Virus record (IMG/VR): IMGVR_UViG_2529292836_000023 | Source of the DNA: a virus | Lineage: Duplodnaviria; Heunggongvirae; Uroviricota; Caudoviricetes | Length of the DNA: 34,006 nt | Reading direction: 5' to 3' (one strand) | Part shown: positions 1-34,006 of the stretch, piece by piece | Position numbering within the stretch: position 1 is the first letter of the stretch | How the letters are laid out: each line of letters begins with the position of its first letter | The notes under the pieces: generated by a model | What the model saw: the letters and a program-made list of their open reading frames with translations, nothing else | Database searches by the model: none | Told to the model about the DNA's origin: nothing | Program-made: the position numbers and the translations under genes

Positions 1-1362
1 ATGTTTAAACCGGAACTCCTTTCCCCGGCGGGAACGCTGAAAAATATGCGTTACGCTTTCGCTTATGGCGCAGATGCTGTTTATGCGGGCCAGCCGCGTT
101 ACTCCCTGCGTGTGCGCAACAACGAATTCAACCACGAAAATCTTCAGCTCGGCATCAATGAAGCCCACGCGCTGGGGAAAAAGTTTTATGTCGTGGTCAA
201 CATTGCACCGCACAACGCCAAGCTGAAAACCTTTATCCGTGACCTGAAACCGGTGGTGGAAATGGGGCCGGATGCGCTGATTATGTCCGATCCAGGGCTG
301 ATTATGCTGGTGCGTGAGCACTTCCCTGAAATGCCGATCCACCTCTCGGTGCAGGCTAACGCCGTAAACTGGGCGACGGTGAAATTCTGGCAGCAAATGG
401 GCCTGACCCGCGTGATCCTCTCTCGCGAGCTGTCGCTGGAAGAGATTGAAGAGATCCGCAATCAGGTGCCGGATATGGAGATCGAGATCTTCGTTCACGG
501 CGCACTGTGCATGGCCTACTCCGGTCGCTGCCTGCTCTCTGGCTATATCAACAAGCGCGATCCGAACCAGGGTACCTGCACCAACGCCTGCCGCTGGGAG
601 TACAACGTCCAGGAAGGGAAAGAAGATGACGTTGGCAACATCGTACACAAGTACGAGCCGATTCCGGTGCAAAATGTTGAGCCGACGCTGGGTATCGGCG
701 CGCCAACCGACAAAGTGTTTATGATCGAAGAAGCCCAGCGTCCGGGCGAGTATATGACCGCGTTTGAAGATGAGCACGGCACTTACATCATGAACTCGAA
801 AGATCTGCGCGCCATCGCCCATGTAGAACGCCTGACCAAAATGGGCGTGCATTCGCTGAAAATCGAAGGCCGTACTAAATCTTTCTACTATTGCGCACGC
901 ACCGCACAGGTTTACCGTAAAGCTATCGATGACGCCGCTGCGGGCAAACCGTTCGATACCAGCCTGCTGGAAACTCTGGAAGGTCTGGCGCATCGTGGCT
1001 ATACCGAAGGTTTCCTGCGTCGTCATACTCACGACGATTATCAGAACTACGAATACGGTTATTCAGTTTCTGACCGCCAGCAGTTTGTTGGTGAGTTTAC
1101 CGGTGAGCGCAAGGGGGACCTCGCGGCAGTAGCGGTGAAAAATAAATTCTCCGTTGGCGACAGCCTTGAGCTGATGACGCCGCAAGGCAACATTAACTTT
1201 ACCCTTGAGCACATGGAAAACGCCAAAGGTGAAGCGATGCCGGTCGCACCAGGCGATGGTTATACTGTGTGGCTCCCGGTCCCGCAGGATCTTGAGCTCA
1301 ATTACGCTCTGCTGATGCGTAATTTCTCCGGGGAAACCACGCGTAACCCACACGGTAAGTGA
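1..1362 (+). CDS. yegQ: U32-family peptidase YegQ (TrhP), host gene
   Basis: 453-aa ORF starting at window position 1; sequence recalled as enterobacterial YegQ; followed by cyaR as in E. coli. Confidence 0.9.
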   Translation: MFKPELLSPAGTLKNMRYAFAYGADAVYAGQPRYSLRVRNNEFNHENLQLGINEAHALGKKFYVVVNIAPHNAKLKTFIRDLKPVVEMGPDALIMSDPGLIMLVREHFPEMPIHLSVQANAVNWATVKFWQQMGLTRVILSRELSLEEIEEIRNQVPDMEIEIFVHGALCMAYSGRCLLSGYINKRDPNQGTCTNACRWEYNVQEGKEDDVGNIVHKYEPIPVQNVEPTLGIGAPTDKVFMIEEAQRPGEYMTAFEDEHGTYIMNSKDLRAIAHVERLTKMGVHSLKIEGRTKSFYYCARTAQVYRKAIDDAAAGKPFDTSLLETLEGLAHRGYTEGFLRRHTHDDYQNYEYGYSVSDRQQFVGEFTGERKGDLAAVAVKNKFSVGDSLELMTPQGNINFTLEHMENAKGEAMPVAPGDGYTVWLPVPQDLELNYALLMRNFSGETTRNPHGK

Positions 1363-1396
1363 TTAATTTCGATTATTTTTCCCGGATGGAAAATTC

Positions 1397-1446
1397 TTAG
1401 AAACCGATCACATACAGCTGCATTTATTAAGGTTATCATCCGTTTC
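1397..1446 (+). promoter_or_regulatory. cyaR promoter: partial CRP site (TTAGA-N6-TCACA, ~1397-1412, centred near -42) and -10-like TATCAT (~1434-1439)
   Basis: Motifs read directly upstream of the inferred CyaR 5' end at 1447; CyaR is known to be CRP-activated; left half-site is a weak match. Confidence 0.4.
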
Positions 1447-1533
1447 GCTGAAAAACATAACCCATAAAATGCTAGCTGTACCAGGAACCACCTCCTTAGC
1501 CTGTGTAATCTCCCTTACACGGGCTTATTTTTT
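1447..1533 (+). ncRNA. cyaR: CyaR (RyeE) Hfq-dependent sRNA
   Basis: 87-nt stretch GCTGAAAAACATAACCCATAAAATGCTAGCTGTACCAGGAACCACCTCCTTAGCCTGTGTAATCTCCCTTACACGGGCTTATTTTTT matches the recalled E. coli CyaR sequence, including terminator hairpin and U-tract; lies downstream of yegQ as in E. coli. Confidence 0.85.
1507..1533. repeat. attL core, 27 bp AATCTCCCTTACACGGGCTTATTTTTT, overlapping the CyaR terminator
   Basis: Exact direct repeat of 33503-33529; reverse complement equals the recalled P2 att core AAAAAATAAGCCCGTGTAAGGGAGATT. Confidence 0.8.
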
Positions 1534-1597
1534 ACGCGTAATACAATGAAATAAAAGGATTTATTTCTGGTCACGTCCACACATTGACCACATCGAC

Positions 1598-1628
1598 AAA
1601 AAAGCCCCTCAACTGAGGGGCTATTTTT
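1598..1628. terminator. Bidirectional intrinsic terminator downstream of ogr
   Basis: 7-bp GC stem GCCCCTC/GAGGGGC with 4-nt loop, flanked by A6 on one side and TATTTTT on the other. Confidence 0.55.
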
Positions 1629-1632
1629 GTGA

Positions 1633-1851
1633 TCACATCCACATAATTTGCTGCCCTGACGGCAACGGGTGCGGCCTTACGGCGTGGACTTCTCCCGGCT
1701 TCACGATGTATCGCTGTACCGACTCATAAGTGATGAACGTGGCGCTGCAATTCACGTTCTGGCACTGGTGATAACGCTCTTTTGTCGTGTCAGTGATATA
1801 GCGGCTTGTACGCGCATGTGCGGCATGTTGGCATAAAGGACAATGAAACAT
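1633..1851 (-). CDS. ogr: Ogr late-gene transcription activator (zinc finger)
   Basis: 72 aa from ATG at 1851 (GAGG 8 nt upstream): MFHCPLCQHAAHARTSRYITDTTKERYHQCQNVNCSATF..., matching P2 Ogr and its C-x2-C...C-x4-C finger. Confidence 0.9.
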   Translation of the reverse strand: MFHCPLCQHAAHARTSRYITDTTKERYHQCQNVNCSATFITYESVQRYIVKPGEVHAVRPHPLPSGQQIMWM

Positions 1852-1932
1852 CGCGAGCACCTCTTCCGGTTTTGTTGATGGTGCCATTTTAGTTAATTTA
1901 TCCTTATAAAACAAACAGATAAAATAAAAACA

Positions 1933-3096
1933 TCACTCATTATCTTCTGTTTCGTACTCCACATCAGAAAGCCTGACCTCAAGCTCCAAGGACGTCGTGA
2001 AGCCGCTATTATTCAGAAAATGTGTCACCTTAGTGATTGTCCAGTCCTGCTCGTCTATGACGCGCTTAAAGCCTGACACTTTAACCGGTGTTTCCGTGTA
2101 AATATCTGCCCGACCGGTAGCCAGGCTGATGGAGAACTCCGCAACGCCCCGTTGCAGTTTATCCCACTTCGCCTGAGCGGCGCGCATGGCCTGCGCTTTC
2201 GTGGCATATACCGTGGTCAGGGCAAAAACGTTATCAGCCTCACCGGCCATGTATTCACCTTCGCGCGCTTCCGGTACTTTAGGAGCTTTCTTCTGCGTGA
2301 CTGGTTTCGCTTTCGGGTGCTCCAGTGCGCGCAGGTGTTTCTCTTTCTTTTTGCGTTTCAGTTTTACCTTCTGCTTTTGCGGCTTCGGGTCTTTGGTGTG
2401 TAACCACTTTGCCGTTACGCCGGTGTAAGCTCCACGGTCAGCAATCGCAAAATGATGACGGTCGCCGTCGCTGCGGGTGATGGTAATCTGCGGGATTTTT
2501 TTACCACTGGCCGTCCCCCCCTGCCCCGCTTTGAGAAACAACAGTTTTCCCATTTTTACCGAGACCTCCCCGCCGTTGCGTTCTGCAAGACGGGTCAGGA
2601 ATTTCGCATCAGACTCCTGCGACTGGTCGATGTGCGGGATTTTAATTCCGGCCAGTGACGGAGCGACACTGGCTTCCAGTCTGTTACGGGAGGCTATCGC
2701 CTCAACAATCGCACCGAGCGTGGTGTCATGCCAGGAGCCTTCACGGCGGGAATTGAGCGTCCCGCGGAAATCTGCACTCCGGGCGCGGATGGTAACCACA
2801 TCCGGCGCGCCCCGGTGTTCAACCTCATCAACGGTAAATTTCCCTTTGCATACCAGGGCAAAACCTTTCCAGCCGATATACACCGTCAGGACAGCGCCAC
2901 GAATCGGTAGCCCGACCTGCCCGTCGGCGTCGTTCAGTTCAATATCAAGCTGGTCAGCCTCAAAGCCCCGGTTATCCGTCAGGGTCATGCTCATCAGACG
3001 GTCGCTGATATTGCCGGTAATATCCCTGCTGTCGAGCATCAGCATGTAATCCGGCGTCAGCGTACTGCCTGCATCAAATGTCAGCGCATCCAGCAT
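1933..3096 (-). CDS. D: Tail protein gpD
   Basis: 387 aa, same length and position as P2 D (between U and ogr). Confidence 0.9.
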   Translation of the reverse strand: MLDALTFDAGSTLTPDYMLMLDSRDITGNISDRLMSMTLTDNRGFEADQLDIELNDADGQVGLPIRGAVLTVYIGWKGFALVCKGKFTVDEVEHRGAPDVVTIRARSADFRGTLNSRREGSWHDTTLGAIVEAIASRNRLEASVAPSLAGIKIPHIDQSQESDAKFLTRLAERNGGEVSVKMGKLLFLKAGQGGTASGKKIPQITITRSDGDRHHFAIADRGAYTGVTAKWLHTKDPKPQKQKVKLKRKKKEKHLRALEHPKAKPVTQKKAPKVPEAREGEYMAGEADNVFALTTVYATKAQAMRAAQAKWDKLQRGVAEFSISLATGRADIYTETPVKVSGFKRVIDEQDWTITKVTHFLNNSGFTTSLELEVRLSDVEYETEDNE

Positions 3097-3575
3097 TATC
3101 CCGCCTCCGTCATACCCGTGAATTTAGTCGCTATACTGCCAGCCTTACCGATGAGCGATTCCGCCTGTTTACCGATATCGCCATAAAGCGCGGCCAGTGA
3201 TTCATCAACGCGGGTGAGCGACAGCGTAAAATCAATTTTTCGGGGTGTGCCGTCTGCAAAGAAAATACTCCCTGTTTCACTCACCTTACTGATGACATAC
3301 ATGCCGTAAATCATGCCGGTGCCATCCAGCAACGGCCACGCCCGACCTTCCTCTGCCATCAGCCTGAGCGTGGTCATCGTCAGCTTGCCGCCGGTCAGTT
3401 CGGGATAAAGCACACCGGCCAGCGTGATGTTTTCCTCGCCAACACCGAGAAACTGAAAGGCATCCCGTTTACCGATACGGGAATTTGACGGCCAGCGATA
3501 ATCTGATTCACGCTGCATGGTCTGGTGTGGCAGCGTCTGGCGCATAAAAACAAACATACCTAACGCGAGCATCAT
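3096..3575 (-). CDS. U: Tail protein gpU
   Basis: 159 aa, same length and position as P2 U; stop/start overlap with D. Confidence 0.9.
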   Translation of the reverse strand: MMLALGMFVFMRQTLPHQTMQRESDYRWPSNSRIGKRDAFQFLGVGEENITLAGVLYPELTGGKLTMTTLRLMAEEGRAWPLLDGTGMIYGMYVISKVSETGSIFFADGTPRKIDFTLSLTRVDESLAALYGDIGKQAESLIGKAGSIATKFTGMTEAG

Positions 3576-3589
3576 TTTTCGTCACCTCC

Positions 3590-6037
3590 TTAACCGTCAT
3601 GCATCATGCTGGCACGGGCGCGCGCACGTTTATCCCGCTCGTATTTTTCGAGCGCATCCTGTAACTGGCGGTCAAGCTGTGTCCCCGGCGCAGTACCCCC
3701 CGTCAGGCTGATGTGATATTCGTTTTTACTCTGGTCCACATAAGAGCGGCCAGCCGATGCCGTGACCGGCTGATAAGCCTGATAGCCTGCATAAGAGCTG
3801 GTCGCCGGAATATAACCACCGGTGCCATACGTGGCGGCATGAGTTCTGGCGGCGGTCTGGTCAAGTGTGTCTGACTCTTTGTTGATAACACCGAGTTTTT
3901 CCAGTACCCAGTCAATACCACTGCGCAGTTTGTTGAACGCATTAAGCGGCAGCATCAACGCGTCAGCCAGTGCCTGCCCGAACATGACGCCCGTGTCACG
4001 GCAACGGTTCAGGGTGTCCTGGGTGGCTTTGACCGGGGCAATCAGGTTTTTAAACCACTGCCACGCGGCCTGTAACTTTTCACCCAGCCAGTCAAACAGC
4101 GGCTTCAGTGGCGTGAACAGTTCCCCCACCGGCGCAAATGCAGCTTTCAGCCCTTCAACCACACCGCCAAAGAATGCGCTGACAGGCTCCCAGTATTTAC
4201 GGATAAGCAACGCCCCGGCGACAATGGCGGCCACCACGGCCACAACCGGCCAGCTAATCGCCCCGATGGCGGTCATAACAGCACTGCCAACCGTCGTGAA
4301 GACTGCCCCCATTGCGCCTGCTGCCGCGATGATGGCATTGATGCCAGTGATAACCGGCCAGGCTACAAGACCAATGGCACCGATGATGCCAATAAGCGCC
4401 AGCGCGCCACCGACAATGAGGCCGATGGTTGACGCCAGTGATTTGTTTTTCTGGATCCAGCCGTCGAGTTTTAACACATACTTTGTGGCCGTCTGCGTGA
4501 GCTTACGCAGTGCGCCTTCCTGCTGGTCAAACAGGTCTGTCCCCACCGCCTCATAAGCGGACTGAAACTCCTTAAAGTCACCTCCGAGGTTGTCCTGCAT
4601 GATATTTACCAGCTCGGCAGTCTTCCCGTCTGAGGCTTTAAACGCAGCGGTCAGTTTGTCCAGCTTTCCGGTTGAGGCGGCAGTCATCAGCACGGCGGCG
4701 GCTGAGCTGGCCTCCTCCCCGAAAATAGTTTTCATGTATTCAGCCTGCTGGGCAGTACCGAGCCGGTTTTTCTCAAAACTGGCCTGCATTTCTTTCAGAA
4801 TGGTAAATACTGGCCGGGTGTTTCCCTTACTGTCTGAGGTTTTCACGCCAAGCTCTTTGAGTGCATCCCATGCTTTTCCAGTCGGTGCCTGCAGGCGACT
4901 TAACACGGCACGGCTTCCCGTCCCCGCCATTGAGCCTGTGATTTTTGCATCATGCAGCGCCCCGACCATTGCGGCGGTTTCTTCAATGCTGACACCGGCA
5001 TTTTTTGCCACAGGTGCGGCATAGGTCAGCGCATCGCTCATGCCGTCAAAATCGGCGGCGGTTTTGTTCATCGTCATGGAGAGAACATCCCCGATATGAG
5101 CGACCTTATCGTTTGAAAGCTGAAAGGCGGATTTCATCCCCATCAGCAAGGCGGCGTTTTCTTCCATCGTGCGGCGGTTCGCCAGCGCCATATTCAGCGT
5201 GACCGGCGTTGCCGCCTGAATGGCATCAACATCCCCACCGGCTTTCGCAATAATAATCTGCGCACCGGCTGCATCATCCGCCGAGGCTGCGGTATTGTCG
5301 CCGAGCTGGCGCGCCTGCTTGCGTAGTGCAGCCATTTCGGCGGAGTCTTTTGCCACTCCGAGCACGGCCTGCAATTCTGAGTTTTTCTGCGCAAACTCAT
5401 AACCGGGGATCAGCAACTTAACTCCGGCCATCGTTCCCGCCGCCGCAATCCCCACACCGGCAGCGCCCACTGAGGCCATATTTCCGGCCAGTTCCTTTCC
5501 GGCCTGATAACGCTGTTTGACTGCGTTAAGTTTTGCCTGTTGCGCACTGACACGCGCCAGCGCATCACGCTGCCGGTTAAGCTGTGCGGTGGTTTCACTG
5601 ATACGGTTTTTCAGTCCCTGCTCATCATGTGCAAGATTGCGGGTATTAATTCCCACAGCGGCCAGTTCCCGCTGCTGGCGTTTAACGGAATCCGTCAGGC
5701 GGTTATATTTCGCCTGTAAGTCCTCCGCCGCACGCTTTGCGGATTCCAGCACTTTCGCCTGAGCACGGGTCGGACGTTCGGTGTTTTTAAACTGTGTGGC
5801 AAGGGCTTCGGCTTCCTGCCGTGCCTTTTCAAGTGCATGACCAGTCACGGCAAGCTGTGCACTGGTCTTGCGGAATCCCTCAATACGGGATGCGTGACCG
5901 TTCAGCTCGCGCAGTGATTTTTGTGTTTCCCGGATATCCCCCGACAGCGACTTACTCGCTGTACGGATGGATTTAAACGGGCGGGATGCCTGGTCAACAG
6001 CCCTGAGCAATACCTGTAATTTTACATTGTTACTCAT
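3590..6037 (-). CDS. T: Tail tape measure protein gpT
   Basis: 815 aa, same as P2 T; Ala/Gly-rich hydrophobic central segment typical of tape measure proteins. Confidence 0.9.
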   Translation of the reverse strand: MSNNVKLQVLLRAVDQASRPFKSIRTASKSLSGDIRETQKSLRELNGHASRIEGFRKTSAQLAVTGHALEKARQEAEALATQFKNTERPTRAQAKVLESAKRAAEDLQAKYNRLTDSVKRQQRELAAVGINTRNLAHDEQGLKNRISETTAQLNRQRDALARVSAQQAKLNAVKQRYQAGKELAGNMASVGAAGVGIAAAGTMAGVKLLIPGYEFAQKNSELQAVLGVAKDSAEMAALRKQARQLGDNTAASADDAAGAQIIIAKAGGDVDAIQAATPVTLNMALANRRTMEENAALLMGMKSAFQLSNDKVAHIGDVLSMTMNKTAADFDGMSDALTYAAPVAKNAGVSIEETAAMVGALHDAKITGSMAGTGSRAVLSRLQAPTGKAWDALKELGVKTSDSKGNTRPVFTILKEMQASFEKNRLGTAQQAEYMKTIFGEEASSAAAVLMTAASTGKLDKLTAAFKASDGKTAELVNIMQDNLGGDFKEFQSAYEAVGTDLFDQQEGALRKLTQTATKYVLKLDGWIQKNKSLASTIGLIVGGALALIGIIGAIGLVAWPVITGINAIIAAAGAMGAVFTTVGSAVMTAIGAISWPVVAVVAAIVAGALLIRKYWEPVSAFFGGVVEGLKAAFAPVGELFTPLKPLFDWLGEKLQAAWQWFKNLIAPVKATQDTLNRCRDTGVMFGQALADALMLPLNAFNKLRSGIDWVLEKLGVINKESDTLDQTAARTHAATYGTGGYIPATSSYAGYQAYQPVTASAGRSYVDQSKNEYHISLTGGTAPGTQLDRQLQDALEKYERDKRARARASMMHDG

Positions 6038-6457
6038 TCGTGTTTCCGCTTCGCCGGAGCGCCTTTTCGCGCCATGTGATGAGTTCGGTCAGGCTCATGG
6101 GATACAGTTCTGATGGCGGCCAGTGAAATATCACTGCCACATCCGCCATCAGGTCATCGACCGACAGATTTTTCGGAAACGTCACTGTACCGAGTTCGGC
6201 GACAAAAAACCGACCACCTTACCGGCCAGCGCCACAAGGTCAGGCAGTTCCAGTGCGGCGACTTCCTGCTCGGTCAGCATCGGTGCAGTCATGCGCGGCA
6301 GCACCTTAATCAGTGCATCGACTTCGGAGTTCGCGACCGCAGCCAGACTGACACCGCGCAGCGTCCCGGCATTGGGTTTCATCAGCGTGACCTGTTCGAT
6401 GACCTGCTCACCACGCTTGACCGGATTGTCCAGGGTAATCACATTTTCTTTGTTCAT
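6030..6457 (-). CDS. E+E': Tail assembly chaperone E+E' made by programmed -1 frameshift at TTTTTTG (about 6203-6209)
   Basis: Hand translation of the -1 frame from the slippery heptamer gives ...FVAELGTVTFPKNLSVDDLMADVAVIFHWPPSELYPMSLTELITWREKALRRSGNTNE ending at TAA 6030-6032, total ~142 aa as in P2 E+E'; overlaps the start of T. Confidence 0.7.
6182..6457 (-). CDS. E: Tail assembly chaperone gpE
   Basis: 91 aa, same length and position as P2 E. Confidence 0.9.
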   Translation of the reverse strand: MNKENVITLDNPVKRGEQVIEQVTLMKPNAGTLRGVSLAAVANSEVDALIKVLPRMTAPMLTEQEVAALELPDLVALAGKVVGFLSPNSVQ

Positions 6458-6513
6458 GGTTTTCTCACTTCTGAATCAGGGTTAACCGGTCAGCCTGGCT
6501 GACCGGATGAAAA

Positions 6514-7032
6514 TCACAGGCCGATATTGCGGCGGTGTTGCTCCAGCCGGTCGACGCCGTTCACCTTCTCAATCATGTTGATGGTGTCGATTTCGACCAG
6601 CTCCTTACCGTCCATCGTCAGCCGGAAATAGGTGCAGACCACGGAGATTTTCGACTCGGTGTCTTCTCCCTGTTTCCCCTCGCCGGTGTCGATTTCTTTC
6701 TGACGTCCACGCATGACCACCTCGACGGCCACCGTTTCGCCGGTATCGTCGCGCTGGTAAGAGCCAGCAAAACGAATCGGTACGGCATCCACGCCGGTTG
6801 CGGCGTAAAGCTCCCAGATAACCGAATCCGGGAAGCCCCCGAGCGACCACTCCATTGACAGCGCATCGTCATCAAGGCCGAGGTCTACCGGTGCGCTGCC
6901 GTTCATCCCCGCACCGCGATAGTTTTCGAGCTTACGAGTCAGTTTTGGCAGCGTGACGGACTTTGCAACGCCCTGATAGCTGTAGCCGTTCAGAAAGACG
7001 TTCATTAACTTGAGTTTGCGCGGCATTGCCAT
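6514..7032 (-). CDS. FII: Tail tube protein gpFII
   Basis: 172 aa, same length and position as P2 FII. Confidence 0.9.
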   Translation of the reverse strand: MAMPRKLKLMNVFLNGYSYQGVAKSVTLPKLTRKLENYRGAGMNGSAPVDLGLDDDALSMEWSLGGFPDSVIWELYAATGVDAVPIRFAGSYQRDDTGETVAVEVVMRGRQKEIDTGEGKQGEDTESKISVVCTYFRLTMDGKELVEIDTINMIEKVNGVDRLEQHRRNIGL

Positions 7033-7044
7033 CGGTCAGGCTCC

Positions 7045-8235
7045 TTAATTGCTGTTAACCGAAGTGACCAGATTTGCCAGGTATTTATCGGTAATACGCT
7101 GGCGCAGGGTCAGGTTTTCGAGAGGAGGCACCGGAGTATAGTCGTAGTCGATATACAGTTTTCCGGCCTTGAGGGTTTCCGCATCGTTGGATTCTTCGCT
7201 GAACCAGCAGGTCGCATCCACGATATAGCCGTTTGTTTTCAGTTCACGGAATTTGGCATTAATGCCGTCAACGATGTCGCGAATCAGCGTTGCGGTGATG
7301 GGCTTGTCCACCGCCCACATGTGCGCCTCAGCCATCGTGTCGGCCAGCACCTGCGCGGTACGGGTGTAGTTTTCAAAGAGGAACAGCGGGTCATCAGAGC
7401 AGGTACGGTTACCCCAGAAGCGGAAACCGTCGCGGCGAATCAGCGTAGTGACGCCTGACTCGTTAAGCAGGTCAGCATCGGTGCCGGACTCCTGCAAATC
7501 CCAGAATACAGATGCGCTGATGCCGGTAACACCGTTTACCCCGACGTTGGACAGCGTTTTATGCCAGCCCTGCTCCTGGTCGATTTTAGCGCGCAGACCC
7601 AGCGCACGGGCGGTGGCATACGCGGTGGCGGTGGTGCTGCTGACCGTATCCCATGCGAGGAAATCCGGCCAGATGACCATCAGCTCACGCTGGCTGAAAT
7701 TCTGACGGTAGGCTTTCACCTCGGAAATGGTTTTACAGCCCCATGCGCTGATATACCCGAAAGCGCGCAGCTTCTGACAGACTGATGCCAGTGCAACAGC
7801 CACCTCTTTGGTGTCCAGTCCCGGCACGCCGAGAATACGCGGTTTAACACCGGTTACCGACTCCGCCGCCAGCAGGGCTTTCAGTCCGGTGTACTGACCG
7901 TTTTCGTCGGTGGTGCCGATGATATTGGAAACGGTCTGCGCGAGTTTCGTTTCTTCGTCGTCGCCGGTGCCGTCTTCCACACGCACGACAACGGTGACCG
8001 GTTTTGACTGGTCAGCGATGGCCTGCAGCGACGCCGCCAGCGTGCCTTTTTTACCGGCCTTTGCAATTGCGCTCTGCACATTGGTAATCAGCACAGGTTT
8101 ATTGAGGGGGAAGGTTTCCGCATCCGCATCGCTGGCCGTGCAGACCATGCCGACAATGGCAGTGGATACGGTGGAAATGACGCGGGTGCCGTCGTTAATC
8201 TCCAGCACCTGCACGCCGTGATGATAGTCACTCAT
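7045..8235 (-). CDS. FI: Contractile tail sheath protein gpFI
   Basis: 396 aa, same length and position as P2 FI. Confidence 0.9.
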   Translation of the reverse strand: MSDYHHGVQVLEINDGTRVISTVSTAIVGMVCTASDADAETFPLNKPVLITNVQSAIAKAGKKGTLAASLQAIADQSKPVTVVVRVEDGTGDDEETKLAQTVSNIIGTTDENGQYTGLKALLAAESVTGVKPRILGVPGLDTKEVAVALASVCQKLRAFGYISAWGCKTISEVKAYRQNFSQRELMVIWPDFLAWDTVSSTTATAYATARALGLRAKIDQEQGWHKTLSNVGVNGVTGISASVFWDLQESGTDADLLNESGVTTLIRRDGFRFWGNRTCSDDPLFLFENYTRTAQVLADTMAEAHMWAVDKPITATLIRDIVDGINAKFRELKTNGYIVDATCWFSEESNDAETLKAGKLYIDYDYTPVPPLENLTLRQRITDKYLANLVTSVNSN

Positions 8236-8327
8236 CCGTTTAACTCCGTGGTTAATGGGTGCAACTATTTTCTGTTGTGCAGAGCATGAGACGCTATTTG
8301 ACCTGGCTGGTCAGTGGATGAAACAAC

Positions 8328-8358
8328 AGATAAAGAAAAGGCGGGCAATTCGCCCGCC
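8328..8358 (-). terminator. Intrinsic terminator downstream of the Z/fun-locus cargo gene
   Basis: GC-rich 7-bp stem GGCGGGC/GCCCGCC followed on the minus strand by a U-rich tract (CUUUUCUUUA). Confidence 0.5.
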
Positions 8359-8533
8359 TGTCCTGATTTGTACTCACTCATTTTCCAACTGACTATTTAC
8401 ATAGTCCAAACGCTATCAAATCTGACTGTCTGCTTTGAGCGAGGTGCTGACATCCGCATGAATGTATGGAGCTGCCGCACACTCTAAAAATGATAGAACG
8501 TCTATATATTAATTATCCCTAAGTCCAGTTTTA

Positions 8534-9061
8534 TTAATCAATTTTATTACTTTTACCTGCAACCTTTTTATTATAATGATAATAAGAAATAGCACTAGCA
8601 AAATAGGATTTTGTCATCGATACGAAAAAACCCAACAAATCTGCCATGTTATCAATATCAATATTTGGTTTAGTTTTACTGGCTTTAGTAATCTTCATAT
8701 AGAAGTCCACAAACTTACTTTTTTCTTTATCCGTAATCTGATAATTCAATTGATGACTGATTTTATTTCTTATGCTGTTAAAGTCTTTTATTCTTAAATA
8801 TATTTCATCATAAGGGGGTTTTGCAGGCTCATGTTGTATTAAAGCTATTTTTTGTGAAAATGTGAGTTTTGCATCACCCCAAGCTAACGAAGGATATCTT
8901 AATCCAAGATAATCAGTAATATAATTTTCAAGGCTCAAGTGCGCAGTAAGAAAGGCACCTATGAAGGCAACGTCAACCCCATCAACACGTTCCCATATGC
9001 TTTCATTTTCATCAGTCATACCTGTATACACAGCGGTTGATGCAAGATCTTTCCAGTCCAT
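8534..9061 (-). CDS. Hypothetical cargo protein at the P2 Z/fun position; possible HEPN-like protein (Rx4H motif RNKISH)
   Basis: 175-aa ORF with AAGGA Shine-Dalgarno 6 nt upstream of ATG 9061, in a markedly AT-rich block between conserved FI and G; not recognised as any P2 core gene. Confidence 0.7.
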   Translation of the reverse strand: MDWKDLASTAVYTGMTDENESIWERVDGVDVAFIGAFLTAHLSLENYITDYLGLRYPSLAWGDAKLTFSQKIALIQHEPAKPPYDEIYLRIKDFNSIRNKISHQLNYQITDKEKSKFVDFYMKITKASKTKPNIDIDNMADLLGFFVSMTKSYFASAISYYHYNKKVAGKSNKID

Positions 9062-9450
9062 GTTTTATCCTTTTAAAGGTGAATTTAACGAGTTTAACTT
9101 TATCTCAACTCAATACTTATCTCAAAATTTATGAGTAGAAATAACATCCACAAAAAACTATTAAAGCCCTTTTACCTCTTATTATTGATGAAAATGTACA
9201 TTTTTATAAAGAATGTCGAAGAACCTCCTCAGTGGAACTATCAACTACACATTGCAAGACTAGAGTATGTGCAAACCTTTTGACAAGGTTCTGAAATATT
9301 CATGGTGGCCTTATTATATCAATTTATCTTCACTTTATACATTAACATAGCATGATGTTGATAATGTCCGCTCCTAGCACAGAGCGGACTGTCAGATTAG
9401 GCCTTACTCTGTACTATAGCTATGTTAACTAACACAAGAGATCATATCAC

Positions 9451-9978
9451 TTATTGCGGCATTTCCGGCCATTCAGGATTTGCAGGATCCACACGGCTGA
9501 CCAGAACACTGTAGCGTTCCCATGCTTCCAGTCGGCTACGCTCCTCATCTGTTGCCATGTTCAGCCTGACAGCGCGCTCCAGTGGCTGAATAACGCTTTC
9601 CGCTTCGGAAAGTAACGCGGCCTTTTGTGATTCTGCCTGTTGTTGCTGTTCGTCTGCCGTATAAATCCGCTTAATCACGGCACCATCCTTAAACATCCAT
9701 TTCCCTGAGTCATCAGCACGTCGGTTGGCGGTAATATCAGGAACCTCGACAACGCTAAAACCTTCAGGGTTAAGCGTTGAAGCATCTCTGGTGATGCCGA
9801 CAATTATATTATTCTCGTCGTAAACAATCTTTATCGTGTCTGCCTGAAAATTACTTACTTCCTCATACCAGTTTTTTCCCTCTTCGGACCATAACCAGAT
9901 AACATCAAAATTTTTTGTCAGTTGATATTGGGCAACAGTTTTTGGATTACCCGCAGTAATATTTTTTAAATGCTGCAT
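9451..9978 (-). CDS. G: Tail fibre assembly chaperone gpG
   Basis: 175 aa, same length and position as P2 G, immediately downstream of H. Confidence 0.85.
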
Positions 9979-9981
9979 AAA

Positions 9982-11322
9982 TTACACCTGTGCGACGTTA
10001 TACCATGTGCCATTGATGTATTTTTGTATTGGTCTGAATACTGCGGGGTCATCACCATCGACTTCACCGATAATACCAAGCCCGGTAATTACGTGCCCTG
10101 CTTTCTCATACATCACCCCTTTCTTCATGGTCTGGACAACTCGAGTCCCAAGCCGGATATCGCGTACATAACGGGAATCAAAATTACTATAGTTAGATGG
10201 TGATACCTGCCCGTTAACAGCAAAAGTGATGCTGTTATCTGTATTTCTCTGACTGTAAAAATGCCAGCCTGCATCATCACCTAATTCAGCCACCACAGGA
10301 CGACTTGAGTTTCCCCACAAATTGAATGCGGCTTCCTTCGTGGATGTATTGCTGCTGCTGACCGTGAACTTTTTCCCGCTACCGGCACGTACTTTGGTAC
10401 TTGAGACAATATCACCTGTAACACTCAGGCCATGCCCCATTGACACTCCGCCATTGGCGTTATTGATAGTCAGCGGTCTTAAGCCGTTCCATGTCCCAAA
10501 TTTATCGCCAGAGGCCGTCAGCATTAAATATGTGCTGCCGCCATCATTCCTGATAAAGAAACCATAATTGCCATAAGCAATGCGCAGACCATTAGCACTG
10601 AGTGATGTAATCTCACCTCTTGAACGGAGACCATAAGCGGAGCTGAGTGATAATTCTTCCTGAGCATCAGTATTACCAGTCGCCCAACGAACTACCCCGC
10701 CCTGTACTGTTTCATGCCAGATAGTGTCTCCTTCTCCACCACGAAACTTTCTGAGATATTTTTTGCCGCCTCTTGTGCCTGAACATAAGGCCGTAGACAT
10801 ATAGGCATTCTGGCTTCCACCGTCCTGATTAATCGTTCCGGTCATTGCGTCGCCCTGACGATTCCAGTCACGACGCCAGCCGGGGGAGTAGCCGTCCCCA
10901 TGATTAATGTAAGTGAATTGTGCGCTGGTTGTACCGCCACCGCTTGATGTTGTCGGCGTGGTCACTCGGATAGTGATTGCAGATTTAGTTCCCATGACCT
11001 CGACGACACAACCAGCCAGGTGGATATCACCACATCCGGTATCCGTAATGATTTTGTTATTTGCATATGACCAAGAGCCTTTGCACATCCAGTACGGATG
11101 ATTAAATGCACCACGGGAATCCAGCCATTCAATAAACTGAGCGGTTGTCCAGTTTCCGGCTTCAGTGCTCAAAGCACCGCTATAAGCACGACAGGCACCG
11201 ATATTTTTCGTGAAGGTATCCTTTCCCGGAATATCCGCACCATTCTGATCTTTCTGAAGACGTTTTTCAGCATTGTCATAGGCAGACTTCACCGCTTTGG
11301 TTGCGCCGCGTTTCAGAATCAC
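9982..11322 (-). CDS. H: Tail fibre protein gpH, C-terminal portion (gene interrupted upstream)
   Basis: C-terminus ...GHVITGLGIIGEVDGDDPAVFRPIQKYINGTWYNVAQV and upstream SSSNTSTKEAAFNLWG...AELGDDAGWHFYSQRNTDNS match the P2 H C-terminal region; ORF begins inside the repeat array. Confidence 0.8.
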   Translation of the reverse strand: MILKRGATKAVKSAYDNAEKRLQKDQNGADIPGKDTFTKNIGACRAYSGALSTEAGNWTTAQFIEWLDSRGAFNHPYWMCKGSWSYANNKIITDTGCGDIHLAGCVVEVMGTKSAITIRVTTPTTSSGGGTTSAQFTYINHGDGYSPGWRRDWNRQGDAMTGTINQDGGSQNAYMSTALCSGTRGGKKYLRKFRGGEGDTIWHETVQGGVVRWATGNTDAQEELSLSSAYGLRSRGEITSLSANGLRIAYGNYGFFIRNDGGSTYLMLTASGDKFGTWNGLRPLTINNANGGVSMGHGLSVTGDIVSSTKVRAGSGKKFTVSSSNTSTKEAAFNLWGNSSRPVVAELGDDAGWHFYSQRNTDNSITFAVNGQVSPSNYSNFDSRYVRDIRLGTRVVQTMKKGVMYEKAGHVITGLGIIGEVDGDDPAVFRPIQKYINGTWYNVAQV

Positions 11323-11700
11323 TGTTGGTGCGCTACTGAGCTGGACAAGACCTTTCGCGCGTGTGGCATCCTGTGCAGTGTATTTCCCGTTAGCAAGGTA
11401 TACGCGCTTACCGCCTTTGGCGTTGCGCAGCTTTCAGAATCGCTGTTGGTGCGCTACTGAGCTGGACAAGACCTTTTCGCGCTGTGGTGGCGTCCTGTGC
11501 AGTGTATTTCCCGTTAGCAAGGTCATAGCGCCTTTACCGCTTTCGGGTTGCGGCAGTTCAGACGTGCTGTTGGTGGCGCTACTGAGCTGGACAAGCCTTT
11601 TCGCGCTGTGGTGGCTCCTGGCGTTATTTCCCGTTAGCAAGTCATAGCGCCTTTACCGCTTGGCGTTGCGCAGGTTTCAGACTGTTGGTGCCTCTACTGA
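11297..11700. repeat. Degenerate tandem repeat array (about 3.3 copies of ~120 bp) inside tail fibre gene H
   Basis: Units starting GTTTCAGAATC.CTGTTGGTGCGCTACTGAGCTGGACAAGACCTTTCGCGC... recur with many small indels and substitutions; they encode the repeated P2 H segment (…KGLVQLSSATNSTSE…) on the minus strand. Confidence 0.8.
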
Positions 11701-12226
11701 AACCTTTTGCGGTCAGCGAGGCGTCCGGGTGACGTCGTGACTGTTCGTGCTCTGCAATTTTGTCATCAACGTAATCCTGCGTCGCCATCACCGTTGTGGT
11801 GTCAATGGTCAGCGCCACTGAGGACACACTGCTGACGATGATGACCATGCGGCAGGTCTGCGAACGCCCTGAGCCTTCGGCAAGAGCTGGCTTATAACTT
11901 TCGGCCATGTTCGCCACGGCAATTAACGTTCCAGCATCATCGTACAGGCCAAGCTCACGCATCCAGAAACCGCCCACCTCCGGCGGAATAACCAGCTCTG
12001 CGATAATATAATTACTGTTTCGTTTGTCCTGGCTGATTTTGTTCAGCGCATGCCGCCAGACTTCGTGGATAAGCCCGGTCTGTCCGGCATCCGGGACAGG
12101 CAATTTACCACCGCCATCCCCGACGGCCATCGTGGTAATGTTGACCTTCCGCCCTCCCGGTGCGGTTGCCGCTGCCAGCTTTGCTGCACCGGCAGTGGTG
12201 ATAACGGTTTTGAATTTTGTGCTCAT
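11642..12226 (-). CDS. H: Tail fibre protein gpH, N-terminal portion (frame lost in repeat array)
   Basis: N-terminus MSTKFKTVITTAGAAKLAAATAPGGRKV...GLIHEVWRHALNKISQDKRNSNYIIAELVIPPEVGGFWMRELGLYDD matches P2 H; ORF ends ...DASLTAKGFSRGTNSLKPAQRQAVKAL where P2 continues in frame. Confidence 0.8.
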   Translation of the reverse strand: MSTKFKTVITTAGAAKLAAATAPGGRKVNITTMAVGDGGGKLPVPDAGQTGLIHEVWRHALNKISQDKRNSNYIIAELVIPPEVGGFWMRELGLYDDAGTLIAVANMAESYKPALAEGSGRSQTCRMVIIVSSVSSVALTIDTTTVMATQDYVDDKIAEHEQSRRHPDASLTAKGFSRGTNSLKPAQRQAVKAL

Positions 12227-12236
12227 TATTCCTCAC

Positions 12237-12767
12237 TTATCCGGGGTAAACCGTAATTACATCGCCGTCGTAAGCCACACCACCGGCGAACAGATAGCCG
12301 GGAATGTCCCGGGTAATGTTCAGGCCAATAAGATGACGACTTGCAGGTTTGGCATCAGCAATAAGCCGTTCCATTTCCTGATACATTGCCTCTGTGATGC
12401 CACTTTCCAGTACACCAATATCAAGCCGGAAGGTGCCGGGCGGGTCACTGTTTTCCCACCACTCCGTCACGTTGATGAGATAGCCGAGCGGCTCCACCAC
12501 ACGCCGGATTGCGCCTATAGTGCCCTTATGGCAGTGAATGAAATACGCATCGCGGATAACGGCGCGTTTTGTTGCTTCCGGCCACTTTTCATCCCACCTG
12601 TCGACCGAAAACGCCCACGCCAGCCACGGCAGCAGATTTGCCGGACAGGCATCCGGGTTCCACAGCTCACGAATACTGACCGGCGTTTTTTCAATTTCCG
12701 CACAGGCTTTTGCGGCGGCGACTTCAAGTGGTGATGAGCCGGTCGGCAGCAGGCGCGAATCACTCAT
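12237..12767 (-). CDS. I: Baseplate/tail protein gpI
   Basis: 176 aa, same length and position as P2 I. Confidence 0.9.
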   Translation of the reverse strand: MSDSRLLPTGSSPLEVAAAKACAEIEKTPVSIRELWNPDACPANLLPWLAWAFSVDRWDEKWPEATKRAVIRDAYFIHCHKGTIGAIRRVVEPLGYLINVTEWWENSDPPGTFRLDIGVLESGITEAMYQEMERLIADAKPASRHLIGLNITRDIPGYLFAGGVAYDGDVITVYPG

Positions 12768-13668
12768 CCGGGCCTCCGGTCACGACGCGGTATTCGGTAC
12801 AGAAAGACGCCTGCGTGCTGTTAAGCACGATATCGGCCAGCGGTGCAGCCAGTTCGACACGCTGCACGCCTTCCACATGCAAAGCGGCATAAATGGCAGA
12901 CAGACGGATGTCGCGCCCCAGCCGGTGCTGTGCCGTGATATACGCTTCCAGTTTTTTCACGGCGGCAGCGCGAATGGGTTCGCTTTCGGGGCCAGGGTAA
13001 AGGTAAAGCGTGGCGTTTATCTGGTATTCAACAATGGCGGCAGACTGCACGGTCACGCGGTCGGCCACCGGTCTGACGTCCTCGCCATTCAGGGCGTTAC
13101 GCACCACCGCCAGCAGGTCTTCGGATGCGACACCGTTATTCTCACGTGACAGCACAGAGATGGTGACGCAGGCCGGAGACGGACTGGTGACAGAGATATC
13201 CGCGACACGCCCGTCAGCACTGCGACCATGATACTGATAGGCACCCACCGACCCGGCGACGCTTAAACCTTCAAACGCCTGCTGAATACGCAGACGATAA
13301 TCGGTATCAGATTCCATCACTGCCGGTGTCGGCGGGATGGTCGAATCATCTGCCGGGGTGATAGTCAGACGCGTGGTGTTGTAATTGGCACCAATCACAT
13401 CAAGGTCATTACCCGCGGCACAGGCCAGCATCACCGCCCGTGCGGCCTCATTCACACGCTGACGCCAGATAAGCTCACGATAAGCATTTTCCTCCAGCAG
13501 TTTGACGAGAGGCTCGGATTCCAGCGTCAGGGTACGGGCGACCGCCTCCTGCTGGTCTTCCGGGTAAAGGGAAATCAGTGTCGCCTTGCGTTCGGCAAGA
13601 ATGGTTTCAAAGTCCAGCTCCTCGACCACATCCGGTGCAGGTAGCTGGTTCAGGTCGATAATCGGCAT
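12760..13668 (-). CDS. J: Baseplate assembly protein gpJ
   Basis: 302 aa, same length and position as P2 J. Confidence 0.9.
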   Translation of the reverse strand: MPIIDLNQLPAPDVVEELDFETILAERKATLISLYPEDQQEAVARTLTLESEPLVKLLEENAYRELIWRQRVNEAARAVMLACAAGNDLDVIGANYNTTRLTITPADDSTIPPTPAVMESDTDYRLRIQQAFEGLSVAGSVGAYQYHGRSADGRVADISVTSPSPACVTISVLSRENNGVASEDLLAVVRNALNGEDVRPVADRVTVQSAAIVEYQINATLYLYPGPESEPIRAAAVKKLEAYITAQHRLGRDIRLSAIYAALHVEGVQRVELAAPLADIVLNSTQASFCTEYRVVTGGPDE

Positions 13669-13672
13669 GGTT

Positions 13673-14020
13673 TCAACTCACAGGGATGGTTAACGAAAGT
13701 GGCTGGCCGGTGTCGTTGTGCTGGCCGGTTAACGTAACTGTCATTCGCCCGTCAAAACTGCGCGCCGTAGTGACGGATGACAGGGTGACGCGGGGTTCCC
13801 ATTTCAGCACCGCCATGTAACAGGCGACCTTAATCTGCAACTCAAGCGCCGGGGTCTGCGGCTGGTCAATCATTGACGCCAGCAACGAGCCGTAATCACG
13901 ACGCATCACCCGTGAGCCGACCGGTGTGCGCAGGATATCGCCGATACTCTGGCTGATATGCTCAAGGTCAGTGACAGTCAGGCCATCACGGCGATTCATT
14001 CCGAGATAACGCGCTGTCAT
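13673..14020 (-). CDS. W: Baseplate protein gpW
   Basis: 115 aa, same length and position as P2 W. Confidence 0.9.
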   Translation of the reverse strand: MTARYLGMNRRDGLTVTDLEHISQSIGDILRTPVGSRVMRRDYGSLLASMIDQPQTPALELQIKVACYMAVLKWEPRVTLSSVTTARSFDGRMTVTLTGQHNDTGQPLSLTIPVS

Positions 14021-14652
14021 AGAGGACTCCCGGTTGTGCCGCCGCTGTCGCCGGGGTGTTTATGGGTATGCAGTACCTTACCGTTTGATGAGAGTTCACC
14101 GCCGGTATGTTCAATGTTGCCGCGCATCGTCCCGCCCTTCTGCACTTCCAGCGTACCGGTAATCAGCCTGTTGGTGCAGACCACCTCTGGTGTGTCCAGG
14201 GTGACGCGGGTTGATGCTTTCACCATGACCACCGGCACCGTGGCAGTAACAGAATCAGAAGCCGTCACGCTGGCCGTTTTAATTCCGCTTACCGTGAGTG
14301 CACTGGTTTCGGGTTCATACTCAATCACCGCCCCGTCAGGGAAACGGATATGCATGGCATCCGCCGACGCAGACGGCGGAGGGTTATCGCCGGAATAAAT
14401 CCCCGGCAGAACGAACGCCGTGTCGAGTTCACCGCCCACGGCCAGAATCAGCACCTGTTCCCCCACGGAAGGTGCCCACCATGTGCGCGAACGACCGGCG
14501 CGATGGGTCAGCCACTGAAGCCAGTCGGTGCACATGCCGCCGGTCTGCACACGGCAGCGACCGGCGTTAAGGTCGGTTTCGACGACAAGGCCGGTGCGGA
14601 TCATGTTGCGCAGTGCGCGCGCGATTTCCTGAATATTTGCGAGAGTGTTCAT
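14017..14652 (-). CDS. V: Baseplate spike protein gpV
   Basis: 211 aa, same length and position as P2 V. Confidence 0.9.
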   Translation of the reverse strand: MNTLANIQEIARALRNMIRTGLVVETDLNAGRCRVQTGGMCTDWLQWLTHRAGRSRTWWAPSVGEQVLILAVGGELDTAFVLPGIYSGDNPPPSASADAMHIRFPDGAVIEYEPETSALTVSGIKTASVTASDSVTATVPVVMVKASTRVTLDTPEVVCTNRLITGTLEVQKGGTMRGNIEHTGGELSSNGKVLHTHKHPGDSGGTTGSPL

Positions 14653-14718
14653 AACGGGAAGGATGCCGCCGGGTCATACCGGCGGCAATGTGACGATGAG
14701 GTGTCAGGAATGGCACAA

Positions 14719-15171
14719 CTAACGGTCGAGGTGAGCCAGAATAATCTCTTCAATCATCTGCACATCCTCACCGGTAAAGCCGAGCAGAGGACGCGCCGGA
14801 TAATCAATTTTCTTACCGTCTTTCCGGTTTTCTTCCGACAGACCGAACTGATGCACGCTGGCGATTTTCGGTGACTTCCCGCCGTAAAACTCCATTGATG
14901 CCTGTTCCGGGCTGGCGCGGATATGCAAAAAACGACTGGTGATAAGTTTCGCAAACATTTTTCGCTTAACGCGACCAGTCTTTTTTCTGGCGCTCTGCTG
15001 CTGGCGTGGTGCGTAGGGTGTGCCGTCCGGGGCTTTCTGTGCCATCACCCGGCGCTGCTGACTCTGACGCAGACGTTTCGCCAGCTCGGCGCTCAGTCGC
15101 CGACGCCCTGACGGTGACAGCGACTCAATCAGTCCGGCCAGCCGGTCTTCAAAACGCTTAAACTCATTCAT
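14719..15171 (-). CDS. S: Tail completion protein gpS
   Basis: 150 aa, same length and position as P2 S. Confidence 0.9.
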   Translation of the reverse strand: MNEFKRFEDRLAGLIESLSPSGRRRLSAELAKRLRQSQQRRVMAQKAPDGTPYAPRQQQSARKKTGRVKRKMFAKLITSRFLHIRASPEQASMEFYGGKSPKIASVHQFGLSEENRKDGKKIDYPARPLLGFTGEDVQMIEEIILAHLDR

Positions 15172-15631
15172 TCCACTTACTCACCAGTTCACCATTGATA
15201 TAAAGCTCCATCGGGCGGGTGACCGGCTCCGGCGGCGGGGGTTCCGGGATATTCTTCACATGCAGCGCGCCGTCCACCTCACTGACCAGCGTGCGCTCGG
15301 TGAGCATCAGGCTGATGCTGATATCAAAGCTGCTGTCATTGTTGATGTCCGCATAAAACGTGAAGCCCTTTTTCTGGCCTGCGTCGGTGGTCATGATGTC
15401 GGGCTGATTTTCCCGCAGCCACGCCAGCACCGGCACGATGAGCAGGTCAAAATCACCGGTAAAGTCGGTCACAATCACATTGAGCGTGTAACGCTTTTCG
15501 AATGACAACGACGCAGCCAGTGTGGAGGCAATACTCCCGTTATCCACGAATATCCGCAGCATATCGGGGTTAGTTTTCAGCACCGTGACGGCATCAGTCA
15601 GCGCCCTGCGCAGGCTGTCGGGTTTGAGCAT
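15164..15631 (-). CDS. R: Tail completion protein gpR
   Basis: 155 aa, same length and position as P2 R. Confidence 0.9.
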   Translation of the reverse strand: MLKPDSLRRALTDAVTVLKTNPDMLRIFVDNGSIASTLAASLSFEKRYTLNVIVTDFTGDFDLLIVPVLAWLRENQPDIMTTDAGQKKGFTFYADINNDSSFDISISLMLTERTLVSEVDGALHVKNIPEPPPPEPVTRPMELYINGELVSKWNE

Positions 15632-15884
15632 CGTTTTCGTCCTGACAGTGTTTAATCATTTTTACCTGGCTGGCACAGCGTGCCAGCGCGTTCTCAAGCT
15701 GCCGGATATCAGCACTTAAATCGCCGTTCGTCTGCGGGTCACTTCCCGGCATCGGGCAAAGGCTCACTTTCGGGCAGGCGTTGTGGACAATCACTGGCGT
15801 CGGTGCAGGCCGGACGCTGGTGCAACCGGCGCACAGCATCAGGCAGGCCAGCGCCGTACCAGCGGCGAAAATCTTCGTTTTCAT
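15594..15884 (-). CDS. lysC: LysC, Rz1-like outer-membrane spanin lipoprotein
   Basis: 96 aa; signal peptide with lipobox (LCAGC), Pro-rich mature part; out-of-frame overlap with lysB and R as in P2. Confidence 0.8.
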   Translation of the reverse strand: MKTKIFAAGTALACLMLCAGCTSVRPAPTPVIVHNACPKVSLCPMPGSDPQTNGDLSADIRQLENALARCASQVKMIKHCQDENDAQTRQPAQGAD

Positions 15885-16164
15885 TCAGTAACCTCGTGAT
15901 GGTTTTCTCGCGCTGTGCTTCACGCTTCGCCGCGTTCTCCAGTTCCTGACGCAGTGCCACCTGCGCCAGCTCGTTTTTGTCTGCTCTGGTGAGGGCAACA
16001 TGAAGCTGATTTTTCAGCATGGTGATGGTCGTCTGCTGCCCGCTGGCGACGTTGTTCGCCCTGTCCAGCGAGGTGCGCAGGCTGGCGTTTTCATGCTTCG
16101 CCAGAAACAGACCGGCCACCGCCAGTGATAACAACACAACCAGCACAATCATCAGCTTTGACAT
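15739..16164 (-). CDS. lysB: LysB, Rz-like inner-membrane spanin
   Basis: 141 aa; N-terminal transmembrane helix then coiled-coil-like region; P2 lysB length and position. Confidence 0.85.
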   Translation of the reverse strand: MSKLMIVLVVLLSLAVAGLFLAKHENASLRTSLDRANNVASGQQTTITMLKNQLHVALTRADKNELAQVALRQELENAAKREAQREKTITRLLNENEDFRRWYGAGLPDAVRRLHQRPACTDASDCPQRLPESEPLPDAGK

Positions 16165-16577
16165 GGTTCCCGCCCCTCAAAACGCTGACGACAGGCCGTG
16201 CGTATCAACCGGAAGAACACCGACGCCACGAGGTAAATCAGCGCGGTAAAAATCCACCCGGCAGCAACCAGCGAGATAAACGTCGCCACCATCACCACCA
16301 GAGCCGCCGCCCGTCTGCGCCACGGCACCGGCTGCAAAAACAGCGACGCGACAATCTTCACGGCCAGCGATTCCGGCGGCAGCTCCCGCCCGTAGCGTTC
16401 CAGTACATACTCTGTGGCATACACGCCGACACCACCGGCAACCACACAGATAACCGTCGCCAGAATCGCCCAGGCAGCGACAAAACTGACGGCCACGCTC
16501 TGCGGGTAAATCAGGGACAGTGCCAGCATCAGCGCCAGCGACACGTTCAGCATCAGTGAAAGGGATAATTTCTTCAT
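16152..16577 (-). CDS. lysA: LysA lysis-timing membrane protein
   Basis: 141 aa, multiple hydrophobic segments; P2 lysA length and position. Confidence 0.85.
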   Translation of the reverse strand: MKKLSLSLMLNVSLALMLALSLIYPQSVAVSFVAAWAILATVICVVAGGVGVYATEYVLERYGRELPPESLAVKIVASLFLQPVPWRRRAAALVVMVATFISLVAAGWIFTALIYLVASVFFRLIRTACRQRFEGREPCQS

Positions 16578-16591
16578 GGTATTTACTCCGT

Positions 16592-17089
16592 TTAAGCCGG
16601 TACGCCGCCAGCGGTACGCCAGACGGTGACCAGTTTTTCCAGTGAATGCTCACGCTGACCGTAACCGGCACCCGGCAGGGACGCCCAGATATTGCGACAG
16701 CGTGAAATGGCGCGCTCAATGCGTCCCGCCCGGATGTCATCCAGTGCACCGCGTTCGCGGATCAACTGAATGGCAAGTCTGTCCTGTGACAACGGACTGA
16801 AATCCGGCAGGGCAAGCTGTTTGCGGTAATGCGGCCAGAACAGGTAAAGCTGCTGATAACGACCGGAGGCCGTGGATTTTTCACCGCGACGGTTAAACAC
16901 CTTCGCCGGTCGGCCATGTGCGAACGGGTGGTCACTGTAGTCGGTGAAGATTTCCGGCTTCCCGTCCAGTCCGGTGACTATCACGTCATAGCCCCGGTTT
17001 TTCGTCAGCGGGCGATTCGCCGTCCCTTCGGACACGGCCAGCATGTCGAGAAAGGCAGCGATATTCTGATGCGTGTTAATTTCCGGCAT
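16592..17089 (-). CDS. K: Endolysin gpK
   Basis: 165 aa, same length and position as P2 K, downstream of holin Y. Confidence 0.9.
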   Translation of the reverse strand: MPEINTHQNIAAFLDMLAVSEGTANRPLTKNRGYDVIVTGLDGKPEIFTDYSDHPFAHGRPAKVFNRRGEKSTASGRYQQLYLFWPHYRKQLALPDFSPLSQDRLAIQLIRERGALDDIRAGRIERAISRCRNIWASLPGAGYGQREHSLEKLVTVWRTAGGVPA

Positions 17090-17370
17090 TACGGTTTCCC
17101 CCTGCCCTTAAAGCGGCGCTGAATGGCAATCTCAATCACCTGATAACCGGCGATACCCAGCATGGAGCCGATGCCGCACACCGCAGGCAGTGACAGGTCA
17201 GGAAACTGCACCAGAACAACACCGGCAACCATCGAGACAAAACCACCGAGCAACATGCGCCCGATAAACAGACGCGGGGTGATGGGTTCACCACCGGCAA
17301 GCACCTTGCCGACAACAATCAGCACCCCAATCATGAAAAGCGACAGGACGCTTTTTTCTTCTGCTGTCAT
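17089..17370 (-). CDS. Y: Holin gpY
   Basis: 93 aa with hydrophobic membrane segments; P2 Y length and position. Confidence 0.9.
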   Translation of the reverse strand: MTAEEKSVLSLFMIGVLIVVGKVLAGGEPITPRLFIGRMLLGGFVSMVAGVVLVQFPDLSLPAVCGIGSMLGIAGYQVIEIAIQRRFKGRGKP

Positions 17371-17373
17371 GCG

Positions 17374-17577
17374 TTACTCCCACAGATTGACAGTTTCAGC
17401 CACGGGCGCGGTCTGAACGTCGGGCAGTTCGACGGCGGTGCCGTGTGGCAGCACCGCACCCTGTTCAGCCAGTCCCGGATTTGCGGCGAGCACGGCCTCG
17501 ACCACGCCCTCAGTGCGCCCGTAATACCGGACACAAATGGCGTCGAGCGTGTCGCCCTGTAGCGCAAAGGTCTTCAT
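17374..17577 (-). CDS. X: Tail protein gpX
   Basis: 67 aa from internal ATG (MKTFALQGDTLDAICVRYYGRTEGVVE...), matching P2 X; the longer 90-aa ORF in the track is likely an over-extension. Confidence 0.85.
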   Translation of the reverse strand: MKTFALQGDTLDAICVRYYGRTEGVVEAVLAANPGLAEQGAVLPHGTAVELPDVQTAPVAETVNLWE

Positions 17578-18086
17578 CAGATTTGACTCACGATGCAGCG
17601 CGGCTTGTCCTGGATGCGCGCCACTGCCCAGCGCATATCCCGCCACAGCTCATCAATGGTGCTGTCTATGCTGTCGGCCTTTTTGTCGCCTTTCGCACTG
17701 GCATCCACGCCGCGATAACGCTCATAAAGCGACGCGGTCGCCATCGCACACACGGCGCGCTCGTAGTAAAAAACTTTGATGTTTTCACCGTCGATGTCGT
17801 CCGCCGGGACGTCAGCCAGACGCGTAAAACCGGCGGCAATTTTCTGGTCGCGGTACTCGTACAGCTCCGCATTCGTTTCAGCCATGCCTGACTTGATGGC
17901 CTCACGCAGACGGGCAGGGGCGACGGTCTGCTCAAGGCGCATACGTTCCCGGACGCGCTTCGGGTCGATATCGGGAAAAAAGAACGTGTTTTTAATCACC
18001 GGCTCGTCGCCTGCCGGTTGCGGGATGACCACCGTACCCTCACCGGACACGGGAGCCTCCTTTCGCGGAATAATCAGCGTCATCAT
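17577..18086 (-). CDS. L: Head completion protein gpL
   Basis: 169 aa from MMTLIIPRKEAPVSGEG..., matching P2 L; the 189-aa ORF in the track over-extends the N-terminus. Confidence 0.85.
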   Translation of the reverse strand: MMTLIIPRKEAPVSGEGTVVIPQPAGDEPVIKNTFFFPDIDPKRVRERMRLEQTVAPARLREAIKSGMAETNAELYEYRDQKIAAGFTRLADVPADDIDGENIKVFYYERAVCAMATASLYERYRGVDASAKGDKKADSIDSTIDELWRDMRWAVARIQDKPRCIVSQI

Positions 18087-18185
18087 GACTACCTCAGAAA
18101 AGTCGGGCGGTGGACGCCGGTGCAGTGTCAGGTGATTCACCCTCACTGACCGGCGTGCCGCCCTGGCGCGGGGCGCATTCGGTTG

Positions 18186-18929
18186 TTAACTGGTTTTCTT
18201 TTTCGGGCGTCCACGTTTTGCCGGTGTCGCACTCCGGGTCTTACGCGTGGCACGGGTGGCCGCTTTGGGTTGCGGCTCCGGCTTCGGTTTCAGCTCCCGC
18301 TCCAGTCGTTCAATCTCTTTTTTGACGCCTGCCTGACAGTCGAGCTGTGTCGCACGTTGCAGGTGAGCCAGCGCACCGGCGGCATCACCAGCGTCACGCA
18401 GAAACAGACCGGTGATTTTGTGCAGCTTTGCGCGCACTTCATCAGGCATGTCAGCCGTGGCGGTCAGTTCAAGGGTGTCCGTCAGCAGGCGGGTATCCAC
18501 AGACTCACCCGCAGCGTGAGCGCGCATGGCCGCAAGCGCCACCTCCTCGGTGAACATGTACGGCGGGGTGCGGCGGTGTTTACCCGGCATGGTCAGACCG
18601 TACTTCAGGGCATAACGGGCAATCTCCAGCGCACCGGCAATATCGCCGGTATCCAGACGCCACAGCATGACCGTCATCAGAATGTCATCCTGTGCACCTT
18701 TGCCCTGCTCCAGCACGCCGTTCACCCACGGCAACCAGAACGGCAGCAGTTCGCGTTTTTTTGCGGCCTTCAGCTCTTTTGAGTAAATCGCTTTCAGTGT
18801 GCGCTGGTCTGCGGCGAGCTTAACCAGCATCTGCTCATAGACAGTTGCATGTCGCAGCGGGGCGGCTTCCCGCTGCGCGGTTATCGCTGCCGAGACCCGC
18901 ATCATGTGGCGCTGTGCGGGACTCGTCAT
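18186..18929 (-). CDS. M: Terminase endonuclease (small) subunit gpM
   Basis: 247 aa, same length and position as P2 M; basic Lys/Arg-rich C-terminus. Confidence 0.9.
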   Translation of the reverse strand: MTSPAQRHMMRVSAAITAQREAAPLRHATVYEQMLVKLAADQRTLKAIYSKELKAAKKRELLPFWLPWVNGVLEQGKGAQDDILMTVMLWRLDTGDIAGALEIARYALKYGLTMPGKHRRTPPYMFTEEVALAAMRAHAAGESVDTRLLTDTLELTATADMPDEVRAKLHKITGLFLRDAGDAAGALAHLQRATQLDCQAGVKKEIERLERELKPKPEPQPKAATRATRKTRSATPAKRGRPKKKTS

Positions 18930-18932
18930 CGG

Positions 18933-20006
18933 TTACGCTCCCGGCTCTGCGGTCGCCTTAACCGGTGTGGAGAAATCACCGACCTTAATTTTTTCCACCA
19001 GACAACCGGCGGCGTAGTCTTCCACCACGTAATCAATGTTCATTGACTCGTAGTTCTCCACGCGGTCGAGTTTCGGGTTTTCCTCAATCACGCGGCGATG
19101 GCTGTCATCCATGTAGTAGATGGACAGGTTTTCCAGCTTCGTGATGAGCATCGCATCCGCCGGGAAGTACGGGACGCGTACCGCCGGCAGGTTACCGATG
19201 CGTTTCTGGCTGATGATGACGTCAGCGGCCAGCATTTCGCTGTTGTCCTGCTCCTTGTTGACGATGGGAAAATACTTGTCCGCCAGTAGCTGACGTCCCA
19301 CAATCACCACAAGGTCAGGGTCTTCCTGATACCACGGCTCAATCAGGTTGTTGGTCGCATCCATCACCAGTGCATCGAGGCTGGCATAATCACCGCCCTT
19401 ACCCACGCGGATGACCTCAGAGGTGGTGCGACCTTCCTCGTCAGTGACCTTGCTCATCACGCGCGCCGGGGCTTCATTGCGGTATTTCTGCAGCCAGCCG
19501 ACCGCCACATCCTGCAGCATCTGGTTACTGCTGCGGTCAGAGGTTTCGGCACGCCTCACGCCGTTAAAACCGGCCATGATTAAATCAAGGGACTGGCGTT
19601 TGATAATGGCGTTACGGACACGGAGCTGGAAATCCTGATAACGCGCCCACAGGTCAAGCGTTTTGTAGCGGATATAAAAATCGAAGTTAATCTGGTCGCA
19701 TTCGTACTTGTTAGACGCCAGCTTCGAGAAGTCCTTCGGCTGACGCTCGGTGCCACCGGCGGTGTCTGTGGTGCTGGCGATGGAGCCGATGACACCAATA
19801 CCAATTTTTTCCCCTTTCATTTCGCTGACCGGCACAATGTTGATGCGGGTCAGAAAGTCAGAGGACTCCTGCATGGTGTTCATCAGGGTCTGGGTGACCG
19901 ACGGTTCAACGGTGAATTTTTTCGACACATCACCGGCGTCGATGCCGTTCAGTTCGGCAACACGGGACAGGTAGGCATTAAATTTAAAGCGGGTTTCCTG
20001 GCGCAT
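18933..20006 (-). CDS. N: Major capsid protein gpN
   Basis: 357 aa, same length and position as P2 N. Confidence 0.9.
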   Translation of the reverse strand: MRQETRFKFNAYLSRVAELNGIDAGDVSKKFTVEPSVTQTLMNTMQESSDFLTRINIVPVSEMKGEKIGIGVIGSIASTTDTAGGTERQPKDFSKLASNKYECDQINFDFYIRYKTLDLWARYQDFQLRVRNAIIKRQSLDLIMAGFNGVRRAETSDRSSNQMLQDVAVGWLQKYRNEAPARVMSKVTDEEGRTTSEVIRVGKGGDYASLDALVMDATNNLIEPWYQEDPDLVVIVGRQLLADKYFPIVNKEQDNSEMLAADVIISQKRIGNLPAVRVPYFPADAMLITKLENLSIYYMDDSHRRVIEENPKLDRVENYESMNIDYVVEDYAAGCLVEKIKVGDFSTPVKATAEPGA

Positions 20007-20064
20007 AGTTTTTCCTGAAATTAAGGGTTAATCGTGAAGGTTTTCCCGGACTGACTGACGCCGG

Positions 20065-20919
20065 TCAGCAGTTCGTCATCAGGGCATCACCGCCACCGCC
20101 GGTGGCCTTGCTGCGGCGCTGCTGGGTCAGACTTTCGGTGCTGTCGAGACTGTTTTTCAGGCGGGTGAATGCCTGGCTGGTTTCATCCGCCCTGTCAGTC
20201 ACATCCTGCTTAAGTGCGGAAAAAGCGGTTTCCATCTCAGCGAGGCGCTGCTCAGTGGCACTCAGCTTTTCCTGCACATGTTCAGCAACAGCGGTCACCG
20301 CTTCATGCACGTCATTCAGACGGGCGTCATCACTGGCCTGTTTGCGGCCAAAAATGGATTTCACCTTTTCGGTCAGGGCGGTGAACACGGTTTCAGGCAG
20401 GTCTTCAAATTCCAGCTCAACGGGCGTTGCCACTGAAATCAGGTTTTCAGGGCTTAATTTGAAGCGGTTCAGGGGGTTGTGTTTTGCCGTGCGGCAGAAT
20501 TCCAGGTATTCCGTGCCGAGGCTTGCCGGGTCATCGGTGACGGCCAGCCCCACCAGATAACATTTGCCGGTGTTGGCAAAGTTCGGCTGAATTTCCATTG
20601 AGGTGTAGACCTTCTGCGCGGCCTTGTTCATCGCGATAAGGTCATCGGTCGGGGTGATTTTCGCAAACAGCGCCCATTTGCCTTTCAGCGCCGAATCATC
20701 GTCAATCTTTTCGGCCTTCAGTTCGGCCACATCGCCATAACGTTTAAAAATACCGTCAGGCAGGATGCCGCGCAGATGTTCTAGGTTAATGCGGCAACCA
20801 TAGACTCGCGGGTCAAAGGTTTCGGCCATTTCCTGAATATCCTGCGCACTGATGACACGCCCGTCACAGGTGTCACCCTCAACGCCGATACGAAAGAATT
20901 TTGAGACTTTTTTTGCCAT
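20065..20919 (-). CDS. O: Capsid scaffolding protein gpO
   Basis: 284 aa from ATG at 20919 (MAKKVSKFFRIGVEGDTCDGRV...), matching P2 O; the 306-aa track ORF over-extends. Confidence 0.9.
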   Translation of the reverse strand: MAKKVSKFFRIGVEGDTCDGRVISAQDIQEMAETFDPRVYGCRINLEHLRGILPDGIFKRYGDVAELKAEKIDDDSALKGKWALFAKITPTDDLIAMNKAAQKVYTSMEIQPNFANTGKCYLVGLAVTDDPASLGTEYLEFCRTAKHNPLNRFKLSPENLISVATPVELEFEDLPETVFTALTEKVKSIFGRKQASDDARLNDVHEAVTAVAEHVQEKLSATEQRLAEMETAFSALKQDVTDRADETSQAFTRLKNSLDSTESLTQQRRSKATGGGGDALMTNC

Positions 20920-21092
20920 TGTCAGGAGTCCTGAATAGTGATTAGAGGAGTCACATGTCGGCATCAGTTTCCCGACGATGCGCATCCTCCGCCATCAGTC
21001 CCGGATGGCTTATCACTGACACAACAGCACCTTAGCGAATCGCAGGTCGCGACTCAGTAGCCTTGCCGTGTATTCATCACGGCGAGGTATTC
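20920..21092. promoter_or_regulatory. Divergent late-promoter region between O and P (expected Ogr-dependent promoters)
   Basis: Position equivalent to P2 P_O/P_P; an exact TGT-N12-ACA Ogr box was not found by eye, so assignment is positional only. Confidence 0.4.
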
Positions 21093-22865
21093 ATGACCAT
21101 CACCACAGACACCACTCTTTTACACGACCCGCGTCGTCAGGCGGCGCTGCTGTACTGGCAGGGTTTTTCCGTGCCGCAGATTGCCGCCATGTTGCAGATG
21201 AAACGCCCGACGGTGCAGAGCTGGAAACAGCGCGACGGCTGGGACAGCGTTGCCCCCATCAGCCGTGTCGAAATGAGTCTGGAAGCGCGGCTGACCCAGC
21301 TCATCATCAAACCGCAGAAAACCGGCGGTGACTTCAAGGAAATTGACCTGCTGGGACGCCAGATTGAACGACTGGCGCGGGTCAACCGCTACAGTCAGAC
21401 CGGCAACGAGGCAGACCTTAATCCGAACGTCGCTAACCGCAACAAAGGCGGGCGTCGCAAACCGAAAAAGAATTTTTTCAGCGACGAGGCCATCGAAAAG
21501 CTGGAGCAGATTTTCTTTGAGCAGTCTTTCGAATATCAGTTGCACTGGTATCGCGCAGGGCTTGAGCACCGCATCCGCGATATCCTGAAATCCCGCCAGA
21601 TTGGCGCGACGTTTTATTTTTCCCGCGAGGCGCTGCTGCGCGCCCTGAAAACCGGTCATAACCAGATTTTTCTGTCGGCCAGTAAAACGCAGGCGTATGT
21701 GTTCCGCGAATACATCATCGCCTTTGCCCGGCTGGTTGACGTTGACCTGACCGGTGACCCGATTGTCCTGGGCAATAACGGCGCAAAACTGATTTTTCTC
21801 GGCACCAACTCCAACACCGCACAGAGCCATAACGGCGACCTGTACGTCGACGAGATTTTCTGGATCCCGAATTTTCAGGTGCTCCGTAAGGTGGCATCAG
21901 GTATGGCCTCACAGAGTCACCTGCGCTCGACCTATTTCTCCACCCCGTCCACGCTGGCGCACGACGCCTACCCGTTCTGGTCAGGTGAACTGTTTAACCG
22001 GGGACGCGCCAGCGCCGCCGAACGCGTGGAAATCGACGTCAGTCATAACGCCCTTGCCGGTGGGCTTCTCTGTGCGGACGGCCAGTGGCGGCAGATTGTC
22101 ACCATTGAGGACGCCCTGAAAGGCGGCTGCACGCTGTTCGACATTGAACAGCTCAAACGCGAAAACAGCGCCGACGATTTTAAAAACCTGTTCATGTGTG
22201 AATTTGTTGACGACAAGGCGTCGGTGTTCCCGTTCGAGGAGCTGCAACGCTGCATGGTCGACACGCTGGAAGAATGGGAAGACTATGCGCCGTTTGCCGC
22301 CAATCCGTTCGGCTCACGTCCGGTATGGATTGGTTACGACCCGTCACACCGTGGCGACAGCGCCGGATGCGTGGTGCTGGCACCGCCGGTGGTGGCCGGT
22401 GGCAAATTCAGAATACTTGAGCGTCACCAGTGGAAAGGCATGGACTTTGCCACCCAGGCTGAATCCATCCGCAAACTCACCGAAAAATATAACGTCGAAT
22501 ACATCGGTATTGATGCCACCGGCCTCGGTGTCGGCGTGTTCCAGCTCGTGCGCTCGTTCTATCCCGCCGCGCGCGATATCCGCTACACGCCGGAAATGAA
22601 AACTGCAATGGTGCTCAAGGCAAAAGACGTTATCCGCCGTGGCTGTCTGGAATATGACGTCAGCGCCACCGACATCACCAGCTCGTTCATGGCTATCCGC
22701 AAGACCATGACCAGCAGCGGACGCAGCGCCACCTATGAGGCCAGCCGCAGCGAGGAAGCCAGCCACGCCGACCTCGCCTGGGCGACCATGCACGCCCTGT
22801 TAAATGAGCCACTCACCGCGGGTATCAGCACCCCGCTGACATCCACCATTCTGGAGTTTTACTGA
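21093..22865 (+). CDS. P: Terminase ATPase (large) subunit gpP
   Basis: 590 aa from ATG 21093 (GAGG upstream; MTITTDTTLLHDPRRQAALLYWQGFSVPQIA...), matching P2 P length and position. Confidence 0.9.
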   Translation: MTITTDTTLLHDPRRQAALLYWQGFSVPQIAAMLQMKRPTVQSWKQRDGWDSVAPISRVEMSLEARLTQLIIKPQKTGGDFKEIDLLGRQIERLARVNRYSQTGNEADLNPNVANRNKGGRRKPKKNFFSDEAIEKLEQIFFEQSFEYQLHWYRAGLEHRIRDILKSRQIGATFYFSREALLRALKTGHNQIFLSASKTQAYVFREYIIAFARLVDVDLTGDPIVLGNNGAKLIFLGTNSNTAQSHNGDLYVDEIFWIPNFQVLRKVASGMASQSHLRSTYFSTPSTLAHDAYPFWSGELFNRGRASAAERVEIDVSHNALAGGLLCADGQWRQIVTIEDALKGGCTLFDIEQLKRENSADDFKNLFMCEFVDDKASVFPFEELQRCMVDTLEEWEDYAPFAANPFGSRPVWIGYDPSHRGDSAGCVVLAPPVVAGGKFRILERHQWKGMDFATQAESIRKLTEKYNVEYIGIDATGLGVGVFQLVRSFYPAARDIRYTPEMKTAMVLKAKDVIRRGCLEYDVSATDITSSFMAIRKTMTSSGRSATYEASRSEEASHADLAWATMHALLNEPLTAGISTPLTSTILEFY

Positions 22866-23899
22866 TGAGCAAGAAAAAAGGGAAAACACCGCAACCTGCG
22901 GCAAAAACAATGACCGCCAGCGCCCCGAAAATGGAGGCATTCACCTTTGGTGAGCCGGTGCCGGTACTCGACCGCCGTGACATTCTGGATTACGTCGAGT
23001 GCATCAGTAACGGCAGATGGTATGAGCCACCGGTCAGCTTTACCGGTCTGGCGAAAAGCCTGCGTGCTGCCGTGCATCACAGCTCACCGATTTACGTCAA
23101 ACGTAATATTCTGGCCTCGACATTTATCCCGCATCCGTGGCTTTCACAACAGGATTTCAGCCGCTTTGTGCTGGATTTTCTGGTGTTCGGTAATGCGTTT
23201 CTGGAAAAGCGTTACAGCACCACCGGTAAGGTCATCAGACTGGAAACCTCACCGGCCAAATATACCCGTCGTGGCGTGGAGGAGGATGTTTACTGGTGGG
23301 TGCCGTCCTTCAACGAGCCGACAGCCTTCGCGCCCGGCTCCGTGTTTCACCTGCTGGAGCCTGATATTAATCAGGAGCTGTACGGCCTGCCGGAATATCT
23401 CAGCGCCCTTAACTCTGCCTGGCTGAATGAGTCGGCCACGCTGTTCCGCCGCAAGTATTACGAAAACGGCGCACATGCCGGATACATCATGTACGTCACC
23501 GATGCCGTGCAGGACCGCAACGATATCGAAATGCTTCGCGAAAACATGGTGAAGTCGAAAGGCCGCAATAACTTTAAAAATCTGTTTCTCTATGCCCCGC
23601 AGGGGAAAGCCGACGGCATTAAAATTATCCCCCTCAGTGAAGTGGCGACGAAGGACGATTTTTTTAATATCAAAAAAGCCAGCGCCGCTGACCTGCTGGA
23701 CGCGCACCGCATCCCCTTTCAGTTGATGGGGGGCAAGCCGGAGAACGTCGGGTCGCTGGGTGATATTGAGAAAGTGGCAAAGGTCTTTGTCCGCAATGAG
23801 CTTATCCCGTTACAGGACAGGATCCGCGAGATAAACGGCTGGCTCGGTCAGGAGGTCATCCGCTTTAAAAACTACTCACTGGACACTGACAACGGCTGA
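22865..23899 (+). CDS. Q: Portal protein gpQ
   Basis: 344 aa, same length and position as P2 Q, next to cos. Confidence 0.9.
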   Translation: MSKKKGKTPQPAAKTMTASAPKMEAFTFGEPVPVLDRRDILDYVECISNGRWYEPPVSFTGLAKSLRAAVHHSSPIYVKRNILASTFIPHPWLSQQDFSRFVLDFLVFGNAFLEKRYSTTGKVIRLETSPAKYTRRGVEEDVYWWVPSFNEPTAFAPGSVFHLLEPDINQELYGLPEYLSALNSAWLNESATLFRRKYYENGAHAGYIMYVTDAVQDRNDIEMLRENMVKSKGRNNFKNLFLYAPQGKADGIKIIPLSEVATKDDFFNIKKASAADLLDAHRIPFQLMGGKPENVGSLGDIEKVAKVFVRNELIPLQDRIREINGWLGQEVIRFKNYSLDTDNG

Positions 23900-23904
23900 A
23901 CATC

Positions 23905-23926
23905 GCCGCCTGCGGGCGGCTTTTTT
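23905..23926 (+). terminator. Intrinsic terminator after Q
   Basis: GCCGCC-TGCG-GGCGGC hairpin followed by TTTTTT. Confidence 0.55.
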
Positions 23927-24068
23927 ACACCCCGTCATCACGCCCTCACACGCTCACCACCGCACAAAACAGCCCGCAGACACACCAACTCCCCGGCGAA
24001 CAATCTAAACGCCATCACGACGCGCTCAGACGCTGAAAAAATAAAATCAGCACCACCGCCAGCGCGCA

Positions 24069-24087
24069 GTGCTTCCCCCGCCTCGCC
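24069..24087. other. cos: cos cohesive-end site (19 nt)
   Basis: GTGCTTCCCCCGCCTCGCC is the reverse complement of GGCGAGGCGGGGGAAGCAC, one mismatch from the recalled P2 cohesive end GGCGAGGCGGGGAAAGCAC; located just past Q as in P2. Confidence 0.6.
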
Positions 24088-24403
24088 CGCCCGCTTCATG
24101 GGGCGGTTTTAATGCAGTTGCATGATATGGCCTAACGCGTATCAGCCCTGACATAGCAGGATTGGAAAATGCTTAACAGATGCATGCAAAATCATTCAAC
24201 GCACAAATGCGTTATACACAATTAACAACGACTTATCCGGTTGTTTGCTTTTCTAATGAACAATAAAAAAACACTCTTCGTACAATGTATGATCTGAATC
24301 ACAAAACGCAAACAAGAAAGGTGTAAACACATTGATTTTTAAACAAAAATAATCACCATTAAGATTAATCTCACTTTTCACGGCATAACCTATGGGAGAT
24401 AAA

Positions 24404-26998
24404 ATGTCTGAACGTGATGTCACCAAAGCTAAGTTAGCGTTAAAAAAAAGAACAGTTAAAGATTTGGCTGATTATATAAAAATAAAATCAGGAACAACTC
24501 CTGACTATTCGCTATTCCTCGGTGCTGGTGCGTCTGTCACATCGGGAATCAAAACTGGTCAAGAGCTTGTAGAGGAATGGAGAGCTGAAATATATACAAG
24601 ATTATCAAATAAAAAATACTCCGATTCAGAGGAAGCCAAAACATGGTTAGCAACAAACTACCCTGAATGGTATGATCAAAATAATGAGTATTCTTCCCTT
24701 TTCGAAAAAAAATTTGATCTTCCATCTCAACGCAGACGATTTGTTGAACTTCAAGTAGATAAAAAATTACCTTCAATAGGATATGCTTACCTTGTCGAAT
24801 TGTTTGAATCAAAATTTTTTGATACCGTTTTCACAACAAACTTTGACGACTTGATAAATGAAGCATTTTATCAATTTTCTTCGGATAGGCCATTATTATG
24901 CGCACATGACTCATCAATTAAAGGTGTTTCAATCACATCATCCAGACCTAAAATAATAAAACTTCATGGTGACTATCTGTTCGACAGCATAAAAAGCTCC
25001 TTAAAGGAAACAGAGTCATTAGAAGGCAATACGCGTGAGAAACTCACTGAATTCACCAAAGAGTATGGACTAATCTTTGTTGGTTATGCTGGGAATGATA
25101 GCTCCATCATGGATGTAATAAAATACCTTCTAAAACAAGATGACTATCTTAGAAATGGAATATATTGGTGTATAAGAAAAAATGACAATATCTCACCAGA
25201 ACTTTTTAAATTACTTAGTCAAGAAAAAGTTTATTGGGTAGAAATTGATGGCTTTGACGAACTAATGGCCGAATTAGCTTTAGATTTAGGGTGTAGTCTT
25301 TCACTCGGAGGAAATCAAAAATACACAAAAAGAGAAAGAATGATTCAAAACTTCATAAATGATAAATACAATTTATCAACAAATGAAATAATCAACTCTG
25401 ATATATTGAGATTAAAAAGGCAAACACTTACGCATGATATATCATCATTAATCAATGAGCTTTCCCAAAGCGATGTTGATGATCAAAAAATACCTGAAGA
25501 GGACTTTAAAAATTTATTATATATTGACAATCTGATTAGAAGTAAAAACTATTCCAATGCCGAAGCCAGATTAAACACATTAATTAATGATGCAGATAAT
25601 GACAATATAAAATCAAAATATTTACGTCGCCTAATTGAGATTAAGGAAGATCAAAAAGATACGAAATCAGCTTTAGAGTATAGTGATAAATTGATCGCGC
25701 TTGATGAATTCAATATAAATTATGTTTTATCCAGGACAAACATTTTTACAGATGTAAAAGAAAAAGTTAATTACCTTAAGAGCTTATTGGAGAAATTTAC
25801 ATACAGCATCAGTCTTAAAAACCACCTATGCAAAATTGCACTATCATACTTAGAAAATAACAATGAAGAATTAATAAGCTTTAAGGAAATACACGAAATG
25901 CTTGAAAAAAGCATTCATCAAAACAGCAGCCTTGATAATATTGCATGGATGATAAAGTATAATGCGATAAAAACTGAATACCAATCAAGCTATGATAGAA
26001 CCGAATGCAATAAATTACTTTCCGAATTACTGGATAGAATCAAAGAAATCAACCCAATTCACGATACATATTTACACCTATATTCTGAATTCACATGCTC
26101 CTTACAGAAAAAGGATGAGATTCTAACATGTGTAGAGACGCTATCCAACATCTACAAAACATCATCCAAAAACAAAAAAAGAAATATTTTAACATATCTA
26201 ACAAAACTCCATCTGTCATTATTCGAGGTAGACTATAATGAAAAAACACCTCGTTTGATGAAAGATTTTATTGATAAATATGATGGTGATGGTGATATCG
26301 CCAGAATAGCCCCTTTTATCATATTTAAATCAAGATATGAAATCGGTTGTAACAAAGACATTAATACTGGTATTAAACTTGCAAAAGAAGCCATGGATAG
26401 CACTTGGAAAAACAATCAAATAGATAATATTGTTGAAATTCTATTAATTGACAAAAATAACATTCCACTGGTTGAGGAATTCATAGAAAACCTCCCTAGA
26501 GATACTTCAAGCATTCTCTTACTGAAGTTAAAGTCCGACATTTCAACTTTAAAGGGAAATTATAAAGAAGCTATAAATCTCATTGATCAAGCATTTGACG
26601 AAGGGTGGAACTTTAGCGATTACACCATAAGAAAATCTTATATAAATCTCTTGGCAAAGAATTATCATGAAACAATTAAAATTGCCAATGAAAGTTTAGG
26701 GAAAATAAAAAACTACAAGGAGAAAGATGTTCTACTAATTAACAAAGAGGTTGCCAAGAAAAAAGACAATCAAGAAATTACTAAACATGACATCCGCACA
26801 ATTTTATCCCACCACAATTCAAAGGGTTATGTTTCTATGTGTGCATTCTTCCTGCTAGACGAGGAAAGAAACGCCAAAAAACAACTACAATCATTGATAG
26901 AAAAAGATTTCATGAACTATTACAGATTTTCGCTTTGGCCAGCAATCCCTGAAAATGCGCTATTGCAATACAAACCCAACATAAATTTAGCAGCTTAA
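24404..26998 (+). CDS. SIR2-domain protein with long helical C-terminal region; candidate anti-phage NADase effector (family unassigned)
   Basis: ORF opens at 24392 but ATG 24404 has the better Shine-Dalgarno (GGGAGA). Ordered SIR2 signature LFLGAGAS ... TTNFDD ... KLHGD in the N-terminal ~200 aa; no Walker A motif; AT-rich island with its own terminator; occupies the P2 old/tin locus. Confidence 0.85.
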   Translation: MSERDVTKAKLALKKRTVKDLADYIKIKSGTTPDYSLFLGAGASVTSGIKTGQELVEEWRAEIYTRLSNKKYSDSEEAKTWLATNYPEWYDQNNEYSSLFEKKFDLPSQRRRFVELQVDKKLPSIGYAYLVELFESKFFDTVFTTNFDDLINEAFYQFSSDRPLLCAHDSSIKGVSITSSRPKIIKLHGDYLFDSIKSSLKETESLEGNTREKLTEFTKEYGLIFVGYAGNDSSIMDVIKYLLKQDDYLRNGIYWCIRKNDNISPELFKLLSQEKVYWVEIDGFDELMAELALDLGCSLSLGGNQKYTKRERMIQNFINDKYNLSTNEIINSDILRLKRQTLTHDISSLINELSQSDVDDQKIPEEDFKNLLYIDNLIRSKNYSNAEARLNTLINDADNDNIKSKYLRRLIEIKEDQKDTKSALEYSDKLIALDEFNINYVLSRTNIFTDVKEKVNYLKSLLEKFTYSISLKNHLCKIALSYLENNNEELISFKEIHEMLEKSIHQNSSLDNIAWMIKYNAIKTEYQSSYDRTECNKLLSELLDRIKEINPIHDTYLHLYSEFTCSLQKKDEILTCVETLSNIYKTSSKNKKRNILTYLTKLHLSLFEVDYNEKTPRLMKDFIDKYDGDGDIARIAPFIIFKSRYEIGCNKDINTGIKLAKEAMDSTWKNNQIDNIVEILLIDKNNIPLVEEFIENLPRDTSSILLLKLKSDISTLKGNYKEAINLIDQAFDEGWNFSDYTIRKSYINLLAKNYHETIKIANESLGKIKNYKEKDVLLINKEVAKKKDNQEITKHDIRTILSHHNSKGYVSMCAFFLLDEERNAKKQLQSLIEKDFMNYYRFSLWPAIPENALLQYKPNINLAA

Positions 26999-27006
26999 TT
27001 TTTCAT

Positions 27007-27041
27007 GGGCAAGAATACTTTCTTGCCCTTTATTGTATTTT
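27007..27041 (+). terminator. Intrinsic terminator after the SIR2-domain gene
   Basis: 9-bp stem GGGCAAGAA/TTCTTGCCC, 4-nt loop, then T-rich tract TTTATTGTATTTT. Confidence 0.6.
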
Positions 27042-27558
27042 ATAAGAAAGTACACACATGTCTTCTCTACCTGATTTAAATAATCATTCTTTCCATTAAT
27101 GGCAAGCCGTACCAGACTCCCCTTTTTCTGGTTTATACATAGCTGCAATATGAGCAGACTCTTAAATTTTATTATGCTCAAGTAAAAGTTCTCCCTCGTA
27201 GAAGGCGACATTGGTTTCTCCCCAAAGAGGCGCACTAAAAGCCCTAAAAGAAGTTTCTGCCAGTCCTGTTAGATTCAAACCCCAAGATACCAAAACCTGC
27301 TGAAAAACACGCCCACAGAACGTGGTTTTCAGTTTGCGATAGAATCTACATATCTATTTCACAGAGCTACACCTAATCTAACCGTTATTTCTGTACATGA
27401 TGTAAACATCGCTGAGTGGTACAGAAAGAAACTATCAACTCAGTTTTGTGTTAATACAAATAATTATATATTTTTTCCTTGCGACTCAGTGCGTTTCGTT
27501 TTTTACAGCACAAGGTCGAAATATTTTGCGTGCAGCTTTACCTCGTGAATTTTTGCCA

Positions 27559-29844
27559 TTATGCCCACTCCATTACTGTTGAGAATCCCGGCCACTCATC
27601 AGCGACCGGATACGTGAATTTTTTCCCGTCATAATTTACGGTCGCCCCACGCGCCAGCGCCTCAAGCTCCCATCGCTGCGGCCTGATACCGTTCTGAGCA
27701 AGGTCAACACGGATACGGGTGATTTGCATTCGTTCTGACCGGGTCAGTCTGGCTGATGGCGCTATTTCATGCGGTTTTAACGGGCTTCCGTTTATTTGCT
27801 GACGATTTGGTGTTCTCAGTCCGTGTTTTAATGCACCTCTGAGCGCCCTCACAACCTCCGGGTCATTCCATTCGATAACACCGTCATCAACCAGATTAAG
27901 CACGGCTGCGGCGTGTTCAGAAGGTGTGGGAGCCGGTAACGAAGTATCACCACCGGTGAACTTTCCACAGTTATTGACAGGACTCCGAGGCGCGGCGATG
28001 CCGCTTTTTAAAGTCAAAGGCTCAACGACCGGAACTTTCGGCACAATGCGCCAGTCCGTCGTTCTGGTGATATGAATATGACGCGCGCCGAGATGCGGCG
28101 CGTAAATGCCGACCACTCTCTCGACTTCTTCCTCGTACTCGTTAACGTCATCCGACGGGCTACGGGCGACTCTGACAGTCTGGCAATCACGCGGAACATT
28201 TGCCCCACCCTGCGCGCTGATATACAACGCAAAATCACCACTGTCTGCGGCGGCGCGTGCAGCCTCCACGCGTTCGTCAAATTCATCAGCAATGCTGACG
28301 CCGCGAGGCAATTTACGTAGCTCACGGTAAGCCCCCATTGTCGGCAGGCCAATCGTTTTAAATTGCGGGATGCGCCACGTTGACGCCCATGCGGTAACAG
28401 CCGCCGCAGTATCTTTCAGCTGTCTGCCGGTATCGTTATCGAGCTGACCATCCAGTGCATAGCCGTCGATGTTTTTTGAAATGTATTTCGCGATATATCC
28501 CGCAGCACCGCCCCGGTTAAGGTGTTTTGCCTGAAAACGGTTTCGCGCGGCTCCTCTTTCGTCACCATCCTCTTTGAGCGCATAGCGACGCATGATTTCG
28601 ATAATCTGGTTACGCTGGCGTGGATTACAAAAAAGCATCATATGCCAGTGCGGCGTTCCGTCGTGGTGTGGCTCGACGACTCGCAAACCGTAGACCTGTA
28701 AATCATTATCCTTGAATGCCGTGCGCATCAGGCTCCAGATACGGCAGAGATAACGCTGCGCATCCTTTGGATTAAATGCCTCATCGTTCCAGCCGTGATT
28801 TAGCTGGACGGTTTTACTTTCGCCTTTTCTAACCTGACGTGTCGGATGATACTTTGACGGCGCGGTCAGCGTGATAAACATCCCCACATCACCCTCTGCG
28901 GCGGCGTAACGCTCAATACCGGCGATGGTGTTCATCAGCTCCATCCGGCGAATTTCAGGATTAGAAATACTGCCCATCCCCTTACTGATAAGGTCGATGC
29001 GCTCGCCGGTTTCCCTGTTTTCAAGGTCACACGATTTAAGAAATTCCAGATTTGCCTGGCGGCGTGCACGTACATCACGAATGGCATGTTTACTGGCATA
29101 AGGAGAACGGTCTTTATTGACCTCCCCGACAGCGATCAGTAACGCCTCATGCCAGCGCATACGCTGGCCTTTAAGCTGATGAGTCCACCACTCATCGTTA
29201 AACAGACGGGCAATGGCAGAATATGCCTGCCTCGTGGTCATCTGTCCTTTACGGTATTTTTTCCAGTAGAGCGGGGAAATATTGAAAGCACGTGCAGCGC
29301 CAGCAACATGACCATAGAGGTGAGCCTGCGCCTCATCCGTAAACAGCGATTCTTTTTCGCCATGCGCATCCACCCAGGCATCGCTGAGTTCCTCATACAT
29401 CATGAAAAGCTGCGATGAGATACGGGCGGCAAATTTTTTCAGCTCCTTGTCATTCATTCCCGGCAGGTGCGCATACTGGTCGCGCTCTGCCAGAAACAGC
29501 AACGACGCGTCGGTGTTCATTTCATGGCGCTGATTCACGCGCTCAATGCGCGGCCATAAACGACGCTGAAAAGTGGATGTGAGGAAATAAAACCCGTGCA
29601 CCGGGCTTTTATTGCGCCGGATGTAGTCATAGCGTGAAGTAAACAGCGAGCGCAAAAAGTAAGGCAGGCGGTTAATCGTGGATAAAACACCTTGCACCTG
29701 ACGCATCTCGTCACGTGTAAGGGGTCTTTCGCGCCCGACGGCCTCGCGTGGCGCGTTCCATGCATAAGCACCGGTAAACGTCTTACCGGTGCCTGCGGCA
29801 AATGCTGACGGAGGGACAAAACGCCCGGAGGCTTTAACGGCCAT
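27559..29844 (-). CDS. A: Replication initiation protein gpA (rolling-circle nickase)
   Basis: 761 aa from ATG 29844 (MAVKASGRFVPPSAFAAGTGK...), matching P2 A; the 775-aa track ORF over-extends the N-terminus. Confidence 0.9.
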   Translation of the reverse strand: MAVKASGRFVPPSAFAAGTGKTFTGAYAWNAPREAVGRERPLTRDEMRQVQGVLSTINRLPYFLRSLFTSRYDYIRRNKSPVHGFYFLTSTFQRRLWPRIERVNQRHEMNTDASLLFLAERDQYAHLPGMNDKELKKFAARISSQLFMMYEELSDAWVDAHGEKESLFTDEAQAHLYGHVAGAARAFNISPLYWKKYRKGQMTTRQAYSAIARLFNDEWWTHQLKGQRMRWHEALLIAVGEVNKDRSPYASKHAIRDVRARRQANLEFLKSCDLENRETGERIDLISKGMGSISNPEIRRMELMNTIAGIERYAAAEGDVGMFITLTAPSKYHPTRQVRKGESKTVQLNHGWNDEAFNPKDAQRYLCRIWSLMRTAFKDNDLQVYGLRVVEPHHDGTPHWHMMLFCNPRQRNQIIEIMRRYALKEDGDERGAARNRFQAKHLNRGGAAGYIAKYISKNIDGYALDGQLDNDTGRQLKDTAAAVTAWASTWRIPQFKTIGLPTMGAYRELRKLPRGVSIADEFDERVEAARAAADSGDFALYISAQGGANVPRDCQTVRVARSPSDDVNEYEEEVERVVGIYAPHLGARHIHITRTTDWRIVPKVPVVEPLTLKSGIAAPRSPVNNCGKFTGGDTSLPAPTPSEHAAAVLNLVDDGVIEWNDPEVVRALRGALKHGLRTPNRQQINGSPLKPHEIAPSARLTRSERMQITRIRVDLAQNGIRPQRWELEALARGATVNYDGKKFTYPVADEWPGFSTVMEWA

Positions 29845-30109
29845 ATGAGCCAAAAGCCTCTGAACAACGCTTGCTGAGTTGCTCAACCTGCGCGTTTAAA
29901 TCAGCAAAAGATTTTGCGCTTCCGGTCAGAATATCGTGATGCATCAGGCCGGAAACGAGCTGGCTTAATTTCGGGTAATAACCAACCACCGCCAGCCATT
30001 CCTGACCGGCGTTTTTACCGCTTTCCGCTCTCTTTTTCTCGTGGAGAATAAACTGAAAACTGTCACTGGTAACGACATAACGTTCGCCAATTTCGATACG
30101 AATACTCAT
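29834..30109 (-). CDS. Hypothetical early-region protein (P2 orf83 position)
   Basis: 91-aa ORF immediately upstream of A with short overlap, same strand as the early operon. Confidence 0.65.
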   Translation of the reverse strand: MSIRIEIGERYVVTSDSFQFILHEKKRAESGKNAGQEWLAVVGYYPKLSQLVSGLMHHDILTGSAKSFADLNAQVEQLSKRCSEAFGSYGR

Positions 30110-30330
30110 GCCGTTCTCCGGTAATGTTTGTTTTTTGCTTCAAAGACTGACTGACAGGAAACACAACGCGTGGCTGAGGGATAAGCAGCACGACGGGCAG
30201 CAGGTATTGGCGCGTCACCCTCTTCGCAAACCAGCGCAGAAGCACCGCAATGTTTTACCCTTGCCGCGTTAATCTGGCGCTCCAGTAATTCAGCCTGTTG
30301 TTCCTGAATAAAATCTACGTTGTCCGGCAT
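30106..30330 (-). CDS. DksA/TraR-family C4 zinc-finger protein (P2 orf82-like)
   Basis: 74 aa with four Cys in two pairs (HCGASALVCEE ... RCVSCQ); translationally coupled to neighbouring ORFs. Confidence 0.65.
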   Translation of the reverse strand: MPDNVDFIQEQQAELLERQINAARVKHCGASALVCEEGDAPIPAARRAAYPSATRCVSCQSVFEAKNKHYRRTA

Positions 30331-30332
30331 TA

Positions 30333-30635
30333 TCAGCTCCTTTTATCGTTAAGTTTCCTGGATACATCAGTGCAATAACTGGCAAGTTCTGTCGTTAATT
30401 TTGTCAGTTCATCCACGGAGGAAATTTGCTTGTGGAACACAGCGCGTTTAACAAGTAAATTGACCACATCAGACAGGAGGTTTAATTCATTCTGATAAAT
30501 CGCGATAACAGATTCAGTTATGTCGCGTTTTTCTTTATCAAGACAAAGTTGAATAAGAGACAAATCGCCATTTTTCATAACGGCGATTTTTAAGGCGTTA
30601 TTCAGTAATACAACTGAATGAGAACAGGACATCAA
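30333..30635 (-). CDS. Hypothetical early-region protein (P2 orf81 position)
   Basis: 100-aa ORF in the cox-B-A operon, stop/start overlaps with its neighbours. Confidence 0.6.
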
Positions 30636-30856
30636 AGTACCTCCCCGCGAGACAATCCGATATTGTGAAATTTTTCCGACTCCTGACTGAGCAGCTCGAC
30701 TATCTCCACGCGGGATAACTCCGCCTTTGTGATGTGGCGAATCATGGCGTCAAGATGAGAAGAAAAGCGCGTCGCCGCGTCGGCCTGTGCTTCGGTTCTG
30801 GCCTGTTGCAGCAGTAATGCGTATTTACCGCACTGATTTTCAGAAACTGTATGCAT
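30632..30856 (-). CDS. Hypothetical early-region protein (P2 orf80 position)
   Basis: 74 aa from ATG 30856 preceded by GGAG ([18 protein letters not shown]...); the track ORF starts further upstream at 30889. Confidence 0.55.
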
Positions 30857-30919
30857 GACTTTCTCCAGGCAAAAAAAAGCCCCACACAATTAAGTGCGTT
30901 AAAAACTCTGGTTAATTAC

Positions 30920-31426
30920 TTAATGCAGATATTGCTCTGGTTTTACCGACGTCAGAATTGTCGGTGCATACTCAAACAGGCTGAATAATTCACGTAATGC
31001 ACGGAATAAAGCATCACGCCAGTAACATGACTCTTCATTAATTCGCCAGTATGGCTGGTTAAATTCTTTTTCTGTCAGTCGTGCGTGCATAAATAAAGTG
31101 CGACGCTGACTGACTGTTAAAAAACTAATATATGCATACTCACTTGCGCCAACCTGACGGCGTTTTGAGAATGCCCCGCGCAATTCATCAATTGCACATA
31201 CCAGTCGTTCACGTTCGACGTCGTTCATTTCTTCAAAACGCATCGTTGCATGACGCTGTTTTAACTGCGCATGAAAGCAAACCGTTAGCCGTTCGCGTTC
31301 CATCATCTGATTATAATAATCGCATGTCTCCTGCCAGCGAGGGACGGCCAGATGCTTACCAATTATCCGGCGCATAGTTGCTGGCTGTTTTTCAACGAGA
31401 TTGAGCGTCATCACTGTCATTTCCAT
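30920..31426 (-). CDS. B: Replication protein gpB
   Basis: Product ...MTLNLVEKQPATMRRIIGKHLAVPRWQETCDYYNQMMERERL... matches recalled P2 B (~166 aa); exact start among three N-terminal Met codons is uncertain. Confidence 0.85.
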   Translation of the reverse strand: MEMTVMTLNLVEKQPATMRRIIGKHLAVPRWQETCDYYNQMMERERLTVCFHAQLKQRHATMRFEEMNDVERERLVCAIDELRGAFSKRRQVGASEYAYISFLTVSQRRTLFMHARLTEKEFNQPYWRINEESCYWRDALFRALRELFSLFEYAPTILTSVKPEQYLH

Positions 31427-31611
31427 ACCCTCCGGCTTTTCAGAAAGGTCAGAGCCTTTTTTAACGGACTCTGTTTTTTGGTGCGGATAATGATTCCCTT
31501 ACGCCCCTTACCGTGGGTGATGGTGAAGTCAATTGCCCTGGGGCTTTCGTTACGCAATAACTGAGCAATACAACGAGGCTCATTCATACGGTTCTCCTTA
31601 ACGTGGTTCAC
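31417..31611 (-). CDS. Small hypothetical protein (P2 orf78 position); true start may be the internal ATG near 31587
   Basis: 64-aa basic ORF between cox and B; its upstream end overlaps the cox stop if the longest start is used. Confidence 0.5.
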   Translation of the reverse strand: MNHVKENRMNEPRCIAQLLRNESPRAIDFTITHGKGRKGIIIRTKKQSPLKKALTFLKSRRVWK

Positions 31612-31873
31612 CTAGACCTAACCACATCAACCAGCCGTCACGAATCTCTTTAGGACGGCTTTCATAAGCCAGTTTTAGTCCGTTATTCCATGCCGGAAGG
31701 TATACCCAATATTCACCAGCACGCCCCGATACTGACTGAGGGTCAGTAATCTCAATAACTGGTAATTTCCCTTTCTCAATCATGCCCCTTACAGCTCTTG
31801 GAGTTTTACCAATGAGTTTTGCAAACTCCTGATAAGGCACGGCATCAGTCACGCTTACAAGCTGTCTATTCAT
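31598..31873 (-). CDS. cox: Cox excisionase / repressor of Pc
   Basis: 91 aa; ...PYQEFAKLIGKTPRAVRGMIEKGKLPVI...SGRAGEYWVYLPAWNNGLKLAYESRPKEIRDGWLMWLGLGEPR matches recalled P2 Cox. Confidence 0.9.
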   Translation of the reverse strand: MNRQLVSVTDAVPYQEFAKLIGKTPRAVRGMIEKGKLPVIEITDPQSVSGRAGEYWVYLPAWNNGLKLAYESRPKEIRDGWLMWLGLGEPR

Positions 31874-31994
31874 CTGCTACGATTCTCCCTTAGTGCTTCT
31901 AATGGCTCCTAATGGCTAATTATTGCCTAAAAGGATAACTCCAGAAGCACAACGCTTCACACCATCAGCAAGAAATTACGCAATCGGAGTAATT
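31874..31994. promoter_or_regulatory. Immunity switch region (divergent Pe/Pc) with tandem 10-bp direct repeats YCTAATGGCT at about 31898-31917
   Basis: Intergenic region between divergent cox and C; two adjacent copies of CTAATGGCT read directly; operator role inferred by analogy to P2 C direct-repeat operators. Confidence 0.5.
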
Positions 31995-32294
31995 ATGTCA
32001 ATAGACGTTTCGGAGAAGTTGAAGCTAATCCGTGAATCTGAAAGGTTAAACCGTAAAGAATTCAGTGAATTAACTGGTGTAGCCTACAGCTCACTTTCGA
32101 GCTATGAGAGCCGGTCAAAAAACGCTGGAGTTGAAGCCATAATGAAGGTCTTACAACATCCTAGATTTACTAAATATACTTTGTGGTTCATGACTGATCA
32201 GGTAGCTCCAGAAGCCGGGCAAATTGCGCCCGCTCTCGCACACTTTGGGCAAAACGAAACAACGTCGCCCCACTCCGGTCAAAAGACTGGTTAA
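31995..32294 (+). CDS. C: Immunity repressor C
   Basis: 99 aa from ATG 31995 (GGAG upstream); C-terminal ...FTKYTLWFMTDQVAPEAGQIAPALAHFGQNETTSPHSGQKTG matches P2 C; N-terminal part diverges (a different immunity specificity is possible). Confidence 0.85.
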   Translation: MSIDVSEKLKLIRESERLNRKEFSELTGVAYSSLSSYESRSKNAGVEAIMKVLQHPRFTKYTLWFMTDQVAPEAGQIAPALAHFGQNETTSPHSGQKTG

Positions 32295-32409
32295 CAATTT
32301 ATCGTGAATATATTCATCACAAGTGCCTACTATTGGTGGCTAAATTTCAGCCACCACGAAAAAAGCGATTAGTAGTAGCAAAAAAAAGTACCACTCGGAG
32401 GGTTTTCTG

Positions 32410-33423
32410 ATGGCAATCAAAAAACTCGATGATGGTCGATATGAAGTGGACATCCGCCCTACTGGACGTAACGGAAAACGCATCCGTAGGAAGTTTGATA
32501 AGAAAAGCGAAGCTGCCGCTTTCGAAAAATACACGTTGTACAACCACCACAATAAAGAATGGCTATCAAAACCAACAGACAAACGACGTCTGTCGGAACT
32601 GACACAGATCTGGTGGGATTTAAAGGGTAAACACGAAGAGCATGGGAAATCTAATCTTGGAAAAATTGAAATCTTCACAAAAATAACGAATGACCCATGC
32701 GCATTTCAAATCACGAAATCCCTCATCAGCCAGTACTGCGCCACCCGAAGAAGTCAGGGTATTAAACCTTCGAGTATCAATCGTGATTTAACATGTATTA
32801 GCGGTATGTTTACAGCCCTGATTGAAGCGGAGTTATTCTTTGGTGAGCACCCTATCAGAGGGACAAAGAGGCTTAAGGAGGAAAAACCAGAAACAGGCTA
32901 TCTCACACAGGAAGAAATTGCCTTACTGCTTGCAGCACTTGACGGCGACAATAAAAAGATTGCGATTCTTTGCCTGAGTACAGGAGCACGTTGGGGAGAA
33001 GCAGCTCGTTTGAAAGCAGAAAATATCATCCATAACCGCGTCACGTTTGTTAAAACGAAAACAAACAAACCACGCACCGTCCCGATCTCAGAGGCTGTTG
33101 CCAAAATGATCGCGGATAACAAACGAGGTTTTTTATTCCCTGATGCTGATTACCCTCGCTTCAGACGAACAATGAAAGCAATAAAACCGGATTTGCCAAT
33201 GGGGCAAGCCACACATGCACTAAGGCACAGCTTTGCCACTCATTTCATGATTAATGGAGGAAGTATTATCACGCTACAACGGATACTAGGTCACACGCGG
33301 ATTGAGCAAACTATGGTTTACGCTCATTTTGCGCCAGAGTACCTTCAGGACGCCATTTCTCTTAATCCGCTAAGAGGTGGTACTGAGGCCGAGAGTGTCC
33401 ACACAGTGTCCACAGTAGAGTAA
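32410..33423 (+). CDS. int: Tyrosine integrase
   Basis: 337 aa, same as P2 Int; C-terminal catalytic region with ...HALRHSFATHFMINGGSIITLQRILGHTRIEQTMVYAHF... (R, H-x-x-R, Y); adjacent to attR. Confidence 0.9.
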   Translation: MAIKKLDDGRYEVDIRPTGRNGKRIRRKFDKKSEAAAFEKYTLYNHHNKEWLSKPTDKRRLSELTQIWWDLKGKHEEHGKSNLGKIEIFTKITNDPCAFQITKSLISQYCATRRSQGIKPSSINRDLTCISGMFTALIEAELFFGEHPIRGTKRLKEEKPETGYLTQEEIALLLAALDGDNKKIAILCLSTGARWGEAARLKAENIIHNRVTFVKTKTNKPRTVPISEAVAKMIADNKRGFLFPDADYPRFRRTMKAIKPDLPMGQATHALRHSFATHFMINGGSIITLQRILGHTRIEQTMVYAHFAPEYLQDAISLNPLRGGTEAESVHTVSTVE

Positions 33424-33502
33424 CGTTTAAGGGCTTTCAGTGGTAATTTATGCCGCTCAAACCCGCATTGTACCGTTGAAAGCCCCTACTGGTGACACCC
33501 TA

Positions 33503-33529
33503 AATCTCCCTTACACGGGCTTATTTTTT
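33503..33529. repeat. attR core, 27 bp (one extra T in the T-run)
   Basis: Exact copy of the 1507-1533 core. Confidence 0.8.
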
Positions 33530-33688
33530 TATGCATAAGCCCTATCTCTGGTAACCGTCTTCCATTGACCACATCGATAGAATCCTCCTTCATAGCACGA
33601 TGCCTTTCACTTATCGGCATCGTGCTCCCACAGGTTCCGGCTACGCACAGCCAGAACGCGCATATTTGACGCTTACCAAAAAATATTC

Positions 33689-34006
33689 TCACTCTCCACA
33701 TTTGAATGTCAGACGAGCGACACCATGTAATCCTACACCTTCTGTCTTCAGCTCAACTATTTGCATTTTTTTGCCCTGAGTAACACAGAAATGAGTTGCA
33801 TCATTTTTTACTATATTTTCTGCACCAGATATTCTACCCCTGGCTAAAGAAGCTTCGGCTTCGGTGTAGTATTGGTTATCGAGTTTACGCTGAATATTAC
33901 TTTTATATGCAAGACCAAATTTACCGATACTTGTCTCATCATTATGCACAGCACAACCAGACATAATAAAAATACTAATTAATGATATAGCAGCTATCTT
34001 TTTCAT
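33689..34006 (-). CDS. yegR: Putative lipoprotein YegR, host gene
   Basis: 105-aa ORF with signal peptide and lipobox-like MSGC; host side of attR; yegR lies at this locus in E. coli K-12 as recalled. Confidence 0.7.
   Translation of the reverse strand: MKKIAAISLISIFIMSGCAVHNDETSIGKFGLAYKSNIQRKLDNQYYTEAEASLARGRISGAENIVKNDATHFCVTQGKKMQIVELKTEGVGLHGVARLTFKCGE

Follow-up and report, generated by a model that had tools for sequence, protein, structure and literature searches.

A P2-type prophage at the 3′ end of the cyaR small RNA gene, and the host flank beside its attachment core

The 27-bp attachment core of phage P2 and the chromosomal site locI were reportedly defined by the Haggård-Ljungquist laboratory in about 1989-1992, and the remnant found in Escherichia coli K-12 is said to have been described in the same period. 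The site locI, which P2 prefers in E. coli, is the insertion site at the 3′ end of cyaR, a small RNA gene also called ryeE.

The paper on the E. coli W genome (PMC3032704) names a "cyaR RNA" insertion site, which holds Wphi2 (P2) in strain W, ogr-D' in K-12 and P2*B in strain B, and Bobay et al. (PMC3603311), citing Wassarman et al. 2001, refer to ryeE in E. coli as an already known phage target. The 3′ ends of other small stable RNA genes are also used by phages, as by 186 in tRNA-Ile, by Fels-2 and SopEPhi in ssrA, and in Salmonella at ryeB/sdsR (PMC3448106, PMC3603311, PMC3333887). The main finding presented here, a P2-type prophage inserted at the 3′ end of cyaR, is therefore already known, since cyaR/ryeE has been published as a P2 target and is a common one in E. 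coli, and the integration itself teaches nothing new. What the locus offers is a clean textbook case of a temperate phage that lands in the terminator of a regulatory RNA and carries the sequence to rebuild the gene, as well as an anchor for annotation, since the ends of the prophage are exact, both att cores are given and cyaR is intact.

Core repeats, junctions and the sRNA gene

The window (i.e., the whole stretch of DNA analysed, 34,006 nucleotides) contains exactly two copies of the 27-mer AATCTCCCTTACACGGGCTTATTTTTT, both on the + strand and, in a scan for repeat families, spaced 31,996 bp apart. No third copy is present in the window even when up to two mismatches are allowed, and 100 dinucleotide-preserving shuffles of the sequence contained none, in line with none being expected by chance. 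Identity between the two copies ends on the left with T at 1506 versus A at 33502, and on the right with A at 1534 versus T at 33530. The initial annotation had placed the core at 1507-1533 and 33503-33529 (i.e., in the last 27 nt of the CyaR terminator region and again next to int) and had equated it with the P2 att core; the exact repeat and the Rfam match described below bear out the first claim, and the second is confirmed by identity to the attP core of P2, which is annotated at 24356-24382 of AF063097.1. The features of the locus are collected in Table 1.

Table 1. Features of the prophage, its attachment sites and the host neighbours (positions in the window)
Feature	Position	Strand	Basis
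yegQ/trhP, host gene on the upstream side of cyaR (tRNA hydroxylase of the peptidase U32 family)	1..1362	+	453-aa ORF; Pfam Peptidase_U32 and C-terminal domain; annotated in matching E. coli records
cyaR (ryeE), full length, ending in the attL core	1447..1533	+	Rfam RF00112; fold with terminator
CyaR intrinsic terminator hairpin, 11-bp stem, 6-nt loop, then TATTTTTT	1498..1525	+	Terminator scan; RNA fold; Rfam consensus structure
attL core, 27 bp common to cyaR and phage	1507..1533	+	Exact repeat; same as P2 attP core
P2-type (Peduovirus) prophage between the cores, 31,969 bp; 31,996 bp when one core is counted	1534..33502	.	DNA about 96% identical to that of P2 and its relatives
Phage P arm, matching P2-annotated IHF site and arm-type Int sites	1534..1599	.	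61/66 bases identical to P2
Bidirectional hairpin terminator of ogr and F operon	1603..1622	.	Terminator-like on both strands; homologous site annotated in P2 for ogr transcript and F operon
ogr, late-gene activator, convergent with cyaR	1633..1851	-	All 72 aa as in P2 Ogr; start and stop codons verified
Tail-fibre gene H, frame broken in 126-bp tandem repeats (11296-11699)	9982..12226	-	Translation and alignment to intact H genes
cos (cohesive end site)	24069..24087	-	18/19 bases match P2 cos
868-aa SIR2-like-domain protein, cargo at tin/old position, candidate anti-phage defence gene	24392..26998	+	Pfam SIR2_2, E = 6.7e-14
Cox	31601..31873	-	84% identical to P2 Cox
Immunity repressor C, P2 type, of different immunity specificity	31995..32294	+	64.6% identical to P2 C over 99 aa; HTH_3 domain
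int, tyrosine integrase	32410..33423	+	336/337 aa identical to P2 Int, V36A the sole change; tyrosine-recombinase families
Phage P′ arm, matching P2-annotated Cox-binding region and arm-type Int sites	33385..33502	.	118/118 bases identical to P2
attR core, second copy	33503..33529	+	Exact repeat
Host flank, putative decayed P arm (fossil), 16 nt lost relative to phage arm, one arm-type motif kept	33530..33582	.	Alignment, shuffles; present in empty sites too
yegR, host gene downstream	33689..34006	-	105-aa ORF; annotated yegR in matching records

An empty site was assembled in silico by fusing positions 1034-1533 of the window to 33530-34006, and searched against 5426 complete E. coli genomes. 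The fused flanks matched E. coli 214-4 at 100% and in a single piece, at a natural unoccupied yegQ-cyaR-yegR locus. As the joined flanks thus reproduce a natural empty site, the two repeats do sit at the true host-phage junctions. The distances previously given around them are also correct to within a few bases, with the stop codon of ogr 99 bp after the first core copy (about 100 bp had been claimed) and that of yegR, at 33689, 159 bp past the second (about 160 bp), whilst 79 bp separate the end of int from the second copy.

The cyaR locus lies between yegQ and yegR, as in K-12, and the intergenic region upstream of the gene is identical to that of K-12 in the alignment. The family CyaR_RyeE (RF00112) is matched at 1445-1530 on the + strand over its entire model (positions 1-85 of 85) with 100.7 bits (gathering score 47), and is the sole Rfam RNA family matched across the entire window. 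The core covers the last 2 nt of the 5′ arm of the terminator stem, the loop, the entire 3′ arm and the U tract. No difference was found over the 87 nt of cyaR between the window, K-12 and 10 prophage-free strains drawn across the identity range. The claim that integration preserves a full-length CyaR with its terminator is upheld by the full model match, the terminator hairpin and these identical 87 nt, and a 3′ end altered relative to prophage-free strains was seen in none of the 10 compared. At the attR core neither a second CyaR (Rfam over the window) nor a terminator-like hairpin (terminator scan, RNA fold) was found, and the absence of a second CyaR follows from the lack of both the cyaR promoter and the 5′ stem arm at that end.

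At 33517-33542 the right half of the core and the host flank together form a second inverted repeat, GGGCTTAT(N10)ATAAGCCC, which has no T tail. This repeat is split at attL, where the phage arm replaces the host flank.

Content of the prophage, its integration and the readings weighed against it

Megablast searches of phage records align the prophage with P2 and with many genomes of Peduovirus at about 96% identity, leaving out only a few variable segments. Every annotated P2 gene was translated and its product searched against the window, and every essential P2 gene was found. Identity to the P2 counterpart is 92.6-100% for the products of Q, P, O, N, M, L, X, Y, K, R, S, V, W, J, I, G, FI, FII, E, T, U, D, B and A. 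H alone among the essential genes is divergent, with a match restricted to residues 1-226 at 78%. No match to the products of orf30, fun(Z), tin or old was found in the window. The tin/old locus, a known variable hotspot of P2-like phages, is occupied here by the SIR2-domain cargo gene, whose product matches SIR2-type models of PADLOC (pAgo-associated SIR2 and PDC-S65) in its N-terminal region only. A small ORF (26987-27235, -) adjoins this gene, and an 82-aa cargo ORF received no name from NCBIfam or PADLOC. The position of fun(Z) (8236-9450) holds different DNA with a 175-aa ORF (8534-9061, -), for which no family was matched in Pfam, NCBIfam or PADLOC.

In the P2 record (AF063097.1) the P arm for Int and the IHF site are annotated on the ogr side of attP, and the Cox sites and the P′ arm for Int on the int side. 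In the window, the P arm carries the motif TGTGGTCA at 1585-1592 and the P′ arm the motif TGTGGACA at 33396-33403 and at 33407-33414, in all cases on the - strand. The pattern TGTGGWCA has six matches in the 34-kb window, four of which lie within 120 bp of a core and flank both cores. The arm-site consensus published for P2-type phages, tgTGGaCa (PMC3448106), fits this pattern.

Taken together, the junctions, the identity of the core, arms that are P2-like on either side and an Int nearly identical to that of P2, all of them observed, make it almost certain that a P2-type phage of 31,996 bp was integrated here by tyrosine-integrase recombination between its attP core and an identical attB core at the 3′ end of cyaR. 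Nothing was found that contradicts integration at cyaR. The exchange between attP and attB has produced an attL made of cyaR, core, P arm and ogr, and an attR made of int, P′ arm, core and host DNA. Since phage and host are identical across the core, attL rebuilds a cyaR that is identical over its 87 nt. Going by the established biology of P2, integration would be carried out by Int together with the IHF of the host, and excision by Int, IHF and Cox. The terminator shared by ogr and the F operon, 70 bp past that of CyaR, would be expected to stop transcripts reading through from cyaR before they become antisense to ogr. The functional reading is limited by H, whose frame is broken as sequenced, and by cos, since the exact P2 cos is absent from the window and the one site present differs from it by a single mismatch (1/19).

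Three other readings of the locus have to be weighed against this one. That the repeats might be coincidental or internal, with the real boundaries of the prophage elsewhere, has next to no probability left and can be regarded as refuted, given that the reconstructed empty site already matches natural genomes at 100% in one piece and that phage homology begins and ends precisely at the edges of the core. Integration could, on the other hand, subtly alter CyaR by shortening its U run from seven to six in lysogens, thereby weakening termination or Hfq binding. The base that follows the core does differ, the empty site of this strain background having T7 and attL having T6 followed by the A of the phage, and it has been reported that at least seven U are required for efficient Hfq binding and that read-through at the K-12 CyaR terminator reaches 41%, as measured with a plasmid reporter in an hfq mutant (PMC9765468). 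However, among the 10 prophage-free strains sampled T7 is found in four and T6 followed by A in six, so that the T6 form of the lysogen is itself a natural allele and the T7 to T6 change at attL is inside normal variation. The CyaR of K-12 is, moreover, already in the T6, phage-joined form at its junction, and the published functional work on CyaR in K-12 has consequently used that very allele. The tail also contains U-A-U6, which makes the count of U ambiguous. An alteration of CyaR by integration thus appears highly improbable, and a small quantitative effect of T7 versus T6, if there is one, is unlikely to be of importance. The polymorphism itself can be read at 1526-1534 versus 33522-33531, K-12 and the lysogens having T6 followed by the phage A.

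The remaining alternative concerns the state of the prophage rather than its place, and holds that it was integrated as described but is defective (cryptic), without infectious particles since H decayed. Read from its start at 12226 on the - strand, H is indeed interrupted by a stop after 194 codons. Yersinia phage vB_YpM_46 has an H of 2295 nt that is intact, and relative to it the gene in the window is 50 nt short, through 16 gaps that are each 1-9 nt long and all located in the 126-bp repeats. In the alignment to E. coli NCCP 13717, whose H is also intact, the gap columns again number 50 and every one of them lies within 11304-11697. If these deletions are real, the prophage would be unable to make tail fibres and H would be a pseudogene. 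Against such decay, the sequence outside the repeat block of about 400 bp (11296-11699) has just one mismatch in some 2500 bp to the intact gene of NCCP 13717, and the other essential genes are intact at the identities given above; many small deletions confined to a repeat, in a gene otherwise pristine, resemble an error of consensus or assembly more than they resemble decay, for which reason the frame breaks in H are probably such an artefact. The 12 best matches to the H region among complete genomes have 98.2-98.3% identity and each spans 2951 bp against 2901 nt of the query, and the form of H in the window is shared by none of the complete genomes among the matches listed (98.3% being the best for the H-G region in complete RefSeq genomes). 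A cryptic prophage is on these grounds rather unlikely, and we favour the reading of an integrated P2-type phage whose H is misrepresented in the sequence. The description of the prophage as complete, made in the initial annotation, can therefore be kept as far as gene content is concerned, all the essential P2 genes being present, and has to be qualified for the tail-fibre gene, whose frame is disrupted as sequenced. Phages with a P2-type C repressor are classically not inducible by mitomycin C, so that induction by this agent, as proposed earlier, would be a poor test.

The site across genomes and the flank beside the core

A 481-bp query spanning the attR junction (the 3′ end of int, the core and the yegR flank) was covered over at least 80% in 812 of the 5426 complete E. 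coli genomes, i.e., in about 15% of them, which represents most of the occupied sites. At least 80% of the fused-flank query was found in one place in 4565 genomes, where the site is empty, or contains the 630-bp remnant of the K-12 type or, as in Nissle, 169 bp inserted near yegR. In the remaining genomes the two halves of the query match separately, which we take to mean that a large insertion lies between them. The insertion of the Nissle-type strains (locus about 1000-1170) is AT-rich, lies immediately upstream of the stop-side flank of yegR, about 150 bp from the att core, and is unrelated to the prophage. That such a share of complete E. coli genomes have the site occupied in this way, and that the "reference" CyaR of K-12 is a phage-joined allele, is of modest value to know.

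Outside E. coli, a search of one genome per species (185,579 species) retrieved the exact core in 21 stretches, which belong to Escherichia, Shigella, Kluyvera and two records of Enterobacter hormaechei only. The core is preceded by cyaR in all of them but one, the exception being an attR copy in E. ruysiae. The site is used in Kluyvera too, as the cyaR of Kluyvera intermedia is followed by a P arm that is P2-like but diverged. Some of these records are anomalous. In the two of E. hormaechei, a yegQ-cyaR segment 99.6% identical to that of E. coli gives way to unrelated flanks, suggesting transfer or mislabelling. Two records that represent E. coli/Shigella species (among CP1783xx/CP1825xx) have many small indels in cyaR, which suggests assemblies of low quality, and in a third record of the same group cyaR and the 3′ region of yegQ are Kluyvera-like.

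The host stretch at 33543-33582, after attR, is 75% identical to the P arm at 1562-1601, after attL, with an offset of 15 bp. Local alignment of the P arm to the E. coli flank gives a score of 38. Over 2000 shuffles the score averaged 14.2 and reached 30 at most, and a chance likeness is rejected on this ground. The corresponding flanks of Kluyvera, Enterobacter and E. ruysiae score 10-19 against the P arm, i.e., at background. The flank is found in the empty-site match of strain 214-4 and in all 10 of the empty sites sampled, and is thus not specific to lysogens. One of its variants is intermediate: Escherichia sp. MOD1-EC7003 (555-687, -) has retained the part CAATGAAA.A.AAGGATTTAT of the phage arm that E. 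coli has lost, and then continues as the E. coli flank does; it scores 53 when aligned to the P arm and 122 when aligned to the flank of E. coli. In addition, the empty site of E. coli RIVM_C037884 begins ACGCGTAA, exactly like the phage arm. Judging from these alignments, the host flank after the cyaR core is very probably homologous to the P arm of the phage.

The simplest reading of this likeness would be that an ancient P2-like prophage at the site was almost wholly deleted, and that what remained, namely cyaR, the core and a short piece of the P arm, became the present "attB" of E. coli. The prophage would have been fixed, and then deleted, before E. coli split from the cryptic Escherichia lineage that keeps the 16 nt. 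The inverse event, i.e., capture of the phage arm from the host, is less likely, both because its motif is shared with the P′ arm, which lies inside int, and because the diverged phage of K. intermedia has a homologous P arm whilst Kluyvera hosts are without the flank. A deletion of the same near-total kind as the one proposed for this fossil seems to be under way now in the K-12 remnant. One arm-type motif, TGTGGTCA, survives in the fossil at 33566-33573, 37 bp from the core, and one could speculate that it still binds Int and so aids preferred integration or biases excision, a candidate function that we consider improbable. A literature search for homology in the flank of locI returned nothing relevant, and the fossil arm of the empty site, the sole element of this locus for which no description was found, may be new. 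If correctly read, its presence in empty sites would show that the locus has been used by phages for a very long time.

Comparison with known systems

The closest of the known systems is P2 itself at locI, with which the window shares the 27-bp core, Int (336/337), the P′ arm (118/118), most of the P arm (61/66), the gene order ogr-att-int-C and, apart from H, essential genes that are 92.6-100% identical. The differences lie in immunity, cargo and tail fibre. C and Cox are only 65% and 84% identical to those of P2, which is why the immunity is of another type, and the prophage is, as its sequence reads, a P2 integration module combined with an immunity specificity other than that of P2. In place of the non-essential genes orf30, fun(Z), tin and old the prophage carries different cargo, with the SIR2-domain protein among it, and H has a different C-terminal part with the 126-bp repeats.

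The ogrK-yegZ (ogr-D') remnant of K-12 resembles the window base for base at the junction of cyaR and phage, through the P arm and ogr, and has the same flanking genes. In contrast to the whole prophage of the window, with both its cores, only about 630 bp are left in K-12. As had been stated before, this locus holds nothing but the ogrK and yegZ remnants between cyaR and yegR, which the alignment resolves into ogrK and a truncated D pseudogene. The deletion in K-12 extends between a point within D and a point within the attR core, and ACACGGGCTTATTTTTT is all that is left of this core.

Wphi2, P2*B and the prophages of the 812 genomes have the insertion site and the type of integrase junction in common with the window. 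Even so, the cargo carried at the variable loci of P2-type prophages at cyaR differs from strain to strain; strain H9Ecoli, for example, has the 481-bp attR junction at 100% but a different P2 variant, with other cargo at these loci. Phages that target other RNA genes work alike in that a phage copy of the 3′ end of the RNA gene regenerates that gene on integration, whereas their targets, cores and integrase specificities are others, and what is rebuilt here is the terminator of an Hfq-dependent sRNA and not a tRNA-like structure.

Follow-up and report, generated by a model that had tools for sequence, protein, structure and literature searches.

A candidate abortive-infection gene in the Z/fun slot of a P2-like prophage encodes a predicted solo HEPN protein distantly related to HepS

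What is carried by the short AT-rich stretch that separates two conserved tail genes of a P2-like prophage, and what might it do for a lysogen? The question arises in a window of 34,006 nucleotides, the whole of which is a P2-like (Peduovirus) prophage of Escherichia coli. On its minus strand, which holds every feature whose coordinates are given below, the genes run in the order H (tail fibre), G, cargo region, FI and FII, and these names agree with annotated relatives of the prophage. The tail fibre assembly gene G (9451..9978) flanks the region upstream and the tail sheath gene FI (7045..8235) downstream, both assigned from their ORFs and from annotated relatives. The tail tube gene FII (6514-7032) is taken from the ORF list. 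The tail-fibre gene H of the same prophage looks disrupted in the window. A first-pass annotation had reported about 1.1 kb of AT-rich DNA between FI and G, and the drop is readily seen across 8400-9499, where GC content is 0.27-0.41 compared with 0.50-0.62 in FI and FII and about 0.50 in the 3′ half of G.

The limits of this island are narrower than first drawn. The low-GC cargo placed at 8328-9450 is present, but 8236-8453 is P2 backbone, and the cargo between G and FI therefore spans roughly 8454-9450, or about 1 kb. By megablast, the segment 8236-8453, hairpin included, is shared by P2 and by 969 of the 5,426 complete E. coli genomes, whereas the full island is found in only 49 complete E. 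coli genomes and one sequenced phage, vB_EcoM-569R9. About 5% of E. coli genomes with the P2 backbone flank have the gene described below, ETEC O25 strains among them; ATCC 43886 and E2528-C1 are examples of carriers. Variable DNA between the conserved G and the PF promoter and FI is the cargo of the Z/fun slot of P2 (P2 defence hotspot 2). The earlier placement at this position is borne out by gene order, annotated relatives and the P2 record. Its description as a variable anti-phage locus agrees with the literature, in which Vassallo et al. 2022 (PMC9519451) name the fun locus as a second site enriched for defence genes in P2-like phages. The analysis of Rousset et al. (2022) covered the other P2 hotspot, old/tin, and a 2026 study of P2 and P4 tested only P4 loci.

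The resident of this slot in P2 is Fun(Z), which blocks T5 when cloned, according to the annotation of the P2 record. Fun(Z) and the cargo described here occupy the same G-FI slot and are alike in being non-essential lysogenic-conversion cargo. The first-pass annotation implied that the two were equivalent, a suggestion that did not survive comparison with P2: Fun(Z) has 529 aa, is encoded on the strand opposite to FI and is unrelated in sequence to the cargo protein. P2 and the window have in common only the flanking backbone at 8236-8453.

The only intact gene in the island is a one-domain cargo gene of 175 aa (8534..9061), co-directional with the late genes G and FI. Both the minus-strand ORF, which starts with ATG, and its Shine-Dalgarno sequence had been annotated correctly. 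The latter, AAGGA, lies at 9068..9072, six bases 5′ of the ATG, and the longer AAAGGAT is kept in five cassettes from different genera. Comparison with six homologues from different genera gives dN/dS of 0.10-0.18 at dS of 0.6-2.2. The cargo gene is real and under purifying selection.

Relatives of the protein are numerous and nameless. A word-indexed search returned 24 homologue clusters of 59-98% identity, all from Enterobacterales and every one named "hypothetical protein"; the 90%-identity cluster of the cargo protein itself has 306 member sequences. An exhaustive profile search covering 1.84 billion representatives yielded 370 proteins at E≤1e-3, 89 of them reaching E≤1e-10; most homologues among the 150 matches listed are 130-220 aa long. 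PHROG 5483, of unknown function, matches the cargo protein at E 1e-60. Scans of the protein against Pfam and NCBIfam gave no usable match, DUF6548 and FKBP26_C falling far below cut-off. PADLOC-DB 2.0.0, which includes the PD-T4, PD-T7 and PD-lambda systems of Vassallo 2022 and the PDC candidates, returned no family at E up to 10. A literature search found the protein's accession (WP_001735421) in no paper. Since Pfam, NCBIfam and PADLOC have no model for the family, it escapes current annotation pipelines.

The sequence IRNKISH occupies residues 97-103 of the protein, and the codons R98-N99-K-I-S-H103 (8753..8770, with R98 at 8768-8770 and H103 at 8753-8755) encode the predicted HEPN active-site motif. 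Catalytic HEPN domains are recognized by an Rx4-6H motif, a polar residue (N, D or H) following the arginine and an acidic residue further upstream (Anantharaman et al. 2013, PMC3710099). R98, N99 and H103 are invariant in 22 of 22 close homologues (59-98% identity). In a family alignment of 66 sequences, consisting of the cargo protein and 65 relatives that are 20-60% identical (only a single one not below 30%), the sole invariant positions are H41, E45 and R98, and N95, N99 and H103 are at least 90% conserved. The codons of H41...E45 (8927..8941) belong to the first long helix, and E45 is the second conserved acidic residue upstream of the motif, outside the usual Ex3[KR] context. The first-pass annotation had called the Rx4H motif HEPN-like and at the same time weak evidence, as one that could occur by chance. 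Only the second half of that judgment needs revision. Because it is conserved through distant relatives, invariant or nearly so in 22 close and 65 distant homologues, Rx4H is a family signature and no chance match, and it comes with the polar asparagine after the arginine and the invariant upstream glutamate.

The predicted structure leads to the same superfamily. A helical HEPN-like bundle had been named as the fold to look for, and the predicted fold of the cargo protein is HEPN, an all-alpha helical bundle in common with solved HEPN domains, preceded at the N-terminus by two short, low-confidence strands. Further down the list of fold matches stand HI0074, HepT toxins, sacsin HEPN, AbiA, AbiF, Las1, Cas13b and Csm6. 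In Foldseek, the best PDB match is HepS (probability 0.97, TM 0.46, with a weak E-value of 0.14); the search of BFVD gave no meaningful viral match. Confident homology to a protein outside defence was not encountered, and the closest solved relative, HepS, is an abortive-infection protein. At the sequence level, family members give scattered weak matches to HEPN_Cthe2314, MAE_28990, RiboL-PSP, Csm6_HEPN and Abi_2. The protein thus resembles the superfamily in its helical bundle, its Rx4-6H motif with a polar residue after the arginine, its upstream acidic residue and its occurrence in Abi, toxin-antitoxin and defence loci (PMC3710099), while it differs in that the acidic residue lies outside Ex3[KR] and that no named Pfam HEPN family is matched above threshold. 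A HEPN domain with a catalytic-type site is very probably what the gene encodes.

The same conservation bears on whether the site could be inert. A HEPN-fold protein of the MtlR/YggD type would be non-catalytic and would bind RNA or protein to regulate genes of the host or the phage. Members of the MtlR group have often lost the Rx4-6H motif (PMC3710099), whereas here the catalytic motif is strictly kept, with R98, N99, H103 and E45 unchanged or almost so even among relatives that are only about 20% identical. The protein has no sequence match to PF05068, and in the contexts examined its homologues are never found in a mannitol operon, the setting being that of mobile elements. A regulator of this kind is distinctly improbable.

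The match to HepS is informative about what a catalytic protein of this size might do. HepS (STM14_3211), encoded by the Salmonella prophage Gifsy-1, is an anticodon nuclease of the solo HEPN type that acts in abortive infection (Sargen et al., Nature 2026, PMC13043305; PDB 9oij/9oik). It is prophage-borne and works alone, partner-less. At rest it forms an inactive tetramer; once the tail-tip protein J of a siphovirus has opened this tetramer, HepS cleaves tRNA in the anticodon loop, its target being tRNA-Thr. R100 and H105 are required for its activity, and N101 touches the anticodon in the authors' model; the same study gathered 393 HepS homologues (PMC13043305). The profile of the close family matches HepS (PDB 9oij) at E 0.015. 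With the broader family profile, hmmsearch gives E 1.2e-6 for HepS and 0.0076 for the HEPN domain of Csm6. Aligned by hhalign against full-length HepS, the sequence of which was taken from an IMG/VR contig, the family scores 94.3% probability (E 9.6e-8, 88 columns), with E45 placed on E48 of HepS and R98, N99 and H103 on R100, N101 and H105. A direct BLASTP comparison of the two proteins gives 24% identity over 72 residues at E 1e-5. On the strength of these profile, hhalign and BLASTP matches, the cargo protein is most probably a distant relative of HepS inside the HEPN superfamily, and no close orthologue of it; as judged by sequence, the homology extends no further than the HEPN core, where identity is about 20%.

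The two proteins are alike in several further respects. Each is a HEPN protein of one domain and about 175-215 aa, in keeping with the standalone format below 250 aa of HepS-like solo HEPN Abi proteins; both are prophage-borne with no conserved partner gene, and both have R-N-x3-H followed by a stretch of the Y-x-I-T-D type, with a glutamate in helix 1. The differences are also considerable: identity is 17-24%, the cargo protein is 39 residues shorter and its N-terminus is different. Their carriers differ as well, the cargo gene occupying a tail-gene slot of a P2-like myovirus and HepS the accessory region of a lambdoid prophage. The tetramer, the J trigger and the tRNA-Thr target are features described for HepS.

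Homologues of the cargo gene are found in diverse surroundings, and their neighbours differ in every context, with no constant partner gene. The Pectobacterium homologue shares its island with a PDC-S31/DUF2971 gene, a reverse transcriptase and, directly upstream, a paralogous HEPN gene of 166 aa (30% identity). A TraC gene is near the Serratia homologue; the Citrobacter homologue is found in a P4-like island with an integrase and AlpA, beside PDC-S31, and that of Enterobacter in a P4-like element with a DUF4238 gene nearby. Among phages, a siphovirus homologue adjoins a lysozyme gene, and in another myovirus the homologue is part of the tail module and adjoins AbiGi. One homologue (L025) occupies P2 hotspot 1, between gpA and the portal gene, together with HicB and FRG genes. 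This distribution, read from gene neighbourhoods, looks as expected for a self-sufficient defence cassette. The changing neighbours therefore argue against a toxin-antitoxin pair of the HEPN-MNT type. Unlike HepT-MntA, neither the cargo gene nor its homologues adjoin an MNT nucleotidyltransferase gene in the window and the contexts examined.

The upstream part of the cassette retains traces of a second gene. Nucleotide homology to a Citrobacter locus (L008) covers 8422-9142 of the window, that is the gene together with about 80 nt before it and about 110 nt after it, and it resumes at 9245-9378. The leader and proximal upstream region (9062..9142) is conserved, being about 80% identical to L008 up to 9142, and contains a TTGAGA-like hexamer at both 9103-9108 and 9120-9125 as a putative promoter element. 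Beyond it, a deletion scar (9143..9244) holds weakly alignable leftovers of an upstream gene body, with about 100 nt corresponding to about 680 nt of L008 (5240-5919). The block 9245-9378 is 83% identical to L008 5106-5239 and comprises the promoter and first codons of a gene of 170 aa, which is intact in Citrobacter and bears an RNWLAH motif. What is left of it in the window is a 20-codon remnant of its 5′ end (9241..9303), reading MNISEPCQKVCTYSSLAMCS before a stop codon; a 19-nt deletion breaks its reading frame and most of the gene body is gone. No remnant of a partner protein beyond this stub was found by tblastn of the upstream DNA. The Citrobacter 170-aa protein has no PDB match and no significant similarity to the cargo family (hhalign 1.2%), and the RNWLAH motif alone suggests that it, too, may be a HEPN protein. 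At some loci, a homologue of the cargo gene is arranged in tandem with the gene of another small protein that has an RNxxxH motif. Given these tandem loci and the remnant in the window, the ancestral unit may have been two genes, and the surviving gene alone could be impaired or deregulated.

The decay of this neighbour gene of the original cassette, together with the apparent disruption of tail-fibre gene H, might suggest that the cargo gene is itself a decaying moron without function. Such a fate is extremely improbable for a gene with an intact reading frame, invariant catalytic-type residues, the low dN/dS given above and a cluster of 306 sequences at 90% identity.

How would the gene be expressed? 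About 390 bp of AT-rich upstream sequence had been proposed to hold its promoter. That DNA does contain a candidate, and it also contains the decayed 5′ remnant of the second gene. The candidate is TGATATAAT (9313..9321), which reads as the extended -10 element (TGnTATAAT) of the remnant gene and belongs to a block that E. coli and Citrobacter share almost unchanged; judged by its sequence, it is the best candidate promoter of the cassette. The number of sigma-70-like matches in the region is about what chance would give (6 found, 5.4 expected), and expression in the lysogen is for that reason assumed.

Downstream of the gene, a 3′ untranslated tail (8415..8533) is conserved. It is about 80% identical in Serratia and Citrobacter, partly kept in Pectobacterium and alignable at the hotspot 1 locus. 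These features bear on the possibility that the cargo protein is the toxin of a toxin-antitoxin module that mainly stabilises the prophage or island, its antitoxin being either unrecognised, for example an RNA in the 3′ tail or 5′ leader, or the lost upstream gene. No conserved small ORF was found in the tail on either strand. As a non-coding or antitoxin RNA, the tail was considered and set aside: its single-sequence fold has a z of -2.8, but the alignment is almost without covariation (covariation term +0.88, with 2 of 14 pairs compensated). Rfam matches over the island are all sub-threshold, namely a snoRNA and isrF, the latter with 14.5 bits where 40 are required, and no tandem repeats of the ToxI type were found. 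Neither MNT nor any other partner gene is conserved across eight contexts, and 49 complete E. coli genomes that lack the upstream gene have intact, near-identical copies of the cargo gene. A toxin-antitoxin module is accordingly an unlikely explanation.

The transcript would meet a terminator beyond the cargo. An intrinsic terminator with a 9-bp stem and T-tract (8329..8359) had been counted as part of the island; the hairpin and U-tract are present, but they are P2 backbone and no part of the cargo. The hairpin itself (8339-8359) has 9 bp, 7 of them G-C pairs, and is followed by TTTTCTTT. It is one of 2 terminator-like matches where 0.4 are expected by chance. A transcript of the cassette can be stopped here before it reaches PF, the late-promoter region of the F operon (8236..8332), whose activator site is placed at about 8304-8332 by homology to the annotated P2 record.

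At the other end of the cassette, 61 nt past the G stop, the upstream edge of cassette homology is marked by a perfect 8-bp hairpin, GTCCGCTC-TGTGCTAG-GAGCGGAC (9366..9389). Only 0.02 such hairpins are expected by chance, and this one occurs in all E. coli copies of the island. It is unrelated to the V-operon terminator of P2, a kinship that was considered. The hairpin has no T-tract, so read-through from G is conceivable. Transcription from the late V-G operon could then supply a HEPN ribonuclease that serves the phage itself in lytic growth, through host shut-off, RNA processing or counter-defence, and the shared orientation with G and FI, unlike that of fun(Z), would also fit. However, only 49 of the 969 E. 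coli genomes with P2 backbone have the gene, its homologues are also found in non-phage islands and in P4-like satellites without a late operon upstream, and the cassette has conserved upstream signals of its own. We consider a phage-serving role very improbable.

The same hairpin fits the consensus of the HP2 half of a dispersed repeat. The full repeat consists of GTCCGCT-YYTCGCTCAM-AGCGGAC, a spacer of about 18 nt and GTCCGCT-YYGTGCCAGA-AGCGGAC. A degenerate HP1 copy, TCAGCACCTCGCTCAAAGCAGAC, lies at the junction of cargo and P2 backbone (8428..8450), and P2 has TCCGCTTCTCGCTCAAAGGAAAC at the matching position. The HEPN gene of Serratia has the motif on either side, and two further copies occur within 12 kb, all of them oriented the same way; in Pectobacterium, one copy stands behind the HEPN gene and another behind the PDC-S31 gene. 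When each species was represented by a single genome, the repeat turned up in at least 120 loci, nearly all in Enterobacterales, and 124 of 127 copies are intergenic. It was rejected as a defence-specific marker, as its neighbours in more than 120 genomes are mostly accessory and not defence genes (LysR, glyoxalase, GNAT, AKR and MFS genes). No Rfam family covers the double hairpin, and a literature search found its sequence in no paper. It is, we conclude, a REP-like repeat that lies between genes in accessory regions. As a hypothesis only, the repeat may aid cassette exchange at the P2 hotspot.

A bolder extension of these observations is rather improbable. The cargo gene would found an unnamed family of solo HEPN effectors with at least 370 cluster representatives, sister to HepS and with a different trigger. 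It would travel as a portable cassette of about 0.8-1 kb made up of promoter, gene or genes and 3′ tail. The repeat, with a relic fixed in the P2 backbone at the hotspot border, would act as a recombination handle and so let such cassettes move among the two P2 hotspots, P4-like satellites, other phages and islets in the chromosome.

The reading that we favour is that the island is a lysogenic-conversion cassette at P2 hotspot 2 and that its solo HEPN ribonuclease probably acts as a prophage-encoded abortive-infection effector; a role in phage defence as such is likely to a similar or slightly higher degree. The protein would be made in the lysogen from the cassette's own promoter, for which TGATATAAT is the best candidate, and would rest as an inactive oligomer. 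Upon infection by another phage, a component of that phage would switch it on. A composite site of R98, N99 and H103, with E45, would then cut RNA without a metal, as expected of the dimeric composite site of HEPN endoribonucleases, the likeliest target by analogy with HepS being tRNA anticodon loops. Translation would stop and the infection would abort. We infer that the lysogen expresses the gene and that its product is an RNase, and likewise which RNA it cuts, what triggers it and that the infection aborts. A mode of action close to that of HepS, with a latent oligomer, a phage-protein trigger and a tRNA target, is possible by analogy but somewhat doubtful.

Solo HEPN Abi proteins, the fun hotspot of P2 and HEPN chemistry are already known. 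This particular family is unnamed and absent from Pfam, NCBIfam and PADLOC. If active, the cargo protein would represent a second, independently evolved one-protein HEPN abortive-infection system on a prophage. Borne by a myovirus at a little-mined hotspot, it would also, if active, offer a compact model for how solo HEPN nucleases are kept silent and switched on. The decayed partner gene and the repeat-bounded edges, in turn, provide material on the swapping of defence cargo between P2, P4 and other elements.

The HEPN cassette is flanked on both sides by a dispersed double-hairpin repeat, with elements at 9366-9389 and 8428-8450 of the window. The repeat is built from a first hairpin (HP1, GTCCGCT-YYTCGCTCAM-AGCGGAC), a spacer of about 18 nt and a second hairpin (HP2, GTCCGCT-YYGTGCCAGA-AGCGGAC). 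Further elements are found at the Serratia locus (4222-4287, 5865-5888, 6621-6648 and 8688-8701), at the Pectobacterium locus (6613-6625 and 9684-9700) and in the annotated P2 record (1935-1957); in the P2 backbone, a relic of the repeat is fixed at the hotspot border. Exact HP1 matches across Enterobacterales genomes number more than 120 at the least, and 124 of 127 HP1 copies are intergenic, neighboring accessory genes (LysR, glyoxalase, GNAT). The double-hairpin repeat is not covered by any Rfam family, and none of the papers searched contains its sequence. It may be a REP-like element, or possibly a recombination handle.

The cassette's 3′ untranslated tail (8415-8533) is conserved across genera at about 80%, roughly equal to the coding sequence, and neither a conserved ORF nor a clear RNA structure was found within it. 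In the adjoining backbone, a hairpin with a perfect 9-bp stem (8339-8359) lies upstream of PF, the late promoter of the F operon. P2, by contrast, has a divergent cargo gene, and its counterpart of this hairpin contains one wobble pair plus a single mismatch. The terminator may be stronger where the cargo is read in the direction of PF, a comparison based on only two sequences.

A 20-codon pseudogene stub of a second small gene, together with that gene's intact predicted promoter (TGATATAAT), occupies 9241-9378. At the Citrobacter locus (5181-5693), this second gene is complete upstream of the HEPN homologue and encodes 170 aa with an RNWLAH motif. The ancestral cassette was probably a two-gene unit. 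The Pectobacterium HEPN gene has a HEPN paralogue of 166 aa just upstream of it (5284-5784, motif RNKFAH), and the two share 30% identity over 95 aa. Tandem arrangements of solo HEPN genes are therefore possible. In the profile search of the family, the HEPN-motif segment matched 7-16 times per protein in three long entries (P0038, P0146 and P0153; 2,278-4,271 aa), which could be repeat proteins or artefacts.

Elsewhere in the prophage, the minus-strand tail-fibre gene H (9982-12226) is split into an N-terminal ORF of 194 aa (11642-12226) and a C-terminal ORF of 446 aa (9982-11322), both on the minus strand, whereas in NZ_CP024257 it is a single 764-aa gene. Between the two ORFs lie about 320 nt of tandem repeats, the repeat region as a whole spanning 11287-11660, with units of about 121-125 nt whose lengths are not multiples of three. 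The split would reflect either a disrupted fibre gene, and hence a defective prophage, or sequencing errors within the repeats. A plus-strand peptidase U32 family gene at the window's left end (1-1362) is probably host chromosome next to the prophage.

The other P2 hotspot, which lies between the portal gene (Q) and the replication gene (A), holds a plus-strand gene (24392-26998) for an 868-aa SIR2-domain protein that matches two PADLOC models, Aga_SIR2/pAgo-associated SIR2 and PDC-S65, as well as Pfam SIR2_2. Counting the HEPN cassette, the prophage therefore carries two candidate defence cargos.

Follow-up and report, generated by a model that had tools for sequence, protein, structure and literature searches.

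Is the tail fibre gene H of this prophage a genuine pseudogene, or was its reading frame broken when a repetitive sequence was turned into a draft assembly? The question was raised by an earlier note on the window (the whole stretch of DNA analysed here, 34,006 nucleotides, IMG/VR record IMGVR_UViG_2529292836_000023), which described H as interrupted within a degenerate tandem repeat and offered two explanations, either a tail-fibre-defective and domesticated prophage that carries defence genes, or a repeat that had been mis-assembled or left unpolished. The window originates from Escherichia coli 2731150, a whole-genome shotgun draft of 2013 (GCA_000354895.2, contig AQEB01000134.1, 171 kb). 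The P2-like prophage that it holds is complete and is flanked by the E. coli host genes trhP/yegQ and yegR.

Gene H in the window and in related prophages

By its domains and by the gene order I-H-G, the gene is an ordinary tail fibre gene of the P2 gpH type, in agreement with the initial identification. A gene encoding a PF09684 protein (Tail_P2_I, the homologue of gene I) is located upstream, and the intact tail-fibre assembly gene G (9451..9978, minus strand, 175 aa), which encodes a PF02413 protein (Caudo_TAP), is located directly downstream. Whereas a protein of the gpH type is expected to be encoded by one ORF of about 670-860 aa, H is broken here into two ORFs of 194 and 446 aa with stops between them, and the division into an N-terminal part (12226..11642) and a C-terminal part (11322..9982) could be confirmed. 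The N-terminal ORF (11642..12226, minus strand, 194 aa, GenBank EMW79385.1) contains the PF12571 tail-collar fibre domain, and its residues 1-175 are those of the intact protein, the match running to "...SLTAKGF". The first lesion in H, a loss of 4 nt at ~11700/11701, is then followed by 19 out-of-frame codons, which form the end of this ORF, and by a TGA at 11644-11642; the frame change had been correctly placed near 11640-11700. The C-terminal ORF (9982..11322, minus strand, 446 aa, GenBank EMW79384.1), which matches PF21446, differs from the intact allele by a single SNP at window position 10536, and its GTG 'start' is merely the first start codon past the last stop. The TGA previously reported at 11434..11436 (minus strand) is present as well. 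It shares its frame with the C-terminal ORF (11436-11322 = 114 nt, that is, 38 codons) and is a product of the frame shifts. The DNA of all PF03406 units is retained in the window but frameshifted, and no ORF encodes them. The GenBank entries EMW79385.1 and EMW79384.1 are best regarded as two pieces of one 764-aa protein.

The same prophage occupies the same site in five complete E. coli genomes (NCCP 13717, E2528-C1, ATCC 43886, F5505-C1 and HMDUC-17). Over the first 25 kb of the window, these sister prophages show 99.8% identity, and each is about 50 nt longer. The comparison with intact H genes of related prophages, which had been proposed as a check, revealed a continuous ORF of 764 aa in all five of them, within an H gene of 2295 nt that has a clean 132-nt repeat. 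In the annotations of F5505-C1 and NCCP 13717, H is accordingly one CDS of 2295 nt that encodes the 764-aa protein WP_032199506.1, with PF12571 at the N-terminus (E = 3e-58), four PF03406 repeats, and PF21446 in the C-terminal half. The prophages encoding WP_032199506.1 share their flanking genes with the prophage in the window, and their H is identical to that of the window outside the array bar one SNP, whereas within the 132-nt array the window lacks 50 nt as a result of 37 small deletions. The intact form is widespread: the 15 complete genomes that match best come from a variety of hosts and samples, with equal scores and a length of 2295 nt throughout, and 139 contigs encode exactly this protein of 764 aa. 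Full query coverage with 95-96% identity and a span of 2295 nt was also obtained for five records of Yersinia P2-like phages (four phages), including vB_YpM_46, the H of which is 95.6% identical and of equal length. The gpH of P2 (AF063097 / NC_001895) and of its Peduovirus relatives shares with the window the I-H-G order, PF12571 and the PF02413 chaperone, and with the intact form of H the PF03406 repeats; unlike the H of the window, the H genes of P2 and Peduovirus are continuous ORFs. The H of P2 itself is more distant, since only 54% of the query is matched, at 85.6% identity, and it has a different receptor-binding part.

A base by base comparison of the window with NCCP 13717 revealed 6 SNPs and 0 indels over about 33.6 kb outside the repeat, against 82 differing columns (default MAFFT) within 11296-11699. 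All other genes of the window have the lengths annotated in the intact sister prophage, and the other phage genes are all intact. The claim that the remaining structural genes are of the expected length, with lesions only in the repeat, is therefore borne out by these 6 SNPs and the absence of indels elsewhere. We regard the prophage as, most probably, a P2-like phage that is intact throughout. The six SNPs are located at window positions 2516, 2569, 10536, 24075, 28979 and 30219; four of them are a C in the window for an A in NCCP 13717.

Deletions at copy-specific bases of the repeat

Tandem Repeats Finder detected a single tandem array across the 34-kb window, at 11287..11681 (minus strand), with a period of 124 nt, 3.3 copies, 86% matches and 8% indels. 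The corresponding intact array of a complete genome has a period of 132 nt (44 aa), 3.5 copies and 0% indels; its copies are 83-90% identical among themselves, and it encodes four PF03406 'phage tail fibre repeat' units. Judged from the two sequences, the array of the window is a damaged image of the array of 3.5 copies of 132 nt, and its apparent period of ~124 nt arises because the deletions shorten the true 132-nt unit. The description of a ~120-bp unit in 3.3 copies thus holds for the array as deposited (period 124, 3.3 copies), but not for the true one, with its unit of 132 nt in about 3.5 copies.

To describe the lesions, we aligned the H gene of the window with the intact allele by a gap-tolerant global alignment. 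In this alignment, the array of the window equals the intact gene minus exactly 50 nt, with 37 deletions, 0 insertions and 0 substitutions. All 37 events lie within 11295..11701 (minus strand), and they comprise 29 deletions of 1 nt, 5 of 2 nt, 1 of 3 nt and 2 of 4 nt. The sole substitution in the whole gene is the SNP at 10536, which is outside the array and unrelated to the lesions. The deletion-only picture depends on the scoring, since a default MAFFT alignment gives 51 deleted nucleotides, 1 inserted nucleotide and 30 substituted columns; we adopted the gap-tolerant alignment because it requires fewer events (37 deletions, no substitutions). At the rate seen in the 33.6 kb outside the array (6 differences), about 0.07 differences would be expected in 405 bp, to be compared with the 37 observed, all of which are deletions.

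The positions of the deletions are strongly biased. Thirty of the 37 events fall on columns that differ between the repeat copies, compared with a mean of 13.7 under random placement; as many as 30 were obtained in 0 of 5000 permutations. The other 7 events are off the columns scored as variable; one of these is a loss of 4 nt at the left edge of the array, a point at which flank and repeat are not identical. When all equivalent gap placements were counted on the four-copy register, the bases deleted were 20 of the 27 that are unique to one copy, 8 of 28 tied bases, 6 of 49 majority bases and 27 of 364 invariant ones. Copy-unique bases are therefore lost far more often than all others taken together (20/27 vs 41/441; Fisher's exact p = 4e-14). 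In addition, 16 of the 37 events are found in the first copy, which is the most divergent one. There is no link with homopolymers: 18 of the 29 single-base deletions affect runs of length 1, and only one occurs in a run longer than 2. Sequencing errors of the homopolymer type (as in 454, Ion or nanopore data) were rejected on these grounds. We also rejected programmed frameshifting or recoding, in view of the 37 frame changes and the several stops.

Tail-fibre genes are mosaic and many alleles of H exist, and one could imagine that the prophage had gained, by recombination, a distinct natural allele with a shorter repeat unit of about 124 nt. However, no frame is open through this stretch, the two flanks do not differ from the intact allele until the array is reached, and all retained bases match that allele in order. 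Moreover, a closer match was found in no genome or phage record searched: among 5,426 complete E. coli genomes, the best full-length match to the damaged stretch is 90.5%, and a 49-nt piece of it has no exact match in the IMG/VR viral contigs. The identical flanks, the in-order bases and the lack of a closer match in the genomes exclude this candidate, to which we attach a negligible probability.

A probable consensus artefact and the biological alternatives

We are highly confident, from the pattern of the lesions, that the interruption of H is a consensus-calling artefact at a tandem repeat in a draft assembly; that the cause is technical rather than biological is almost certain. This reading is based on the combination of deletions only, their confinement to the array, their association with copy-specific bases, the draft source and the occurrence on a single contig. 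Indels are confined to 11296-11699, and the 33.6 kb elsewhere are free of them, as would be expected of an artefact. The lesions point to a consensus derived from a pile-up in which the repeat copies were mixed. In such a scenario, the assembly would have stacked reads or unitigs of different 132-nt copies onto one another and, wherever these did not agree in a column, the consensus would have left the base out instead of picking one. The outcome would be 37 deletions of one to four bases, an apparent period of ~124 nt, a series of frame changes and premature stops. One point speaks against this reading, as a simple majority vote should substitute the majority base at copy-specific positions and not delete it. 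The software step could possibly be the resolution of ties to gaps, or the writing of mismatches as paired gaps. What strain 2731150 really carries is very probably the intact allele of 2295 nt and 764 aa, as present at 1940786-1943080 of NZ_CP115984.1.

Consensus and collapse errors at near-identical tandem repeats are a well-known class of artefacts in draft assemblies. The array of the window shares with them the confinement to the only tandem array, the location of the lesions at copy-discriminating positions and the draft contig. Such errors usually reduce the number of copies or break the contig, whereas the array of the window retains its copy number and lacks copy-specific bases. The same array breaks contigs in many other draft assemblies, in which 'partial' N-terminal fragments of H end at aa 180-238; the PF03406 array is a systematic break point for draft assemblies. 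C-terminal 'partial' E. coli tail-fibre proteins that start inside the repeat were also noticed, corresponding to contig ends within the PF03406 array.

The damaged form seems to be unique to this draft. An exact protein look-up recovered the 194-aa ORF from one contig only, AQEB01000134.1. A 68-aa ORF located inside the damaged stretch has no homologue among 5.8 billion proteins, which is consistent with a one-off, non-natural sequence, although it says nothing on the pipeline that produced it. A search of the literature on this strain and its assembly yielded nothing relevant.

The main biological alternative is that H is a genuine pseudogene, decayed in a domesticated prophage that is tail-fibre-defective and kept for its cargo genes. 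In its favour, H is not one continuous ORF in the deposited sequence, indels arise readily in natural tandem repeats, and the cargo genes, encoding a SIR2-domain protein and a 175-aa protein of no known function, could favour retention of the prophage. Yet decay would need 37 independent small deletions in about 405 bp, free of substitutions and insertions, in a prophage with only 6 SNPs and 0 indels in 33.6 kb elsewhere relative to its sister; the mixed mutation spectrum of a decaying gene is not seen, and the remaining phage genes are all intact. The lesions are not inherited by relatives, H being intact in all the closest ones, and the damaged form occurs on one contig, as opposed to 139 for the intact protein. 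The deletions also target copy-specific bases (p = 4e-14), which known processes do not. Slippage and unequal exchange at tandem repeats lead to the gain or loss of whole units, and gene conversion leads to the substitution of bases; we know of no mutational process that deletes precisely those bases that distinguish one repeat copy from another. We consider a genuine pseudogene very unlikely. Of the two explanations originally offered, the mis-assembled repeat is the one retained, in view of the 37 array-confined deletions on copy-specific bases of a draft contig, and nothing supports the defective or domesticated prophage.

A preference for copy-specific bases could also be produced in the cell, if a real process removed them and thereby inactivated the tail fibre, for instance abortive heteroduplex repair between misaligned copies. 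A process of this kind would account for deletions at the positions where copies differ. Mismatch repair, on the other hand, resynthesises the excised tract, the result being conversion and not deletion, and to our knowledge no in vivo process excises mismatched bases without refilling. Furthermore, no comparable deletion pattern in H was detected among the 5,426 complete genomes searched, and the only example sits in a draft assembly. This possibility appears extremely remote to us.

If the interruption is an artefact of consensus calling, as we favour, the break in H is of technical interest only and carries little biological weight. Scans of draft genomes should not count frameshifts in near-identical tandem repeats as pseudogenisation. 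The signature described here (deletions only, located at copy-distinguishing bases, in an otherwise error-free contig) provides a simple reference-based test for such cases.

Cargo regions and the tail sheath gene

Nothing here indicates any domestication of the prophage. A low-GC island (30-37% GC vs about 56% in the phage genes) is present between the portal gene and the replication gene and encodes the SIR2-domain protein (24392-26998, plus strand, 868 aa). This protein has a PF13289 match at residues 145-268 and is probably a single-gene anti-phage cargo in a P2 variable region. Three PADLOC models (Aga_SIR2-PNTD1-PNTD2, pAgo and PDC-S65) match its N-terminal third to two-thirds only, and phrog_14359 matches its full length. 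No NCBIfam match was obtained for this protein, the C-terminal ~570 aa of which are uncharacterised.

The second cargo region is a low-GC stretch (~40%) between gene G and the tail sheath gene FI, at a position that we take to be the Z/fun locus of P2. It contains an ORF of 175 aa (8534-9061, minus strand), for which no Pfam, PADLOC or NCBIfam match was found; its only match is to phrog_5483, a family of unknown function. In the sister genomes, this ORF is annotated as a hypothetical protein (WP_001735421.1).

Both the window (7045-8235, 396 aa) and NCCP 13717 have an intact tail sheath gene. In the prophage of F5505-C1 (NZ_CP024257.1), it is annotated as a frameshifted pseudogene (7042-8231 of L001, the F5505-C1 locus), and this frameshift may be a further error of sequencing or consensus calling, not a biological feature.
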